A DNA stretch of 61,667 bases. It comes from a virus. Lineage: Duplodnaviria > Caudoviricetes. This document shows positions 1 to 61,667 of this stretch, piece after piece (position 1 is the first letter of the stretch; each line of letters begins with the position of its first letter). Below the pieces are notes generated by a model. The model had not been told where the DNA came from, did not search any database, and saw nothing but the letters and a program-made list of their open reading frames with translations. The translations under genes and the position numbers were made by a program. The stretch spans positions 1-61,667 of IMG/VR virus record IMGVR_UViG_3300005253_000118. One strand, written 5' to 3'.

Positions 1-53
1 TCCACATGGCAGGTTGCCAAGCGGAGCATGTCTCTTTCGGTTAGGTTCGACAT
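1..53 (-). CDS. Partial (5' end) endolysin, probably M15-family peptidase
   Basis: Manual translation MSNLTERDMLRLATCHV... resembles the N-terminus of phage M15 endolysins (S.RS..RL.TCH.DL). It follows a small TM gene at the end of the lysis region and runs off the window. Confidence 0.5.
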   Translation of the reverse strand, partial: MSNLTERDMLRLATCHV

Positions 54-199
54 TATTTATACCCAAGTATTTCCTGCCAAATTGGAAACATAATATTAAC
101 AGCGACAAGCAGGGCTGTAAGAATGCAGCAAATTATTACAACTCCAGTCAAATATCTCACCCTTTCAGTTAAGCGTCTTATGTCGCCTTGAAAGCTCAT
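53..199 (-). CDS. Small membrane protein, holin candidate (48 aa, not in ORF track)
   Basis: MSFQGDIRRLTERVRYLTGVVIICCILTALLVAVNIMFPIWQEILGYK: one TM helix; TAATG overlap with the putative endolysin. Confidence 0.45.
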   Translation of the reverse strand: MSFQGDIRRLTERVRYLTGVVIICCILTALLVAVNIMFPIWQEILGYK

Positions 200-205
200 T
201 CAAGT

Positions 206-1009
206 TTATTTCCCTTCTGCAGGCGCTTGAGACGGCGCCGGCAAAAGAGGGATAATCAAAAGCTCGTCTGCAAAACCCATCTCAACAGCCTGCCTCCCGT
301 TGAAAAACCAGTCTTTATTTGCAATTTCAGCATCGATTTTCTCCTTGGTCATATTGCTTCTACTTGCCAAAAATTCATTGGCCATATCCTGCAACATCCG
401 CATAACCAAGGCTTCTTGTTCGCTGCTAGAAGGTGTTATTTTCTTCAAGAACGCCCAATATGCTATCTCGTGCCACATCAAGGTTGCTAAAGGAGAGACA
501 ATGCGTTTGTGTCCAGCAACGAATACCAAAAAGCCGGCAGACATTGCTTGCGTCTGGAGGCGAGTTATAATCTGTATTTTACCTACATACTCACCAATCA
601 CACTGGTAATGGCGTACCCATCGAAGGCAGACCCACCAAACGAATCAACATTAAATATGAGCTTTTTGGTTTTATGTCTGTAAAAATATTCAATGACATC
701 CCGGACATAGGAATCTTCAACATTATCAAAATCATACCAACCAACAGTTTCCCCATCTATGATTTTAAAGATTGCCCCACGAGGAGGATCAAACGCTGAA
801 AAAGGTTCTATTTCTTTCAGCCCCCAGGTAACTTTGCCATCTTTGTCTATTAATGTATGGCACGTTGTACAGTCGGCCACCTTGCCCTTGACTTTGGTGA
901 CAGGACATATGCCTCCATCATCTTTTTTCTCTGCTTCTTCTGCTGCTGGTACAGCTGTAAACACTAAAACAAACGATAGAATGATCAATGTTGTAAATAG
1001 CTTTTTCAT
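206..1009 (-). CDS. ClpP-like (S14) serine protease with N-terminal signal peptide and CxxCH motif
   Basis: Start at MKKLF with RBS AAGGAGAAAGG. Motifs DSFGGS, AMSAG (catalytic Ser), MWHE (His), KDWFF..QAVEMGFADE (Asp). CTTCH follows the signal peptide. Confidence 0.8.
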   Translation of the reverse strand: MKKLFTTLIILSFVLVFTAVPAAEEAEKKDDGGICPVTKVKGKVADCTTCHTLIDKDGKVTWGLKEIEPFSAFDPPRGAIFKIIDGETVGWYDFDNVEDSYVRDVIEYFYRHKTKKLIFNVDSFGGSAFDGYAITSVIGEYVGKIQIITRLQTQAMSAGFLVFVAGHKRIVSPLATLMWHEIAYWAFLKKITPSSSEQEALVMRMLQDMANEFLASRSNMTKEKIDAEIANKDWFFNGRQAVEMGFADELLIIPLLPAPSQAPAEGK

Positions 1010-1023
1010 TTTCCTTTCTCCTT

Positions 1024-1851
1024 TTAAGGTTTGTTTATTATTGCGTCCCATTCAATTGTGCCCGTGATTTGAGTTGCCGGGATGTTGATAATTATGTTGG
1101 CGGTCCTGGAAATAGGTGGTTTGGGCTCGGGGGACTTTCCACCCGGTGCCACATCTTCATAGGTACTGTTGGCATCTGCCATTTTAAATTCATCATGGTA
1201 AATTGTGCGGGGAGCACCGGCGCTCCTGCCTGCTCTGTATACGCCCATTTTGAAATATGGACCGTATTCATCATTATAGCAGTTTGGACCGTTACGATTT
1301 AAAACCTTTACATGGTTTTTCCATATTTGGAGAAAGCCGTCTGATTCGTATGACCACTTGACATGAAATACCCAGTCAGTCCAAACACCTGTTTCATACG
1401 GCCCAAACCCATAATAATTTGATCCTTCTATGTCTGGCACACCACCTGGAGTAGAGTTTGGTTTTGAATCCCAACGAATATTCAATGTCCATCCGGGGTC
1501 AGTTTGCGGATGAGCGGTATATAATGTCAGTGGGGCACCTTGTCCATGGAAATCCTCCCCAATATCAAAATCAGGCCGTCCATGCCAATTAGCAACTGAT
1601 TCCCATGCTGAATTAACTTCAAAAGGTTCCGGCAAGAAAATACTGAACCCATACCAGTACTCATTCCCAACTGCATTTATCTTGCTGACCATCTTCGCCT
1701 CTGCACGGGTTTCTCCTTGCTCTAATTGGGATTGCATGCAATGAGTTCCGATCCTGGCCAATTTAGATGTCGCTGTTGGAGAGATACCTAATGGTCTAAG
1801 ACCCCCCAGGTTCCCGTCTTCAAAATTTTCTTCAAATAATAATATCGCCAT
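1024..1851 (-). CDS. Polysaccharide lyase-like (beta-jelly-roll) protein
   Basis: EYWYGFSIFLP, WH, WTDWVFHVKWS, GFLQIWKN, GPYFKMGVYR and IYHDE motifs typical of the Polysacc_lyase/heparin lyase I-like family. Confidence 0.75.
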   Translation of the reverse strand: MAILLFEENFEDGNLGGLRPLGISPTATSKLARIGTHCMQSQLEQGETRAEAKMVSKINAVGNEYWYGFSIFLPEPFEVNSAWESVANWHGRPDFDIGEDFHGQGAPLTLYTAHPQTDPGWTLNIRWDSKPNSTPGGVPDIEGSNYYGFGPYETGVWTDWVFHVKWSYESDGFLQIWKNHVKVLNRNGPNCYNDEYGPYFKMGVYRAGRSAGAPRTIYHDEFKMADANSTYEDVAPGGKSPEPKPPISRTANIIINIPATQITGTIEWDAIINKP

Positions 1852-1853
1852 TC

Positions 1854-2141
1854 TTACCTCCTATCACGCTCCGCGCGCCCGTTCAGATGTTTTAACTCTC
1901 CTTTAATTTCACTAACGCTTTTCTGGATATCAATCAGGGTACCAAAGGTTTTCCCTTGTTGGAGAGCTACCTGTTCTTGCCGTCGACCAATACCCTCCCC
2001 AAAATAGATAGCTATGATTAACAAGCCTCCTATAATAGAAAAAAACACAAGAAGAGAAACCTTTTTGCCTATTGCTAGCCACACCTTCTCCAACTTGTCA
2101 TCAACCACCGGGCACGGAACATCACAGATTTTATCTGGCAT
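1854..2141 (-). CDS. Single-TM membrane protein (lysis region)
   Basis: Hydrophobic VSLLVFFSIIGGLLIIAIYF plus short coiled coil. Confidence 0.5.
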   Translation of the reverse strand: MPDKICDVPCPVVDDKLEKVWLAIGKKVSLLVFFSIIGGLLIIAIYFGEGIGRRQEQVALQQGKTFGTLIDIQKSVSEIKGELKHLNGRAERDRR

Positions 2142-2701
2142 TATGACACCCTCTTAAAAACCATCTTCCCAAAACTTATGCTTTTTGTGTTCCCTGGAAC
2201 GCAGACAATATAATCTCCTGCGATCAGATTCACCGTAGCGATAATCACACTTGTGTAGTTAGATTTTGCAGCATACTGAGAAACTGCCTTGAGATCTACA
2301 GTAAGTGCCCCGGACACAAGTCGAACATCACACGCCTTCTTGGCTCTGTTCTTGGTCTTTCGGAAGTACCACCTAATCTTATACTTCCCGGTCAATTTCG
2401 GGAGATACCAGACATGACCCCTACCACCATTCACATACTTTGTGTTGTAGACGTAGCGCTTATCACTTCCGGGCCAATATCCAAAGGCAACTGCTCCGAA
2501 ACGCCTAAACTGTGGGTTGTCCCCAGAAGGGCTAAACTTGGTTGACTTTTCCTTCCCAGTGAACTTGTCTACCCAGATGGTATGGGTTTTAGGGCCAATC
2601 GGACCCGGCTTAGGTGGTTCCGGTGTTACTCCTGGAACCTTTTGCAGGATCTCCCAACCACACTTAATGCACTTTCCAATAACCTTATTTTGTATCGCCA
2701 T
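2141..2701 (-). CDS. Basic protein with possible golvesin/xanthan-lyase CBM-like C-terminal domain
   Basis: W.LPKLTGKYKIRWYF....NRA pattern resembles golvesin C-terminal domains; N-terminal CxxC and Pro-rich linker. Confidence 0.4.
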   Translation of the reverse strand: MAIQNKVIGKCIKCGWEILQKVPGVTPEPPKPGPIGPKTHTIWVDKFTGKEKSTKFSPSGDNPQFRRFGAVAFGYWPGSDKRYVYNTKYVNGGRGHVWYLPKLTGKYKIRWYFRKTKNRAKKACDVRLVSGALTVDLKAVSQYAAKSNYTSVIIATVNLIAGDYIVCVPGNTKSISFGKMVFKRVS

Positions 2702-2720
2702 TTCTTACTCCTTTATCGGC

Positions 2721-2885
2721 TTAGAATGGGAGCATTGAGAAGTCCCCTAAAATCTCAGTACTCATACATTCAGTTGTCACCGTTCCCACTTCCTTACACT
2801 GTCTAATGCTTATCCGCTGTGGACCGGCACAGGCTATAAGGGTAAAAGTAAGCATGATTAATACGATCATCAGTTTCTTTTTCAT
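2721..2885 (-). CDS. Small lipoprotein, o-spanin candidate (54 aa, not in ORF track)
   Basis: MKKKLMIVLIMLTFTLIAC (lipobox LIAC) AGPQRISIRQCKEVGTVTTECMSTEILGDFSMLPF; ATGA overlap with the upstream coiled-coil gene. Confidence 0.6.
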   Translation of the reverse strand: MKKKLMIVLIMLTFTLIACAGPQRISIRQCKEVGTVTTECMSTEILGDFSMLPF

Positions 2886-3409
2886 TCTTCCTCTCCTTTC
2901 AATTCCAGTTGTGCAATCTTGGCATTGGCCTGTTTGATTTTTTCTTCAAGCTCTATCTTCTCAGTCATCAATTCCTGGGATTGAATCAGCAAAACGCCGT
3001 ATTTTTGATTCAGCTTTTCCAGGTTGCTCGCAAGATGTACAATTTCATCGTTAGATTGCCCGAGCTTTTCCTCATACTCCTTTACCTTCTTGCTCGATTG
3101 CTCATTAGCCGCCTTCAATTCCCCCATCAATCCCACCTTCTCAGCCGTTAGCTTTTGGGCTTGTTTCAACAACAAATCATATGTCTTTTGAAGTTTTTTG
3201 AGCTTATCCTCAACATTTAGCACACCTATTCGGGCCTGATGCCATAAACGCTCATAGGCATTCACCGTCTCTTCCAACTTTTCAATCTTCTGCTCTGGTG
3301 TGAGCGGCTTTTGCTCTTGGCCCCATCCCACTTTCGCAATGGCCACTATCACCAGAAATGCACCTATGACCATCATCATCCACAAGTTTTCTCGTAAGAT
3401 TCTCCGCAT
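2882..3409 (-). CDS. N-terminal TM plus long coiled coil, i-spanin candidate
   Basis: TM helix followed by heptad-rich region; directly upstream of a lipoprotein gene. Confidence 0.55.
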   Translation of the reverse strand: MRRILRENLWMMMVIGAFLVIVAIAKVGWGQEQKPLTPEQKIEKLEETVNAYERLWHQARIGVLNVEDKLKKLQKTYDLLLKQAQKLTAEKVGLMGELKAANEQSSKKVKEYEEKLGQSNDEIVHLASNLEKLNQKYGVLLIQSQELMTEKIELEEKIKQANAKIAQLELKGEEE

Positions 3410-3443
3410 GATTTGCCTCCTTTTGTTTAAAGTTGCTTAAAAA

Positions 3444-3472
3444 CCCTTATCACAACCCAATAGATATGTCAA
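3444..3472 (-). promoter_or_regulatory. Putative promoter for lysis cassette
   Basis: TTGACA-N17-TAAGGG with TG upstream of the -10 box; same pattern at 46053-46081. Confidence 0.45.
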
Positions 3473-3490
3473 ACCGTATCTTTTTTTGGT

Positions 3491-3802
3491 TTATGGGCTT
3501 ATTTCTATCGGGATATCGTCATCCCTAGTCTCAACGTATCCGCCAGCATCCAGAGCAGCGCTTCGATCCTGATTTCTTTTGTAGGCCCCAACTATATTCC
3601 GCAACCAAGTTCTTATCTGGGTTTCAGCCCATTTTATTTGGCCAATCCCATCCGGTTTAGGCCACCGGGAATTTATAGCCGCAATGGTAACATCAACCCA
3701 GGCATCCGGGACCGTAATTTTCAACTCCACATCAGCCGCCCGTGAACCTGCAACGAACGACAAAGACAAAACAATCATTGCTATCATAAATAACTTTTTC
3801 AT
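3491..3802 (-). CDS. Hypothetical protein with signal peptide
   Basis: MKKLFMIAMIVLSLSFVAGSRA; good RBS. Confidence 0.6.
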   Translation of the reverse strand: MKKLFMIAMIVLSLSFVAGSRAADVELKITVPDAWVDVTIAAINSRWPKPDGIGQIKWAETQIRTWLRNIVGAYKRNQDRSAALDAGGYVETRDDDIPIEISP

Positions 3803-3812
3803 AATTTCTCCC

Positions 3813-5399
3813 TTAAAATCCAGTTGCGTAAACTCTATAAGTTATCCTTATGTCTACTTCACCACCACCGTCAGCAGTTTCGCCTGTCCCGGTATTGAAT
3901 ATTTGTAGACCTTGATTAATAGAGGCCTCTAAATCAGCACCCGCAGCTAAGGAATTCGGGTAATACCGAACCTCATCATCAGCTTGGTCAAGAAACGCAG
4001 TCGATTCAATGCTGGCCGTGGTATCCGTACCGTCCGCGTACTCAATAACAAAGTCCTCGTCAGCCCCTACGGTAAAAGCCGCTGACGCATAATCGTAGGT
4101 AATCATGGCAGAAACGAGTTTTATTATCGTGTTCGCGCCTTGGGCTGGTACAATTATAATTGGTGTCGCACGGAGAGCATTGACTTGGGCAGTCGTGAGA
4201 GTCATAACGGTTGCATTGAGCTTTGAACCATTCAGATCAACATCACCATAGGTGTTGATGGTAATCTCCATATTATAACTGGTAAAAGCCACACCCACGG
4301 ATGAGTAAGCCACAATACTCCCACCTCTTGATGCCGATAATGTCGCTGTTGTGGTAGACCCCACCGCCAGAACGTAATAGTTTGTGGAGGGGGAAAGATT
4401 GCCGCACAATGTACCTCCACCGGCAGCCACCTGTACCACATCATCTACGGCTAGACCATGAGCAGCAACAGTCTTTAACTCTACACCACTGTTGTCCTGG
4501 CAGACCGTAGCGTCCGTCTCGATTGTCCGGGAGGCTTCGGTTAGACGTTGGGCTTCAACCCCTCCGGCGATGAGGGAGAGGGCATCTCCGCCGGAATAAC
4601 CCATGCCGGTGTTAACATCATTTCTTTGTGATATTATAGTTGGATTACTTGCTGATGCTACTTCATTGAGCAATGCGGGACCAGTCCCCATTATGGCATC
4701 AACTAATCTACCCGAGGTTGTTTGCCAAATAGCTGTCCCATTAATGACTGTTATTAATGTATTATTGTTCGGTGCATACATGCCTGACTTCCCACTTCCG
4801 AACGCCCAAGTCGGTGTCACAGCGTCATTCTGCACCGGCAAAACAATCCTCGGTTCCCCACTTCCAGATCCGGATTCGATTATCAGAGGATCATTTATAT
4901 AGGTTATGCTCGCCGCTGAGATAGCCCCGGAGCTTGCATTCCGATCCAGGGTCACGGTCGTGTCAACCACCACCGATGCAACCCAGTAGGTTCCGACAGT
5001 GGCATTGGTCCCAGAATTGATAATAACCGCATCTCCTTCAGCCACACCATTGGTAGTGGCGACGGTCAGGACGGTTGGATTAGCGTCTGTTCCGGTGACA
5101 CCAGTTACTGTGGCTAAGACGTCTCCACCGAATATGACAGGTCTACCGGCAGCAAGGACGGCGTGGATTAGGCCGGCGGGAGTTGACGTCTCAAACCCTA
5201 CATTGCAGTTAATGAAATTAGCCTCATCAATTGTCTGGTCATCGAACTCTAGGTAGCAACCACTTGGGAGGAGGCCGATTTTACCGTCATCACTCATTTT
5301 AAACTTCTTGGAACTCGCCCCAAACGGCCCAAATCCCAAAGCAATCGAAGGGATTAAAACCAGAGCAAGTAGTATACTTAATATTTTAATTCGTTTCAT
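3813..5399 (-). CDS. Tail fibre/virion structural protein
   Basis: G/T/A/S-rich beta-strand composition; AHGL..DD.V...TNYYV repeats (FCCH-like small beta domains); DTG....GD.LSLIAGGVE fibre motif. Confidence 0.6.
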   Translation of the reverse strand: MKRIKILSILLALVLIPSIALGFGPFGASSKKFKMSDDGKIGLLPSGCYLEFDDQTIDEANFINCNVGFETSTPAGLIHAVLAAGRPVIFGGDVLATVTGVTGTDANPTVLTVATTNGVAEGDAVIINSGTNATVGTYWVASVVVDTTVTLDRNASSGAISAASITYINDPLIIESGSGSGEPRIVLPVQNDAVTPTWAFGSGKSGMYAPNNNTLITVINGTAIWQTTSGRLVDAIMGTGPALLNEVASASNPTIISQRNDVNTGMGYSGGDALSLIAGGVEAQRLTEASRTIETDATVCQDNSGVELKTVAAHGLAVDDVVQVAAGGGTLCGNLSPSTNYYVLAVGSTTTATLSASRGGSIVAYSSVGVAFTSYNMEITINTYGDVDLNGSKLNATVMTLTTAQVNALRATPIIIVPAQGANTIIKLVSAMITYDYASAAFTVGADEDFVIEYADGTDTTASIESTAFLDQADDEVRYYPNSLAAGADLEASINQGLQIFNTGTGETADGGGEVDIRITYRVYATGF

Positions 5400-5409
5400 A
5401 GTTTCTCCC

Positions 5410-5865
5410 TTACATCGTGTTGGGCACGAATAGTAATGTGACTATCAATATCGCACTATTAACCGCATTGTTTGTTATTGTAAGAATGTAATCTCCCACG
5501 ACCGGCTGGAGAGACGGCACCCCATCAATCATTGCATAGGACTGTTTGCTATCGGTATTGTGTATCAAGTCCGTTCCGTTACCGTCCAGGACATCAATTC
5601 CATGTTTGTCAGTAATCGTTAGGTCGGACGATACCGTTGGAGCCGTGGCTCCGGGGTTTACGATAATTTTATGTAGAAACCATCCTTGAATTAACTTTGT
5701 GAACGATGTGCTGTTACCAGGCGCTCCCTCTATGGTTCCAGTATTCGCTACTGGGAATGAAGCATCAGCTACATCAGCTATGCATGTAAATCTTAACTCC
5801 TTAATCGTTAATCCTCGTCCGGGTATTCCATGATTCTCAATACTTAGTTCTATTGTGCCTGCCAT
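5410..5865 (-). CDS. Putative virion structural protein
   Basis: Beta-rich, located in the structural module, good RBS. Confidence 0.5.
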   Translation of the reverse strand: MAGTIELSIENHGIPGRGLTIKELRFTCIADVADASFPVANTGTIEGAPGNSTSFTKLIQGWFLHKIIVNPGATAPTVSSDLTITDKHGIDVLDGNGTDLIHNTDSKQSYAMIDGVPSLQPVVGDYILTITNNAVNSAILIVTLLFVPNTM

Positions 5866-5941
5866 GTGCTATCTCCTTGTGTTCCAGCTTGGCTGTGGGT
5901 GGACTATTGCCATATCAGCCCACCCGATTATGATTTATTCC

Positions 5942-6529
5942 TTAAATGGCCACTTCTTCCCACATAAATGCGAAAAACAAAAACGCGCCAGATGCTAATA
6001 TACTATCGGTAGATATAATTCGGCCTGGAGCCAGAATGATACTCCCACCAAGATCAACCGGAGGGGTATTCGTCAATAAATCAGTCGTGAGATTCGTTCC
6101 GATCGTTGCAATGTGCTTTACAATAACAAGGGCTGACCCTGTAATTGTTGCCGCAGTATCCGCGATTGCCACTGATGTTTTATACGCATGACGAGTGCAA
6201 TACACGGTTAAATCGGCAGCATATCCAGAATGAACTGGGCCTACAGCAAGCGAAAGGTTAAGGTCTGCAGACGGGCTGTTATCAAGCGCCCAGCTAAATT
6301 CATGCATAATGTAACGCTTCCCGCTCGTCGCAGGATTAACAATTGCAAGACCTGTGAAAGTATTGTTCTTGGTTGTCGAAGTCCCAACATGTGTTTGTGT
6401 TGAAGCATAGAATAACCTACCTGCCATTGCCGCTTCGGCATATTTCCCACCAGTCGGAACCACTACTAGCTTACGATCATCCGTAATTAACGGGGCTTTT
6501 CCTACGCCCTCTGAAGTTTTTCCGTACAT
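5942..6529 (-). CDS. Putative virion structural protein
   Basis: Beta-rich; NPA.SGK and W.EV terminal motifs common in phage virion proteins. Confidence 0.5.
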   Translation of the reverse strand: MYGKTSEGVGKAPLITDDRKLVVVPTGGKYAEAAMAGRLFYASTQTHVGTSTTKNNTFTGLAIVNPATSGKRYIMHEFSWALDNSPSADLNLSLAVGPVHSGYAADLTVYCTRHAYKTSVAIADTAATITGSALVIVKHIATIGTNLTTDLLTNTPPVDLGGSIILAPGRIISTDSILASGAFLFFAFMWEEVAI

Positions 6530-6558
6530 AATAAGCTTCTCCTCTTCTTAATCTTAAA

Positions 6559-6786
6559 TTAAACTTCGCCCAATGCGTGTTTCCGTCTCAAGTCATCTTC
6601 CCACATACCGTCGTGATAAACGAACTCCTCTCCTGTGTCTACAAAATGGAGGGTTGACCCATCCGGGTATAAACTGATATCGCCTTTAAGTGGCTTTTCA
6701 TCAGATGAAATTCCTGAAAACCGTTGCTTTCCTCCACCGGGTCCACCGCCTACAAATCCTATTGGCATAATTCGCTTAATCGCCAT
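6559..6786 (-). CDS. Small virion protein
   Basis: G.S.D.KP...GS.....DTGE.F.Y....W motif typical of small phage structural domains. Confidence 0.55.
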   Translation of the reverse strand: MAIKRIMPIGFVGGGPGGGKQRFSGISSDEKPLKGDISLYPDGSTLHFVDTGEEFVYHDGMWEDDLRRKHALGEV

Positions 6787-6802
6787 TGTCTCACCCCCTT
6801 TA

Positions 6803-6916
6803 CTTAGTCTTAGCCTTAATCTTGGTCTTAATTATGGTAGGGTAAGGCCAAGGAACAGAGCGTTAGGCGATTCTGCAACCTTTCCGATATATCGGCCCGC
6901 TGTATTGACCTTACCC
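6803..6916 (-). repeat. Five tandem hexamers plus a 12-bp-closed stem-loop in an intergenic region
   Basis: CTTAGT CTTAGC CTTAAT CTTGGT CTTAAT at 6803-6832; GGGTAAGGCCAA (6840-6851) pairs with TTGACCTTACCC (6905-6916). Confidence 0.6.
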
Positions 6917-6920
6917 GAAC

Positions 6921-9900
6921 TTATGCTGCTCTTTTAAAGCGCCGGCTTAATCGCTCGGCCTGTAATTTGCTTCGAGCCTTCCTTGAAATTGTTGAGAAAC
7001 TGATAATATCATCCAACCTACCAGCTTCCCGTTGTCGCTTATTGTAATCACGGATTTTGATTCTTAGTTTGAGCATTAAGCCGCTCTTTCCGAAACCCAC
7101 AATAAACTCATCAACAAACTCGTCAATCGTTCGCCTCTTGCTTGGATATGTTGACTTGGTATGCAAGCCAAGGCTTCTGCCAATAGCGTCAAAACCTTCA
7201 ATCTCTCCCTGCATCCAGCCTAAAAGGTTTTGTACCTGAACCGGTTGCATGCCTCTCATTTGCGTAAGAGCGTATGATAGGTACTGCCTGGGTGCAATCG
7301 GGCCGGTCTTTCCACCGAAAGCCGTTACCTTCCCGCCAAGTTTACCGCCCTTGGGTTGTCCTCTACGCCTGCCTGTGAGATACAGCCCCTTATCATCAAC
7401 ACCCAACATCTCAGGAAGGGTTGTAAATCCATGCCCCCTCCAATCAGTTCCAGCCATTGCTTCGTGAAATGTACGGTAGAGAACCGAGCCCTTGTGATGT
7501 GCCGAACGTACAGGGTGAGTTATAAACTTCATCGGGTCTTGGAAATGTCCGAATAGGCTGAAATATTTTCTCGCTTCCGTCTTGCCGCCCATCAGTTTAT
7601 AGATAGGTGTAATGTCAACGCCAAGCCATTTAAAATTACCGGCTTTCCAAGCCTTCCTGAATCGCTCTATGTTATCCTCATCATCACCGACTGCCATGAG
7701 CATGTTGGCGAGAATGGTGGCTGTGATGCCCTTGGTAAGCACGGAGGCCCAAAACCTGCGGTATAACGCCCGTTCTTCTTTACCGCCCCTCCCAACCATC
7801 TTCACCATTGTACGCACGTTCGATTCGGTCCAATCGGGTGCCAAGGCAAGAAGTCTAAATATGTGCTGTCTTGTCGGATCGCGCTCCATCCGTTCAAGGT
7901 TTAGTCCACCAAAGTCGTCATTAATAAGGTTCGATACCATCTTGGCACGCTCGGCTTCTCCCATCTCCGGGTGTCGTTTTAGAGCGTTCCGGTATTCAAT
8001 CAAGGCAGCCTGGGCCTTTAACCCCGCCCCGAAATTACCAAACAGAAAGTCAGCCTGTCGCTCTCTTAATTCGTTAACCTTATCTTTGACGGCCTTAGAC
8101 GCTTTAGTCTTATCCATAATCTTACCAAAGATAGTGTCCTCATTCCTGAGTATGGATTCCTCCCAATCCTGTACCTTGAATAGCGTTAAGCCGTTTCTAA
8201 CAAGCAAGGTGATGGTCGGGTTCAAGTCTTCAATGGCTTGCAATCCTTCCTTACGGGCCTGGTTGATGTTCCATTCCTTGAGAGTTTTACCCGTTGTCCC
8301 AAGGATGTATGAACGCATAAAAGCCAAGTGATGAAAGAACGATGTCTGTAATATCCAAGCCTTTATCAAGGCATTGTATTTCGTAGCGGTATCAATACCC
8401 TTTAACCCCTTGAGCCTTGATTGCCCTAAAATTCGGTTGAGGGATTTAGCTACTTCTGCAGGTGCATATAGCGGTACACGTTCCCACCCTATACCTCGTT
8501 CCTGTGTTTTGGCTTTCTTTAGGCTCAATAACCTGGCATGGAGGGCTGCAAGTCGTTTCTCTGCTTTCGGGACTGTCCCTTCTATCGTGCGCTGTACTTC
8601 AACTATTTTATTTTTAAGCCACGCCTGGGCTTCTTCTGGTGATTCAAACCCTGCTTTATGCGCGTTCTTTCTACCAGGGCTTACCAGCGCGTAGGTTTTC
8701 TCTATCCATGCGTTCCTACCGAGTTTATGTACCTTCCCCTCCTCGTCTGTATAGCTGTCTCTTGTAAAGCCGCCTTTTGTGGTTAAAAACCGATGGACTT
8801 TTGTCATATTGGGGTGTTCCAGCTTGACATAACCGGCAAGGTGGGATTTATCAGTCAACATCATCTCACCCGTGTCTTTCCATTCGGTTTCCAGAGCCAC
8901 CTTCTGCATGGCGGCGTCTTCCATTGTACGGGCAATCTCGTCTTTGTATGTTTGAAGATTCGTAGTCGCACCGTGAACCTGTAACTGGAATAGGTGCTCA
9001 CCAGCTTTATTCTTTAACGCCATACCCTCAAGTATGGTTTCGAACACTCGATGTTTCCGGTGTCGGGTTTTAACCCCGAACTTACGCATAGCTTCCGCAG
9101 CGAAACGATCCTCTTTCTTTAACGCTTTCCACGCACGGGAGACATAGTTATCAAGCATATTATGGATTAACCCTTGTCCGTAAGCCTTCTGCCCTATCTT
9201 CTCGTACTCTGCGCTGATATCGTCGGCTATTGCTTTAATCTCAGGCATAGTGTCGATCTTCTTGGCAATATCGGCTATCATCTTGTCTTCTTCGGTTAAA
9301 TCCTGATAATACATATCATAGTGCTCAGGGTTGCGTTTCAAATCAAGATAGATATGAATTGCAGAATCAATATCTTTGGCTGCCCGGTCATACCGCTTTT
9401 TGCCCAACGCTTTTATTATGCGTTTCTGTAGCCTGCGGGCTTGAACAGCGTTTCTGTATAACTCAACGTGCTTCTTTCCCAACCACCAATCCTTGATATT
9501 AGCGAACGCTGGGTCTTGCTCTGCTTTCTTAGGTAGAATCTTGTCAATAAGGCTCTGCTTCCGGGGCTCCTGAATCTCCTCGCCAATATCCTCGACTTTG
9601 TATTGAGGCGCAAGCCCACCCTTTTGGGTTACAGCCTGTCTCCCCATGATCTTCCCAGACTCGATATCTTTAACAATCCCTCTCGCTGTCCGGATCCCGA
9701 ATACATTCACAACGGCGTCCAGAAAATCCGCTATCTTCTTGAGTATCTTCTTAATGCCGAAGTTCTGTACATCACGGGTAAGAAAGGCTCTTTCAATGTA
9801 CTCAGCCCTTGCCTCCGAACTCGGTTTCTTGCCCTGTTTGAGAATCGCTTTGTTCAGTACGGCAACATCAACAGTATTGATAAGATTATTAGCCTCAAAG

Positions 9901-12797
9901 AAATGCTCAAGCTCATGGGTAATGGTATATCTGCCGGCTTTTCTGGTTAACCAAATCTGGTCTTGGCCGGCCTGTTTAAAATATACCCCTATCAGTTTAT
10001 CGGTCAGGTCTTTGCCTTTATGCTTTGCCCTAAGCTCTGCAGGAACATGGATTTTATCAGTACGGTAAATACTGAATTTCTTCCCTGTTGGCAGGGTTAT
10101 TTCATAAGCGTTACCTGGAACGGTCTCTTTGATCTTGGCCTTCTTCAGAATCGGGTGAGACTCTATTAATTCGCTGAAGACCGTTTTCTTGGTCGAGTCG
10201 GTGAAGTCTTGGAACTCGATTTTGTATTGGGGCTTGGTGGTTTTAGTAACAACCTCTTTAATTTTCAGAAGCGTTCCCGGTTTCAGCTTGTGGGATAGGA
10301 GCCAATTAGCAAAGTCGGCACGCTCTGGATACCTCGCTACGACCTCATGCTTCCTTGTTATATCATTCCACTTTGTTTCCGTGGCAATTTCTTGTACGCC
10401 CTTAAATAATTTCTCAATATCTTTGGGCTTAATATCCTCTGGTTTCTCGATTTTCTGGGCTTTAAGATAAGATTTAAAGTTGGTTTCCCTTCTCTTAGGA
10501 GATACGAACGGACCGCCATAGGGCTTAGAGGGTTTCTGGAGTGCCTTTGTTGGAAAGCCTGCCGCACGTTTCTTAAAATCAAGAAGCTCAGACCCGGCGA
10601 TTGTATATTCACCATCAGCGGGGACTTTAAAAGTAATCCGTGCCTTCGAGCCACCCAACGGATTAAAGCCCTTACCCGCCATACCAATTATCTCTTTGGC
10701 GCTTTTGCTCTCATCCATAAGCGCCTTACCCTCTTTCTCAATCGCCTTATCAATCTCAGCCAGGAGGTACGCTTTCTGCTCCTTGGGAACGAGAGCCGCT
10801 TCTTCCTTCTTGGTCAGGGCAACGGAGACCGTCTTAGCCTTCTTCCCCTTGATCTCAACCTGAGCCTCAAGAGCCTCCTTAGCGGTCGGTTTAGCCTTCC
10901 CAGGAACGCTTAGGGGCACCTTGAGAGGCTTTTCTTGCTTGAGTGTGGGTTTGCCCTTCGTAAGCTCGGAGGTGGGTATTAACCCTCTATCTCTGGGTAA
11001 TCCTTCGGGTGTTTCGGGTCGTATTTTAGGCGGGGTTCGTACAGTCTCAGCCGGCACCTCTGGGAGAGAGTACTTTCGGGTAACTTCCAAGAGACTGTCG
11101 TAATATTTTTCGAGCGCGAGTCCGTCTTTTGCGCTTTCGTATTTGTGGACTTCAAGTAAATCTCCAGTCTGATCTGCGATTGACGATTTTATATCTATTA
11201 AGGCCTGTTTCTTATCTTTAGCATTATTTAAAAATTTGTCAAGTCTTTTCGGTGTTATGGCCTTCTCTTCGATCGCATTAAAGAGCCAGTGGGGGGCTTC
11301 GCTTTCTGGTAGAGATAAAATGTCCTTATATTTTTCTCTAACCCGCCGTTCAATCGCAATGTCAGTTCTTACCCCTCCCTCAACCGGTTCTGTAACCCCT
11401 TCGGCTGGTTTTTCCAAAATTCTACCTGCTTCAATCTGGCCAACGCCTCTTCCCTCGTCTGGTACGGCCCGCCCAGCTTCTTCCCCGACTCGCTCACGAC
11501 GTACCACTTCCCGTTTCGCTTGCGTAACATCTTGCTTTTCCTTTTTCTTTCTCAGCTTCTCAATATCCTCGACCGTTGCCTGTCTGGACGTAACCTTTTC
11601 GGGTACAATCGTAGCCGCCTCAGCCTCAAGCTGTTCCGCTTGATCGGTTATTGTGCCACGGTCAAAACCACTGTCTATCACAGCTTTACCAGGATCCGGT
11701 TTAACCGGAGCCTTTCTGATTCCGCCGAAACCGCCAAGAGTGACACCGGCGAGCCCGCCGCCGGCAAGAGACTCCGCACGCCTGAGATTAAACTCCCTGT
11801 CGCCAAATGTATCGAGGTAATCAACCTTATCATCCGTTATCGCTTTGTTAATAATTGCGACTTCTTCTTGTGCAAGCTCCTGTCCGGCTTCCTCAACGCC
11901 TATTCTGGCCGCAGCCTTTGTCATGCGGGTTAGCAGCCTCGGATTTTTCGTAATGGCCTTAACGCCGGCTTTCCCAAAAACCCCCTTGATAAGCCGCATG
12001 TGGCCGCCAGCGGTTTCAATCGCACCGGCTACAAGTCCACCCGCTGCCGCTGTAAACGGATTCGCTTCATCAAACCCACGTCCCTCAACATCCTCAGCGA
12101 ACATACCGGAGGCCTCCATCGGCCCCATAGCGCCTATGACACCGGCTCTCATACCCCTTTTCCTAGCTTTAGCGGAGGCTGCCGACTTAACAAATTCCTT
12201 GACTGCTCTTTTTTTGGCTTCCTTGGTTAAGCCTTTTTGTAAGGCTAAACGGGCTGCAAAGCCTGCCGCTCCCCTTGCTGCTAACCCAGCCCCAGTAGCA
12301 GCCGTGAGCATCTGAGGACCGAACTTGCCGAGCGTGTAACCCGCCCAATTAAGAGCACCGCCCAAACTTGGATCATCAACCAACTCCTCAAACGTGGTGT
12401 CCTCTTCCTTCTGATACGCCGCTGACCTATCCAATAAGCGCTTACCGACACCGAAGGCTTTCTCGCCTGTCTCATCGGCACCTACGGCCTTTAGAGCCAT
12501 GCTGCCAACAATCGGTACGGTTGCAGCCAGATCGTAAAGACCGGACTTTGCCCCACGAACTATGACATTGGTGTCTTTATTGGCTTCCCGTATCTGGGCA
12601 AGCTCTCTCTCCCGCTTCCTTTCAACTTGTATCTCCCGGTCTTTCTCAGCGCCTATATTCTTGGCGAACGAGCTTATATCAACACCCGATTTAGCCAACC
12701 CAGGATTATCACGATACAGCTCTTCTATGAGATCTTCAGTGCCCCAATCATCGTATTCTGGATTTTCTAATCTGAAATTGTATAGACTAAAAGCCAT
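6921..12797 (-). CDS. Large internal virion/ejection (polyvalent-type) protein
   Basis: 1958 aa; Ala/Gly-rich membrane-like N-terminal region with E..QE motif; HELEH metallopeptidase-like motif; follows other ejection genes. Confidence 0.7.
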   Translation of the reverse strand: MAFSLYNFRLENPEYDDWGTEDLIEELYRDNPGLAKSGVDISSFAKNIGAEKDREIQVERKRERELAQIREANKDTNVIVRGAKSGLYDLAATVPIVGSMALKAVGADETGEKAFGVGKRLLDRSAAYQKEEDTTFEELVDDPSLGGALNWAGYTLGKFGPQMLTAATGAGLAARGAAGFAARLALQKGLTKEAKKRAVKEFVKSAASAKARKRGMRAGVIGAMGPMEASGMFAEDVEGRGFDEANPFTAAAGGLVAGAIETAGGHMRLIKGVFGKAGVKAITKNPRLLTRMTKAAARIGVEEAGQELAQEEVAIINKAITDDKVDYLDTFGDREFNLRRAESLAGGGLAGVTLGGFGGIRKAPVKPDPGKAVIDSGFDRGTITDQAEQLEAEAATIVPEKVTSRQATVEDIEKLRKKKEKQDVTQAKREVVRRERVGEEAGRAVPDEGRGVGQIEAGRILEKPAEGVTEPVEGGVRTDIAIERRVREKYKDILSLPESEAPHWLFNAIEEKAITPKRLDKFLNNAKDKKQALIDIKSSIADQTGDLLEVHKYESAKDGLALEKYYDSLLEVTRKYSLPEVPAETVRTPPKIRPETPEGLPRDRGLIPTSELTKGKPTLKQEKPLKVPLSVPGKAKPTAKEALEAQVEIKGKKAKTVSVALTKKEEAALVPKEQKAYLLAEIDKAIEKEGKALMDESKSAKEIIGMAGKGFNPLGGSKARITFKVPADGEYTIAGSELLDFKKRAAGFPTKALQKPSKPYGGPFVSPKRRETNFKSYLKAQKIEKPEDIKPKDIEKLFKGVQEIATETKWNDITRKHEVVARYPERADFANWLLSHKLKPGTLLKIKEVVTKTTKPQYKIEFQDFTDSTKKTVFSELIESHPILKKAKIKETVPGNAYEITLPTGKKFSIYRTDKIHVPAELRAKHKGKDLTDKLIGVYFKQAGQDQIWLTRKAGRYTITHELEHFFEANNLINTVDVAVLNKAILKQGKKPSSEARAEYIERAFLTRDVQNFGIKKILKKIADFLDAVVNVFGIRTARGIVKDIESGKIMGRQAVTQKGGLAPQYKVEDIGEEIQEPRKQSLIDKILPKKAEQDPAFANIKDWWLGKKHVELYRNAVQARRLQKRIIKALGKKRYDRAAKDIDSAIHIYLDLKRNPEHYDMYYQDLTEEDKMIADIAKKIDTMPEIKAIADDISAEYEKIGQKAYGQGLIHNMLDNYVSRAWKALKKEDRFAAEAMRKFGVKTRHRKHRVFETILEGMALKNKAGEHLFQLQVHGATTNLQTYKDEIARTMEDAAMQKVALETEWKDTGEMMLTDKSHLAGYVKLEHPNMTKVHRFLTTKGGFTRDSYTDEEGKVHKLGRNAWIEKTYALVSPGRKNAHKAGFESPEEAQAWLKNKIVEVQRTIEGTVPKAEKRLAALHARLLSLKKAKTQERGIGWERVPLYAPAEVAKSLNRILGQSRLKGLKGIDTATKYNALIKAWILQTSFFHHLAFMRSYILGTTGKTLKEWNINQARKEGLQAIEDLNPTITLLVRNGLTLFKVQDWEESILRNEDTIFGKIMDKTKASKAVKDKVNELRERQADFLFGNFGAGLKAQAALIEYRNALKRHPEMGEAERAKMVSNLINDDFGGLNLERMERDPTRQHIFRLLALAPDWTESNVRTMVKMVGRGGKEERALYRRFWASVLTKGITATILANMLMAVGDDEDNIERFRKAWKAGNFKWLGVDITPIYKLMGGKTEARKYFSLFGHFQDPMKFITHPVRSAHHKGSVLYRTFHEAMAGTDWRGHGFTTLPEMLGVDDKGLYLTGRRRGQPKGGKLGGKVTAFGGKTGPIAPRQYLSYALTQMRGMQPVQVQNLLGWMQGEIEGFDAIGRSLGLHTKSTYPSKRRTIDEFVDEFIVGFGKSGLMLKLRIKIRDYNKRQREAGRLDDIISFSTISRKARSKLQAERLSRRFKRAA

Positions 12798-13868
12798 TTA
12801 TTGCTGTGCTCCGTAGATACCTATTCCCTGTCCCCATGCAGTTTGTTTCTTCTGCATTCGTTTATACCAATCCGGCATTCCTTGAAACTCCAAATCACCA
12901 CCTTCGAATAACTGTTGTCCGGAGAATTTTCCATAAGGTTTTTCACCATAGCCCCTACCGAATCCGAACTCATCACCCATACCTTCAGCACCTGCGGCTG
13001 CAGTCTGAGCCGCTCCCATTGACCGTTTTTGAATAGTCTCCGCTACCATCTGCTCAACTTTATCCAATGCCGTTTTTTTGCTTTGGTCTTCAATATCCGC
13101 TTGAGTCAGGACGGTGCCCCTGGCTTTTTTAGGTCCGGGCTTTCCGGTACGAACTATATCAAAAGCAGACCCGTCGAAGGACTGAACAATGGTATATCCT
13201 TTCTTTTTGAGCGACTCCTTTTCCTTTTTGGTAACCTCCCCAACAAGGTAATATCCACCCTTTTCATCTGCCATTGCTTCAATTCTGCCACCTGACTCTT
13301 CAACGAACTTCAATTTATCCATATCTGTTTGTTGCTGCTTTAAGGATTCATTATATTCCAACTCATTCTTTCTGTCGGCAAAGGAGCGTGGCGTCGGTGC
13401 CTTGGCCTCCTTCGGAGGGCCATGCTTCAACTCCACCGCTTGTTCGAAACCCACCTGCTGCCTAACCACCTCGTCCTTACGGCTAAGCTCATCCACAACA
13501 TCGGTGTATATCTGTTCCGTGTCAACCGGTTTTCCCTCGGCCTGAAGTGCCTGCGCCCTTCTCATAGTTTCCTCTTCAGCGGATTTTCCATAAGGCGACT
13601 CGTCCCCCATTCCTATAGCCACGCCTGCGGGAGCCTGAAGAGGAGTCTCCGGCATATAAAAAGCTCCCCCCTCTTGACCCGGAATATTGGTGAAGCTCCG
13701 TTGTCCTTTAGGCGTTGCCTTGATATATTCCTTGAGAGTCTTATCCTCCTCCCACTTGTACCGCTGAGATCTCTGCTTTTTCTTCTCCTCTTTGGCTTCC
13801 AGCTCTGCCATGATATCCATCATCTCGGGATCTTCATATATCCAATCATCTTCTCTGTTCCGTGCCAT
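12798..13868 (-). CDS. Putative ejection protein
   Basis: Charged helical protein between the tail gene and the large ejection gene. Confidence 0.5.
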   Translation of the reverse strand: MARNREDDWIYEDPEMMDIMAELEAKEEKKKQRSQRYKWEEDKTLKEYIKATPKGQRSFTNIPGQEGGAFYMPETPLQAPAGVAIGMGDESPYGKSAEEETMRRAQALQAEGKPVDTEQIYTDVVDELSRKDEVVRQQVGFEQAVELKHGPPKEAKAPTPRSFADRKNELEYNESLKQQQTDMDKLKFVEESGGRIEAMADEKGGYYLVGEVTKKEKESLKKKGYTIVQSFDGSAFDIVRTGKPGPKKARGTVLTQADIEDQSKKTALDKVEQMVAETIQKRSMGAAQTAAAGAEGMGDEFGFGRGYGEKPYGKFSGQQLFEGGDLEFQGMPDWYKRMQKKQTAWGQGIGIYGAQQ

Positions 13869-13885
13869 TTTAATGTTCCTTTATG

Positions 13886-14575
13886 TTATCTCAGCAAGTC
13901 CTGCATCCCTTTGAGCCTGGACATTCTTTCAGCCTGTTGTGCCTTGAATGTGGCCATAGCGCCGGTTAGCCTACCCTGATAGCCGGTCAAGTGACGCTGC
14001 AATGCGCCCTGATAGCCGGCCATTTGTCTTTGTTGAGCACCCTGATACATGGCTCCAGCTCTCTGCCCAGCACCCTGAAAAGCCAGCCCTGCCGCCTGTT
14101 GTCGGCCTGCAAACTCTGGGGCATATTGAGAGGCCGCAGCACTACCAGCAGCACCAGAGGCACTTTCAATGGCTGAGCCTGTACCGGAAAGAAGCCTTCC
14201 CTGCATAAGAGCGTTCGCATACGGATTATCCGACACCCTATTCGCCACCATAGACTCTCGGAGATTCTGTCTAACACCACGCATTAACGGGTTCATTGCT
14301 TTCTGCCGGAGTTCTGACAGCCTGCCCTCGTCTACTTGAAAAGCAGACTTGTCAAGCTGAGGAGCGTCATACTCTGGATCCGGCCCCATCTGTGGAGCCT
14401 CACCCATTTCCGGCATTTCAAACTTTCCAAACCCCCCAGACGTTCCACCCAACAAATGTCTCATCTGGTAGCTAAAAAGCTCCCTATCAAATACAAGTTC
14501 GCTAAGACGCGCTCCGGTCGTTTTGTCTCTATACCAGCGCCTTTTATATCCTGGTGGTATTCTTTCAGTTGCCAT
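13886..14575 (-). CDS. Putative ejection (pilot) protein
   Basis: Q/A/G-rich with 11-aa repeats (AxYQGAxQRxx). Confidence 0.55.
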   Translation of the reverse strand: MATERIPPGYKRRWYRDKTTGARLSELVFDRELFSYQMRHLLGGTSGGFGKFEMPEMGEAPQMGPDPEYDAPQLDKSAFQVDEGRLSELRQKAMNPLMRGVRQNLRESMVANRVSDNPYANALMQGRLLSGTGSAIESASGAAGSAAASQYAPEFAGRQQAAGLAFQGAGQRAGAMYQGAQQRQMAGYQGALQRHLTGYQGRLTGAMATFKAQQAERMSRLKGMQDLLR

Positions 14576-14859
14576 TATCTTCGTCTCCTTCCATATCCTC
14601 TTCTTCTACCAACAAGGGGGCCAGATCCAAACAGTCGGCCAGGCGCGTAAGGCCCAAGTCCACGTTTTTTCTGATATGCGATAGACAGTTTCGCTCTATA
14701 TGCTCGGCCCTTCATTCTTAAAAGCTCTCCCATATTAGCATCTGCAAAAGTCGGTGCCCCGTAATAAGCATCCATCATTTCCCTTTCGGCTGAGGTTCTT
14801 TGTCTCCCCTGCCATAACGGGGCGTTTGCCGCTGTTACTCGTCTTCTCCCGTAAGCCAT
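14575..14859 (-). CDS. Small Arg-rich protein
   Basis: YGRRR motifs at both ends; translationally coupled. Confidence 0.5.
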   Translation of the reverse strand: MAYGRRRVTAANAPLWQGRQRTSAEREMMDAYYGAPTFADANMGELLRMKGRAYRAKLSIAYQKKRGLGPYAPGRLFGSGPLVGRRRGYGRRRR

Positions 14860-14863
14860 TTTC

Positions 14864-15046
14864 CTATCTCCTTCTTCCGTATCGTTTAGTTCCGAAACCC
14901 CTGACTCCAGTTGTCCTTCCGCGCGGGCCTCGCTGAAATGTTCCTTGTTTTAATATTCTTAAGCCCAATTTACCCCACGATTTAGCCGATAAATCACCGA
15001 CAGGGTATGGTATCCGCTTGCGTCCTATGAGTTTTATCTGTGGCAT
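14864..15046 (-). CDS. Small Arg-rich protein
   Basis: Ends RYGRRR like its neighbour; RBS GGAGG. Confidence 0.5.
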   Translation of the reverse strand: MPQIKLIGRKRIPYPVGDLSAKSWGKLGLRILKQGTFQRGPRGRTTGVRGFGTKRYGRRR

Positions 15047-15059
15047 TTTATCCTGCCTC

Positions 15060-15953
15060 CTACGGATACATTGTGATAATTAGTTTTGAGTTCGGGAGCA
15101 ATTCGTCCGATTCGTTGATACTTCCCGGGGCGGCATTCAAAAAATCATGCGCGTAATTCCGGAAACAGAATTTTGCGGTACTACCGATAACGGAAGTAAG
15201 GTATTGTATCCCCGCGGAATTCAACTCAAACAGGTAACTCCCGGCTGTATTTTTAGCGAAAGAACCCCCTCTAAAATTATTATAATCTGCATTTACCACA
15301 GGGTCATTCTGCGTTCCCTCCTGAATGGAATACACTGCGTTTAAATTAACGGAACTTTCAATCCGTGCCTCAGCGATCGCTCCAACAGCACCAGATAAAT
15401 CAAAAGTGCAAAATCCACGTCCTATATTCCACCAGAAACCGTTATAGAATATCCAAGCGGTGCAGTCGGCCCCCCCTATCGGGATATTGCCAGCTGCAGC
15501 GTTGAGGACGGTTGCCCAAGGCTGATAAGGCCAATCAACTGAACCGTCATACACAGGCGAATTGCCGAGAATGATCGGAATTTCATAGATAGTTCCTATC
15601 TCCTCTTCGACTTCTTCCTCTTCCGCATCCAACTCCACGTGTGGAAGAACAACGTCCCAATCCCAATCAAAGTCAGGAAAGTCTAAGCTAAACACAAAAT
15701 CCCAAGGGTACATATCCCAACTCCAGTCCCAATCTAGGATGGGAAACATATACTCTGCCTTACCGTAATCATCGCTCTGATAGGTCTTGACATACTCGGA
15801 TTCAGCCATTACCCCTTTATTCTGAATTGCCGCTGTCGTAACCGCTCTCATTTGTTCCGCGTAAGACTTATCATCATCGATATACATCTGTTGCCCGTAC
15901 TCGGTTCCCTGAGTCATGGGTTGATAAATGTTTATATTTGTGCGATTAGCCAT
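15060..15953 (-). CDS. Putative virion protein with W/D-rich tract
   Basis: DWDWSWDMYPWDF...DFDWDWD segment followed by a beta-rich C-terminal domain. Confidence 0.55.
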   Translation of the reverse strand: MANRTNINIYQPMTQGTEYGQQMYIDDDKSYAEQMRAVTTAAIQNKGVMAESEYVKTYQSDDYGKAEYMFPILDWDWSWDMYPWDFVFSLDFPDFDWDWDVVLPHVELDAEEEEVEEEIGTIYEIPIILGNSPVYDGSVDWPYQPWATVLNAAAGNIPIGGADCTAWIFYNGFWWNIGRGFCTFDLSGAVGAIAEARIESSVNLNAVYSIQEGTQNDPVVNADYNNFRGGSFAKNTAGSYLFELNSAGIQYLTSVIGSTAKFCFRNYAHDFLNAAPGSINESDELLPNSKLIITMYP

Positions 15954-18421
15954 TATCTTCCCGGCACAACTGCAAATTTACACGACAGGTCTAATAAATA
16001 TAGCGACTGGCTCAACACGTTATTCTGAAACTTCAGGCTGATATGATCGCCCTGGAGGTCTGCGTCAAGCCGTTCCCTTCTATGTTCCTCGCCATCATTT
16101 CTAACCACCATAGAGACAATATCCTCCGATTTCTCAATGCCGTTCTCATATGCTGTTACCAGCGCATCCCCTTCGGCTTGTCCTTTCACTCGAAGTACGA
16201 ATTCATCCAACTGAAGAACCAGGGCTTCGTAATCTATTTCCATCTGAGCATAAGCGTCTATTGCCGTATCCACATCATTAATGGTCGTGTTCAGCCTGTA
16301 AACTGTTCCGTCATTAACACCGCCGGCCACCTGTAGAATGGGTATGTCACCACTTGCGGCCTCAACCTCTCCACCACAGGAGAGAGGATGTCCCAGCTCG
16401 TCGAAACTCCATGTTCCGGTGGTTAAATTATAAACTGGGAACGTATTCGGAACCGTAGCACTTGAACCGGTTACTAAGCCTAGTCTCAGCACGTTGTCTG
16501 AAGTATCGTGCCACATCCACATTTCATCTTCATATCCGCGCCTGATACAATTGGTCGTGTCTCTCGGATCAAAGTAATTCTGAATCTCGTCACTAATACT
16601 GACAACCGATGTCCCGTCACTTTTAAAAACGCCGTAATGCGAAAGTGTAAAGCCGTGGGGTTTTGCCTTTTGTCCGGTTGCCGTCGCTGTCATAACACCA
16701 TCCACCACCAGGGCAGTTTTGGCGTTAAGCGTACCGATTTTGTCATGGAGAAGTGATTTACCGATGGTTCTGGGGCTTTTACCTTGGAACATCGTCCAGC
16801 ACCCACCGGCAGTGCCCCGTTCCTCTTGCCAAACCATGATTTCATTATGAAAGTTCTTAATTGCCCGGATAGGATTATTTCTGCCATCTCCCGCTACCCA
16901 AAAGGAAAAGTCCAACCCGTTCAGAACCATCGGTCTGCCAAGAGCCGAGATATACAGGTAATGAGGAGCTTGGGTGAAAGTGTAAACTGCCCTGTTCTTC
17001 CAGGCCGCGTTACATTGACCCTTCCTGCCCATATCATTAATATCGTATGTCGGCATGTACGATAGGCCGATAATCACATCATCATTAAGTGTCTTATCAA
17101 CTGTGAAGTAATACCAATACATCGAGTATTTCTGTTCATTGAACTGAGTTGGGTGAACAGGTGTCGGTTTTGTGAACGTAACCCACCCGGAGCTTGAAAG
17201 ACCGTTGCTCCCATCGTTTAAATTACTTACCGCATTCCAGGCGCCACCATCCCATGAATACGCATTATTAATAGTCGTCGACCCGGTTGTGTTGGGTTTT
17301 TCCCCCACATCCACATAAAACCCCACTATCGGAACCGCACACGCAAAATAAATCTTATCACTCGCAGTGGCCAAATCCAGCTCAATAGTCGAAGCCGCGA
17401 AGGTAAGAAATGTGCTGGCTGAATCATCGTTGAACTGGGCTTCGATAATATCAAGTGGCGTTCCATCCCATACGTTCTGAACACTCTGCCAATCGGTTTC
17501 AAAGGTTACGGCAGATACCTCGACCTCGGCGTCTAAGTCGCCAGAGGACAGGGATATTCGATACCAGAACATACACTCCCCAAACTGATAATGCGGTACA
17601 CTATCAGTCGGCAACGTGAACGTCATGGTCCCGGCTTGTGCGAGAGTAGCAGGGGTACCGTTTGCCGTGTTATCCGTAAAGCCGCTAACCGCTGTCCACG
17701 ACCCGTTCCAATAATGAATCTGAGCAACAGAGGCAGTTGCGTTCGGCTTGCTTGTACCAAATGCCCAAGTGAAGGTATCGCAGGGGACAGGGACACCTAT
17801 ATAAATAGCGTCATAATCAACCGCCAGGTCTCCCAACGAGTCTAAAATCGCAACTGTTGTGGCGTTACCGTCCGATACCTCAATACTGTAATCTTCGCCC
17901 TTGTCCGGTATATTCGGTATGGCAACACTGTCTTTGACAACCACAAACTTATCGACCACCCTTGCGTTGCCGGTAAATATCTGGTGTTGATCGCTCCCAT
18001 TGGAGAATAGAAGAATATCGTCTATTACACCCCACGACGCGGGTATATCGCCAGCAGAGCCGGAGAATACCTCACCTCCAAAAACCCCAGTTGTTACCGT
18101 AGGTGGCGCATTGGTGGCTTCCAGCACATCCGAATCACTCATTTGAGCATAGAAATGACGCTCGGTTTTACCACCCTTGGAATATTGAAACAGGGACAAG
18201 GTCTTATTTTGCCCAGCACCACCATCGGCTGTGGTATGGAGCTTCACCATGCCGCCACGCTGTTCAAAGCCCTCTCTCCCCCTTTGTCTCATGTTCTGGA
18301 TCATGGAGAAGCCGCCCATCGGGAGGTTAGCCTTCTTCTCCCGGGTATTCACCCCGCCGGCAAACTTTAAGGGTATGAACGGGCTGTTAAATGATTGTAT
18401 AGGTTTTTTAAATGATCCCAT
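15953..18421 (-). CDS. Tail nozzle/packaged-DNA stabilisation protein (P22 gp10/T7 gp12-like)
   Basis: F.GG.N N-terminal motif, beta-propeller-like composition, 822 aa, podovirus gene order. Confidence 0.65.
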   Translation of the reverse strand: MGSFKKPIQSFNSPFIPLKFAGGVNTREKKANLPMGGFSMIQNMRQRGREGFEQRGGMVKLHTTADGGAGQNKTLSLFQYSKGGKTERHFYAQMSDSDVLEATNAPPTVTTGVFGGEVFSGSAGDIPASWGVIDDILLFSNGSDQHQIFTGNARVVDKFVVVKDSVAIPNIPDKGEDYSIEVSDGNATTVAILDSLGDLAVDYDAIYIGVPVPCDTFTWAFGTSKPNATASVAQIHYWNGSWTAVSGFTDNTANGTPATLAQAGTMTFTLPTDSVPHYQFGECMFWYRISLSSGDLDAEVEVSAVTFETDWQSVQNVWDGTPLDIIEAQFNDDSASTFLTFAASTIELDLATASDKIYFACAVPIVGFYVDVGEKPNTTGSTTINNAYSWDGGAWNAVSNLNDGSNGLSSSGWVTFTKPTPVHPTQFNEQKYSMYWYYFTVDKTLNDDVIIGLSYMPTYDINDMGRKGQCNAAWKNRAVYTFTQAPHYLYISALGRPMVLNGLDFSFWVAGDGRNNPIRAIKNFHNEIMVWQEERGTAGGCWTMFQGKSPRTIGKSLLHDKIGTLNAKTALVVDGVMTATATGQKAKPHGFTLSHYGVFKSDGTSVVSISDEIQNYFDPRDTTNCIRRGYEDEMWMWHDTSDNVLRLGLVTGSSATVPNTFPVYNLTTGTWSFDELGHPLSCGGEVEAASGDIPILQVAGGVNDGTVYRLNTTINDVDTAIDAYAQMEIDYEALVLQLDEFVLRVKGQAEGDALVTAYENGIEKSEDIVSMVVRNDGEEHRRERLDADLQGDHISLKFQNNVLSQSLYLLDLSCKFAVVPGR

Positions 18422-18427
18422 ATCGAA

Positions 18428-18805
18428 TTATGTTGGGTCTGCTATCTCAACGTCCCAGGCAGCAACATTTACCTTTCCACCGCCGGTTAATCCTGTCGCA
18501 GTGGTGGTTGTAACGTAAAGAAGCACCGAACCTGCCACTTTCACCAACGCCACATGAGCTGCCGTGCCGGTGCTGTCGATCGAGACAGAACTTTGAGCGT
18601 TCATCTGAATTTTTCTGCCACTGGAGTCGCCATCGGCCGGTGAGCCGAAATCTGCCGAGTTGATAACCACGGACGCCAGCTTATAACTCGCTGTTGCTTG
18701 AGCGTAGGTTGTCGGCTGCGAGTTACACACACAAAGCTTGGTGGCGTTGCTCTTGATGTAATCAAGAGCTGCGTCTAATATAGCGTCTATTACTAATTTA
18801 GCCAT
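18428..18805 (-). CDS. Small virion/tail protein
   Basis: D..LDAAL.YI...QPTTYA.A...ADGD.SGRK...GTA.HVAL conserved phage family pattern. Confidence 0.6.
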   Translation of the reverse strand: MAKLVIDAILDAALDYIKSNATKLCVCNSQPTTYAQATASYKLASVVINSADFGSPADGDSSGRKIQMNAQSSVSIDSTGTAAHVALVKVAGSVLLYVTTTTATGLTGGGKVNVAAWDVEIADPT

Positions 18806-19547
18806 TGTGGTATGTCCTTAAATCTGGAAATAATTTGTTTCCCCCCGTATAGTTTAAGTATGTTTCATCGCCCATCTGATATGCCGTGTGAATCCAGAAC
18901 TTGTGCAAGTGAGCTATCAGGTGCCTAGCCTGTGAGTAATCAACCACGTTATTTACAAATGAATCCCTCAATATCCATTCCTCTTCCTCTTGTTCCGGAG
19001 TGATCTCCCAATCCTTGCTATCCCCCAATTCCTGCTCGTATTCCGTACAAGCTCTTTTGAGAATGACAGGCATGTCGGGAAGAAGGCCCTTAACCTCCTC
19101 ATACCTTTTCTGCCCCTCATCAAGTCTATTACAATAGAAATAACCCCCGTATTTCTTGCTACTGTTTTCCCTGGAAACCTCGGCCCCACACTTGCTTGGG
19201 TAATTCAGCTTCCTTTGAACGTGGTATAGCTGAAATAGTTCATCTAAAGTTCTTGGTTCACACACCACCTTCCAGCATTTCTGGCACTCGCTGTGGATCC
19301 GCTTCCAGTGAGTAAAGTAAATCTTGTGATACAGAAAACAGTCTTTCCCCATGTGCTGAATGAAAGCCCACGGTGGATGCCAAATAGGTTTTCGTACATG
19401 GTCAATCTTGCCATCTTCCCTGAGAAACAGCGTTCCGTTCTCAAACAACGGCTGGAGTTTAGAAACAATATCCCACTTACTGACTTCTAAATAATAGGGC
19501 AGAGCGTACTTCCCTAAATCTTCGAGTTTAATGTCTTCGAGTTTCAT
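18798..19547 (-). CDS. Cys-motif domain of unknown function, paralogue 1
   Basis: CQKCWKVV.EPRTL, SKCG.E, YGGYFY, VILKRACTE shared with 23081 and 29470. Confidence 0.75.
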   Translation of the reverse strand: MKLEDIKLEDLGKYALPYYLEVSKWDIVSKLQPLFENGTLFLREDGKIDHVRKPIWHPPWAFIQHMGKDCFLYHKIYFTHWKRIHSECQKCWKVVCEPRTLDELFQLYHVQRKLNYPSKCGAEVSRENSSKKYGGYFYCNRLDEGQKRYEEVKGLLPDMPVILKRACTEYEQELGDSKDWEITPEQEEEEWILRDSFVNNVVDYSQARHLIAHLHKFWIHTAYQMGDETYLNYTGGNKLFPDLRTYHNG

Positions 19548-19747
19548 TCTTCAGCCTGCCTATGTTTACAATGAAAATCATCGCACCCCCCTTCAGGATC
19601 TTCCCTCCTTTGGTGATATTCGCAAAATCCCTTATCGACATATACTGAACCATACCTCCCGCCCCGATCTTCACCATTAAACTGATAATAACGGCAGAAA
19701 TCGCAAACAGCCGGCGACCTTGCGTCACATTTAGGACAAAGTTTCAA
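19544..19747 (-). CDS. Small Cys-rich (metal-binding) protein
   Basis: CPKC, CDFC, C..H and C...HC in 67 aa. Confidence 0.55.
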   Translation of the reverse strand: MKLCPKCDARSPAVCDFCRYYQFNGEDRGGRYGSVYVDKGFCEYHQRREDPEGGCDDFHCKHRQAEE

Positions 19748-19756
19748 AATCCCTCC

Positions 19757-20740
19757 TTACTCCTCAAAGCCAAATTCTATGCTCGGCACTTGCCCTTTTA
19801 GCTCAATCTCCGGTACGGCCCCCGTCCAAACGATACCCGGTATTTGACCCACAAACGTCATATTCACCATCCCAGGTGGCAAGAAAACTAATGCCGGAGA
19901 GTCCGAACTTAACAGATGATCCGAATCATTTGGCTCTAGTATGATAATTATCAGCGGCTGATCTGAACTAAGAGCGTGAGCCGCATCATTCGGGACTAAC
20001 AAAATAATAAGCAACGGTGAATCCGAATCCATCAAATGGGTTGAATCGTTTACCGACAATATGGATAATATCTGAACGATTGCCGGTTGATCCGAACTCA
20101 TGGCGTGAGTTGAATCATTGACCATAATTCCAGCGTCTAAATTTTGGATAAACCCACTTGCTGTGTTGGCGGTACTGTTATCATCATAACTTCCGCCTGC
20201 ATACAGATAACGGAAGTCATTTTGTTCCCCCACACCGCAATCTACCGTCAATGTATCTTGCAATGCGCCTGCATGGCTTCCTGTCCTGATTTCAGCCGTT
20301 ATTCTTCCTGTGCCATTTACTCCACCACCATCATCTCTTGTTACTGTAATGTAATATGTTGTATTTGCTTGTGGCCCAGGCTGCGACCACTCATCCGATG
20401 TTTGTACGCCATCCTCAATAACCCCTAACCGCACACTTTCAGTATCATCAAATACCCACAAATAAATTCCATCTTCACTCGCATCAACAACTCCCTTCCT
20501 ATCATTTATAGAGTTTGCTAATCCCCAAAAATCTATTAGCGTACCGTCTCCAACAGAGGAAAATTCAATCTCAAAACGATGGGTAAAATCGCCGTTAAAA
20601 TATCCAGCACCCATATCTTTATAGACATAAAATGTATCCTGTCGCCCAAGAACATTGGTGAAAGTTACTTTGCTGGCGGCTACTGTTATATCCGCACCGG
20701 GATCAACTTCCGTAAATGTCGTAAAATCTATACCGGACAA
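19757..20740 (-). CDS. Putative tail/virion protein (lectin-like beta domain plus repeats)
   Basis: TTFTEVDP start; C-terminal repeats NDSTH...SD.P. Confidence 0.55.
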   Translation of the reverse strand: MSGIDFTTFTEVDPGADITVAASKVTFTNVLGRQDTFYVYKDMGAGYFNGDFTHRFEIEFSSVGDGTLIDFWGLANSINDRKGVVDASEDGIYLWVFDDTESVRLGVIEDGVQTSDEWSQPGPQANTTYYITVTRDDGGGVNGTGRITAEIRTGSHAGALQDTLTVDCGVGEQNDFRYLYAGGSYDDNSTANTASGFIQNLDAGIMVNDSTHAMSSDQPAIVQILSILSVNDSTHLMDSDSPLLIILLVPNDAAHALSSDQPLIIIILEPNDSDHLLSSDSPALVFLPPGMVNMTFVGQIPGIVWTGAVPEIELKGQVPSIEFGFEE

Positions 20741-21079
20741 TTAAGTCACCACCACCATATTTTTAACTGTAAAACGCACAGACTCTTTCAATTTCAACCC
20801 AGCCCCATCCGAATGGTTATAAGTTCCTTCAAGAGTTAAGATTAAATCCCTGTCAGAACCGGAAGTAGGAAGATCGTCACCAGACAGAACCACCTTATCG
20901 GCTGCTGTGGGGACTGCAATAGTTACAGCAGAACGGCTGTTTATAACCGTTCCGTCCACATCTGTCAGCTTCCACACCATTGTTTGCGGAGTTACCGAAT
21001 TTTTTTTATGGTCTTTATACGTTGCTGTAATAACTATTGTTCCCTCCTCATTCGGCCTGACTGTTATTTTCTTAGGCAT
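20741..21079 (-). CDS. Small virion protein
   Basis: E.GT......D.....VTP....W.LTD..G.VINSR motif. Confidence 0.5.
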   Translation of the reverse strand: MPKKITVRPNEEGTIVITATYKDHKKNSVTPQTMVWKLTDVDGTVINSRSAVTIAVPTAADKVVLSGDDLPTSGSDRDLILTLEGTYNHSDGAGLKLKESVRFTVKNMVVVT

Positions 21080-21948
21080 TAGAAATCCGCCCTGTATCTT
21101 TTAGGTATGTGATCCCTCCGAATCGCTTTTGTCATTACCGCGTTGTTAATCATGTTCCTGAGAACACTATCAACGCTTGAAAGCTCTCCCCTCCGAGCCT
21201 TCCCGTACATAACCAAACCCTCTCTGAGAAGCTCGTTAAACTCGTCATTATAAGGCATGGGGGTGTTCATCTCTAAGGCCGCGCTCTTCTGATTATATCG
21301 AATGAAAAGCCCGTAAGCCTGGTTAGCCTTGTGGTCAAAAATTAAGTCTGTGCCCTCATACGCCCAATAATAAGGCCGCCCGGTGCCAGAGATCTGCATA
21401 CGCTTTTCGTGAATAACATCCGTTGATTTCTTAACAACCTCATCACTTTTCTGAGCGAATATAGTGCCGGATGCGTCGGCCGTACCTTCATTTACGATCA
21501 CGTTTTCATTCACGGTAATCAAGATTTCAGTTACGGCGCTGACAGATAAAAGACCTATATCATTGGTGTTATTGCTGGTGCTCCCGGTAATACCAATAGT
21601 TTGATTAACAGCTATTCCATTGGTTGAAAATGTGCCTGCTGCGGTTGCAATGGTGTCTCCGGCTGCTGTGAAAGTAAGGTCGGTAAAAGAATCGATAATA
21701 TCCGTTACCCAAATAGAACGGATTGAGATACATCTGGTGGGCATAGTAATTTTCTGCAAGCCTGCCGTTAATCCGGCGCTCACCTGCGTTTGATGAAGCC
21801 AATCGGAGTCCATCGACAATAAAACACTGTCAAGAACAATGACCACCCGGTTGAGGTAAACTAACAGTTCAGCCGGGTCAAACGATGAGCCTCTTACCGC
21901 TCTGAGATCGTATCTTGCAGATGTTATTACGTTGTCTGCTGTCGCCAT
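21079..21948 (-). CDS. Head-tail adaptor protein
   Basis: TA..VI..AR..L...EL..YLN start and GRP.Y motif typical of phage adaptors. Confidence 0.65.
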   Translation of the reverse strand: MATADNVITSARYDLRAVRGSSFDPAELLVYLNRVVIVLDSVLLSMDSDWLHQTQVSAGLTAGLQKITMPTRCISIRSIWVTDIIDSFTDLTFTAAGDTIATAAGTFSTNGIAVNQTIGITGSTSNNTNDIGLLSVSAVTEILITVNENVIVNEGTADASGTIFAQKSDEVVKKSTDVIHEKRMQISGTGRPYYWAYEGTDLIFDHKANQAYGLFIRYNQKSAALEMNTPMPYNDEFNELLREGLVMYGKARRGELSSVDSVLRNMINNAVMTKAIRRDHIPKRYRADF

Positions 21949-22219
21949 TTAGCTGTCCTCTAAAAGCAATTGCGGGAAACGGTCCCCAGTTACTAGTATG
22001 AAAAACCGCTTTCGGGGGAGGGTGTCCCTATCCCGCAATACTTGGTTAAACCGTTATCGTCTACGCCTTAATTTGTCTCTAACGCCACGGAAAGGTCCTA
22101 AAAAATAGAACCGCGCCATTGCCCTTGGAAACTGTAGCCAAAAGCTAATACGCCCACATTTAGGATAGTCCATATACGATTTAGATTCTGTAATGAATCC
22201 TTTCCACATAATAACCTCC

Positions 22220-22669
22220 TTACTTAGACCTCAAAGCCAACGCGCAAACCTCAACTACGCCAGAGGTAGCCGCCTTGTTCAGTTTCAAGTCAATAGTGTC
22301 GTCAGACGAAAAGTGAAATGGTTCATTCACTCCCCTCTCAACTATCCCGCCGCCACTTGACTCCTGGTGCTGACCTGAAATAACGCCAGTTGCAGTTAAT
22401 TTCAAAAACTGCCCCCATTTATCGGGATCCGATCCGTAACCCAAATCACCGTTTACGCCGGTTGCACAAGCCGTAATCACTCGAAGCCATGCGTGCATAA
22501 TCCATGTGTCTGCAGGGACTTGTATTGCTTGAAAAACATCATTTATAGAAGCGCTCAGGGTCGTGAAACTGATCTGATTTCTCCAGATCTCGAATCTCAC
22601 CAACGACCTCTTGGAGGTATTCCAAGCACTTCCGTAAGTCCCATCTAAAAACTGCGCTCTTGTTGCCAT
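22220..22669 (-). CDS. Putative capsid decoration/cement protein
   Basis: DV..AI.VPA.T.I......V....DTIDL pattern; downstream of MCP. Confidence 0.55.
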   Translation of the reverse strand: MATRAQFLDGTYGSAWNTSKRSLVRFEIWRNQISFTTLSASINDVFQAIQVPADTWIMHAWLRVITACATGVNGDLGYGSDPDKWGQFLKLTATGVISGQHQESSGGGIVERGVNEPFHFSSDDTIDLKLNKAATSGVVEVCALALRSK

Positions 22670-22682
22670 TGTTTTTGTTCTC

Positions 22683-23069
22683 CTATCCTACTGTTCGTGT
22701 TGGAGCTGGTGCCCAGCTCTTTAGCATTTCAACCCTTTCGTCTTCCGGTATAAGTTCGTACCAGAGACAAAATGGCCTCCACATTTTCACTTCATCTCCG
22801 CCCTTAAATCCTTTGCACACAAACGGGCGCGTTTCATATATCTTACAACCCTCATCGGTTATCTGCTGACAGGCGTGGGGAAGGAGCGTTCCAACCCTCC
22901 CCCCATCGGTAATAAGCATTATTCCCCAAGCAGTAAGAAATTCTAATTTTTGACCATCCATCTTCTTGGTATTGAGCATAAACCGACAGCAAAACTGGCA
23001 TTTACGGCATAACTCAGCTTCCAGCTCCGGTGTAAGGTCTTTCTTCCGTCTATACAGGAGATGATACAT
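22683..23069 (-). CDS. YkgJ-family (CxxxCxxCC-like) Fe/Zn cluster protein
   Basis: C.KC..CC and C.......C.IYE.RP..C..F motifs. Confidence 0.75.
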   Translation of the reverse strand: MYHLLYRRKKDLTPELEAELCRKCQFCCRFMLNTKKMDGQKLEFLTAWGIMLITDGGRVGTLLPHACQQITDEGCKIYETRPFVCKGFKGGDEVKMWRPFCLWYELIPEDERVEMLKSWAPAPTRTVG

Positions 23070-23080
23070 TCGGCACCTCC

Positions 23081-24115
23081 TTAATGCGGAGAAGGATCGT
23101 TTGGATTATCCACGGGAGCACTCGGCGGGATAGCTGTCAACTCGTCATGCTCACCTATAAATTCATCTCTGAATTTCGGCCGAATCGAATCCCTAAACCC
23201 CAACGCCATGGCAACTTCATTGCGATCTGCTTCATGCTTACCCGCAGCAGCCACAAGGTCTTTTGAAAGTGAATTAAGTTTATCCCCGTTAAAATTCTTT
23301 TCCGCTACCAGACCGTTGTTAAGCATCATCTCACACTCTTCCAAGGTCTTGTCGTGATAGGTTTCATACCCCGGATAAAGCGGTTTGCCGTCCGTAAACT
23401 CCTTATAGGTCGGGTCTGCCCCGGCATACGCCCAATGAATCCACACTCGCTTTATGTGAGTGCGTACCATTTCCGGTTGATCGGCAGGGTTATTAATTTC
23501 TTCCACCTTATCCGTAAGAAAATCCTCTATCTCCATTTGTTCTTCGGTAATCTGCCAAGTAGACGATTTAGGGAACGCCATTTCAAATTCCGTACAGGCT
23601 CTTTTTAGAATAACCGGCACATCGGGAGAGATTGCGTCATTTACAGCTTCACGAACCACCTTGTAGCACTCGCGCCCGTTGGATAGCCCTTTATTATAGA
23701 AATACCCGCCATAGAGTTTCGCTGTGTATTCCCTGGCTTCTATGCCGCACTTGCTTGACATACCCAGCTTCCACTGAAGGTCTTTCAGCTTCCACAACTC
23801 GGAAAGCGACCTCGGACCCACAACTACTTTCCAGCATTCTTGACACTGGCTAGGCACAAACCATTGCCAGTGATTGAACATAATGAAATGCCAGAGATTG
23901 CATTTAAGGTTCTCTGCGTGTTTCTGGTGGAGCCACGGTGTGTTAAACCCCACGGCTTCCGTAGCCGTAGGCCGAATCATCCCGTTTGGCTTGATTAAAT
24001 AAGCACCCCTTGTAAGGGTCGGCATCAACCGGTCAATAATATCCTTTTTGTCTAACTTGCTGTAAATTCCTAAATCTTTAGAAGCCCTTGGCTTCATGTA
24101 TGAAAATTGTGACAT
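23081..24115 (-). CDS. Cys-motif domain of unknown function, paralogue 2
   Basis: CQECWKVVVGPRSL, SKCGIE, YGGYFY, VILKRACTEFE. Confidence 0.75.
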   Translation of the reverse strand: MSQFSYMKPRASKDLGIYSKLDKKDIIDRLMPTLTRGAYLIKPNGMIRPTATEAVGFNTPWLHQKHAENLKCNLWHFIMFNHWQWFVPSQCQECWKVVVGPRSLSELWKLKDLQWKLGMSSKCGIEAREYTAKLYGGYFYNKGLSNGRECYKVVREAVNDAISPDVPVILKRACTEFEMAFPKSSTWQITEEQMEIEDFLTDKVEEINNPADQPEMVRTHIKRVWIHWAYAGADPTYKEFTDGKPLYPGYETYHDKTLEECEMMLNNGLVAEKNFNGDKLNSLSKDLVAAAGKHEADRNEVAMALGFRDSIRPKFRDEFIGEHDELTAIPPSAPVDNPNDPSPH

Positions 24116-24120
24116 TTTAT

Positions 24121-24369
24121 TTACCCTCCTGAATGTTTGTTAATTGTAGGTTTTCTAACCAACATTTTTAACGGTTGTAGTGAATTGTTAAATGTTAATA
24201 CCTGAAGGAATATACGCCCAGTTAGTGCTGTCTTAATTCTTTCTAAAAATGAAAGTCTCCAACAAGACGTAACCCTGCCATCGTCTGACCTATGGGCAGG
24301 TAACGGTAAATATTCCACTTGATTTTCGGCATACGTGACATTACATTCCCTGAATTTTATAACGTCCAT
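24121..24369 (-). CDS. Conserved phage hypothetical protein
   Basis: F.E.N..YAE.Q.EY.PLPA...SCW.L...ER...L.TGRI.L motif. Confidence 0.6.
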   Translation of the reverse strand: MDVIKFRECNVTYAENQVEYLPLPAHRSDDGRVTSCWRLSFLERIKTALTGRIFLQVLTFNNSLQPLKMLVRKPTINKHSGG

Positions 24370-24392
24370 TTTAATTTACCCTCCTGGGTTTA

Positions 24393-24416
24393 GGGGAGAG
24401 AATTTAATCTCTCCCC
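24393..24416 (-). terminator. Stem-loop after decoration gene
   Basis: GGGGAGAGA/TCTCTCCCC inverted repeat. Confidence 0.5.
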
Positions 24417-24442
24417 GTTTGGTTAAGTTGCTGATTTAACTG

Positions 24443-25126
24443 CTATTCCGGGATGTAAACGCAGTCTGCCATAGCTTCCATTACTCCGGTAAACTTCGAA
24501 CCGGTCAGCACAGTAGACGACTTATCAACAGACTTCAGAGCCGAAGCTCCGGCCTTGTAGTTCATGGTCACAAACCCCCCGAACGGAAAGGTGATAGCCT
24601 CAAACTTATCAGAGGTTGTATGGTTAATCGCCATTGAAAGGGGCAGTGAACCTACAGCCTGACCAAAAGCAGAACTGATGAGACCAGTTGCTTTGGTAAT
24701 AGCGATAGACGCCATTAAGCCATCGATATCTACCTTTACGGATGCCGCTTTCTGAGAGGCTTCTTTATAAGCTGCCACTCCAATTTCCCACTTCCCAGAC
24801 TTGGCACCGGACGCATGGGCAGAGGCTATGCTAAACGCATGAGTCGCAGCGGTAGAACCCGGAGGAGTCAAAAATACCAGGGATTTTAACAGGGTCCGCT
24901 TAGGAATCGTAAGCACCTGATAGTTGGTTGCGGCTGCGGCCGCCGAGGCAATCGTACCCATAGTTTTACGGGCTGAACTATTCGTGCCTGCCCAGCTAAC
25001 CCGATTCCGAAGGGTAAAACCACCCTCTCTCGGAGTTGCAATTGGAGCCGCAATCGGATTGATCGCTGTAGACTGCAAGTTTTTGGCGCTGGCAAAAGCC
25101 GCCACTGTTAATGCTAGAGCTGCCAT
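24443..25126 (-). CDS. Putative capsid decoration protein
   Basis: Ala-rich, immediately downstream of MCP; same RBS context (AGGAGATTT) as MCP. Confidence 0.55.
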   Translation of the reverse strand: MAALALTVAAFASAKNLQSTAINPIAAPIATPREGGFTLRNRVSWAGTNSSARKTMGTIASAAAAATNYQVLTIPKRTLLKSLVFLTPPGSTAATHAFSIASAHASGAKSGKWEIGVAAYKEASQKAASVKVDIDGLMASIAITKATGLISSAFGQAVGSLPLSMAINHTTSDKFEAITFPFGGFVTMNYKAGASALKSVDKSSTVLTGSKFTGVMEAMADCVYIPE

Positions 25127-25222
25127 AATATAAAATCTCCTTTACTTGGGGTTACGATCCCCGTTTATTGGTTAAAAGGGGGAGGTTACGATCACTCCCC
25201 CTGGGTTAAACATTCTTACCTA

Positions 25223-26299
25223 TTAATTATGCACCACAGCGTAAGAAGAGATCGTCATACAGCCGTAATCCTTGCTGGCAAATCGGACCTTCTTCATACC
25301 GAAGACGGACCCAACAGCGATCCCTTTCTCGTTGCCATAGTCAGTTACTTCCTCAAACCACTTGAACATATTGCCCTTACCAACCTTTCGCTGTGCGATC
25401 GTGTCGTAGGCGTTGCCTTGTGCAAACACACCCGCTTGGGCACCCAGCATCAGGTTTCTCCGAACATCTGTACTCGGAGAGTGAATCCGCTGAGACTCAA
25501 AAAGGATGCAACCTTCGTAGACCCCTAGCGCACCGGTGAAAAGTGGGTTTTTAAGCCCTCTCCGGTTGGCATACATCTGAATATCGCTCCACTTGGTGTA
25601 AGTGGAAGCCGCTATATTCAGTTTCAGGTCGGTTACGGAAAAGGGATGCAGAACCACAACGTAATACTCTTCACCATCCACAATTGCCGGACGGATCGGA
25701 GGTGTAATGGTCTTTGCCTTTTCCTTGGCAAAGTTCAGGTCTGCCAGCGCAATCTGAGAGGTAGAACCTAAATTACCTTCATCAGTTACAATCGCACCTG
25801 TGTGGCCTACAGTGCCGGTCACTACATAGTGATCGGTATCAGCAACCACCCCGGTGTTACCGGCAAAAGACAGGCCAGTGTCCCCACCAAGATACCTGAA
25901 CATGTAATCGTCGTACTTACCGGCATACCAGTCTGAGAGGTTCGTCTGCGCGTCGCTTCGCATGTTGTGAAGCGTTCTTTGCTGACTCATATGCTTGAAG
26001 GAATGTGCGTTCCGAAGCTGGTTAATTTTCACTGAATCCTGTTCATAAACCAGAGGCTCTTCAAAGTCCTTCATCCGGTTATCGCCTTCTATGCCGGCGT
26101 TCGTCATTTGCATCAGGAGGTCAAACTTAATTTCATCCCCCTTGCCTTTCTCCAGGTCTTTAAGACGCTGAAGTATCGCTTTTTTACCGTCACCCAGAAA
26201 CTTCTTGAAATAGGTAGCTTTTAGGGCTTCCCTCATCAGAAGGCTGGACCAAATCTTGACGGTTTGTGCGTCGTTAGTACCGAATTCTGTTACGGCCAT
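25223..26299 (-). CDS. Major capsid protein (N4-gp56/DUF4043-like)
   Basis: F.TND...VK.WS, L.K..GD.I.F.L, EE.L......I.Q.R.A, YYV..LHP, KNPLFTG.LG.Y.G, DYGN.KG motifs. Confidence 0.9.
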   Translation of the reverse strand: MAVTEFGTNDAQTVKIWSSLLMREALKATYFKKFLGDGKKAILQRLKDLEKGKGDEIKFDLLMQMTNAGIEGDNRMKDFEEPLVYEQDSVKINQLRNAHSFKHMSQQRTLHNMRSDAQTNLSDWYAGKYDDYMFRYLGGDTGLSFAGNTGVVADTDHYVVTGTVGHTGAIVTDEGNLGSTSQIALADLNFAKEKAKTITPPIRPAIVDGEEYYVVVLHPFSVTDLKLNIAASTYTKWSDIQMYANRRGLKNPLFTGALGVYEGCILFESQRIHSPSTDVRRNLMLGAQAGVFAQGNAYDTIAQRKVGKGNMFKWFEEVTDYGNEKGIAVGSVFGMKKVRFASKDYGCMTISSYAVVHN

Positions 26300-26346
26300 A
26301 ATAAATCTCCTTTGTCGTTATTTTTATGCGACAGACAAAGGTACAA

Positions 26347-27363
26347 TTAAGCGGTTTCTTCTTCTGTAGCCATAAGCCGGTGAAGTTTAGCGACTTGCTC
26401 GTCACTCATGTCTTCAATCTCATCGGACCTGTCGGCAATTTCGTCCAAGGTAAGCGTACCCTTCGTTCCCTTCTGATTTCTCATTTGGGACAGATTGCTT
26501 GCCTTTCCAGCGATTTCCTTTAAATTGGCCGCCGCTGTTTTGTCACCACCTGGCGTTTCCGTACCCGCGACACTCTTTAATGCTATACGGAGGTCGCGTT
26601 TGCCGTCATACATTCTGACAGCACGCTCCATGTCGAGCCCTGGAAACTGTTTGTTAAAATCCGATTCAATATTCTCACTTTCAGCTACATCCAACGCTTC
26701 GCCGGTAGACATTATCCCGCTCAGATCGTTAGCCTCTTGGTATCTGATAATTTTATCGTTAAACCAATCGGCCGCCTTCTGTAGTTGATTGTGTGCTGAA
26801 GCATACGCTGGGTCTTCCCCAACTATTGACTGTACCGTGTCTTGAAACCCCTGCTCTTGCTGTTGGATAGCCATGTTTCGCGCCATCTGGTTTTTGATCT
26901 CTGTAACATCTTCCTTACTCGCACCTGTCGCGTGCGAAGAGGCTAAAAGGGCTTTCAGGTTGTCATCAATGGGTATAAAAGCTGCGCCATCATCATCAAC
27001 CTGAACAGCAAGTCGATCGATCTTTGGCGATTCTGCCTTTTTTTGGTCAGCGAGTTCTTCCCGCCGTGCCATTGATTCAGAGAACACGTCCGTAATTCCC
27101 TGCATTTTGCCTTCTAACTCCTGCCGTTTGCCTCTCTCGGCTTTCATGGACTCGTATAAGCCCTTGTTTTCCTTTTCCAGATTTGCGAAACGATCTTCCA
27201 GTGTCGGCTCGTCTTCCTTATCCTTCTTTTTATCGGGATCGTCGGGATCCTTACCGTCGTCTAAAAGACTATCCATTTCTGCCTTGCTCTGATCCTCTGC
27301 CGCTTTTTTTAATTCCTCGTCTGTCATGTCTTCTGTGTTAAGTGTTTCTTTTTCTTTTGCCAT
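26347..27363 (-). CDS. Capsid scaffolding protein
   Basis: Acidic coiled coil with ER.KRQE motif and C-terminal MSDE; upstream of MCP. Confidence 0.75.
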   Translation of the reverse strand: MAKEKETLNTEDMTDEELKKAAEDQSKAEMDSLLDDGKDPDDPDKKKDKEDEPTLEDRFANLEKENKGLYESMKAERGKRQELEGKMQGITDVFSESMARREELADQKKAESPKIDRLAVQVDDDGAAFIPIDDNLKALLASSHATGASKEDVTEIKNQMARNMAIQQQEQGFQDTVQSIVGEDPAYASAHNQLQKAADWFNDKIIRYQEANDLSGIMSTGEALDVAESENIESDFNKQFPGLDMERAVRMYDGKRDLRIALKSVAGTETPGGDKTAAANLKEIAGKASNLSQMRNQKGTKGTLTLDEIADRSDEIEDMSDEQVAKLHRLMATEEETA

Positions 27364-27435
27364 TGCCTATGTTCTCCTTTCGCCCTTATAGTTGGCGTCA
27401 CTTATTCGTCAGTAGGCCGACGTCGCCTTAAAAAA

Positions 27436-27483
27436 CAAAAAGCCCGACCAGAGACTTGTATCGTGTCTCTCTAATCGGGCTTC
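27436..27483 (-). terminator. Stem-loop with U-tract upstream of scaffold gene
   Basis: AAGCCCGA...TCGGGCTT followed by TTTGTTTTTT on the minus strand. Confidence 0.55.
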
Positions 27484-27571
27484 TTGGTAGGCAGATAATA
27501 AACCTCAAAAAAACTATCTACGCCCAGGTAAGAACCTGTGTTTAACTCTGAATTTTATTGTCGGATCTTCG

Positions 27572-27700
27572 CTCACCGTGGGGGAATTGAACCCCCGGTC
27601 CTACTTTGCACGCTGAGCCTTACCCCTTGCGGGAACCACGTCTATGCTCTCAACAACGGGCTATGCAAAGCGTATCGCTTTACCTTTAAGCTATCGGTGA
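27572..27700 (-). ncRNA. tRNA-like RNA with expanded anticodon arm
   Basis: Acceptor TCACCG/CGGTGA, D-arm GCTT-AAAGGTA-AAGC, T-arm GGGGG-TTCAATT-CCCCC; anticodon loop replaced by a ~50-nt insert closed by CTTTGCA/TGCAAAG. Confidence 0.65.
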
Positions 27701-27765
27701 ACTCCCCGACAAATTGTTTTTGGGCCGGTTGTGCGCCCGGTTTATTTAATCCTTTATATTTTAAT

Positions 27766-27867
27766 CAGCATGTGCCGGAATTGAACCAGCAAGGACCATC
27801 CGTTACATCTGGACTCGAACCAGAAACCTGTGGGTAGCTATTTCCCACTTTGCACCAGGGCACGCTG
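27766..27867 (-). ncRNA. tRNA-like RNA with two T-arms
   Basis: Closing stem CAGCGTG/CATGCTG; GTGGG/CCCAC arm; T-arms TCTGG-TTCGAGT-CCAGA and GCTGG-TTCAATT-CCGGC; no proper D-arm. Confidence 0.55.
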
Positions 27868-28088
27868 CCGTTATTTCCTCTTGGCTAATCTTTTACGTTC
27901 CCCTCCCTTATGTCGGGAGTAGTTAACCCTAATTCTTTAGCTTTTTTTAGGATATCATCGTTATATTTTCTCATTGCCTTGCCATGCTTAATAAAGTATT
28001 GTATGACAATAGCCTGTGTTTCTGGGGATATATAAAACTTATCCATTCCGTTTCTCCCTCTTCAGCCTAGCCTTAACTTCCCTATATT

Positions 28089-28346
28089 TTAATCTGACAT
28101 CGCAATTATCGTATCCATACATGCCCTCTTGGATACTTCAATCTCTTTGTCCGTAAAAGGAGCTGGTCTTGTGCCACAATAAGGGCAATAATGCACACGC
28201 TCCTGTGGCATCAGCTCAATAATATCGTCCTCATCTTCCCTCTTGCGAATAATAACAGCGGTCAATATAAATTTAAGCTTACACGAATCGCAAACGAGCA
28301 TATATTCATCAATTTTTCTGAGCGTTGGAATCAATTGGTTTTTCAC
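28089..28346 (-). CDS. Small zinc-ribbon protein
   Basis: CDSC ... CPYCG. Confidence 0.55.
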   Translation of the reverse strand: MKNQLIPTLRKIDEYMLVCDSCKLKFILTAVIIRKREDEDDIIELMPQERVHYCPYCGTRPAPFTDKEIEVSKRACMDTIIAMSD

Positions 28347-28528
28347 CCCTCTCCCCCCTTTCGTTTCTCCTTCTTAATCTTATCCTTAGCTTCCCTCTTG
28401 GCGTTCTTAGCTATTTTGCGCTCTTTATTCTTATCCCGCCTGTTCTCAGCCTTATACCGGACATTTGACGGGTTTCTCCCCCACCGCCCTATCTTTTTAC
28501 CACCCTTTTTTCCTGTGCTTGCTGGCAT
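28343..28528 (-). CDS. Small Lys/Arg-rich protein
   Basis: Highly basic 61 aa, coupled to neighbours. Confidence 0.5.
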   Translation of the reverse strand: MPASTGKKGGKKIGRWGRNPSNVRYKAENRRDKNKERKIAKNAKREAKDKIKKEKRKGGEG

Positions 28529-29247
28529 TAGGCCTCCTGATCCGGTTGATTAAAAATCGCGCTCTTTGGCAAATCGTTAAAATTGACTTCGGTTATACGG
28601 TTACCCGTTTTTTTAAACCCCTTTTCATCCCATAAACAGGCGGCGGCAAACGTAAGCACCTTATCCGTATAAGGCAGCGATTCTCCAGTTCTGACCGGGT
28701 CAATACAGAACGTAGTCGCGTGCCAGCCGCTCTTTAGCAGTCTCTTCCCGTCTATCCGGGCAACATCCGGCTTTGACGAAAAGGGGTTGTTCTTTCTATA
28801 ACTCCCGAAGAGATTACCTATTAACCATAGGCTTGTACCGCTCACGGCTAACCTGTTGGTCTCCCGGTAAACCTGCCACTGTTCAAAACCGATTAAATCT
28901 CTAAGCATTTCCTGCGCTTTTGATTCCGCCTTAAAGGGCTTTCGGGTTTCCTTTTTTGATTTAGACGGGCGTTTAGCAGGAACCAGGCGCCCGTCTAAAT
29001 CGTGCATCAACGCTTCTTCTGCGCCCTCTAACCGAATGCCACCTAAATACGCCGCTGCGTTCAAGGCACCATCGGCGGGCATACATACCGCTGAACAACA
29101 GGCGGGAGCAAAACTAGAACGAACTTGCTGTTGCTGCGCCTGTTGTATTTGTGCCCGCCCCTGCATTTCGCTCTGCTGTTGCTGCGCCATAAGCTCTGCA
29201 TACCGGAGCTGTTCTTGTTGAGGACTATAGCTCTTCACAATAGCCAA
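28528..29247 (-). CDS. Hypothetical protein, partner of the GG-terminated protein
   Basis: C-terminal AE.KA..ML...Q...Y...CI.P...LP..D.......DE..F....N pattern; Q-rich N-terminus. Confidence 0.6.
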   Translation of the reverse strand: MAIVKSYSPQQEQLRYAELMAQQQQSEMQGRAQIQQAQQQQVRSSFAPACCSAVCMPADGALNAAAYLGGIRLEGAEEALMHDLDGRLVPAKRPSKSKKETRKPFKAESKAQEMLRDLIGFEQWQVYRETNRLAVSGTSLWLIGNLFGSYRKNNPFSSKPDVARIDGKRLLKSGWHATTFCIDPVRTGESLPYTDKVLTFAAACLWDEKGFKKTGNRITEVNFNDLPKSAIFNQPDQEA

Positions 29248-29251
29248 AAAC

Positions 29252-29452
29252 TCACCCTCCCATTATCTGAGGCATCCAGGTAACTTCCTCGGCCTCCTTG
29301 TCAAACACCCTCATCGGCTTAAGGCCACGGCCCTTTACAACCTCAAACGGTCTCATATTGGCCTGAACAAGTTCGTCAAACTTAATCTCTGCCACTTCTG
29401 GCGTATAGTCACAAGCGGCGTCCCCTTTATTACTCATAATTTTAAATAACAT
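29252..29452 (-). CDS. Small protein with C-terminal Gly-Gly (ubiquitin/ThiS-like terminus)
   Basis: 66 aa ending FD.EAEEV..MPQIMGG. Confidence 0.65.
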   Translation of the reverse strand: MLFKIMSNKGDAACDYTPEVAEIKFDELVQANMRPFEVVKGRGLKPMRVFDKEAEEVTWMPQIMGG

Positions 29453-29469
29453 TTTTCTACCCTCCTACT

Positions 29470-30171
29470 TTAATAGTTAACGCTTTGGACAACCAATTTG
29501 TCCCAATAATTCGGGTCGTCAAAAAACCCGGTTACCACTTTTTTAACCGTGCGATCCCCTATCGCAATCGCGTGTTTTATCCATTCGACCTTTATTTCGT
29601 GTTTCAACTTGTCGTTTTGCTGCTCATGCCAATATATCGAGCAGTTGAACTTCTTTTCCAAATCAAAAAACTCATTTAGGTCATGCTCCCGGGTCTGGTC
29701 TGCCGCCTCGGTTGCTTCCCACTCGGTTGATGGTATCCTCTCTTCCATCTCAGTGCAACCTTTTTTAATTACAGTCGGTAATGGGGTGATATATGAAGAA
29801 ACTATTTTATGGGCTTCATCAAGGCTGTTTGTATAAATAAAACCCGCCCAGGGTCCAAAAGTGTAATCCCTTAAATCCATGCCACATTTGCACATAAACC
29901 CCGACTTTTCTAAAATATCTGATAATCCAAATAATCCCGAAAGCGTGTCGGGTCTAATCGCCACCTTCCAACATCGATTCCGGCAAAAATCCGGAATGAC
30001 ACCAAAATGCTCAAAGTACGCTGCAAGCCAGTAGATACAGCGCCTCTCTGGATCGGACTTGAAATATATCCAAGGCGTTGTCCCACGGTATTCAGCAAAT
30101 GTTATCTTCCCATCACCGTTCTTGCACCACATCGGGTCCGCAAGAATCTTATTAACTCTTTTTTCCTCCAT
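29470..30171 (-). CDS. Cys-motif domain of unknown function, paralogue 3
   Basis: CRNRCWKVAIRPDTL, CKCGMD.R, WAGFIY, VIKKGCTEME. Confidence 0.75.
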   Translation of the reverse strand: MEEKRVNKILADPMWCKNGDGKITFAEYRGTTPWIYFKSDPERRCIYWLAAYFEHFGVIPDFCRNRCWKVAIRPDTLSGLFGLSDILEKSGFMCKCGMDLRDYTFGPWAGFIYTNSLDEAHKIVSSYITPLPTVIKKGCTEMEERIPSTEWEATEAADQTREHDLNEFFDLEKKFNCSIYWHEQQNDKLKHEIKVEWIKHAIAIGDRTVKKVVTGFFDDPNYWDKLVVQSVNY

Positions 30172-30328
30172 AATTTTTTACAACCCTCCTTCCGCTCCGT
30201 TTGGTATGATAAAGAACATCCCTTTTCCCGAATATCTTATCATACCCTTTCCGGTATTCTTTGGTCTGATTAAGATTGTTATGCTTACTTAAATACACCG
30301 GCATCGGTACTTTTGATTTAATTAACAC
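30152..30328 (-). CDS. Small hypothetical protein (58 aa, not in ORF track)
   Basis: GTG start with RBS GAGGG; contains EYRKGYDKIFGK, a motif seen in small phage proteins. Confidence 0.5.
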   Translation of the reverse strand: MLIKSKVPMPVYLSKHNNLNQTKEYRKGYDKIFGKRDVLYHTKRSGRRVVKNYGGKKS

Positions 30329-30709
30329 TTACTTCCCTCGTTTCAAGTCTTCCATAACCGTAACATAAGTCATCTCAGGGTTATCCTCAAAGAAATTCAT
30401 GAATTCATTATCCGGTAACCGCCCCTCGTTATATTCCTTCAGGAAGGCCCTTAGTCCGTCCCCGCGTTTTTCCTTCCTGTTATATTCTCTAATAAAATTA
30501 CATACATGGCGGGCAAACTCTTTTTCCTTAATTGCCAACCGTTTCGAATTAACTCTCATAAAGAGTATGTGTAAAGATTTAATCATTGACCATGTTTCAG
30601 GATGATTGATTTTATCTCTTTCAAGGCTCAACAGCTCTTCTTCTAGTGTTTTTATGTCGTGTGTCTCTATCCAGTCCTGAACAATATCTCTCGCTAATTC
30701 TTTAGCCAT
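30329..30709 (-). CDS. Hypothetical protein
   Basis: Strong RBS, tightly packed. Confidence 0.55.
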   Translation of the reverse strand: MAKELARDIVQDWIETHDIKTLEEELLSLERDKINHPETWSMIKSLHILFMRVNSKRLAIKEKEFARHVCNFIREYNRKEKRGDGLRAFLKEYNEGRLPDNEFMNFFEDNPEMTYVTVMEDLKRGK

Positions 30710-30718
30710 CTCCCCCTC

Positions 30719-30952
30719 CTATTTCACCTTATCCCAATTAAGCCACCTGTTTATCGGCATATAAAAGGATAGGAACCCCTTCTTATATTCTATTTTGGTT
30801 CTTTTCATTATCCCCTTTACCTCAAGGCTTTTTATTGTAGGAAGGTCAACTTGATTTTCCGTAACATGAAACATCGGAGGCATATTCCCCACGTCAGGAA
30901 TTGTTTTATAAACCTCAACTAAATCACGTTCTCTTTTTGTCATGGCTGGCAT
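30719..30952 (-). CDS. Hypothetical protein
   Basis: Tightly packed with RBS. Confidence 0.5.
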   Translation of the reverse strand: MPAMTKRERDLVEVYKTIPDVGNMPPMFHVTENQVDLPTIKSLEVKGIMKRTKIEYKKGFLSFYMPINRWLNWDKVK

Positions 30953-31243
30953 CTATTTCACCCTCTCTATCGGAGATTTATACCTCGCAGCCACTTCAAC
31001 ATCGTGGCCATAGTCTTTTTGAGCTTCACTAAATTCCAACACATCAGAATCATAATAATCAGACGGTATTTCTCGACCAAAATAGTCGTGTAAAAGCTCC
31101 TTGGCTTTCAAGATGGCGTCAGGCTTCTTCAACAACAGACATCGTATATTTGGTATTCTCACCGCAAGAGAATATGTTTCCCCTGGAGTAAAGGGAACCT
31201 CTATAACATTCTCACAAGCCTCATCCCAACGGTATAAAGCCAT
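30953..31243 (-). CDS. Hypothetical protein
   Basis: Tightly packed with RBS. Confidence 0.5.
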   Translation of the reverse strand: MALYRWDEACENVIEVPFTPGETYSLAVRIPNIRCLLLKKPDAILKAKELLHDYFGREIPSDYYDSDVLEFSEAQKDYGHDVEVAARYKSPIERVK

Positions 31244-31382
31244 TTATTTCACCCCCCTATTTTTCCTCGTAACCTCAACAAGCCGGATACCACCATCAAG
31301 CCAAGTAACCTCAACGGTAGTCTTGCCTGTGGATTTCTTAGCCGCCCAATCAGCATAAAACCCCCGTTCGTACTCGAAAAGA

Positions 31383-33446
31383 TCATGCAGCGTTAGTTTT
31401 CTGCTGCTGTCTTTGGGCGTTAACTTGGTTCGATCTGACAATAAAATCAAGCTCCTGTCGGCGCTCCTCTAGCCCGAGTTTCGCGGTATCTATCTGGTGT
31501 TTCTGAGCGCCCTTTGTCTTTTGTTCGTCTAGTTTCTCATGCCCGAGCTGAGTGGATGTATCGATCTTCTTCATGCTCGACTCCATATTTGCCTGAATCT
31601 TCAACTTTTCTAACTCAATCTGCTGTTGCTGCGCCTGTTGCGCCGCCTGTTGCTGCTGTTTAATAAACTCTAACCACCGGCGCTTCTCAGATGCGGAGAT
31701 ATCAAGTTTTTCAATAACTGCTTCCGGGTCAACCTCAAACCCCTTCTCCCGCATTTCCATGAACACTGCCAGGTCCATAACACGTTTTGATTTGTTCGCT
31801 GGGGACTCTTCGGTATCGACATTATATTTTAAGTTTCTCAGATCCCGTATGTTAGCCTGCTGCCCGTGCTGTTTATCATAAATGATACCGTTTTGGATAA
31901 CGTATCTATCTGTCTGCCCAAGAATGTCCATTATCTGCTCATCGGGCATAAATTTTACGACGATCGTCTGTGTCCGTTTATACATAGCCTCTTTGTGCAT
32001 CCGGCCGCTCTTAAACAGGGGTTTCAACAACATCATCCCCTGCTGCTGTCTCAACCGGATAACGACGCCAGGCTCTTGGCGGCCACGGTCCATACCAAGA
32101 AGGTCCGGGTTCCCGGCCGGGCTTACCCGTTTCATCATGTTTTGCGCGGCCTCCTCTAACGCCATGGGCGCGGCGGGCAGGGCTGGTATTTTGCGATCCT
32201 GGATTTTGCCCTTAATGAGAGCCCCTTCCGTTAGAAGCGTTGTACCCCCGACATCTCTTAGAGACGCCTCGCCCTGCGCCTGATCCACAAAAGCGCCTTC
32301 TTCCACGTAAACCCCGGGTTGGACCTGATTATTCAACCAATTCAGGGTTTGAGACCATCGCTTATTAACTTCCCGTTGCGGGTCTTTCATCGGTCTGACT
32401 ATTCCTGAATTGTTACCAGTACGCTTTGAAGGGTCGCTGTACGCAAAGCAGGGGACTATGGAAAACCCGTCATAGGGTAGGGGAGAATCACCATCAAAGA
32501 GAACCCTGTCTCCAATAAACTGAAGCCACTTAGCCTTTTTATCCATCACGGTCACATACTCGAATTCTTGCCCGTAAAGCTGCGGATAAACTCCCTCTAG
32601 TTTTTTCAAGTTCTTTTCTTCAAACTCCATGCCCTTATTGGTCTCAGGATGAAAACCGTAATATCGCTTATATGACTGCCAGTATTCCATGTGAATCACA
32701 CGCACCATGCGTTTGGTCCTGTCAAAATAAGTTATATCAAGAGGGGTATTGTAATCAGAAGTGTCTTCGTCTTCCAGATCAGGCGACATCTCGAACATAT
32801 CATCCGCTTTCATGGAAGCAAGCGGTCCCGACATCTGACCGGTCGCCAGTATTTCCTCTAAATGCGCCGCGTGCTTTGGATACCGTATCTTAAAGTCCTC
32901 GGCTGTTACCCATTTCTCCCAAAAGATATGACTGGCATCCAGAATATCCTTTCTTCGTGAAGTGGGGTCTTTTTTAACTTCATGGACAGGAATACTTGGG
33001 AATTCGATAATAATATGTCCCAATCGCTTCGGATCCGGGTTGAAATCGATGGCGCCCCAGCCGCGGCCACAGATTATCGAAGACTCAAAAACGTCATCTT
33101 CCGCTTCCTCGGCTCCGGCCTTTTTTCTTACAAAATCAACGGTGTTGTTTAAAACTTCGCATAAAAAGTCGTCTCCGGGTTCAACGGGTGTGGCAAAAAA
33201 CCGAACGCGGGTGTCCTCATTGAGACCCATCACCAACTCAACTGAGTTTCTGATAAGGTTAAAGGTCATTAAATGGCGCTTCTCCTCGGCCATTATATTT
33301 ATTTCCGCGTCGGTCCACTGCTTATTATCTACAAAATTAAAGTCCTCTCGCGCCTCGGTTTGAAAATCGGTATCGGCTGTAGCGGCCTCGAGATGCAGTT
33401 TCTTCGCTCTCTTTAGTTTTTCAGTTTTACTTAATCCGTCGAACAT
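31383..33446 (-). CDS. Portal protein (P22-like)
   Basis: ED..F....QW, TFN.I, G.GW, F..VP.F, G.VRPMKDPQRE.NKR.S motifs; Q-rich barrel C-terminus. Confidence 0.9.
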   Translation of the reverse strand: MFDGLSKTEKLKRAKKLHLEAATADTDFQTEAREDFNFVDNKQWTDAEINIMAEEKRHLMTFNLIRNSVELVMGLNEDTRVRFFATPVEPGDDFLCEVLNNTVDFVRKKAGAEEAEDDVFESSIICGRGWGAIDFNPDPKRLGHIIIEFPSIPVHEVKKDPTSRRKDILDASHIFWEKWVTAEDFKIRYPKHAAHLEEILATGQMSGPLASMKADDMFEMSPDLEDEDTSDYNTPLDITYFDRTKRMVRVIHMEYWQSYKRYYGFHPETNKGMEFEEKNLKKLEGVYPQLYGQEFEYVTVMDKKAKWLQFIGDRVLFDGDSPLPYDGFSIVPCFAYSDPSKRTGNNSGIVRPMKDPQREVNKRWSQTLNWLNNQVQPGVYVEEGAFVDQAQGEASLRDVGGTTLLTEGALIKGKIQDRKIPALPAAPMALEEAAQNMMKRVSPAGNPDLLGMDRGRQEPGVVIRLRQQQGMMLLKPLFKSGRMHKEAMYKRTQTIVVKFMPDEQIMDILGQTDRYVIQNGIIYDKQHGQQANIRDLRNLKYNVDTEESPANKSKRVMDLAVFMEMREKGFEVDPEAVIEKLDISASEKRRWLEFIKQQQQAAQQAQQQQIELEKLKIQANMESSMKKIDTSTQLGHEKLDEQKTKGAQKHQIDTAKLGLEERRQELDFIVRSNQVNAQRQQQKTNAA

Positions 33447-33793
33447 TTATCCACAATCCTTCTCATTTCCTCGATTGCCCCATCTATTAGTTTGGGGGTA
33501 TGTATTAAACCGATCTGCTCATGTTTATATGATGGGCCCATCCCCCAATACCACTCTCCCTGATCACCACAGTTAGGACAGATATCATCATCATATCTAT
33601 GCGGAGGTTGCCACCCCATTTTACCACCCACCGTTTTTAACCCATCCACAACCAATGAGTGGCGTTTATTAGTGTCCGCATTGCTTACAGCCAGCGTACA
33701 AGTTTCGCCATAACCGGATTCCTGCACATGAACAGTGTGCTTACTGTCGGAAAACGCTACTATAAACTTATCGGCAACCTCTTTTCTTGTCAT
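33431..33793 (-). CDS. Hypothetical protein
   Basis: RBS GGGGG; overlaps portal start. Confidence 0.5.
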   Translation of the reverse strand: MTRKEVADKFIVAFSDSKHTVHVQESGYGETCTLAVSNADTNKRHSLVVDGLKTVGGKMGWQPPHRYDDDICPNCGDQGEWYWGMGPSYKHEQIGLIHTPKLIDGAIEEMRRIVDKCSTD

Positions 33794-34266
33794 TACACCC
33801 CCCTTCTTTTTATAACTCCAGAAATACTTTACAGTTCTTTTAATATGCGCGAATAATAACTCTTTGATACGAATTCTTTAAATACCCTAGCAGAAATCGC
33901 TTGAGCAGATACTTTTCTTGCAAATACTTGCGAAGGGCTAAAAAAACCAAAACTCCAGCTTACATGGCCATCGTTGTCTCTTTCTAGCAGATTCTCCCCA
34001 ACTTGTTTAGAAAATGCCTTATTTTTAATCCTTGGCGTGTTCGCGAAAGTAGTTTCCATAAAGTTCCCTCAAAATTACGGTTTCTAAGCATTGTGGGGAT
34101 GCACCCGCACTCAAAAATGGGTAAGTCGTGAATGCTGCACCATCCGCAACAAAGGTGGCCTGATTCCCCCGCCTTTTTGCAATTAACCCGATCGATATCG
34201 TCGTTTTCTGGTAGCCGCCCAGTCCCCATAAAGAACATGCGTCGACTCAATTTACGCCCGGTCGGG

Positions 34267-34659
34267 CTATGCCCGCTCATTTTTCACCAGCACCGGCTCC
34301 ACGGTTCCAGGATCATATCCGGCCGCAATAACGTCGGCTACCTTCATCTGAACACCAACATGGAGACAGCTTGCACACTGAGGTACATATCGCTTGTTTT
34401 CGTTCTTATCCTTTCTATACCGGACTTGAATTGCTGGACGATCACAGCACTTTTTTGATAGGTTCCCCCATGGTTCTGTGGCCGGTGCCCCCTCCTCTTT
34501 TATCGGAACAATATCCCAGTTCGAATTGTGAACAATGACACCGCCGGGTAGGTTTATCCAGGGCTGCAACCCTCGGTTCCGCATCGTCTCAAAGATTTCC
34601 TTCAGCTCTTTCTCTGTGATCTCGTATTCGCCATGTACTGTTTTAAATAAGTAGTTCAT
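34267..34659 (-). CDS. Hypothetical zinc-binding protein
   Basis: CC...QC.SC; RBS GGAGGG. Confidence 0.5.
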   Translation of the reverse strand: MNYLFKTVHGEYEITEKELKEIFETMRNRGLQPWINLPGGVIVHNSNWDIVPIKEEGAPATEPWGNLSKKCCDRPAIQVRYRKDKNENKRYVPQCASCLHVGVQMKVADVIAAGYDPGTVEPVLVKNERA

Positions 34660-34670
34660 TTAACCCTCCT

Positions 34671-36353
34671 TTACCGCGTCCAGGCGGTTCCTCGTCTCCT
34701 GATTCTCCAATACTGAGCAACTAACTTACTAATGTTCTGCGTTCCTATTTTCTCAGAGGCCAGCATACAATAGTTCGTTGCGTGCCGATAATGGTCTTCT
34801 TTTGTACCCACAGTCACAAATTTATATATTTTATCCCCCGTGTCGCGGTCCTCATGCAGAATCTTAGCAACATTTGTCATCTGTTTAGCATAGTCTTCCA
34901 TGGCGCTGGATCCTTTCACCGGAAGTTCCAGCCTTCCGCTGTGTGCAACAAGTTCATGTGAGGCGTCAAGAAGTTCGGTTCGGTTACCATAAATTTCCTG
35001 GTCCTTATCATTCCATGCTGTCGGCCCCCGCTGTTTCCCTTCCTGATAGCCGCACAAATAAACCGAGTTTCTCTTCTCATGTGTCTGAAAATCCCTGACC
35101 TTATTGGTTTCTGGGTATTTATCAATCACCGTACACCGAACTCCGAACTCCTGGGCTATTTTGTGAAGATGATTAAAGGGATCTTCGCCTTTAACCTTTT
35201 CAATCTTACCAATTTTGATAACTTTCAAAAGGCTGACACTTGGTTTTACACCAATTACATAATGAAGCGCCTTACCGACATCAACTCCCATGCAAGCCGG
35301 CCCGTCACTATTTTCCGCCATGACGTCTTCTCTGCAACAGGCATTAACCTGATTCACCCCCAAGCGATTCTCTGTATCGATATAGGGCATACCCAACATC
35401 GAGTTATAAACCTCGCCCAGGTTCCCGTCAGGCGGGTGCCTAAAAGCCTGCAGGATTTCTGTGGGAGATATGAAAGCAGAGTTTAAAGCGGAAATCCACC
35501 ACCCGACCATATCTTCCGCTCTTTCAGGAAACCGGGCTAACCAATAACCGTCCCGGGTGAAAATCTCCTTCCCACATTTCATACATTTTCGAAACGCCTC
35601 TAATTTTCCCTCAACCCTACGCTCCCCCAGGCAATCAGGGAACTCCATTTCAAGGCAAGTTTCATGGTTACACGCCTTGCATCTAATCATCCACACACGC
35701 ATGTCAGAGGTGTTATACAGCCTGTCGATACCATGATCCGGTATGGTGGGTGTTGACAAATATGCTTCCTGACGAACCTTAGAATGGAACATACGAGCCA
35801 ATGCAAGTAGAATCATAGCAACGTCCATCTCATCAACCTCGTCAAAAACCACAATATCAACAGGAGCAGATTTTAGTTTTGTACTGCTCTTTTTACCACT
35901 GGAGCCACCAATCTTTGTTGTTGCCCTCGCGCCATGCAAATACAACATAGCATTGGCTATCCTTTTCATAGAGGCGTTGTCTGTGTTTCTAACATACTGT
36001 GCAATAACAGAATTAGCCGCTATCAGCGGATCAAATCTGGCTTTTGTAAATTCATGCGCGTCATCCCCTGTAGGAAAGAGATACATGGCCCCCTGCTTAT
36101 ATTTGCCGTATATCAAGCCGTGCATGACCTTGAGGATCCACATAGCCGTAGCACCCCACTGTGCGCTCTTCATCATACACTGTTTGCGTGCATTGCACTG
36201 AATAGGATCGACCTGATACAAATGCCCGTCCAGCGTGTACGGCATCCCTTCCGTAAACTTAATCTTATTAACTCTGAGCCAGTACAGAATATCCAGGGCG
36301 CCGCCTTGTTCGACGATCTGTTCCGGTGTGAGTTTTATTGCCGGTATTGCCAT
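34671..36353 (-). CDS. terL: Terminase large subunit (gpA-type)
   Basis: KSAQWGAT Walker A-like, VVFDEVD Walker B, STPT coupling motif, Zn ribbon, GVDVG nuclease, DHY.HA. Confidence 0.9.
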   Translation of the reverse strand: MAIPAIKLTPEQIVEQGGALDILYWLRVNKIKFTEGMPYTLDGHLYQVDPIQCNARKQCMMKSAQWGATAMWILKVMHGLIYGKYKQGAMYLFPTGDDAHEFTKARFDPLIAANSVIAQYVRNTDNASMKRIANAMLYLHGARATTKIGGSSGKKSSTKLKSAPVDIVVFDEVDEMDVAMILLALARMFHSKVRQEAYLSTPTIPDHGIDRLYNTSDMRVWMIRCKACNHETCLEMEFPDCLGERRVEGKLEAFRKCMKCGKEIFTRDGYWLARFPERAEDMVGWWISALNSAFISPTEILQAFRHPPDGNLGEVYNSMLGMPYIDTENRLGVNQVNACCREDVMAENSDGPACMGVDVGKALHYVIGVKPSVSLLKVIKIGKIEKVKGEDPFNHLHKIAQEFGVRCTVIDKYPETNKVRDFQTHEKRNSVYLCGYQEGKQRGPTAWNDKDQEIYGNRTELLDASHELVAHSGRLELPVKGSSAMEDYAKQMTNVAKILHEDRDTGDKIYKFVTVGTKEDHYRHATNYCMLASEKIGTQNISKLVAQYWRIRRRGTAWTR

Positions 36354-36354
36354 A

Positions 36355-36543
36355 TTATTTATCTTGTTTCAGCACTGTGTAATTACTGCACGTTAGGTTG
36401 TTATTTACTACTGGCTCCGAATTCGCCCTATCACCATATTTATAATAAATGATTTTAAAGGGATCATGGCACTCCCCGCTTTGGTCATCTGAAAGTGGCA
36501 TGGGGTGAAAATGCCCGCATGTTTCACACGTTGGTCCACTCAT
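36355..36543 (-). CDS. Small Cys-rich protein
   Basis: CETC.HF...GEC...C. Confidence 0.5.
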   Translation of the reverse strand: MSGPTCETCGHFHPMPLSDDQSGECHDPFKIIYYKYGDRANSEPVVNNNLTCSNYTVLKQDK

Positions 36544-36760
36544 TATTACCCCCCCTTATTTGGTCAATAGTAATCCTGTCTTCTTGATAAAGCGTTACGC
36601 CGGAATATTTGCCTATTTCACCGCTAAAGATCGGATTCTTGAGCCCGCGCGGTTTCCATCCGCCACGGAGTTGCCCAAGTGTAGGAAATATTTCTCCTGG
36701 AAAAAGCGTTAACCCAAGGACTGCCGCTGCGGTTCGTTTTATGAATGAACGTCTTTTCAT
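36524..36760 (-). CDS. Twin-arginine-signal mini-protein carrying capsid-derived segments
   Basis: MKRRSFIK; RGLKNPIFSGEIGKYSG matches MCP 247-263; YQEDRITIDQIR matches MCP 85-96. Confidence 0.75.
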   Translation of the reverse strand: MKRRSFIKRTAAAVLGLTLFPGEIFPTLGQLRGGWKPRGLKNPIFSGEIGKYSGVTLYQEDRITIDQIRGGNNEWTNV

Positions 36761-37093
36761 TTGGAAAGCAAAATAGTATCAACCCGTTTACCATCAACAA
36801 AGTAAAAACAATTCACATCTTTCAACCTTGAATCTATTATAATCTTCCCCAACGGTGTCTTAACAATAAGGCGGTCAATCCCCGAGCCCATCTCAATTTC
36901 TTCAGTCAATTTAAGTAAAGATTTCGGCCATTTATGCTGCAATCCTATCATCGAGTTTATCAATCGCATCAAAAATACACTCCATACACGCATCGTATAG
37001 TGTCTTGATTTTTTCTATCGTTAGCTCGCCCTCAATATCAGTATTGATTGATTTAATCATTTTTCTTTCCCTCTAATAAATAGAAAAAGTCGG

Positions 37094-37378
37094 TTATAAA
37101 TCACTTAATGGAGCGCCCTTTGAAACTTCATCAAATAACTGTCTCCATTCACTGTTATCTATAATACCAAACGTCACAGCACACTGGATTATACCCTTTC
37201 TATATTCCCTGGTTTTTCTCAGTCTTAATATTTTCAACAACTCTACTTTTCTATAACCGGAAGTTTTAGGGGGTACACTCAAAACAACCTTTCTAAGTTC
37301 ATTAAATTCTTTCTGCGTCCTAAGTAAACTAGCAATCATCCTGTTCATGGTATAAATTTGGGATTTCAGTTTATCCAT
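37094..37378 (-). CDS. Hypothetical protein
   Basis: RBS AGGAGGGG. Confidence 0.5.
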   Translation of the reverse strand: MDKLKSQIYTMNRMIASLLRTQKEFNELRKVVLSVPPKTSGYRKVELLKILRLRKTREYRKGIIQCAVTFGIIDNSEWRQLFDEVSKGAPLSDL

Positions 37379-37391
37379 TACCCCCTCCTAA

Positions 37392-37446
37392 AATAGAAAA
37401 GGGCGCATGCTAAGAGGGTGAGCTCTCACCAGCGCCCTTTCTATTC
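37392..37446 (-). terminator. Long stem-loop/terminator
   Basis: AATAGAAAAGGGCGC ... GCGCCCTTTCTATT. Confidence 0.55.
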
Positions 37447-37486
37447 TCTAAATCCGCAAGAGAGCTACCCCTACGGGTTTTGTTTG

Positions 37487-37750
37487 TTATTTATTTAGTT
37501 TTGAGAAATAAGACTCTTCCAGTGCGTCTTTCCAAATCGTTTTAGACCAAATCTTAACGGCTTTTGAGTCGTTAGTGCTAAAATCCCAGACATTCACGCC
37601 CTCATACCGACCTATCTCCCCAGTAAAGATCGGGTTTTTCCTCCCCCTACCGGCCGAAACCGCCACATCTGACGGAATTAAGGCTTTAGGAACCACAAAA
37701 GCCAGCCCTAACAGAGCGGCCGCCCGCTTTATGAATGATCGTCTATTCAT
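37487..37750 (-). CDS. Twin-arginine-signal mini-protein carrying two capsid-derived segments
   Basis: Start MNRRSFIK; RGRKNPIFTGEIGRYEG (MCP 247-263), then DFSTNDSKAVKIWS..ALEESYFSK (MCP 5-33). Confidence 0.8.
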   Translation of the reverse strand: MNRRSFIKRAAALLGLAFVVPKALIPSDVAVSAGRGRKNPIFTGEIGRYEGVNVWDFSTNDSKAVKIWSKTIWKDALEESYFSKLNK

Positions 37751-37755
37751 TTCAA

Positions 37756-37965
37756 TCACTCCCCTAAGAACACATGGCAATAATCATAACGTCTAATAAT
37801 TTTATAATATGCCTTCCCGTCAATCATAATCGGCGCCATTCCGTTTTTTTTCATCCGCTCCACCGCCTTATCTATGTCAACGACGGTAAGTTGCTTGTGC
37901 TTAGGAGTCTGATCTAATATAAACGTATCGTTATAAATTTTTAATTTATCTTCAGCCTTATTCAA
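37756..37965 (-). CDS. Mini-protein with capsid-like segment
   Basis: Likely TTG start; LTVVDIDKAVERMK...PIMIDGKAYY resembles MCP 183-213 IALADLNFAKEKAK...PAIVDGEEYY. Confidence 0.6.
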   Translation of the reverse strand: MNKAEDKLKIYNDTFILDQTPKHKQLTVVDIDKAVERMKKNGMAPIMIDGKAYYKIIRRYDYCHVFLGE

Positions 37966-38269
37966 AACACCCCTCAGCCTCCTCTTCCCCAAGCTCAGCA
38001 CCACAGGTCGCATTCAAACAGTAATAAGTCGAGACCGGTATCAGCTTATTCTTGCTCATTAAATTACCCGGATGAACCCCCGGACACTTCTTCATTGTCA
38101 TGCACGGCTGAAACAAAGTCCCGCCGCACTTCGAACATTCCGCATTCTTTAACTCCAACACCGCGGCATTGGTGAGGTCAAATTCCCGGGGAGGGTTGAT
38201 TCTTCCTGGGCCGACTGCCTCCCCACTACCCGGTAGAATTATCCGGCTTTTCACTTTCTTTTGACTCAT
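37958..38269 (-). CDS. Zinc-ribbon protein
   Basis: CSKCGG..F ... YYC....CG. Confidence 0.55.
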   Translation of the reverse strand: MSQKKVKSRIILPGSGEAVGPGRINPPREFDLTNAAVLELKNAECSKCGGTLFQPCMTMKKCPGVHPGNLMSKNKLIPVSTYYCLNATCGAELGEEEAEGCFE

Positions 38270-41200
38270 TTTTTCCCTCCTTGGCTTTCACCGAAAGCTC
38301 AATTCCCTGTTCAAAAGCAGACCTTAACATTACACCAAGTGCAATGGGCCATATTGCGACAACAGCCAAGAATTTCCAAACACTCGGTTTCGGCTTGGCA
38401 TCAAAAACAAACCCAAGTGTAAATAAAGCTCCGATAACCCAAAGCGTCATTCCCCCTCCTTAAACTTCCCTTGACCACCTCAAAGGCCAAAATGGTATAC
38501 CATGAAGATAACCAACAGCCTGCACGCTTATATCAAGACAATCATCGCTCAGACACAGTAACGGAGCCTGTAAGAACGGGCCAAACCGCCTCGCCCCAAT
38601 ATAAATATCAGTCCCTCCACATAGGTGGCAGATCATTTATGCTCCGGTTTTAACCTTATACGGAAACCAGCCGCCGTGATTATCATATTGTGATGGCGGC
38701 GCGGTTGCCGAAACGGTTATGATTTGATAAAAATGAAATTCAACCGCTGCTCTTTCTTCTTCTCTCATTTTGGCCACACACCTCTTTCGTTTGATGCTAG
38801 CTCAGCTTTTCGCCACAGTTCCGACAGCGTTTGTCGCCTCTGTCCTTAAAATAAAGCCAAACGTCTGAAAAATAATCATATACACGGTGCTTACACTCAG
38901 GCTCCGGTGGTTTGTTTGATGGGTGGGTACAAACGTCAGTATCACCTAAAAACCTACAGATTCCATTGTCCGTAGTTTTTTCGTATGGATAAGGACACTG
39001 ACAATGCAACGGTCCGAATATCTCCGTCAACTCCCCCTTGGCCTCAGCCTTATTACGAGCAAAGAAAGCCTTATATGCCTCTTCCCAACCCTCATGCCGT
39101 CTCTCAAAAAACTCTTTCCATTCGCTCATTTCCCCTCCTCCCCATGCTGAAAAATCACAGGAACCGTAAATCTAACTGGGCACCCACAGTGATTATCATC
39201 AAGCGCCACCGGCAATGTAAACTCGACATAAATTTTCGCACCCTCCAGTGGCCTTAGAGCAGCGCCTGATTTATTTAACCCCTCAAAAATCTCTAAAAGA
39301 ACTTTAGAAATAAAATCGCTCATTTCATTTGGTCTCATTTTACCCTCCCTTTAAACACCAACTGTCTGAAATCCTCTAAATGATATTTAACAGCAGTCAA
39401 CTCGTTCTCCAACACCGGCTCGCCCTCGGCATGAATACCCAATCTCTTTAGCAGATTCGCCATTTCCTGCATAAAAGGCTTTGCTGTCCACTGGCGCAGT
39501 GTAAAGGTAGGTGTGTCTATTGCCACTCCATCTTTAATAACACGCAATACGGGCTCATCGCTTAAGCTCTCGAAAAGCGCCCGCTGTCCATCAGCCCGGA
39601 TCTCAAAAATATAAAAAGATAACTTACCCGCATAGTCCGAATACTCAGCAAAGACCTCGTATTTCATTCCCCCTCCTAAAATCAGTTTATGGGCAAATCC
39701 CCCGGTTCTATTAATACTTTGTAGACATAAACCCCAGAATATCTATCCCGGCGTTGCCGGTGAAACTCGTCCTGCATTCTCTTAGTATCCCACCGCTTAG
39801 GCGGCCGCCAGTAATAAGAAATTACAGGGCTATCCTTTATAACCTCTTCCACCCGCTCCCACCAAGAATCACCGTATTTTTTGGCTATCTTTTTTAATAA
39901 GCGGCGTTTCATCCCTTATCACTCACCCTCCTGCAAAAACAAAGCCCAAACCAATATATAGGGAGTATCCTTACCATGTGTGCCCGGGCATAAACCCTGG
40001 ATCGATCGGTGGTGGATAATGAGTAAGCTTCTTCTCCATCTCATCCAGCCTCTCACGCACATTGCTTAAATCCGCTTCCAGTTTTTCTAATCGATCAGCT
40101 TGGTCCCGTAGCTTGTCCCTGTTGCTATAACCTATCGGCACTTCCTCGTTCCCATTCATTTTACCCTCCTGCATCGGGTTTATAATCCCTCGTGTGACTA
40201 TCATCCCTTAAACACCCACACTCAGCGCAAATCCACCAAATTGAAGCCATACCGTCAGAAACAGTTTGATTGTGATATTCTTTTCTCGTACCAGAATGAC
40301 CACACTTCGGGCACGGGGTCTCTGAAAGCTCTAAACAAACAGTATTAAATGTCTTCATTTGTTACCCTCCTTTTTTTATATAATCTTTAGTGTGGGTCTC
40401 TAGTTTAAAACCGCATCGGGCGCATTTCCAGATGAGCTTTTCCTCACCCAGCGGCTCCTCCCCAAAAAATACATCCGTATACCACCTCTTATTAGTGGGT
40501 GACCCAAACCCGCACTTTTCACATTTCTCAGGTACCTCGTGGTATAATATCATCTACCCTCCTATTCCTCTTTAATAAAAATACACCCAACACTGTTAAA
40601 AGTCCTACCTTAAATATCGCTACCGAAAACCACGTCCCGGTTATACCAGCCATCCACCGCAATAAAGGGTTCATCTCATACGCCCCTAATTCCAAAAGCA
40701 GCTTGGTTTGATAAAAATCAACCATACAATAAAAGAAGAGCGCGATATACAAAAGCCATTGAATCAATTACCCCCCCTTTCTAAGGTGTAGAATAACCCT
40801 TTTATAATGTGTTGCCCACCAAAGCAACCTCTCAAATCGGTTTATCGTTACCTTCCGAATGGCCTTTGTCTTTCTATCATAAACCAATTTGCTCCCTCCA
40901 GGACGGCGATCGGTTTTTTCGATAAATCCACCCCCATTATATTTGATGTACGTTTTCACATTGGCGGCCTGTTGGTTTTATCAACCATATCCTCTACCAT
41001 TGAAATTATCTCAGCCCCGATATCAACGATCAGCTCCCTTAATTCTGCAGCCTCCTCGGGGAAGAAAGCGTAAAGAATGACAAGAATTGCTATAAATATA
41101 ATAAAGGGCATGGTTCCCTCCTAAGTTTTCATTTTCCCTTTTGCCACTCATTAAATAACTCGAATATCTCTTCAAGAGACACGAAGTCCTCAATTCGATA

Positions 41201-41950
41201 AACACAGCTTCCTAAACGTAATTCCTCGCCACGATTACTCATATCCTGCAAAGTCTTGATATAAGTTTTCTGAATATTAGGTGGATTCAAGTACTTTGAT
41301 TTCCACTGACCATGCTCTGGCCAATCTATCTTTTTGAAAGATCCGTGAACAACAAAGTCGTTTAACCTGCTAAAGAAACCCATTTACCCTCCTATTACCC
41401 AAACTATAAAACTTTATACTGTTCCGGCTCAAAACCATCCGGCTTTTCCAACCTATATAAACGCCTATGCCGGGCCACTGTAATATTTAAGCAACATATA
41501 AATTGCATATACCATAACTGTGACGCCCGCTCCTGCCATCATAGAACCAAAAAGTACGGCGATTACCAACACCAGTTCTGACGGAATCATATTTTACCCT
41601 CCTAAAATTGGTTCGGGTGTTTAAAAAATCGCCCTGCTGACGCCCGAGTGTCACGTCGTATTTTAGCCTTCACCCACTCCACTATAAAAATAACCGTGAA
41701 AACACCGGCACCATAAGTGCCTAATAAAAGTACTAATAAATTCTCATTTGTATACAGTATATCCATCTTAACCCCTCCTAAATGATTCGTATCGACAGGG
41801 ATCTATTCCTTATCTTCTTTTTCACACTTAGCGCAGGGTTCGTCCTCATAAAGCGCATAAACTGAGAACTCTGTCGCGCAACCACAGGGTTTTCGTGGGA
41901 GCCCGTATTCTCTTATAATCTTTTTTATACGATCACTGTCCGTCATTGGC
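38226..41950 (-). other. Array of about 20 tightly packed mini-ORFs (about 40-110 aa; Zn ribbons, membrane peptides)
   Basis: Repeated strong Shine-Dalgarno (AGGAGGGTAA) before short ORFs, e.g. 38797, 39126, 39335, 39682, 40161, 40362, 40528, 40768, 41129. Confidence 0.7.
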
Positions 41951-42200
41951 TCTCTATAAAATATGATTTATATCGACAGGTAGATATATATACAGGTGAA
42001 CACCCCCGTGCCCATGGCATGCCCCCTCCTTATATATACCAAAATCAAAGCATGCTTTTCGAGGGGGTAGGGGGGGGCTATGCTCTCCCCCCTGCCTCTC
42101 CCTGGCGCTGGCGCTTGGCCGCTCTCTCTGTGCCGCTGCCTGCTGCTGTGTGTGCTGTAATATCCAACGTCCGATAACGTATAATCTGTAAACTTCCACA

Positions 42201-42285
42201 AGCTATAGTATAGCTACAATGTATTCACATTATGTAACACGAATCAGAATATCGTAGTATATTGAAGTATATTGAAGCATATAAG
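42201..42285. repeat. Phased 11-bp and 10-bp direct repeats
   Basis: AGCTATAGTAT AGCTACAATGT; AGTATATTGA x2 plus AGCATATAAG. Confidence 0.55.
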
Positions 42286-42299
42286 AGATAAACGGTTTA

Positions 42300-42911
42300 C
42301 TACTCCGCATCTAAATCGTCTGCTATCACCGATCCTGCCACTTCCGCATCATACGCATCTTTGAGAGCTTTCCGGTTGCTATCCCCCGTGAACTTGCCAA
42401 GTGCAGCCAAATCTTCCGGTGTCATGTTGAGGAAAGCAATGTTTGATGTTGACTTGTCGGCTTCTAACCGTCCGACCCCATGAGCTTCTTTCGATAATTT
42501 TATCCCCTCGGATACCGACAGATCGCCTTTTTTATCAACCACAGTGTCAACGCCGATCCTCTCCATATTGGTCCATGCAGCAGCTCTGTTATCGTTGAAA
42601 ATCTTTATTTCTACGGGATCACCAAAGATCTTTATAAATTTTTGTAATGCTTGGTCAATGGCTTGTGGGCTAACTTCAAAGTAATTACCGATCTCTGCGA
42701 GTGTTTTACGGTCTGTGAATCTCATCTTGCAGGCCTCGACCAGATCAACTTTTTTCAACTGAAGATTGCGCTTACCGCCATTTTTAGAGTTTTTTTGTGT
42801 TTTAGGAAGATGTATTGATAATTTAACACCCTGAGAGTCCGCAGGAGTGATGATTTCGTTTGGCGTCTGGGTTTGGGTTGAGGTTACTACGGGGTTAAGC
42901 GTTATTGTCAT
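42300..42911 (-). CDS. HTH protein, terminase small subunit candidate
   Basis: TLAEIGNYFEVSPQAI HTH; RLE..KST.NI motif; first gene region of the late operon. Confidence 0.55.
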   Translation of the reverse strand: MTITLNPVVTSTQTQTPNEIITPADSQGVKLSIHLPKTQKNSKNGGKRNLQLKKVDLVEACKMRFTDRKTLAEIGNYFEVSPQAIDQALQKFIKIFGDPVEIKIFNDNRAAAWTNMERIGVDTVVDKKGDLSVSEGIKLSKEAHGVGRLEADKSTSNIAFLNMTPEDLAALGKFTGDSNRKALKDAYDAEVAGSVIADDLDAE

Positions 42912-43312
42912 TCGGTTTGTGCTCCCTGAGCTTTCAGGCGTTTGAGCTCGGTCTGTGTAGGGAAAATCGGACTTGTCATTTGTCCTTGCGCTACGTTGCC
43001 TTGAGGTGCAGGCAACTTGCTTGCCCGGTTGGCTGTCCGCATCGAGTCGGGCTCACGCCCTCTAGTATGTGAATAAAAAACCACAACAATATGTGATTTA
43101 TTATTGAATTCGGGTGAGGTGTTCATGGTATCCGCCAGGGCCTGGGCTTCCTTGCGTGTTTTAGATCTGGGTTTTTCGAGCTTATCTATTGCGTCGGCGG
43201 TGAGGTCGTGGAGGAAATCGTTGAATGCTGGTTGTGTCTGGAGTTTCGGGCCGGAGTGAGTTTCGCCTCTCGAGTTAACCCATGATATGCAAAACGGCTT
43301 TTTTACTGGCAT
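42908..43312 (-). CDS. Hypothetical protein
   Basis: ORF coupled to terS candidate. Confidence 0.45.
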   Translation of the reverse strand: MPVKKPFCISWVNSRGETHSGPKLQTQPAFNDFLHDLTADAIDKLEKPRSKTRKEAQALADTMNTSPEFNNKSHIVVVFYSHTRGREPDSMRTANRASKLPAPQGNVAQGQMTSPIFPTQTELKRLKAQGAQTE

Positions 43313-43386
43313 TGCGACAACCCTTTGCGCCCCTCGAGTGTAAACACTAGAGAGGCTTTTCTATTGAATACAATTGGGCGCAGTTA

Positions 43387-43460
43387 TCCCCCCTGCCGAA
43401 AAACATGGCTATAATGTAGCTACATAGTAGCTATATCACAGCTACGTGACAGGGGCGGGA
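43387..43460. repeat. Four 11-bp phased repeats flanked by an inverted repeat
   Basis: GCTA at 43408, 43419, 43430 and 43441; flanks TCCCCCCTG / CAGGGGCGGGA. Confidence 0.65.
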
Positions 43461-43986
43461 TCGGGAATAATGCGGGTAGGCCTGCCGTAATCGCATAGAC
43501 TGTCATACCGTTGGCAGTCGTTTCCTTCTCCGGCCTCCCGATACCATTTCCAGTATCAGGACAGGGCGGGAATATCTACCAACTCGATCTTATTGTACCG
43601 CTGAGTCAGGCGGTGCCCCTGTTTCAGCCTGGGGGTCTGTGTTCGGCATGATGATGTCGGTTATGAGCGCTCATAACGATTGTCAGCAGCGGATTTAAAA
43701 ATGGCTGCTTCGTTAAAGCCCAATCCTCTACCAAATCCCACAATCCTGTCAAGCAAAAAACGCAAAAAAATCAAGAAAACTCTCATTTTATCCCTATTCT
43801 ACGCCCGCAGGTTGTAAGAAACAGACGTAAATCAATGAAAATAGCTAAACTTAGCAGATAGAATATCTACATATTTATTTCGGAACGGTTGTAAATTGTG
43901 TTATTTAGTGAGTTTATGGGCGTTGAATGAACGCTTAGCGTTGATGTTAAAAAGGGATATTTAACACCCACAGGGCGTAATTGAAC

Positions 43987-44015
43987 TTGACATGCGTAAA
44001 ATGCTCCTGTAGAAT
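43987..44015 (+). promoter_or_regulatory. Sigma70-type promoter for the plus-strand early island
   Basis: TTGACA-N17-TAGAAT. Confidence 0.75.
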
Positions 44016-44063
44016 CAGGGCAACAATTAACGGGAAACAACAATCAAAAAAAGGGGGGCGATT

Positions 44064-44261
44064 ATGAAGATTGTAGTTTATAAAAAGCAACACGGAGAGC
44101 ACTATCCTTGTTTTGTCAATCTTAAACCAATTGACAAAATAGAAGCATTCCTATCAAATCATTGTACGTATCAAGGAGAAAATCACACCATAAAAATCAA
44201 CCCTATGCCTTATAATATGACAAATGTTATTAAGGATCATCATTATATTATAATTAACTAA
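44064..44261 (+). CDS. Early hypothetical protein
   Basis: First ORF after promoter, RBS GGGGG. Confidence 0.55.
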   Translation: MKIVVYKKQHGEHYPCFVNLKPIDKIEAFLSNHCTYQGENHTIKINPMPYNMTNVIKDHHYIIIN

Positions 44262-44533
44262 TGAGAAAACCATCTAAAAAACGATTAGCGTTATTAAACC
44301 TGATTAACGATTACGGGACGAAAGAAAGAAACGGTTGGGTATATTTTCCCTCTTTTTCACCACTGCAGTTAGAAAGATATGGATTATCTGTATATGACAA
44401 AGCTACTATCACATGTACCGAAAAAGCAAATCTAATTGAAACCAAATGGGGTGGAATGTCTGGCCGACTGACTGAATTAGGGGCAGACCTAATCAAAAAA
44501 AAACCGGGGCCGAGTGACCGTGCGCTCCTGTAA
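44261..44533 (+). CDS. Hypothetical protein, possible winged helix
   Basis: EK.NLIE...RLTELG C-terminal wHTH-like motif. Confidence 0.5.
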   Translation: MRKPSKKRLALLNLINDYGTKERNGWVYFPSFSPLQLERYGLSVYDKATITCTEKANLIETKWGGMSGRLTELGADLIKKKPGPSDRALL

Positions 44534-44573
44534 AGTTAGAGCAACTTTAAATCATTAACTGGAGGTAATTGAG

Positions 44574-45041
44574 ATGAAACAATTAGAAAGAAAAACAGAG
44601 ATAACATATCGTTGGTGGAGGGATGACGATAAAGACATTGACCCAGCACACATAGAAGACTTAAACGAGCGCGCCGAAGAAATAATACATGACATGGCCA
44701 GCGACGATTTCACCGAAAAGGAGGCAAATGAGCACAGCAGCCAAAATGAGATCAAACAGTCAATTATAGGCGCGTTTGAAAGTATCTTGAAACGCTCCCA
44801 GGCGGTAATGACAATCGACCTGGACCGGATCCGGGTGCACGTCGACGTATGCCTGGGCCTGTGCCGGCCGAGCGAGATTGAGGACATGCAAGCATATATT
44901 GGCTATTCGACTGCGGGCAAAAAGACAGTGCCAACAATTGCCAGTACGCTGATGCACGACCTGAATGGGATCAGGGATCGCAATGGTGATAAAAATCCGA
45001 ACTTTTTCCCGCGGACTGCGGGTTATTCCGATCTGATTTAA
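44574..45041 (+). CDS. Hypothetical protein
   Basis: RBS GGAGG; internal RBS suggests a possible fusion. Confidence 0.5.
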   Translation: MKQLERKTEITYRWWRDDDKDIDPAHIEDLNERAEEIIHDMASDDFTEKEANEHSSQNEIKQSIIGAFESILKRSQAVMTIDLDRIRVHVDVCLGLCRPSEIEDMQAYIGYSTAGKKTVPTIASTLMHDLNGIRDRNGDKNPNFFPRTAGYSDLI

Positions 45042-45093
45042 CTGATAACGAACAAGGGAGGCGCCAAGGCGCTCCCAGAAGGAGGGTAAAAAA

Positions 45094-45477
45094 ATGAAAG
45101 GGGTATTAATTAAGCATAAGGACTTTGAATCTTTCACGAAGGAAGAAAAACGGAAATACATTACAGAATCTCTCATATGTCAAGCGGCATCGATTTTCTC
45201 TTCTTGCGAACCGATGGATTATGCTAGAGCAGATCAAAAAATCCTCGTTGAACTAAAGATGCCAGAGAAAATATCAGAAATATTAAAAGTTGTGTACGAA
45301 ACTACCGAAAAAAACAATTATCCGTCGCTGCAAGATTATATCAACTCAGTGGTGAATTCCATGTTTTTAATGGGCATAGGTAAAGGAGTAGAAATGCTGG
45401 ATAAAATGATTGAGGATCTTAAAAGCGGAAAGGGAAAATACACTATTACGGGGGGCAGGACCCTAAAGGAGGGGTAA
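45094..45477 (+). CDS. Hypothetical protein
   Basis: RBS AGGAGGG. Confidence 0.55.
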   Translation: MKGVLIKHKDFESFTKEEKRKYITESLICQAASIFSSCEPMDYARADQKILVELKMPEKISEILKVVYETTEKNNYPSLQDYINSVVNSMFLMGIGKGVEMLDKMIEDLKSGKGKYTITGGRTLKEG

Positions 45478-45479
45478 AA

Positions 45480-45632
45480 ATGGACACCCTAAGAACGCTT
45501 GAAGAAATGCCAGAAGATGAATTTCAGACTTTTTTTCAGTCTCTACCAATGCGCGTACAGCTTTGCTGTCAAGGAGGTTTGGTTGACTGGAAAGAAGTTT
45601 TACCAGAATGGTATGAAAAAAAGGAGGGGTAA
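45480..45632 (+). CDS. Small hypothetical protein (50 aa, not in ORF track)
   Basis: MDTLRTLEEMPEDEFQTFFQSLPMRVQLCCQGGLVDWKEVLPEWYEKKEG with strong RBS. Confidence 0.55.
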   Translation: MDTLRTLEEMPEDEFQTFFQSLPMRVQLCCQGGLVDWKEVLPEWYEKKEG

Positions 45633-45634
45633 AA

Positions 45635-45904
45635 GTGGACTTCAACGAATCCGCACAAAATCTCCGGGAGTTAATCAGCCACCTTGTCCCTTGTACCCAC
45701 TGTCGGGGAATAGGCAGCTTGCCTGGTCGGTGGCGGTTAAGACCCTGTCCAACGTGCCAAAACACAGGCAGAGAAGCTCTGAGTGATTCTGAGATAAAGA
45801 TTGAGCTTGCCGCGCTGGAGGGGTTGCGGTATGCTTTCAAGGTTGGCTGCTTACCGGAGGCTGACCCGATTGATTTTAACGAGTTGGAGGAAATAGGAGG
45901 TTGA
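45635..45904 (+). CDS. DnaJ-type zinc-finger small protein
   Basis: CTHCRGIG ... CPTCQNTG. Confidence 0.55.
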   Translation: MDFNESAQNLRELISHLVPCTHCRGIGSLPGRWRLRPCPTCQNTGREALSDSEIKIELAALEGLRYAFKVGCLPEADPIDFNELEEIGG

Positions 45905-46166
45905 AAGGTGGAAACGATCAAAAAGTTAAAAAGGGGTTTATATCTCCAACTCCTCTTAAAAGAAAATCCAGACTTAACCGATACTGAAATAGAGCTTATT
46001 TGGATTCTCCCCCGAGATGATGATATCCAGGAGATATTAGGAAGGAATGTTGTTGACAACCCTAGGTTTTTATGATAAGGAGTTATAAATTATTTTCCTT
46101 AATTGATCTGGAAGGGACTAAAAAAACAGGGGGCAGAAAAATGGTGACTTAAAAAAACGTGGTAGG

Positions 46167-46196
46167 AAAGAGCCCGGTTAACCGCCGGGCTTTTCA
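46167..46196. terminator. Bidirectional terminator at the strand switch
   Basis: AAAGAGCCCGG...CCGGGCTTTT between convergent transcription units. Confidence 0.7.
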
Positions 46197-46667
46197 ATTC
46201 CTTGAGAAGAATTTTGATTCCTTATCTATGAAGTTTGGTTTTCCCTCCAAATGACCAGGATTTGTCTCTTTTTTACCTGGCCTATCAAATGTAACAAGCA
46301 CACCATATCCGAATAAAATCAAACTTAACACACAAAACTTGTTATTGACCGGCGCCCCTGCTACCCAGGCAAACGTAATTATAGGCCGTTTTTCCTTCAT
46401 ACTTCCCCCTTCACCTCTCCGAGTTCATCGCTTCTCCGGCCTCTGGCTAGTCCGAAATCCTCTAAAGTTTGGATAATTCACGGTTTTTAGGCCATTCCTT
46501 GATTTTCTTGCTATTCGGTTAAAATTGAAATGTCATCATTTAAAAAAAATCGATTGCAATAACAAACCCCCACAAAAGCATCACTGCCTTATAATTTACA
46601 CATTCTGGATTTGTTGCAAATTCACCCTTTAATCCTATCCGTTGATCTAGTGTTAAATCTGCGTATT

Positions 46668-47324
46668 TCATTTCGGCCACTCCTTTATTTTTACACCATA
46701 TCCATAATTGTCCTTCATCCAAACCGCCGTATTCGTTCCCCTTGCATAATCAATCAGAATATCTGCCCATTCTTTAGGCGGTTTCTTTGCACCCCGGCTT
46801 GAATCGGCCCCGATGATAATCCAGTCAATATCATAAAGATTCGGGTGGAGTTCAGTCAATAACGGCTCAAATGATATGAAGCGAACCTTGGCGCCCATGG
46901 TGCTGTGTACGAGCTTTTCTAGGTTACCCTCGGTAAAGGGCAGGCCATCAATCGTTGTGCCGTACCAGGCGTTTGGGACGCGGTTAAAATCACGATACCG
47001 CACTGGGTTCTTTGTGAGAAATTGAAAGACGTGGCGGGGTAGAGTGGCACAACGAAACAATACGATGTCAATGTCATGCTTGCTCACCCACCGACCCCAC
47101 AAATCTCCCATGCTGCACACAAATATTTTTCTTGATTTTTTCCACAGCATTGGTTGGATCAACCGGTCCCGATGAAACGTGGGTGTAAAGGGATTGATTT
47201 TCGGATAGCCATACCTGCCCGCTAAACGTTTTGCCATCCGTTTCGCATAACAATAGCCACAGGCGTGGTTGCAACCGGTGATAGGATTCCATGTAGAATC
47301 GCAAGTCTCAATCTGGCTATTCAT
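46668..47324 (-). CDS. Phage Gp37/Gp68 (DUF5131) radical-SAM-like protein
   Basis: WNPITGC...C.YCYA, IFVCSMGDL, FQFLTKNP, RFISFEPLL, IDWIIIG. Confidence 0.85.
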   Translation of the reverse strand: MNSQIETCDSTWNPITGCNHACGYCYAKRMAKRLAGRYGYPKINPFTPTFHRDRLIQPMLWKKSRKIFVCSMGDLWGRWVSKHDIDIVLFRCATLPRHVFQFLTKNPVRYRDFNRVPNAWYGTTIDGLPFTEGNLEKLVHSTMGAKVRFISFEPLLTELHPNLYDIDWIIIGADSSRGAKKPPKEWADILIDYARGTNTAVWMKDNYGYGVKIKEWPK

Positions 47325-47890
47325 GCCACTAGCCTCAGCTCCGCCCTCAACTCCGAATCCCTTTTAATCGCCTCTAAGTGGTCACGCTTTAGCAGTTCGC
47401 GCCGGATCTCATCCTGCCGTGGTTTTTGCTTCTGCAATGCAAAATCTAAAACCTCCGCCAATGTTGCCTTTTCAAGCGTTACCTGCTGGATGTCTGTGTT
47501 TATGGTTCGGAAAAACTTGGCATCTTCTAAACTTTGCATTTCAATTTCCGTGTATGTAGGTTTTGCGTCAATAGGCATAACCATAGAAACCGATTCCTCC
47601 GAGATTCTATATTCAGAGGCTAATTGGACTGATAGATCTAAGCTCCTGATAAAATCTCTTTGGGAAAGATCCTTCATACGAAAAAAGTCAAACTTTCTAA
47701 GCGCAGAAGTACCAGAAAGACGCAGAGTAGGATGATTCAAAAAAAGCCTTAAATATTCTAGCTCTATATTTTGATCCGCCGCTAACTGCCATCCAGCCCT
47801 TTGCAGGGTGAAAGTATCAGACCTCCACCCTGCCCAGTGTAATTGTATCGGTTGAGACAATATCCTTGGTTCGCTATTCCCCAAGTTCAT
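47321..47890 (-). CDS. Conserved hypothetical protein
   Basis: WAGWRSDT..LQRAGWQL motif. Confidence 0.55.
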   Translation of the reverse strand: MNLGNSEPRILSQPIQLHWAGWRSDTFTLQRAGWQLAADQNIELEYLRLFLNHPTLRLSGTSALRKFDFFRMKDLSQRDFIRSLDLSVQLASEYRISEESVSMVMPIDAKPTYTEIEMQSLEDAKFFRTINTDIQQVTLEKATLAEVLDFALQKQKPRQDEIRRELLKRDHLEAIKRDSELRAELRLVA

Positions 47891-48074
47891 GACTGATTTC
47901 CAGCTTTAGCTCTTTAATCTCCCGGTCAATGTTCTTTAGGAGCTGTTGAGCCTTGGCTTTTTCATGGAGTTTTTGCTTTAGAGACCGCTTAAATTTGTCT
48001 GTTAATTCTTTTGCAACCTCTGCCTCTGCCTCTTGGAACACGTTCTGTTTTGTGATTTTCTCTACTTTTCCCAT
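47874..48074 (-). CDS. Small coiled-coil protein
   Basis: RBS GGGAGG; heptads. Confidence 0.5.
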   Translation of the reverse strand: MGKVEKITKQNVFQEAEAEVAKELTDKFKRSLKQKLHEKAKAQQLLKNIDREIKELKLEISHELGE

Positions 48075-48122
48075 GATAATTCCTCCCTTTTGTGGTTTAT
48101 GTTTATACTGACTGCTTATCTC

Positions 48123-48377
48123 CTAAATGTTCTTAAGTTTCTCGGTATAAAACTTTACCATGCTTTCGGCTCTTTCAGTTTGTCGCTTTTTGAGTAAAGC
48201 AACAAATTCATTAATTTTATTTTCGATTCGAGAAACTATTTGATATGCTCGTTGACGTGGCAGACCATAGAATTCTGCCAGTGTTTCATATGTGATATCA
48301 GGATCACTCTGTCGCTTTTTAAATAAATCAATATCTCGAAGTGAAACATTACCGAATACTTGAAGATACAGGTTCAT
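48123..48377 (-). CDS. Sigma-region-4-like HTH protein
   Basis: TYETLAEFYGLPRQRAYQI. Confidence 0.6.
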   Translation of the reverse strand: MNLYLQVFGNVSLRDIDLFKKRQSDPDITYETLAEFYGLPRQRAYQIVSRIENKINEFVALLKKRQTERAESMVKFYTEKLKNI

Positions 48378-48766
48378 CTCTCACCCCCTCTATTTATCTC
48401 CTCAATTCGTGCTTCCCATCGCATAGCCTTACCGCCCCTCTTGACTTTCAGCTTCCGCCAAGCGTAAATAAACAGTCTCCGGCTCGGGCAGGCTACCCAA
48501 CCTTGGCTTTCTTCCACCCTATCGACAGTCAGCTTTCTCCAATGAGCGGCAAACCCGGATCCGGCGCAGCTCTGAACTCCCCAGGTTTCGGTATCGTTAA
48601 AAGCTATTATATCTATAATATCCAGAAAATCCTTTCTTATGCCAGGCATAGAAAAGCCGGGTCGACGCATAGGGTGGTTAGGACCGAACTGAATCCACTT
48701 CTCAACGATACCGCAGGTCATACCGTCTTTCTTGAGCCGGGCTAGTGTGCGCTGTGTGGGGGTCAT
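48374..48766 (-). CDS. PD-(D/E)XK nuclease (resolvase-like)
   Basis: TPTQRTL..L...G....VEKW...RKD...IIDIIA......GVQ motif. Confidence 0.6.
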   Translation of the reverse strand: MTPTQRTLARLKKDGMTCGIVEKWIQFGPNHPMRRPGFSMPGIRKDFLDIIDIIAFNDTETWGVQSCAGSGFAAHWRKLTVDRVEESQGWVACPSRRLFIYAWRKLKVKRGGKAMRWEARIEEINRGGER

Positions 48767-48999
48767 TCTATCTCACCTGGATGAGCCTGCAGAAAGGCTA
48801 TTGCACCCAAAGAGCTAGCAATAGATGTAAAATGCTCTTGGTTTTCAAGGCTTATCCGGATATTTTCCCTCCAAAAACCGTGTAATACCGCCATGTCTGT
48901 TTCCGCCTCCTTGTTCTTGCGGCCCGGCACTAAAAAAAATACCACCAGAATTAATCCAAACATCGCACCCATCCCGATGAAAAATGATTGCCATTCCAT
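48763..48999 (-). CDS. Small membrane protein
   Basis: N-terminal TM helix. Confidence 0.5.
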   Translation of the reverse strand: MEWQSFFIGMGAMFGLILVVFFLVPGRKNKEAETDMAVLHGFWRENIRISLENQEHFTSIASSLGAIAFLQAHPGEIE

Positions 49000-49010
49000 G
49001 TTATTCTCCT

Positions 49011-49520
49011 TTAATTAATCAGCCTTCCGATATTTTCCGAAAGCTTCTTCAGCTCTACGGGTGCTTCAAGTCGTGGAGTTTCGACTACGACATTGTACGC
49101 CCGGTAAGCCTCTTTAAATTCCCTCACGAACCACCTTAGCTCTGATTCAGCCAAGCTACATACCGATTGCCATCTAAACCGGCCCTGAAACAACCTGTCC
49201 GTTATGGGGTCTGAGAACACTGGGCAGCCATAGTACCCTACAGGGCTTATTTGCCGAATCACCTCAGCGGCCTGAATCTCTGCTACGTCCTCGATTTGTG
49301 GTGTGGGCCCATTGATGAACTCGATCAACTCCGCAGGCTTAGGAAACCATTTTAATTCTTGAATCGACCGGCTGATGGCCATGGTGATCTGCTCGGCGCT
49401 GAATTCTTTCAACACTTCGATATACAGCTTAGATACGACCGGTGGCATCTGCCGCTCATGTAGCTCACATAGAACGGTAAACGCTTCTGCAATTTTGGTT
49501 TCATCAATTTTGTTGCGCAT
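49011..49520 (-). CDS. Replication accessory/helicase-loader-like protein (DUF6475-like)
   Basis: FPKPAELI, G.Y....F.DP, W..VC, F...Y motifs; downstream of initiator. Confidence 0.6.
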   Translation of the reverse strand: MRNKIDETKIAEAFTVLCELHERQMPPVVSKLYIEVLKEFSAEQITMAISRSIQELKWFPKPAELIEFINGPTPQIEDVAEIQAAEVIRQISPVGYYGCPVFSDPITDRLFQGRFRWQSVCSLAESELRWFVREFKEAYRAYNVVVETPRLEAPVELKKLSENIGRLIN

Positions 49521-50220
49521 CGATCCAGCCTTCCATATTGTTGTAGATTCTTGCCATGTTCCTATGGTAACGCCCGTTTAAAACCTTATTGAAGTTCGTT
49601 GGCCTCACCAGCCATTCCAAATCTGCACACCAATCCTTCACCTGCCCAGTGAGCCATTTGCTGTGTGAGACATAATCAAAATACTTCTCCCAAAATTCTA
49701 TAGAATCCTGTCCTTTGGTTTGCCACCGTGCCCTCGTGAACTTTTGTAAAGATTCGGGCCACGTTGTGACTATCGGGGCCTCTGGTAACTTTTCGTGATA
49801 TAGCTCAATTATGTTTTGGTGGGGGCATTGTGACCCTCTCTGTGACTTAAGCGTGACACCCCCGTTTTTTCCCCCTTTTGCCCTATGTCGACGCTGACGC
49901 AACTTACTGTTCTTTCTCTTTATATCGTTCCTATACATTCTTCTGTTACGGATTTGTGACAAGCCGTTATCCGTAACACTAAAGTCACAAAAATTATATT
50001 TCTGGGCTTCGTCTGAAAACCGCTTAAACTCCTCTAAGCTCGCTCCGGTCATTTTGCAGATGTCCTCGCTCGATGCAGATATCTCTCCTTTAGGATTCAG
50101 GTCCCACATAAAGCACAAAAGGTCTATCCATATACCCCTTGTCGATGGGCTTGCCATCCTCAATCTTGTATCTCCGAGCCAATCTTTTGCACAAAAATTA
50201 AAGTCGGGTGTTTTCGCCAC
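49504..50220 (-). CDS. Phage replication initiator (YdaU/DUF1376-like N-terminus)
   Basis: P.F.F...DWL.D..L..S...RG.WIDLLC.MW; C-terminal W.ADLEWL....NF.KVL.G.Y. Confidence 0.7.
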   Translation of the reverse strand: MAKTPDFNFCAKDWLGDTRLRMASPSTRGIWIDLLCFMWDLNPKGEISASSEDICKMTGASLEEFKRFSDEAQKYNFCDFSVTDNGLSQIRNRRMYRNDIKRKNSKLRQRRHRAKGGKNGGVTLKSQRGSQCPHQNIIELYHEKLPEAPIVTTWPESLQKFTRARWQTKGQDSIEFWEKYFDYVSHSKWLTGQVKDWCADLEWLVRPTNFNKVLNGRYHRNMARIYNNMEGWIDAQQN

Positions 50221-50231
50221 ATCTAATCCGC

Positions 50232-50549
50232 TTATCGGTATTCGCCGTATATTAAAGCATACCTTCGTTTGAATTTATTCATTGCCTGAGAGCAAATTTG
50301 CCTCGCTCTCTCGGATGAGAAACCAAAATGAACGCCGATTTCAACAAGCGATTGAGCGTAATATCCGTGGTCTAATTTCCCAATTGGAAGCCCCGCTTCA
50401 ATCCTTCTTTTCCTTTCAGCGGCTTGCTTGCGCTTATAATACCTTTTTTGCGACTCTTTAAAGGCGTCTTCCGCGCAAAGCAGGCAATATTTCTGACGAT
50501 TCGGCGCCTCAACCGGGATAGGGTATCCGCATGTTTCGCATTGTCTCAC
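50232..50549 (-). CDS. Zn-finger plus sigma-region-4 HTH regulator
   Basis: CETCG..KYC..C; SL.EIG..FG.S.ER.RQI...A..K. Confidence 0.65.
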   Translation of the reverse strand: MRQCETCGYPIPVEAPNRQKYCLLCAEDAFKESQKRYYKRKQAAERKRRIEAGLPIGKLDHGYYAQSLVEIGVHFGFSSERARQICSQAMNKFKRRYALIYGEYR

Positions 50550-50746
50550 TATTCTTCAACAAACTCGTTAAACGAGTCTCTTAAGCCCTCCAGCAGCTTG
50601 TCGGCTTCATCCACAGTGTGCATATTAAGTACCACCCATTGCATACCCATTGGTGTTATGTCAGGGTCGCGCATATCCCAAGTCATGGCCGCTACCAAGT
50701 CCGAGACAGCCTCAATAGCCTCATATAGCGCCTCAGCGGTTTTCAT
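50549..50746 (-). CDS. Hypothetical protein
   Basis: Coupled ORF with RBS. Confidence 0.45.
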   Translation of the reverse strand: MKTAEALYEAIEAVSDLVAAMTWDMRDPDITPMGMQWVVLNMHTVDEADKLLEGLRDSFNEFVEE

Positions 50747-50771
50747 TACGGTTTCCCCTTATCTTTACAAA

Positions 50772-50970
50772 ATTATGGGAGGCAGGATTCGAACCTGCAC
50801 GAGAGCATTATGTGACTATACCAAGATCAGACTTGGGTAGTATCTCTCTTCCACTATAGCGTCTATCCAATGACAAGCCTACACGGTGAGAAACGCGACC
50901 AAAGGAAGGAAGCTCTCACCTCATCACCTCCTACCGCTCCTCGGCTTGTCAATTCCGCCACTCCCATAAT
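50772..50970 (-). ncRNA. tRNA-Leu-like RNA with D-loop hairpin insertion (copy A)
   Basis: ATTATGGGAG/CTCCCATAAT stem; TGGCGGAAT[TGACAAGCC...GGCTTGTCA]TTGGATAGACGC; T-arm GCAGGTTCGAATCCTGC; no anticodon loop. Confidence 0.7.
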
Positions 50971-50975
50971 AGTTT

Positions 50976-52292
50976 TCAGCTCCCCTCCGCAATCCGATTC
51001 ATTTCGACCTCAACACTTTTTGCCTCGTCCGGACTGTCAGGATATTCGCCTGCCACCGCAAATACGGTTTCACAAGCCTGCGCGTAAACATCTTCACCAA
51101 GATTCTCCCTGGCTTTTGCGAGTCCTACAAATTCGGGGGCAAGAGACGGCTTATCAGGATCCACGAACTCGGCATCAACCAAGTCCCCCTTTTTCTCGGA
51201 CGGCCCAGCAACCTCGGCCACAGGGAATGGCTTGTCTGGGTAAAAACCGCCCCACTTTTTAATCGCTTTGGCCTGGAGCGGAACAGGAGCATCCTTGAAC
51301 GTGTCAAGGTTGTCAGAAACAAACTTTGCGAATCCTGAAGTGAGTCCGTCACCTTTTCGGGTTTTCCACCATTTCGGCTGATCCCACGGCCCTCCATAAA
51401 TAATCATTTCCTCCTTTTTGGCTTTTCCCGTTTTATCTTTGGGAGGCGTTAGCTTGCTCCATGCTTCGAAATGAGCCCAAAGCTCCTCAAATTGAGCAAC
51501 GCCCTCGGCTTTGAACTGTTCGACGGACATCGGAGGGGTTTGCGCCGCCGCTAATTCTTTCAGGTATTTGTCAAGAGCGGGATCCGGCGGGTAGTTAATC
51601 TTTTCCGACACAAGCCGATCAAACTCCTCGGGTGTGTGTCCGACTTGCCCTTCTTCATATATTCCGTCTTTACTGAGTTCAAAATCGATGGGTTCTGGCA
51701 GCTCTTCCGGTATATAAGCGGTTCCGATAGCTCCGCCCCATAGCGCAGAAAGCCCCTGGCTCTCGACGACCTTCATAATCTGTGACGGCTGTTTTTCTGG
51801 TTTCCAAAATGCTGTTGCCGAGCCCTCCTGCGTTTTCCCGATGTATCCGGTGAGGTTGATTTCAAGCTCGTAGGGCACGATCCAGCCGTCTGGAGTGGCC
51901 TCAAAGTAAGCGCCGACAAGCGTCTCGCCTTCTAAAACCAAACCCTTTGAGCGTTTTGTCTGTCCTTTTTTATCTATCAGAATCAGACCCTTTGACCATC
52001 CCTTACAGTCAGCCTGGGCTCTTGCTTTGGCCCTTTTGTGGTGTATGCTTTCCACAATAGCTGCGTTACCTGTCCGACTATATTTAATGAGCCAGCACTC
52101 CTTACGGAATGGGTCCAGCCGGCGGGCCTTACATTCGGCCATAAACATGATCGCCTCTGGGTCGGTCACATATTCCGATTTTCCCTGGACCAGATAATTT
52201 TTCACCATGGAAATAGTGAGCCTCATTTCGTCCCCGTTGGCCATTGTGTAGGACATTTCTTTTTCTGCTTTTGCCGGTAAACTATGTGTCAT
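50976..52292 (-). CDS. RecT/Bet-family single-strand annealing protein
   Basis: Likely start MTHSL; F...CKAR.LDPF.KE..LIKY, W...P..I.KV.ESQ.L motifs. Confidence 0.8.
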   Translation of the reverse strand: MTHSLPAKAEKEMSYTMANGDEMRLTISMVKNYLVQGKSEYVTDPEAIMFMAECKARRLDPFRKECWLIKYSRTGNAAIVESIHHKRAKARAQADCKGWSKGLILIDKKGQTKRSKGLVLEGETLVGAYFEATPDGWIVPYELEINLTGYIGKTQEGSATAFWKPEKQPSQIMKVVESQGLSALWGGAIGTAYIPEELPEPIDFELSKDGIYEEGQVGHTPEEFDRLVSEKINYPPDPALDKYLKELAAAQTPPMSVEQFKAEGVAQFEELWAHFEAWSKLTPPKDKTGKAKKEEMIIYGGPWDQPKWWKTRKGDGLTSGFAKFVSDNLDTFKDAPVPLQAKAIKKWGGFYPDKPFPVAEVAGPSEKKGDLVDAEFVDPDKPSLAPEFVGLAKARENLGEDVYAQACETVFAVAGEYPDSPDEAKSVEVEMNRIAEGS

Positions 52293-52324
52293 GTGATTGT
52301 CCTCCTTTGATTTTTTTAGGAAAG

Positions 52325-52357
52325 TGGGGAATGTCGGATTGCCTTCCGACACTCCCC
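52325..52357 (-). terminator. Stem-loop ending the ncRNA cluster
   Basis: GGGGA.TGTCGGA...TCCGACA.TCCCC. Confidence 0.55.
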
Positions 52358-52362
52358 GATCG

Positions 52363-52435
52363 TTTGTATAGTTGGAATTGAACCAACGACAGTCAGATTA
52401 CAAATCTGATGCTCTACCAATTGAGCTATATACAG
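52363..52435 (-). tRNA. tRNA-Thr(UGU), AU-rich acceptor, no encoded CCA
   Basis: D-arm GCTC-AATTGGTA-GAGC; anticodon arm TCAGA-TT-TGT-AA-TCTGA; T-arm GTTGG-TTCAATT-CCAAC; C1/A72 mismatch. Confidence 0.75.
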
Positions 52436-52446
52436 AATTGGTGGCT

Positions 52447-52601
52447 ATTCTTTTCTTTCGCTGTACGCATGATCTCAGTTTTAGTGATCTGCGTCCTGCC
52501 ATTAGACGATCTCCCCATATGGTGTTTCTGAATGGCGGAGAGACCAGGATTCGAACCCGGATTACAGTCATTGAATCACACGCCAGTTAGTGAAAAAGAA
52601 C
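52447..52601 (-). ncRNA. Circularly permuted tRNA-like domain (YrlA-like or permuted tmRNA-like)
   Basis: T-arm CCGGG-TTCGAAT-CCTGG, TCTCTCC-G-CCA, 16-nt linker, then GGGGAGA-TC-GTCTAATGGCAGGAC; flanks pair into a long stem at the anticodon position. Confidence 0.7.
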
Positions 52602-52774
52602 ATTGCCTGAAGCTGTAGGGCAATACGATGAGTTTGATTTTGGCATTTATGTAATGCCATTTATTAAGCTAATGCTGAAGCTAAAGCTGGCCCTAAATTG
52701 TTATTATCAAGTAATTAAGCGCCGCATTGATTTACCTGTGAACAAGATGCGACATTTCTTGAGTACAAGATATG

Positions 52775-52952
52775 TTGGTCCAGGCAGGATTCGAACCTGC
52801 AAATGCCTGCTCCTATACAACCATGATCTATGTACGGAATCGAACCGACTCGCAAACAGGCTTCCAGATCTTTTTTATTATTCGCGTCTACCAATGACAA
52901 GCCCACGGTAATTCTATGAGGTGCCAGCTTGTCAATTCCGCCACTGGACCAA
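52775..52952 (-). ncRNA. tRNA-Leu-like RNA with D-loop hairpin insertion (copy B)
   Basis: TTGGTCCAG/CTGGACCAA stem; TGGCGGAAT[TGACAAGC...GCTTGTCA]TTGGTAGACGC; identical T-arm; nested second T-loop CGG-TTCGATT-CCG. Confidence 0.7.
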
Positions 52953-52957
52953 ACTAA

Positions 52958-53092
52958 GCGGGGAAGCAGTGTCTGAGGACCTTACAACGACTTATTCCAA
53001 AGCACTGAGCTTCGGAGGCGATTCGGAACCCCGCCGCATTATCCTCGTTGGCGGTCAAAGTTCTATAAGGTATACTTCTACCGCTTCCCCAC
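52958..53092 (-). ncRNA. Multibranch structured RNA immediately after stop codon
   Basis: 13-bp outer stem GTGGGGAAGCGGT/ACTGCTTCCCCGC; inner ACCTTATA/TGTAAGGT; hairpins CCGC/GCGG and TCCGAAGC/GCTTTGGA. Confidence 0.55.
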
Positions 53093-53095
53093 ACT

Positions 53096-53839
53096 TTATC
53101 CATGAATATAAGTGAACAGTTCTTCACCAATAGAAGTGTCCACAACCTCTGTCGAATTGGCCCGCTGTCGAGCCTGCTTTACGGCCCGGAGCAGCTTTCT
53201 TATCCGGCCTACCAGAATATTCTTCTCTGCCGTACTTATCAGGCCTACCCAGACTTCTTTGATTTTTCTTCCGACATTTTTAGTCTCGGGGATTTCCTTT
53301 ACTTGGGCCGGATGTTCTTTTGTTGCTTCATATAACACCTGGGCCTTGAAGATCTTCTCGGTTTTGAACACTACTTCATCATCCACAACAGCCCAAACGT
53401 GTTCGCCCCGGTTTTTATCAGGCTCCCATTTATAACCAGGCGCCAAGGTGGGGGCGGCCTCATACACGCTCAGGATCGCCCTCAATTTGGTTTCCAGGCC
53501 AAGTAAAAATGTTGCCGGGACATCCTTTGCGATCGCGGTCCCATCAATAAGGATGTCAGCCCTTGCCTCCTGATTTGTTCTCTCTTTCTGCAAAACCGCA
53601 TCGAGATACCGCACAGCGTGTTCTCTTTGCACGGCAAGTGACTCATAGACGGTCTTCGTCATTTCGCTATGCTCATGCGGAGCTTCCGGGGCGTCCTCGT
53701 CAAACATTTCAGTTCGCTTGTGAAACCCAAGGAACAGGCCGACCTGTTTTATAAATTCCGCTTTTGTGTTCTCCAGGGCAATCTTGTGAGCGCCCTCTAA
53801 TTCTGATTCCACAGCTAATACTTCGTGAAGTTTTGGCAT
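53096..53839 (-). CDS. Conserved uncharacterised protein (recalled as DUF7873-like; needs HMM check)
   Basis: Start MPKLHEVLAVE with RBS AGGAGG; N..ARAD...DG.....VP.T.LL.LE, EAT.EHPAQV, L..AVK.AR..AN motifs. Confidence 0.7.
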   Translation of the reverse strand: MPKLHEVLAVESELEGAHKIALENTKAEFIKQVGLFLGFHKRTEMFDEDAPEAPHEHSEMTKTVYESLAVQREHAVRYLDAVLQKERTNQEARADILIDGTAIAKDVPATFLLGLETKLRAILSVYEAAPTLAPGYKWEPDKNRGEHVWAVVDDEVVFKTEKIFKAQVLYEATKEHPAQVKEIPETKNVGRKIKEVWVGLISTAEKNILVGRIRKLLRAVKQARQRANSTEVVDTSIGEELFTYIHG

Positions 53840-54079
53840 TTTAGTTTCCTCCTTGTTCGGTTTTATGGTTGTTAATATTAGATAAGAAGTTGTCTTGCCC
53901 CTGAACCCTGTCTCTTGCTCCGCAGCATGTTTACTGTGTGCCAATGTAAGGCGCCATACTTCATTGACAGTGACCAACGTGTCGACGTTGCCGCAGCACC
54001 CGCAATCATTTTCAAGCGGTGATAATTATATAATTGCGGGTCGCTTGCACGGTTTTTCTATATTTTAACAGAAGCAAGA

Positions 54080-54844
54080 CTACCCCCTCCAAACCGGTAC
54101 ATCGTCCTGATAAATCCTGATACCGGGGATGTTTCGCACGGCCGCCTTGATTGCCGTGTTTATCGCCGGACCGTTCAGGATTTTGTACTCATCCGGTACT
54201 TTGTCGAAATCGATTTCCTCTTCATTCTTATCCCAAGTCCAAACCTTTTTCATACTCCCCGAGCCCTCTTCCGTTCTGGTCGGAGCCTGTTTTTGAGGCA
54301 AAACGGGTTCTGGTATGAGAATCGGGTCAATATTCTTTTTCTTCGCTTCCCGGTTGACTCTATCTTGCAACGCTCGGGCAGCTTCCTTGACCTTAAGATC
54401 GTCCTCTCTCCGCTTCATTTCCTTTATGCGAGAGTATTCACGGAACTTCCCTTTCAAATCACTTTCGATTGAGTCCAACATGTCGGTATAGACCCGCACG
54501 AGGTTTTTCACTGCTCCGGTGTAAAGGCGATGCTTCTTCGTTCTGTCCGCCCCGTCCTCTTTGACCCGTTTCGACAGTTTTTTGGCCTGCAGACCCATCT
54601 CCACGGCCTTGCTGTTTGACGCCTCATCGGTGATCTCAAACGCCTGGGCCTCAGTCAGCATCCCTTTAATTTTTTCCTCATACTTGGATAGCTCGGACTT
54701 GGCTGCTTCGATGTCGAATGGGTTTATGACCACAGGGGATGGTGCGTAGTGTCTTTCAGCGAACTCTGTTGCTTCCTTTCTGGTTTTAAACACCTCGGTC
54801 TTCGGTTTAAAATCGATCGGCATGTCATTTCCCTCCTTTTGCAA
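54080..54844 (-). CDS. Coiled-coil phage recombination-region protein
   Basis: C-terminal W....VPDEY......I......R.IPG..I motif. Confidence 0.6.
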   Translation of the reverse strand: MQKEGNDMPIDFKPKTEVFKTRKEATEFAERHYAPSPVVINPFDIEAAKSELSKYEEKIKGMLTEAQAFEITDEASNSKAVEMGLQAKKLSKRVKEDGADRTKKHRLYTGAVKNLVRVYTDMLDSIESDLKGKFREYSRIKEMKRREDDLKVKEAARALQDRVNREAKKKNIDPILIPEPVLPQKQAPTRTEEGSGSMKKVWTWDKNEEEIDFDKVPDEYKILNGPAINTAIKAAVRNIPGIRIYQDDVPVWRG

Positions 54845-55067
54845 CAGCCTTGAAAAACTTAAGAACCAGATCGGCCCTCATCTCAGTCCACTCCATTGAG
54901 AGGGCCTTAATCATTTCATAGACTGGAATTTTGTGTTCTGAGCAAGCGTTTACACCATGATTGTTAAAACTCATAGTGACGACCGATAAGCCCTTACAAT
55001 CTCCAAACTCGCATTTTGGTATCATCTTATTTCCCTCCTTGCTTTAGTGACATTTTCCCCCCTTTTT

Positions 55068-55367
55068 TTACTCAACCGGATAAACTCCAACGTGCTCCAG
55101 GAGCCTTAAAATCAAATCTTCCGCGGTTTCCTCTTGCAGCTCTTCTTTTTTCTCATTTTGTTTTGGCAAAAGCCCGGCGTTTTCAAGGGTTTTTTGCTCG
55201 ATATGGATTATTTCTTTACACTCAGAGCCGTATTCTGGCCGCCCGTAGCTACTGATCCCCTCAATACTAAGCGTCACAGCCCACAGCTGAGGGTTGCCTT
55301 CATTCGGAAATTCATAGGTTTTCTTTGTATCTTCAGTTGTGATTCGTGTTATTGTTTTTGCCGACAT
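55068..55367 (-). CDS. Hypothetical protein
   Basis: RBS AGGAGGG. Confidence 0.5.
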   Translation of the reverse strand: MSAKTITRITTEDTKKTYEFPNEGNPQLWAVTLSIEGISSYGRPEYGSECKEIIHIEQKTLENAGLLPKQNEKKEELQEETAEDLILRLLEHVGVYPVE

Positions 55368-55380
55368 TTAATTCCCTCCT

Positions 55381-55719
55381 TTAATCTTTCCGGGTTGGGA
55401 TTAAAAGGTAGTCAGAACCAATAGGACGCAGTTCCAAATTATTATCAAGCCCACCCAGGTAAAACGCCTTTTCGTTCAGTTCTGAATTTGTAGAGCTCGG
55501 AAAAAGATGGGCAACCTTTAAAAAATACCTACTCTCGAAACCGGCAGCTTTGGCCTCGTCAAGTGAAAAAAGAAACCCATCAGAGTCTCCCAATGAGGAT
55601 AAATTAAAATATTTATCACTCTCAAACGCCTTTGGAATTAGTTCCTTCAAACCAGCCCTCCATCCAGGGCGTTTCTTTGCCAATGCCAATACTTTTTCAC
55701 TTTCAATTTTTAGTTCCAT
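55381..55719 (-). CDS. Hypothetical protein
   Basis: RBS GGAGG. Confidence 0.5.
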   Translation of the reverse strand: MELKIESEKVLALAKKRPGWRAGLKELIPKAFESDKYFNLSSLGDSDGFLFSLDEAKAAGFESRYFLKVAHLFPSSTNSELNEKAFYLGGLDNNLELRPIGSDYLLIPTRKD

Positions 55720-55720
55720 T

Positions 55721-56266
55721 TTATTTCCCTCCTCCGCTCAGTCTGTATTTCTCAATCATCAGCATATTCATGTAAGCCGCAAAATCAGCGGCTGAATCGG
55801 TGTACTCGCTGAAAATTGCCCGGCCCCCGTTTCCCTTGAGCCTCAGCGAACCTACTCGGCCAATGTCGTAACCGTTCTTTATTGCCAGGTGGCGATAGCA
55901 CGATAACTGCGGTTTCCAGGTGAAGCTCTCTGCCAAGGGCGTTTTCAAATCAACCAGCGTGATCTTGGTGTCACCAATAATGATACACAGCAGATCCGGG
56001 TGGCCGACTAAATCCAAGTCTTCATCTATCAGCTCAATCTCAGTATCGATGACTTTCTCAACGTATTTGTCAAACCAGTTCATGTAACTGTAGAAGAAAC
56101 CGTGATAATCAGGTGGCCACTGACTCGTTAAAACAAAACCCCCCTGGCCGTACACATGACAGGCGTGGTGGATGGTTGTTCCACGCTCAGAGGCATAATC
56201 CAGTACGTCCGGGTGTATTTGGTCGAACTTGTTAAATGGTTTAAGCGGTTGGGTTGTTCGGATCAT
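55721..56266 (-). CDS. PD-(D/E)XK exonuclease (Cas4/RecB-like)
   Basis: RGT.IH, G.PDL, LVDLKT, QL..Y motifs. Confidence 0.8.
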   Translation of the reverse strand: MIRTTQPLKPFNKFDQIHPDVLDYASERGTTIHHACHVYGQGGFVLTSQWPPDYHGFFYSYMNWFDKYVEKVIDTEIELIDEDLDLVGHPDLLCIIIGDTKITLVDLKTPLAESFTWKPQLSCYRHLAIKNGYDIGRVGSLRLKGNGGRAIFSEYTDSAADFAAYMNMLMIEKYRLSGGGK

Positions 56267-56270
56267 GCGC

Positions 56271-57419
56271 TTATTTCCATAGCTTCAACTGCTTAATTTC
56301 TTTCTCGATCCTCGGGATCCCAATGTCATTAATATAGGCCTCTGACAACTCAATCATAATAAATTTCCGGTTGTGCTTATAAGCGACGATAGCGGTTGTC
56401 ATGCTGCCGCCGAAGGGGTCAAGGACTGTGCAGGGTTTTTGCTTCACACCCTTATATTCCGGGCCTCCAAAACCCGTATGAGAACACGTTGGCTCCCAGC
56501 CGATGGTTTTGGATTCTATAATAGGTGGTTCCACTTTATCGAGTTGCAAGAGCGGCACGCTGCTACAATATTCGTTTTTTCGAACCCAAGGACTCCCGCA
56601 CTCCACACAGCATCCTTTCTCGCTCGTTCCTGCTAAGATACAAGGCTCTATCAGCTTCGGAGGGAAGGTGGCGAAATGGGCTTCTGGAAACGGGTGCGTT
56701 GCTACATTCCAGACTGAGCGTTTGTTACGCTTTGTCCCTGGTGGTAAATCGCACATAGCAGCTTGAAATGAATCGTTGTTTTTGATACCGCTCCCCGCTT
56801 TAGCTGTCTTTTGCATAGTCATTGCAGGCTTCCCGTTTTTACCCCTGCTGTGGGTATTCGGGCTCATTTTCTCTTTTATAGCCTCCGCATCATAAAAATA
56901 CTTAGCGGATTTCGTAAGCAAGAAAATGTATTCATGGGATTTCGTGCACCTGTCGGTCACGCTCTCGGGCATAGGATTGGGTTTTTTCCAGATTATCTCT
57001 CTGTCTTGCCCATGCCGCCATATCCTCTCTTCGAGTTGCCAACCACAGTGAGGACAGTAAACTTCTACCTCTTCAATTATATCCTGGCGCAACCACCACC
57101 CATCGGCTTGAAGGGCAATAGCGACTCGGGCCGGGATCATGCAAAGGTCTTTTGGTTTGAGGCCATTAGCCTTTGTCGGGGTATATTTTGAATTGCCAAT
57201 ATTTCTTTTTTTTATAGTGGGATCGCCACCGCCGGGTTGGGAATGGTTGACATAACTATCCCCAAAATTCAGCCAAACAGTCCCGTCCTTCCTAAGCACC
57301 CTCCGAACCTCCCGGAATATCTCAACCAAATGGCATACATAACAGCTATCCAATTTCACTCTAAAATATTTCTGTAAATGTGGTGGCACTTTATACGCAG
57401 GTAAAACAGGACTTGACAT
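56271..57419 (-). CDS. DNA adenine/N4-cytosine methyltransferase, C-terminal part
   Basis: EVRRVLR.DG..WLN.GDSY, W.KPNPMPESV.DR, HFATFP, VLDPFGGS.TT (motif I); lacks motif IV. Confidence 0.85.
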   Translation of the reverse strand: MSSPVLPAYKVPPHLQKYFRVKLDSCYVCHLVEIFREVRRVLRKDGTVWLNFGDSYVNHSQPGGGDPTIKKRNIGNSKYTPTKANGLKPKDLCMIPARVAIALQADGWWLRQDIIEEVEVYCPHCGWQLEERIWRHGQDREIIWKKPNPMPESVTDRCTKSHEYIFLLTKSAKYFYDAEAIKEKMSPNTHSRGKNGKPAMTMQKTAKAGSGIKNNDSFQAAMCDLPPGTKRNKRSVWNVATHPFPEAHFATFPPKLIEPCILAGTSEKGCCVECGSPWVRKNEYCSSVPLLQLDKVEPPIIESKTIGWEPTCSHTGFGGPEYKGVKQKPCTVLDPFGGSMTTAIVAYKHNRKFIMIELSEAYINDIGIPRIEKEIKQLKLWK

Positions 57420-57440
57420 TTGCCCTCCAATGGCTATCTT
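57413..57440 (+). promoter_or_regulatory. Putative promoter of the HNH gene, overlapping the MTase C-part start
   Basis: TTGACA-N16-TATCTT. Confidence 0.4.
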
Positions 57441-57459
57441 GGGTTAGAGCTTAATAAAA

Positions 57460-58089
57460 ATGGTTTATAGAATACGAACAAAATATTGTAAGCAATGTGG
57501 TATTGAGTTTTCAGAAAGAATGCCCGAATCAAGGGTATTTTGTTCTGTCTCTTGTCGCCAAACATTCCGAAACGATCCTGTTCGCAACCCTTCCAAATCA
57601 CCCGAAGCCCGTAGAAAGATTTCTGAATCGCGGAAAGGGAAGCCGACAACCCTCGGCAGGCCGTGTTCAGAAAAAACAAAGAAAAAGATTTCAAAATCAT
57701 TAATAGGGACTTCGACTGGGAGGAGGCCAACACAAAAAGCGATTGATGCTTTTGTAAAAGGTGGTGAAAAAAACTTACTTCGTGCGTCTGGTTCTGAGCA
57801 TCATATGTGGAAGGGTGGTCATTCAAAAGAAAGACAGGCTCGTTATAAAGATCCTGAATATATTGAATGGCGCACAAAATGTCTCGAAAGGGATAGTTAT
57901 ACTTGTCAAAAATGCGGTGTAAGGAATGGCATGGGCGAGACAATAATCTTGCAAGTCCACCATAAAATTCATTACTGGGAACGCCCTGCCCTTCGATATG
58001 ATCTTGACAATGGGACATCTCTTTGTATTGGTTGCCATCGAAAAGCTCACAAGGGTATGAAAAAACCAAAAAATCCACGATCAGATTAA
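57460..58089 (+). mobile_element. NUMOD3-HNH homing endonuclease inserted antisense within the methyltransferase gene
   Basis: SPEARRKISES and SEKTKKKIS NUMOD3 motifs; WKGG; RD.YTCQ.CG..VHH....NG.SLC..CH. Confidence 0.85.
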
Positions 58090-58539
58090 CCCCTCTTTTT
58101 TCAATTCATCCATCACATACTCTCGTTCTTTTTTTGTAAGGTCATCTCGAAGTTCCATAAACGGCCTTCCGCAGTCCGGTGTCGGTTCAAGGCCGAATGA
58201 GCCCCGCCAAGCGTTGCAGCGTTGGCAGAATTGGCCTTGTTTCAATTCTGTCTTGAAGCCAGCCCTTGCCGGTTCGGTTCCACGAGTCTCACTGAAACCA
58301 TTTGCGCCATCATGGTCTCTTTTGGGTACATATTTTTTTATGCTTTCATCTCCCCACTCATGCTTACACGCCCCATCCCCACCCCAAATCATCGGTGGAA
58401 GTCCGTAATCCCTCAACCCCCAATAAGGAGGCGAAGTCACGACACAGTGAACGCTTTCGGCCTCCATACCGCTTAATACCTCCAAGACATGGCCTTGATA
58501 GATTATACCGGCATCGGTCTCAAAATATGGCTTAATCAA
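58081..58539 (-). CDS. DNA methyltransferase, N-terminal part (catalytic SPPY motif)
   Basis: Likely TTG start coupled to ParB; IYQG..L..L, VVTSPPYWGLRDY, GLEPTP. Confidence 0.85.
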   Translation of the reverse strand: MIKPYFETDAGIIYQGHVLEVLSGMEAESVHCVVTSPPYWGLRDYGLPPMIWGGDGACKHEWGDESIKKYVPKRDHDGANGFSETRGTEPARAGFKTELKQGQFCQRCNAWRGSFGLEPTPDCGRPFMELRDDLTKKEREYVMDELKKEGLI

Positions 58540-59099
58540 ATAGCAGCTCCTTTCGATGGAATAAAAATCTCCCCACATTGCGGACATTCGACCTCTTTGG
58601 GTCCGTCGTTTCTAGACCCCGGAGGATCAACCATATTCGGATTTGTTATTTCGTCTATTTCGTTTAGGTCGTATGCCGTCAACTCCATATCAATATCAAG
58701 TACTTTCAATTCGCTTAATAATTCGGACAGCTTATCATTATCACGCACGGCCAATTCCGCAATATAATTATCGGCCACTAAGTCAGCATGTTCCAACGCC
58801 TCGCTCTCATAGTCCTGATAATCCACCGGAGCTTTATTGATGCCCGCCTTGAAAGCTGCTTCTAATCTGCCATGACCCCTTACGATAAGACCCGACCGGT
58901 TTGATACTGTTATGGGTAACCGCCACCCCTGCTTTGATATAATATGGCTTAATTTTTCGATCTGTTTTACCGGGTGCGTATTCGGGTTTTTCGGATTCAT
59001 TATTAATTCTACGCACGGGACTATCTTGTCATGGGCGCACCATACTGGGACCTTGCCGATGGTTGCGCGTGGTTTGATTTTGGTTTTTGGTTTTTTCAT
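58536..59099 (-). CDS. ParB N-terminal domain protein
   Basis: Start MKKPK; NPKNPNTHP..QI, GW..PI.V, GHGRLEAA, ADN motifs; C-terminal CPQCG. Confidence 0.85.
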   Translation of the reverse strand: MKKPKTKIKPRATIGKVPVWCAHDKIVPCVELIMNPKNPNTHPVKQIEKLSHIISKQGWRLPITVSNRSGLIVRGHGRLEAAFKAGINKAPVDYQDYESEALEHADLVADNYIAELAVRDNDKLSELLSELKVLDIDMELTAYDLNEIDEITNPNMVDPPGSRNDGPKEVECPQCGEIFIPSKGAAI

Positions 59100-59341
59100 T
59101 TGGTTATAAACTCCTTTATTCCTTTTGATTCCATTTTCCATGAACCGGTGCCTATAATCTCTTGCCAACCACCATCGATCCGAATAGATACGATGGCGTG
59201 TTTCCCATGAATGGTCTCTGTGCTGGGTGTTACAATCGGCCTCGGTATCGAATAAAAGACCTTCGGGACACACGGCACTATCAATCCACCGGCCATCATG
59301 TAGCCTAGTCTTTGAAGGAATTTTCGGCGGGTTAGGATCAT
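59096..59341 (-). CDS. Twin-arginine-signal mini-protein
   Basis: MILTRRKFL. Confidence 0.5.
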   Translation of the reverse strand: MILTRRKFLQRLGYMMAGGLIVPCVPKVFYSIPRPIVTPSTETIHGKHAIVSIRIDGGWQEIIGTGSWKMESKGIKEFITK

Positions 59342-60607
59342 TTGGGTGTCTCCAAATAGGCCCAAAGAGAAACATCAGAACATATTCTTATGAACTGACT
59401 ATCTAAAATACGGAAAACCATTGTCGCATCTCTATTTTTATATTGCTGCGAATAAACAAGACACCGTTTATTTTTATCGGGCTTCTCGGTTTTTTCGTGC
59501 CATATAAGTTCGGTTTTTATGACTCCGTGACATTTCATTTAAACAACCTCCTTTTTGTAATCGTATGGGTAGGTCTGATCCTCGTAACCACATCGGGAAC
59601 ACGTCCACAAGACACTTTCTGAGAAAGCTTTCGTCTCAACCCCTAAAAATAATTGGGCAGGACTACTTTCTATGTATTTCACGCGCCATGTACGATAATT
59701 CGGATTACACTTTGGACAATGGGCCTCGATTTCATTAAATAATTTCATTTAAACAACCTCCCCAACCCCCGGCCCGTTATCTTGCCTGCTGCCCGGCGTG
59801 CTATTCTTTTGCCGACCCTGCCCTTTTGGACGGAATTGAAATCGCCTAAAAGTCGCGCTATGAAATATAGGATTTGTCGCATTTTGATACCTCCTCTTTC
59901 CTTGCCGTCTTTGTCCCCTGGGTGTCTTTAAATTGAGCCCGAAATAATTCTGATGCAACCGCATCTTTGCAAAATTCTGCAAATGCTTCGCTTGATATAT
60001 TCCCTATGCATTTCTTAACCCAATCATCGCTCAAAGATATTTTGCATTCCATCTCTACCCCCTTCATCCATGATGCTTGCCACAAATAGGGTCTTGTAAA
60101 AGCATAAGCTCTTTTATTTCCCTATCCCGGTCTTCCTGTGATTCCATTGAAAAATGCTTTGTTACGGGTTTTTGTTCTGGTTTTTTAAATAGCTTTTTAA
60201 TCCATAGTTTTATTTTCATCTCTACCTCCTCACTTCATTCCCCATATTTTATTGTTTCTGTTGCCTCATCATAATGTTCACCTTCATCTATGATAAGCGC
60301 CTCTCTACATTCGTCACAAAGATATCCACCGCCGGGCATTTTATATATGATCCCCCTGACAACATTCGTGTAACATCCTTCACATGGAACAGACATATTC
60401 ACCTCCTGCATGTTTTTGCAATCCCTCTTGAATCTGTTCATCTTCCATATAATACAAATCGGATCCGCGACACTCTGGACATCTCGGTTGCGGATGGCAC
60501 ATATCGGCAGCGTTTGATATCATTTGGCACAAACGCAAGTCCGGGTGCCTGTGCCATATATCCCCCAGTAGTTTTAATATCGGGTCGATTCTGTCTGGGT
60601 CTCTCAT
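59338..60607 (-). other. Cluster of small hypothetical ORFs (59338, 59539, 59858, 60235, 60380)
   Basis: Tightly packed short ORFs with RBS; 60380 has the conserved MRDP.RI..IL..L...W...PDLRL.Q motif. Confidence 0.55.
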
Positions 60608-60608
60608 A

Positions 60609-61622
60609 TTAACCCGCCTCCTTTATTTCTAATTGCAGCTTGGGTTGGAAGTGCTTTTCGATTCGTGCACCCTTTGATTGATTCTCCGGCCCCCACATAG
60701 GCTGAAGGTTTGATAGCGCCCAACATCGTTTGAAGTCGGGGTGTTCTGGCTTCGAGAAGTTATGGACCGATATTGGTACAATATGATCGACGTGCCATTT
60801 GCCGTAATTGTCCCAGGTCATGCCGGATTGAAATAGTTTTTGAAGATGGGTTTTGAGTTGCTTTAATGTCCAGCCGACAAGATGCTCCCAGTGCCGCCCG
60901 TTTTTTCTACCCAATATTGAAAAGTATATTGCCTTCCGCATTCTCTCGTTTAGCCTAAATCCCGGATCGGTTTTTGCCCTTTCGTTGCGCTTTTTGTTTT
61001 GTATAAAGTTCCTTCTTTCTCTTTTTGTCAATCCGTCTGGAATATTGTATTCGTGTTTCATGTGCGATATTCCAGATTTTTTTGAGGCGCATTCGGGGCC
61101 GCAGCATTGTTGTTTGCTTTGGGTTGGTTCGAATTGCTTGCGACAGTTAGAGTTAGCGCACTCTCGTTGGGTTCCCTTCAATGTTCGTGTGCTTGCGTTA
61201 TAGCAACGGTGTGAACAAAACTGCTGTTTTTCGCGAAGCGTGGTAAAGGGTGGGTTCGGACAGTTGTGGTATTGACATTGTTTTTTATATATTTGGCGTT
61301 TACCAGGTCGCCCCCCAATTGATATTCGTGCCGGTATACTATACATAGCCAGTCGTGAGCTAATTACGGATTGAGAATATCCAAATCTTTTCGCGATTTC
61401 ATCCGTAGACATCATTTTTTTTAAATATAGTTCCCTCAATTCGCTTTCTGGTATTTCTATTTTTACATTTTTTCTTATTGATATATCATACTCAATTAAC
61501 CTATCACGAACCTGTGTCCCAGAGCATCTAAGCATACTCCCAATTGATTTACAGGACATTTTCTTTTCAATATACAGTTTTTCTAATTCGTTCTTTGATG
61601 TTTTTACTCGTATACCATCCAT
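60609..61622 (-). CDS. HNH endonuclease with HTH and Zn-finger repeats
   Basis: MTWDNYG.WHVDHI.P ... NLQP.W..EN..KG; two N-terminal HTH repeats. Confidence 0.8.
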   Translation of the reverse strand: MDGIRVKTSKNELEKLYIEKKMSCKSIGSMLRCSGTQVRDRLIEYDISIRKNVKIEIPESELRELYLKKMMSTDEIAKRFGYSQSVISSRLAMYSIPARISIGGRPGKRQIYKKQCQYHNCPNPPFTTLREKQQFCSHRCYNASTRTLKGTQRECANSNCRKQFEPTQSKQQCCGPECASKKSGISHMKHEYNIPDGLTKRERRNFIQNKKRNERAKTDPGFRLNERMRKAIYFSILGRKNGRHWEHLVGWTLKQLKTHLQKLFQSGMTWDNYGKWHVDHIVPISVHNFSKPEHPDFKRCWALSNLQPMWGPENQSKGARIEKHFQPKLQLEIKEAG

Positions 61623-61667
61623 ATTTCCATACCCCCCCCCTATTGTAATTTGCGCGTGGTCGAGCTT

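What the first reader, a model, noticed from the sequence alone, without database searches (positions are those of the whole stretch)
36524..37965. Mini-proteins built from shuffled major-capsid fragments, two behind twin-arginine signals
Seen: ORF 37487-37750 is an RRSFIK signal plus MCP 247-263 (RG.KNP.FTG..G.YEG) followed by MCP 5-33 (F.TND...VKIWS......AL...YF.K, about 14 of 29 identical), i.e. permuted order. ORF 36524 is an RRSFIK signal plus MCP 247-263 and MCP 85-96. ORF 37756 resembles MCP 183-213. All are diverged from the resident MCP yet are intact short ORFs. Known: several defence systems (e.g. CapRel, Lit) are triggered by capsid proteins. Inference: capsid-epitope decoys against capsid-sensing immunity, or dominant-negative inhibitors of competing phage assembly, possibly targeted to the membrane. 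A strong candidate for an undescribed system.
Basis: partly seen in the sequence, partly recalled or inferred. Interest (0 to 1): 0.85.

Follow-up and report, generated by a model that had tools for sequence, protein, structure and literature searches.

The report
Tat-signal mini-proteins made of capsid pieces
Two tiny genes of an uncultured marine-sediment phage carry a bacterial export signal followed by short, reshuffled copies of pieces of the phage's own capsid protein, and they turn out to belong to an undescribed family of such genes in uncultured phages whose role, perhaps blocking rival phages, is still unknown.

Summary
ORF 37487-37750 (miniA, 87 aa) and ORF 36524-36760 (miniB, 78 aa), both on the minus strand just upstream of the large terminase, start with a leader that passes NCBI's twin-arginine model. 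The rest is local copies of the resident major capsid protein (MCP, 25223-26299), in permuted order (BLASTP E 4e-9, 6e-7, 9e-9). No other small ORF of the window matches a large protein this well.

They are not debris. About 20 relatives of 75-129 aa exist in metagenomes. They share the leader but carry different combinations of MCP segments, and synonymous sites are saturated while the leader protein is conserved.

The same leader precedes fragments of other resident structural proteins in other uncultured phages: a second MCP family, a large protein downstream of TerL, a tail-sheath end, and a whole TerL nuclease-domain copy with changed catalytic positions. Long ORFs with the same leader pattern look, by eye, like ordinary bacterial Tat enzymes.

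The locus is accessory. A close relative has different cargo behind 84%-identical leader DNA, and one variant lacks the miniB block.

Function is untested. My best guess is exported mimics of virion-protein interfaces that exclude related phages. I found no description in print.

The parts
37487..37750 (-). miniA, 87 aa: Tat-type leader plus two MCP-derived modules in permuted order
   Evidence: ORF list. BLASTP against the MCP. TIGR01409 17.6 bits against a 16.7 cut-off. Exactly the same protein occurs on 4 contigs.
37673..37750 (-). miniA leader (residues 1-26: MNRRSFIKRAAALLGLAFVVPKALIP). A small -3/-1 site, VSA|G, follows residue 33.
   Evidence: TIGR01409. Crude site scan. The leader DNA is 84% identical to that of a relative whose cargo differs.
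37592..37672 (-). miniA module 1 (residues 27-53), copy of MCP 238-263: end of helix alpha5, the KNP[LI]F.G loop and a hairpin in the A-domain
   Evidence: 15/26 identical, E 6e-7. phrog_334 positions 252-278, E 1.1e-4. Secondary structure of the MCP model.
37496..37591 (-). miniA module 2 (residues 54-85), copy of the MCP N-arm helices, residues 3-34
   Evidence: 15/32 identical, E 4e-9. Family profile against MCP profile: probability 93%, E 2.8e-7. The resident MCP is the best of 30 MCPs for this module. 28/32 nt are identical to MCP gene 26247-26278 at 37545-37576.
36524..36760 (-). miniB, 78 aa: Tat-type leader plus the KNP module plus a variable tail; its start overlaps the upstream stop (ATGA)
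   Evidence: TIGR01409 18.6 bits. Homologues P0004 and P0005 are 76% identical.
36572..36649 (-). miniB KNP module (residues 38-63), copy of MCP 247-272
   Evidence: 14/26 identical, E 9e-9.
36542..36592 (-). miniB tail (residues 57-73), possible copy of MCP 84-100 (returning strand of the E-loop); weak and ambiguous
   Evidence: 5/17 identical, E 0.014, overlapping the previous match. The tails of P0004 and P0005 differ.
37756..38013 (-). ORF3, 85 aa, no leader. Residues 41-73 (37795-37893) resemble MCP 182-216. Probable third MCP-derived piece, immediately upstream of miniA.
   Evidence: weak. E 1e-5 against the same module of P0023. A different gene sits here in the relative L165.
37391..37447 (-). 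Strong hairpin followed by a U-run, after miniA and before the AGGAGG of the next gene: likely terminator. It is shared by several contexts in the metagenomes.
   Evidence: Fold -32.9 kcal/mol, z -2.9. Depth about 4 times that of the flanks, with contig breaks at both ends. One copy in the window.
36345..37390 (-). Variable block (94-, 42-, 78-aa ORFs, miniB, 62-aa ORF), absent from some variants
   Evidence: One contig of run X1 joins 36344 to 37391. In relative L165 the miniA-type gene abuts TerL.
25223..26299 (-). Resident major capsid protein, source family of the modules
   Evidence: PF13252 E 4.3e-48, phrog_334 E 2.3e-63. PDB 8h89 E 4.3e-78. AF2 model pLDDT 75, pTM 0.75.
34671..36353 (-). 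Large terminase, immediately downstream of the mini-gene cluster (context)
   Evidence: PF05876 E 2.5e-21, phrog_675 E 9.2e-89.
59096..59341 (-). Third ORF with a twin-arginine-like leader (MILTRRKFLQRLGYMMAGGLIVPCVPK...). Its cargo matches no large protein of the window.
   Evidence: Motif scan and ORF list. No hit. No Pfam hit.

Best explanation
miniA and miniB are real, translated accessory genes of a complete, uncultured marine-sediment phage. They belong to an undescribed family of 'leader-cargo' mini-proteins. The leader has the form M-N-R-R-x-F-[FLI]-K, then 11 residues, then [AVS]-P-K (the Tat-type features are recalled knowledge). Behind it sit one to three short segments copied from a self-assembling structural protein of the same phage, here the MCP: the N-arm helices, the A-domain KNP loop and hairpin, and possibly an E-loop strand. 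In a solved relative (GP4) these parts make contacts between subunits. Shown here: the architecture, the family, purifying selection, the accessory and cassette-like behaviour, and the likeness of the leader to those of long ORFs that look like bacterial Tat enzymes. Inferred: the Tat pathway carries the small cargo to the periplasmic side of the inner membrane, either released or still anchored. There the cargo acts as a mimic of the virion-internal surfaces (capsid, portal, sheath, terminase) that normally hold the parts of an incoming related phage that cross the periplasm, namely ejection proteins, tail tube or DNA. The result would be superinfection exclusion aimed at kin. I put about 0.85 on the first layer (a real, selected leader-cargo family) and about 0.35 on the second (periplasmic interface mimicry used for exclusion).
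For: Architecture and significance. Tat leader: TIGR01409 is above its cut-off in 5 of 10 family members scanned, including both window proteins; 3 more scored below it and 2 had no hit. The same DNA pattern for the leader gave 80 readable ORFs in JGI metagenomes. 36 are complete ORFs of 60-180 aa (33 unique). 30 are long ORFs that I read, by eye, as ordinary Tat-exported bacterial enzymes. 14 are under 60 aa, cut by contig ends, or 181-250 aa. Family: HMMER over 1.84 billion representatives gave 17 hits at E<=1e-3, 13 of them 75-97 aa. A profile search gave 17 hits, 8 of them new. Modules recombine between members: KNP+N-arm, C-terminal strand+N-arm, KNP+C-terminal strand, KNP+A-domain strand/helix, spine helix. 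These assignments are partly by eye. 15 of 16 mini-proteins with the NP.F.G motif have E or Q after the G, against 0 of 49 MCPs. Selection: miniA against miniB gives pS 0.74 and pN 0.39. For the leader alone in four pairs, pS is 0.59-0.69 and pN 0.02-0.22. Own-protein cargo elsewhere: L077 mini against its own MCP (E 5e-7 and 7e-6) and L087 mini against its own 700-aa protein (E 1e-13). These were the only 2 of 430 small ORFs in 10 phage loci to match a large ORF at E<1e-4. L091 mini matches its own phrog_283 MCP. A TerL nuclease-domain copy (37-40% identical) has D changed to E or Q and a DD pair lost. L181 carries a tail-sheath C-terminal fragment (E 3e-11). Accessory and moron-like; more distant relatives lack such ORFs; a terminator follows miniA. 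Interface elements: the GP4 paper, passages read, mapped through the alignment and the model. The AF2 model of miniA has no compact fold (pLDDT 58, pTM 0.33), but each module keeps the local secondary structure it has in the MCP.
Against: Export was not shown, and no RNA or protein data exist. No periplasmic partner is known. MCP A-domain and E-loop segments are not known to touch ejection proteins. The natural partners of all the cargo parents are cytoplasmic during assembly, which fits a cytoplasmic mode of action at least as well. No integrase was found among the 29 ORFs scanned, so a prophage-type exclusion role is not indicated; lytic phages with exclusion genes are known (recalled). The modules are not significantly more conserved than the rest of the MCP: 996 of 10000 random placements did as well. 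No cultured phage carries a member in 5 tblastn searches, so nothing ties the family to a phenotype.
Confidence: 0.35

Rival explanations
1. Cytoplasmic decoys or dominant-negative inhibitors. The fragments bind a host immune sensor that recognises capsid, portal or terminase, or they cap the assembly interfaces of a co-infecting relative. The Tat leader then tethers the complex at the membrane or expels it, as signal-less partners ride out with Tat substrates in some hydrogenases (recalled).
For: The cargo parents seen (MCP, a large post-TerL protein, TerL nuclease domain) overlap the phage proteins known to trigger Avs, CapRel and Lit (recalled). The TerL copy has its catalytic positions changed, as expected of a binder rather than an enzyme. 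The cargo consists of subunit-contact elements. miniA is predicted to lack a fold of its own. The nearest ESM-Atlas cluster by features is a periplasmic [Fe] hydrogenase small subunit (score 0.88, a lead only).
Against: No such use of Tat is known. Sensors such as Avs are very large. Fragments of 25-35 aa are unlikely to reproduce a folded epitope. The modules are not enriched for conserved MCP columns.
Confidence: 0.2
3. Neutral by-products. Illegitimate recombination repeatedly pastes structural-gene scraps behind a leader that happens to stay open. Alternatively the scraps serve as silent donor cassettes for gene conversion of the MCP gene.
For: Cargo is swapped between close relatives. The order is permuted. 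A 32-nt patch is 87.5% identical between miniA and the 5' end of the MCP gene. Members are rare and mostly singletons.
Against: pN is far below a saturated pS in all 8 pairs tested. The ORFs are intact and translationally coupled. The KNP module has a signature of its own (E/Q after the G) across distant members. The same design occurs with two MCP families and with other structural proteins. Apart from the 32-nt patch there is no DNA similarity to the MCP gene.
Confidence: 0.08

Closest known systems
Twin-arginine (Tat) signal peptides of periplasmic redox enzymes (TIGR01409)
   Same: There is an RR-x-F-[LI]-K n-region and a mildly hydrophobic h-region (mean Kyte-Doolittle 0.95-2.3 in 23 leaders). 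A proline and a lysine follow in the c-region. The same DNA pattern retrieves long ORFs that I read by eye as Mo-oxidoreductases, DUF1501 proteins and the like.
   Different: The cargo is 40-60 residues copied from a phage structural protein, with no cofactor domain. The genes lie in phage genomes. Export itself is untested.
Phage_capsid_3 / N4-gp56-type HK97-fold major capsid proteins (PF13252, phrog_334, TIGR04387; solved relative GP4 gp2, PDB 8h89)
   Same: Two or three local segments are clearly homologous.
   Different: There is no HK97 fold. The order is permuted. miniA covers about 21 of the 376 profile positions, and its Pfam score is 12.7 against a cut-off of 23. The protein is derived from the family; it is not a member.
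Exported or membrane superinfection-exclusion proteins of phages (T4 Imm/Sp, P1 Sim, TP-J34 Ltp, HK97 gp15; all recalled, none searched with)
   Same: They are small accessory genes with an export or anchor signal, placed at module borders, and they act on the entry of related phages. This is the proposed way of working only.
   Different: None of them is known to use a Tat leader or to be built from copies of the phage's own structural proteins. No sequence similarity was tested or claimed.
HXS antiphage system (Li et al., Nat Commun 2026, PMC13128918; abstract and passages read)
   Same: It is a precedent that a small periplasmic effector can block phage genome entry.
   Different: It is host-encoded, matured by radical-SAM enzymes, binds DNA through HxS repeats, and is unrelated in sequence.
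Capsid-derived interference and sensing: PICI/P4 capsid-remodelling proteins, T4 Gol peptide with Lit, CapRel (recalled)
   Same: Short regions or homologues of capsid proteins are used in conflicts between phages, satellites and hosts.
   Different: Those act in the cytoplasm and carry no export signal. None is a shuffled concatenation of MCP segments.

Membership tests
Tat signal peptide (TIGR01409) | Score above the curated cut-off of the TAT_signal_seq model, with the twin arginine in an S/T-R-R-x-F-L-K-like motif | tested here: met
   miniA 17.6 bits and miniB 18.6 bits against a cut-off of 16.7. The motifs are NRRSFIK and KRRSFIK.
Tat signal peptide (TIGR01409) | A moderately hydrophobic h-region followed by a c-region with a helix breaker and a basic residue, and a small -3/-1 cleavage site | tested here: inconclusive
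   h-region mean Kyte-Doolittle is 1.79 (miniA) and 1.22 (miniB). miniA has P-K and a VSA|G site. miniB has only TLG|Q or LRG|G sites. The rule used is crude.
Tat signal peptide (TIGR01409) | Tat-dependent, RR-dependent export | not testable with these tools
   This needs reporter fusions in wild-type and tat-deleted laboratory strains.
Phage_capsid_3 major capsid protein (PF13252) | A full-length domain match above the gathering score | tested here: not met
   miniA scores 12.7 bits against 23, over positions 250-270 of 376. miniB has no hit.
Phage_capsid_3 major capsid protein (PF13252) | Local homology to the family | tested here: met
Pseudogene or recombination debris | Disrupted frames, no relatives, neutral evolution | tested here: not met
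   The ORFs are intact and coupled. Relatives exist. pN is far below pS.
Superinfection-exclusion protein | A small accessory gene with an export or anchor signal, variable among relatives | tested here: met
Superinfection-exclusion protein | Blocks entry or growth of a superinfecting phage | not testable with these tools
   There is no cultured host or phage. Five tblastn searches of cultured-phage records found no member.
Anti-defence decoy | Binds a host sensor of phage structural proteins without activating it | not testable with these tools

The most novel reading that the evidence does not exclude
Uncultured phages of several lineages share a modular weapon. A portable Tat leader is fused to bait segments copied from the oligomerisation surfaces of their own capsid, portal-region, terminase or sheath proteins. 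The bait seizes its natural partner, either a rival phage's assembling or entering parts or a host immune sensor that reads those same proteins. The Tat machinery then removes, tethers or jams the complex. Cargo is swapped between relatives behind the conserved leader, much as toxin tips are swapped in polymorphic toxin systems.
Probability: 0.25. Interest if true: 0.95.

Novelty: categorically new. Interest (0 to 1): 0.8.

Why it matters
If these proteins work as mimics of structural-protein interfaces, they would be a new class of phage conflict gene, one that can be recognised from sequence alone: a Tat leader plus a paralogous scrap of a resident structural gene. That would also give the Tat pathway a role in phage biology that has not been described. 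It would explain a set of small 'hypothetical' ORFs at packaging-module borders in uncultured phages. It would also show that phages reuse pieces of their own virion genes as building blocks. Even if the function differs, the family gives a clean, testable case of repeated exon-like shuffling in viruses. The same leader is joined to fragments from at least two capsid families, a terminase, a tail sheath and another large protein.

Tried and rejected
1. Leader as a DNA or RNA repeat rather than a peptide: rejected. Synonymous sites in the leader are near saturation (pS 0.59-0.69) while pN is 0.02-0.22.

2. 'The fragments come from the most conserved MCP parts': not supported. Module columns have mean conservation 0.684 against 0.642 for the rest, and 996 of 10000 random placements of the two window modules did as well.

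3. IMG/VR scan with the mature-part alignment: 49 loci, all long MCP frames (190-467 aa, 4 cut by contig ends) and no mini-proteins.

4. Genome-contig scan with P0002: only leaders of ordinary bacterial enzymes of 299-447 aa. The viral scan with P0002 found only an unrelated 319-aa leader protein.

5. Viral scan with P0023: nothing.

6. PHROGs on 17 and then 32 leader mini-proteins: only 2 hits, to a major head protein and to tail sheath.

7. Expression: no RNA holder listed. The laid runs are DNA contigs only.

8. Complex prediction (MCP plus mature miniA) was not available, so binding to the MCP was not examined.

10. The record behind L165 is not held for whole-record searches, so that phage's own MCP could not be compared with its cargo.

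11. Cultured-phage examples: none in 5 tblastn searches. The L095 cargo hit only the TerL of the Tunturiibacter phages, whose gp2 has no leader.

12. The 4 long HMMER hits (P0008, P0010, P0015, P0017) match through short repeats. Only P0017 was looked at; it is a repeat protein, so I set all four aside.

13. The sigma-70 and terminator consensus scan was at shuffle level. The hairpin was instead assessed by folding.
Full report
WHAT THE WINDOW IS. The window is a whole IMG/VR virus record of 61,667 bases, rated 100% complete by CheckV. Nearly all large ORFs lie on the minus strand. The major capsid protein (MCP) is 25223-26299 (358 aa; Pfam PF13252 Phage_capsid_3 E 4.3e-48; phrog_334 E 2.3e-63). 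The nearest solved relative is GP4 gp2, PDB 8h89 (E 4.3e-78). The large terminase is 34671-36353 and the portal is 31383-33446. The DNA occurs in marine-sediment metagenomes of two studies.

CHECK OF THE OBSERVATION. miniA (37487-37750, minus strand, 87 aa) matches the MCP in two places, in permuted order. Residues 27-51 match MCP 238-263 (15/26 identical, E 6e-7). Residues 54-85 match MCP 3-34 (15/32 identical, E 4e-9). miniB (36524-36760, minus strand, 78 aa) matches MCP 247-272 (14/26 identical, E 9e-9). The claimed second piece (MCP 84-100) is weak (E 0.014) and overlaps the first match. ORF3 (37756-38013) matches MCP 182-216 only weakly (E 1e-3 pairwise, E 0.035 at window level, hhalign probability 45%). 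It does match the same module in family member P0023 (E 1e-5). miniA and miniB are paralogues (31/60 identical, E 2e-16).

As a control for chance I compared 179 small minus-strand ORFs with 39 large ones. Only miniA and miniB scored below 1e-3. At the DNA level the only similarity to the MCP gene is a 32-nt patch inside the N-arm module, with 28/32 identical (37545-37576 against 26247-26278). Both leaders pass TIGR01409 (17.6 and 18.6 bits, cut-off 16.7). Both genes sit in tight operon spacing. A strong hairpin with a U-run follows miniA (-32.9 kcal/mol, z -2.9).

A FAMILY, NOT DEBRIS. HMMER with miniA against 1.84 billion representatives gave 17 proteins at E<=1e-3, 13 of them 75-97 aa. miniB has two homologues at 76% identity. 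A profile of 13 members found 17 proteins, 8 of them new. Read side by side, all carry the leader followed by different combinations of MCP segments:
- the KNP loop and hairpin plus the N-arm (P0006, P0009, P0011, P0012, P0018, P0022);
- the C-terminal strand plus the N-arm (P0013, P0020, and L152);
- the KNP module plus the C-terminal strand (P0004, P0002, P0007);
- the KNP module plus the A-domain strand and helix 190-225 (P0021, P0023, P0026);
- the spine helix (P0027).

Several of these assignments are by eye. Those tested are the N-arm module (family profile against MCP profile, probability 93%, E 2.8e-7), the KNP module (TIGR04387 or phrog_334 hits) and the ORF3 module.

The KNP module of the mini-proteins has its own signature. 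15 of 16 members have E or Q after the glycine (the exception is P0002), against 0 of 49 MCPs. This points to descent within the mini-protein lineage. By contrast, the N-arm module of miniA is closest to the resident MCP among 30 MCPs, and the two modules of P0013 rank 1st and 2nd against the MCP of its own phage.

Selection. For miniA against miniB, pS is 0.74 and pN 0.39. In seven other pairs of leader-cargo genes, pS is 0.60-0.82 and pN 0.19-0.37. For the leader alone, pS is 0.59-0.69 and pN 0.02-0.22. dS is saturated, so the ratios are rough. The direction is clear, and it shows that the leader is conserved as a peptide.

THE LEADER AND THE WIDER PHENOMENON. The leader has a fixed form: M-N-R-R-x-F-[FLI]-K, 11 residues, [AVS]-P-K. 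A DNA pattern for it found 22 loci in IMG/VR, all ORFs of 73-247 aa. In JGI metagenomes it found 85 stretches, of which 80 were read. 36 are complete ORFs of 60-180 aa (33 unique). 30 are long ORFs that look, by eye, like ordinary bacterial Tat substrates. 14 are shorter than 60 aa, cut by contig ends, or 181-250 aa. So the phage leaders cannot be told apart from the leaders of these long ORFs.

In other phages the same leader precedes other cargo:
- a fragment of the phage's own MCP of a different family, phrog_283 (L091; L090);
- 55 residues of the phage's own 700-aa protein downstream of TerL (L087, E 1e-13);
- a tail-sheath C-terminal fragment (L181, E 3e-11);
- a whole paralogue of the TerL nuclease domain, placed directly after TerL, 37-40% identical, with the first acidic catalytic position changed to E or Q and a C-terminal DD pair lost (L095, L105, L106). 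The identification of these positions as catalytic is recalled.

In 10 IMG/VR loci, 430 small ORFs were compared with the large ORFs of the same locus. The only two that matched at E<1e-4 were leader mini-proteins. PHROGs knows none of these families apart from the two fragment hits.

CONTEXT AND VARIABILITY. In the window the genes lie at the border before TerL. In L077 the gene lies between portal and scaffold/MCP. TerL lies within 6 kb in 6 of 10 IMG/VR loci. Among 43 further loci with only 1.5-2 kb of flank, 7 have TerL or portal next door, and others have RecT, primase, nuclease or glycosyltransferase genes. Tandem pairs occur, in the window and in G003.

The locus is accessory. Phages with 50-54% TerL identity have no such ORFs upstream of TerL. 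One contig of run X1 joins 36344 to 37391, skipping the miniB block. Several contigs share the miniA leader DNA but diverge in the cargo. In the 64,994-base relative (L165), P0002 sits directly before TerL. Its leader DNA is 84% identical over 129 nt, its cargo is different, and a different gene replaces ORF3. No integrase was seen among the 29 ORFs scanned.

STRUCTURE. The AF2 model of the MCP (pLDDT 75, pTM 0.75) and the GP4 paper (PMC9698820, passages read) place the modules as follows:
- in the N-arm (helices 11-27 and 30-34);
- in the returning strand of the E-loop (85-101);
- in the spine helix (110-138);
- in the A-domain (185-230);
- in the region after helix alpha5 at the capsomer centre (237-268);
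- in the C-terminal strands (325-353).

According to that paper these regions make the contacts within and between capsomers. My mapping is by alignment, which is inference. The modules are not significantly more conserved than the rest of the MCP.

miniA itself is predicted without a compact fold (AF2 pLDDT 58, pTM 0.33; ESM Atlas pLDDT 0.45). Each module keeps the local helix or hairpin that it has in the MCP.

HOW IT MOST LIKELY WORKS. Shown: a conserved, selected, accessory family built as a Tat-type leader plus fragments of the phage's own structural proteins. Inferred: the cargo reaches the periplasmic face of the membrane through Tat. The parents of the cargo (capsid, portal region, terminase, sheath) are the proteins that, in the virion or the packaging motor, hold the parts that later cross the periplasm: ejection proteins, tail tube and DNA. 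The simplest single reading is therefore a periplasmic mimic that intercepts those parts of an incoming related phage, which is superinfection exclusion (about 0.35). A host system that blocks genome entry from the periplasm is a functional precedent (PMC13128918).

The main rival (about 0.2) keeps the action in the cytoplasm, as decoys for sensors of structural proteins or as caps on a rival's assembly interfaces, with Tat tethering or expelling the complex. A role in the phage's own assembly or lysis timing (about 0.1) fits the position of the genes but not their dispensability. Neutral debris or silent conversion cassettes (about 0.08) fit the shuffling and the 32-nt patch but not the selection. 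The remainder is 'something else'.

NOVELTY. Seven full-text searches found no description of Tat-leader proteins built from phage structural-protein fragments (one search was a PDB-code look-up). Supplementary files were not consulted. No cultured phage record carries a member in five tblastn searches, which may explain why the family has gone unnoticed. I rate it as categorically new in architecture, with function open.

Noticed in passing
window 59096-59341 (-): A third small ORF has a twin-arginine-like leader (MILTRRKFLQRLGYMMAGGLIVPCVPK...). It lies in another frame over the start of the long 58536-59375 ORF, whose real start is probably further in. Its cargo matches no large protein of the window.
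   Followed up: partly
window 37391-37447: The hairpin after miniA has about four times the depth of its flanks in the metagenome contigs. Contigs break at both of its ends with different neighbours, so it is a shared element among several phage variants or loci.
   Followed up: partly
window 56271-58587: An N6/N4 DNA methylase appears split into 58081-58587 (N-terminal part) and 56271-57419, with an HNH endonuclease gene on the opposite strand (57460-58089) between them. This could be an intron or a mobile insertion.
   Followed up: no
window 18798-19547, 23081-24115, 29470-30171 (-): Three paralogous proteins of 233-344 aa share a C..CWKV...P..L.EL ... VILKRACTE motif. They are scattered through the structural module and have no Pfam hit.
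   Followed up: no
window 206-1851 (-): A Clp-protease-like protein with an N-terminal secretion signal (206-1051) overlaps a polysaccharide lyase gene (1024-1851) at one end of the genome.
   Followed up: no
L095 2001-2741, L105, L106, L108: In a group of IMG/VR phages a leader-bearing paralogue of the whole TerL nuclease domain follows TerL directly. The first acidic catalytic position is changed to E or Q and a C-terminal DD pair is lost. The nearest cultured TerL belongs to the Tunturiibacter phages, which lack the extra gene.
   Followed up: partly
L181 1158-1571 (-): A 138-aa leader protein has cargo that matches the C-terminal end of tail-sheath families (phrog_10581 E 3e-11).
   Followed up: no
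L020 / L021 8313-12891: An unrelated IMG/VR phage has three consecutive large proteins with secretion-type N-termini, one of them a MNRRSFIK leader on a 319-aa protein, in what looks like a tail-fibre region.
   Followed up: no

What the first reader, a model, noticed from the sequence alone, without database searches (positions are those of the whole stretch)
50772..52952. Two homologous tRNA-Leu-derived RNAs with a conserved hairpin inserted in the D-loop
Seen: copies at 50772-50970 and 52775-52952 share TGGCGGAAT-TGACAAGC...ACCGTG..GCTTGTCA-TTGG(A)TAGACGC, a TGGAAG motif and an identical T-arm. Their acceptor stems differ but pair fully (compensatory change), and the insert loops differ in length. 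Removing the insert (TTG duplicated at its ends) restores the canonical Leu D-loop GGCGGAATTGGTAGACGC. Neither has a normal anticodon arm or CCA. Inference: a selected family of tRNA-mimic ncRNAs, with variable loops possibly acting as guide or cargo, or an unusual D-loop intron.
Basis: partly seen in the sequence, partly recalled or inferred. Interest (0 to 1): 0.8.

Follow-up and report, generated by a model that had tools for sequence, protein, structure and literature searches.

The report
Phage tRNA-shaped RNAs with plug-in domains
Two genes of a marine-sediment phage encode RNAs that keep the upper body of a leucine tRNA but carry a hairpin in the D loop and an unrelated folded segment where the anticodon arm should be; they belong to a large, apparently undescribed phage family whose function is unknown.

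Summary
Copy A (50774-50967) and copy B (52776-52950) each have a fully paired 7-bp acceptor stem (5 of 7 pairs differ, all compensated), a Leu-type D stem, the same T arm, a hairpin in the D loop and no anticodon arm. ARAGORN and Rfam at gathering score call neither.

They are not a private oddity. I recovered 19 distinct D-hairpin units from viral and metagenome contigs. All 19 keep 12 of 12 acceptor and T pairs, across 14 acceptor sequences. The hairpin base covaries (0 of 500 shuffles reach it).

A sister clade with one fixed acceptor and T arm gave 129 distinct units of 54-182 nt, up to 7 in one phage tRNA array. Their middle segments are unrelated in sequence, yet show compensatory changes between close relatives.

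The hairpin is an optional module: near-identical units exist with and without it. No evidence points to splicing, and removing it in silico restores no normal tRNA (0 of 21).

Best reading: a family of non-decoding tRNA-Leu-derived scaffold RNAs carrying exchangeable structured domains. Function is unknown, and no RNA data were available.

Earlier scan notes describe similar themes on other DNA, but a sequence look-up found no look-alike.

The parts
50774..50967 (-). Copy A, the whole tRNA-shaped unit. It includes the 7-bp acceptor stem, the D stem GCG/CGC, the T arm and discriminator A. The terminal pairing extends to about 10 bp (50771-50970).
   Evidence: It lies 5 nt after the stop of the RecT-like ORF (50976-52352). 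It ends 27 nt before the start codon of the next ORF (50549-50746).
50871..50951 (-). D-loop hairpin of copy A (81 nt), a long imperfect stem-loop.
   Evidence: Folding alone gives -35.4 kcal/mol. The base pairs U-A, G-C, A-U, C-G, A-U, A-U, G-C, C-G, C-G are read directly from the sequence.
50799..50858 (-). Middle segment of copy A (60 nt), in the place of the anticodon and variable arms.
   Evidence: It has a 5-bp closing helix GAGAG/CTCTC around an inner hairpin. There is no 7-nt anticodon loop.
52776..52950 (-). Copy B, the whole tRNA-shaped unit. The terminal pairing extends to 9 bp (52775-52952).
52895..52934 (-). D-loop hairpin of copy B (40 nt).
   Evidence: In a related contig of run X4 the differences from copy B fall in this loop (places 52910-52927).
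52801..52883 (-). Middle segment of copy B (83 nt). It holds an extra T-arm-like hairpin, with the T-loop motif at 52836-52846.
   Evidence: In related contigs of runs X3 and X4 this segment is replaced by 37-40 other letters (joints 52798/52801 to 52884).
52362..52435 (-). Ordinary tRNA-Thr(TGT). It sits in the same minus-strand cluster and serves as context.
   Evidence: 70.8 bits.
52455..52600 (-). Element C. It runs T arm, then acceptor 3' strand plus GCCA, then a 16-nt linker, then the matching acceptor 5' strand and a D arm. That is a permuted, YrlA-like order, or else the remains of two tandem tRNAs.
   Evidence: The fold z-score is -0.75, not significant. The YrlA paper warns that dimeric tRNAs can mimic this order (PMC4201824, passages).

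Best explanation
Copies A and B are members of a phage-borne family of non-decoding RNAs built on a tRNA-Leu chassis.

The chassis is under selection. It consists of a 7-bp acceptor stem stacked on a 5-bp T stem, the T loop, and the D stem with the GG of the D loop. Two sites accept foreign structured modules: the D loop just before the GG, and the whole anticodon-arm position.

Inferred mechanism:
1. The units are transcribed within phage operons or tRNA arrays.
2. Host RNase P and 3' processing enzymes cut them out, because the part of a tRNA that these enzymes read is intact.
3. They receive CCA and persist as stable L-shaped RNAs.
4. The plug-in domains act as the effector parts.

The D-loop hairpin stays in the mature RNA as an expansion segment. 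It is not an intron.

What the effector domains bind is not known. My leading guess is decoy or sponge action on host factors that grip the tRNA body, such as tRNA-cleaving defence nucleases.

Shown here: the anatomy, the covariation, the modularity and the spread in phages. Inferred: transcription, processing, stability and any effector role.
For: 1. The frame is conserved through compensation.
- 19 distinct hairpin-bearing units all keep 12 of 12 acceptor and T pairs, with 14 acceptor sequences.
- Every acceptor position shows 3 or more pair types.
- L037 and L206 share one middle segment but differ at 3 acceptor pairs, all compensated.

2. The hairpin base is a real helix.
- It has 8 pairs, 6 of them with changes on both sides.
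- 88% of cells are paired.
- 0 of 500 shuffles reach the covariation score.
- Slid controls give 27-50% paired.

3. The hairpin is a module.
- L045 and L202 differ by a 38-nt hairpin and only 2 substitutions elsewhere.
- A 23-nt apical motif occurs 12 of 12 times inside D loops of such units, which between them carry at least five different acceptor stems.

4. The middle segments are diverse but selected.
- The fixed-acceptor clade gave 129 distinct units of 54-182 nt.
- No shared k-mer was found among them.
- Close relatives show compensatory stem changes under conserved loops, for example 4 compensated pairs in u026/u030 and 5 in u074/u079/u087.

5. The units are not decoders.
- ARAGORN of 129, with a motley set of anticodons including 2- and 4-nt ones.
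- It of 21 as normal tRNAs after hairpin removal.

6. The family is phage-specific.
- 13 of 13 viral hits of the D-loop pattern are members.
- Only 1 of 55 hits in bacterial genomes is a member.
- One phage array holds 7 units among ordinary tRNAs.

7. Features fit RNase P substrates.
- The 12-bp acceptor/T stack is kept, and T stands at position -1 in 15 of 19 units.
- The preference of bacterial RNase P for U at -1 is from my own knowledge.

8. No minus-strand promoter or terminator match lies around A and B. This is weak support for co-transcription with the flanking genes.
Against: - There is no expression or processing evidence at all. Only DNA runs hold the stretch.
- In A, B and several relatives the terminal helix runs 8-10 bp. 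That could hinder or shift RNase P cleavage, so these members may stay inside the mRNA.
- The middle segments fold only modestly better than shuffles (mean z -0.76; 28% below -1).
- D-arm and T-arm motifs were part of my search patterns. Their conservation is therefore partly built in.
- No partner protein was found near the units in the window or in one 32-kb neighbourhood.
- The decoy idea has no direct support.
Confidence: 0.55

Rival explanations
1. The units are cis-acting punctuation. They exist so that RNase P and RNase Z cut the polycistronic phage transcript at set places, as with mitochondrial tRNA punctuation or the MALAT1/mascRNA cut. The excised RNA itself has no role.
For: - Copy A is wedged between two ORFs of the same strand, 5 nt after one stop codon and 27 nt before the next start codon.
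- Units in L033, L040, L041 and L042 also sit shortly upstream of an ORF start.
- No promoter or terminator match lies nearby.
Against: - Punctuation needs only the acceptor/T minihelix.
- It does not explain compensatory changes inside the middle segments.
- It does not explain the conserved apical motif of the hairpin.
- It does not explain arrays of 7 units among tRNAs that would be processed anyway.
- It can coexist with the best explanation.
Confidence: 0.2
2. The units are decaying tRNA-Leu pseudogenes hit by a small mobile palindrome that targets the D loop. In this reading the event is at DNA level and there is no RNA function.
For: - The hairpin is present or absent between near-identical units.
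- Its ends look like short inverted repeats, flanked in many units by a repeated TTG.
- An earlier scan note (e1-4438208, unchecked) describes a palindrome inserted at the same spot of tRNA-Leu genes in Patescibacteria.
Against: - Pseudogenes would not keep 12 of 12 stem pairs in 19 of 19 units through 14 acceptor sequences.
- They would not show compensated changes in the hairpin base and in the middle segments.
- The type-2 hairpin core was found only in D loops, 12 of 12.
- The type-1 base occurs only twice in its own genome.
- Outside these units, hits to the type-1 base pattern were unrelated sequence, 20 of 21.
Confidence: 0.1
3. The units are true tRNA-Leu genes with two intervening sequences that are removed after transcription. 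Removal would be by splicing, or by RNase III-type excision without re-ligation, as for the intervening sequences of 23S rRNA.
For: - Taking out the hairpin leaves a normal-length Leu D loop.
- Hairpin-free relatives exist.
- Copy A's hairpin is a long duplex that RNase III could in principle cut (the requirement for a long duplex is from my own knowledge).
Against: - No group I or group II match appears in Rfam.
- The phage looks bacterial, with RecT, a P22-type portal and a gpA-type terminase.
- It carries no splicing endonuclease or RNA ligase that I could find.
- After hairpin removal, 0 of 21 units give a normal tRNA.
- Hairpin-free relatives also lack a normal anticodon arm.
- ARAGORN's intron mode gives inconsistent anticodons.
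Confidence: 0.07

Closest known systems
YrlA (bacterial and phage Y RNA-like tRNA mimics; PMC4201824, abstract and passages read)
   Same: - A non-decoding RNA with tRNA-like T arm, D arm and acceptor-like stem, and with tertiary-contact residues kept.
- It occurs in phages.
- At least one member is cut by RNase P and receives CCA.
   Different: - In YrlA the acceptor-like stem is closed by a loop, and the RNA ends form a Ro60-binding helix at the anticodon side.
- In copies A and B the ends form the acceptor stem.
- No TROVE/Ro60 gene is in the window.
- Rfam's YrlA model gives no hit in 50500-53300, even up to E = 10.
- Only element C (52455-52600) has the YrlA order of parts.
tmRNA
   Same: The acceptor stem and T arm of a tRNA, with a large foreign insert in place of the anticodon arm. 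It rests on a synthetase that does not read the anticodon (own knowledge).
   Different: - Copies A and B show no tag reading frame.
- There is no hit at gathering score for tmRNA or permuted tmRNA (best 15.2 bits against 47).
- ARAGORN finds no tmRNA.
- The D arm here is complete and of Leu type.
Phage T4 RNA C and RNA D (PMC3014915, one passage read)
   Same: Small stable RNAs encoded in a phage tRNA region, of unknown role.
   Different: I compared no sequences. That they are tRNA-like at their ends is from my own recollection only.
Intervening sequences of bacterial 23S rRNA (own knowledge)
   Same: Optional stem-loops inserted at fixed points of a conserved RNA, present or absent between close relatives.
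   Different: Those are excised by RNase III. For the D-loop hairpin neither excision nor retention has been shown.
Engineered tRNA scaffolds for expressing recombinant RNAs (own knowledge)
   Same: A foreign structured RNA placed in the anticodon-arm position of a tRNA body, so that the cell processes and stabilises it.
   Different: That is a laboratory device. Here the arrangement is natural, diverse and phage-encoded.

Membership tests
Canonical tRNA (Rfam RF00005; tRNA-Leu) | 7-bp acceptor stem, 5-bp T stem with a T loop, and a D stem with GG in the D loop | tested here: met
Canonical tRNA (Rfam RF00005; tRNA-Leu) | Anticodon arm of 5 bp with a 7-nt loop and a readable anticodon | tested here: not met
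   ARAGORN calls neither copy. Its intron mode gives inconsistent calls. After hairpin removal it gives 0 of 21 normal tRNAs.
Canonical tRNA (Rfam RF00005; tRNA-Leu) | Score at or above the family's gathering score (29 bits) | tested here: not met
   Copy A scores 18.3 bits and copy B gives no hit. Many units of the fixed-acceptor sister clade do pass, at 34-44 bits.
tmRNA (RF00023, RF04321) | Match to the model at gathering score; tag reading frame | tested here: not met
   The best score is 15.2 bits against 47. ARAGORN finds no tmRNA.
YrlA / Y RNA | [quoted passage not shown] | tested here: not met
   In A and B the ends form the acceptor stem. No TROVE domain appears among the 47 ORFs scanned. 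There is no YrlA hit in the region.
Group I or group II intron in a tRNA gene | Match to intron models; conserved catalytic core | tested here: not met
   No such hit appears at a permissive threshold. The inserts of 35-81 nt are too short for a core (own knowledge).
Archaeal-type BHB intron | Two 3-nt bulges separated by a 4-bp helix at the exon-intron borders; a splicing endonuclease in the host | tested here: not met
   By inspection, the hairpin base is one continuous helix starting at the border. The gene content is that of a bacterial phage.
Mobile palindrome / MITE / REP-like element | Copies at many unrelated sites, with target-site duplication | tested here: not met
   The type-2 core lies 12 of 12 times in D loops. 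The type-1 base occurs only twice in its own genome. Only 1 of 21 metagenome pattern hits is a real copy, and that one is also in a D loop.

The most novel reading that the evidence does not exclude
Phages use a conserved tRNA-Leu chassis as a natural display platform for fast-evolving RNA domains.

The host's own tRNA machinery cuts out, finishes and stabilises each unit. LeuRS does not read the anticodon (own knowledge), so the unit may even be charged. The plug-in domains would form a repertoire of RNA decoys or aptamers aimed at host factors, such as defences that cleave tRNAs. New specificities would arise by indels and by exchange of modules between paralogues in arrays.
Probability: 0.25. 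Interest if true: 0.85.

Novelty: new variant of a known kind. Interest (0 to 1): 0.68.

Why it matters
tRNA mimics with a known role are few: tmRNA, YrlA and viral 3' tRNA-like structures. This family adds a widespread phage-encoded class. In this class only the half of a tRNA that processing enzymes and many tRNA-binding proteins recognise is kept, while the rest is free to vary.

If the RNAs are expressed, they would be a natural counterpart of the engineered tRNA scaffold. They would also be a candidate RNA-level arm of the phage-host conflict over tRNAs.

In practice, such units pass as odd or pseudo tRNAs in annotation, or are missed altogether. They inflate or distort counts of phage tRNAs.

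Tried and rejected
- Exact 16-mer scan of viral contigs: only 1 of 30 hits, L004, was a true relative. The rest were chance matches, mostly in apparent coding sequence.
- Bacterial genomes: 55 hits. Of these, 14 had a tRNA frame, but 13 were ordinary tRNA-Leu genes preceded by a partial 5' copy. Only L072 is a member.
- Metagenome scan for the type-1 hairpin base: 1 of 21 hits is real (L250).
- GenBank phage records: the window region matched only through its tRNA-Thr. The 7-unit array had no match in 50,697 records.
- RNA evidence: no RNA holder was listed. The one read-laying run used DNA contigs only.
- Guide hypothesis: the longest antisense matches of A and B to the phage's own minus-strand transcripts are 11 and 12 nt, within the range of shuffles (10-16 nt). 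The first version of this script timed out.
- Shared motif in the middle segments: none found.
- Neighbouring genes: nothing that acts on RNA appeared in the window or in 32 kb around the 7-unit array. That neighbourhood holds GTP cyclohydrolase I, a QueF-like protein, GIY-YIG proteins and sigma factors.
- Earlier scan notes, looked up by sequence and by place: nothing.
- Literature: seven full-text searches found no description of this family. A survey of candidate structured RNAs in IMG/VR mentions tRNA-like candidates only in general terms (PMC10690425, passages). Its supplementary tables, which I did not see, could contain this family.
- I did not build a covariance model. Retrieval was by pattern only.
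Full report
**What is there.** The window is a complete 61,667-nt virus record. Its gene content is that of a tailed bacterial phage: a P22-type portal, a capsid protein, a gpA-type terminase, RecT, a DNA methylase and DUF5131. DNA runs that hold the stretch are labelled marine sediment metagenome.

Both features read on the minus strand, the strand of the surrounding genes. Each has four normal tRNA parts:
- a fully paired 7-bp acceptor stem (A: ATGGGAG/CTCCCAT; B: GGTCCAG/CTGGACC)
- the UG at positions 8-9
- a 3-bp D stem
- an identical T arm

Each also has two abnormal parts:
- a D loop of the leucine type, split by a hairpin just before its GG (81 nt in A, 40 nt in B)
- a 60-nt (A) or 83-nt (B) segment with no recognisable anticodon arm

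No CCA is encoded. ARAGORN and Rfam at gathering score find only the ordinary tRNA-Thr at 52362-52435. At a permissive threshold copy A reaches 18.3 bits on the tRNA model, against a cut-off of 29.

The shared TGGAAG is about what chance gives for two segments of this length. It is not a family motif.

**Relatives.** I scanned viral contigs for a Leu-type D loop split by 20-50 nt. All 13 hits share the same frame: acceptor, split D loop, variable middle segment, T arm and matching acceptor 3' strand.

Further scans raised the count to 19 distinct hairpin-bearing units.
- All 19 keep 12 of 12 acceptor and T pairs.
- They carry 14 different acceptor sequences.
- Every acceptor position shows at least three pair types.
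- The discriminator base is A in 13 of 17 distinct scaffolds.
- T stands at position -1 in 15 of 19.

The same pattern in one genome for each of 185,579 prokaryote species gave 55 hits. Only one (L072, a Bacteroidales MAG) is a member. The other tRNA-framed hits are ordinary tRNA-Leu genes preceded by a partial copy of their 5' end. The family is therefore essentially viral.

It is absent from 50,697 GenBank phage records at blastn sensitivity. In Rfam it matches nothing except the generic tRNA model.

**The hairpin.** I aligned the 5' parts of 13 units. Copy A was left out because MAFFT misplaced its long insert; its nine base pairs were read directly from the sequence. The 8-bp base of the hairpin gives these counts:
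- 6 pairs with changes on both sides
- 88% of cells paired
- a covariation score reached by 0 of 500 shuffles
- only 27-50% paired when the partner columns are slid

There are several hairpin types. One type has a conserved 23-nt apical sequence on a covarying stem. All 12 of its occurrences in viral contigs lie in the D loop of such units, which between them carry at least five different acceptor stems.

The hairpin is optional.
- L045 and L202 are the same unit apart from a 38-nt hairpin and two substitutions.
- L037 (with hairpin) and L206 (without) share the same middle segment. Their acceptor stems differ at three pairs, all compensated.

The outer T and the A before the second TTG pair with each other (U-A in 13 of 13 aligned units). 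Hairpin-bearing units of the sister clade have other flanks.

**The middle segment and the wider family.** One relative lies in a phage tRNA array (L101, a 104-kb record). That array holds seven units with the same acceptor stem and T arm but different interiors, set among ordinary tRNAs. Only one of the seven has the D-loop hairpin.

- They hold 156 matches.
- 133 of these have the matching 5' strand within 250 nt.
- That gives 129 distinct units of 54-182 nt.

Most of these carry the Leu-type D arm, which was not part of that search pattern. Their middle segments share no k-mer. ARAGORN of the 129, with a motley set of anticodons including 2-nt and 4-nt ones.

Sets of near-identical units nevertheless show compensated stem changes under conserved loops inside the middle segment. 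The interiors are therefore structured RNA under selection, not debris. Their predicted stability is only modestly above shuffles (mean z -0.76).

About eight units of this clade, together with copy B and L045, contain a second T-arm-like hairpin in the middle segment.

In the sediment metagenomes, other contigs share the ends of A or B but replace the middle segment.

**What it most likely is.** The preserved part is what RNase P, 3' processing enzymes, the CCA-adding enzyme and many tRNA-binding proteins recognise (own knowledge; for a tRNA mimic shown to be so processed, see YrlA, PMC4201824, passages). The part that reads codons is replaced.

I therefore read A and B as non-decoding scaffold RNAs with two plug-in sites. 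The hairpin is an expansion segment protruding from the outer corner of the elbow. Placing it there is my inference from tRNA geometry. Transcription, excision and stability are also inferred.

No RNA run holds the stretch. What the plug-in domains do is open.
- A guide role against the phage's own transcripts finds nothing beyond chance.
- The host is unknown.
- A decoy role against tRNA-directed defences is attractive, because such defences exist. [quoted passage not shown]
- That idea has no direct support here.

**Rivals.**
- Pure punctuation for mRNA processing fits the tight placement of copy A between two ORFs. It does not explain selection on the interiors.
- Pseudogenes hit by a mobile palindrome fit the presence/absence pattern. 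They do not fit the compensation or the exclusive D-loop location.
- Introns fit the restored D-loop length. They lack any splicing signature, and removal would not yield a decoding tRNA.

**Caveats.**
- Retrieval was by fixed strings, so the conservation of those strings is not independent evidence.
- Covariation counts can be inflated by relatedness among sequences.
- In A, B and some relatives the terminal helix runs 8-10 bp. Processing at the tRNA boundary is therefore not assured for them.

**Literature.** Seven full-text searches found no description of this family. The survey of candidate structured RNAs in IMG/VR (PMC10690425, passages) may list it in supplementary tables that I did not see.

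Noticed in passing
window 52455-52600 (-): Element C lies between copy B and tRNA-Thr. It runs: a T arm; an acceptor 3' strand ending in GCCA; a 16-nt linker; the matching acceptor 5' strand; then a tRNA-Gln-like D arm. The outer flanks can pair. This is the YrlA order of parts, but it could also be the remains of two tandem tRNA genes. Rfam gives only 14.7 bits on permuted tmRNA, and the fold z-score is -0.75.
   Followed up: partly
window 27555-27712 (-): A strongly folded 158-nt element (z -4.39; 0 of 200 shuffles fold as well). It has a long terminal helix, then an 8-bp acceptor-like stem, a normal-looking D arm, an approximately 80-nt structured middle segment and a T arm. It lies upstream of the ORF at 26347-27363 and is followed by a terminator-like hairpin at 27436-27486. 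ARAGORN and Rfam at gathering score do not call it.
   Followed up: partly
window about 27740-27875 (-): Just upstream of the previous element there are two further T-arm-like hairpins (T-loop motifs at 27777-27787 and 27811-27821) inside a possible acceptor-framed unit that lacks a normal D arm. In all, the window holds 8 T-loop motifs against 0.19 expected.
   Followed up: no
L101 514-576 (+): A freshwater-1 RNA (Rfam RF02979; 72.3 bits against a gathering score of 72) sits inside the tRNA array that holds the seven fixed-acceptor units.
   Followed up: no
L101 about 2380-2990 (+) and L275 5862-6647 (+): GIY-YIG homing-endonuclease-like ORFs lie in and near the tRNA array of the 104-kb phage record. 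The first is read by eye from the translation, the second by Pfam. A recent paper links the GIY-YIG enzyme SegB to amplification of phage tRNA regions (PMC13096335, abstract).
   Followed up: no
L275 4039-4713 and 8492-9439 (+): GTP cyclohydrolase I and a QueF-like protein (7-deazaguanine pathway) are encoded about 10 kb upstream of the seven-unit array.
   Followed up: no
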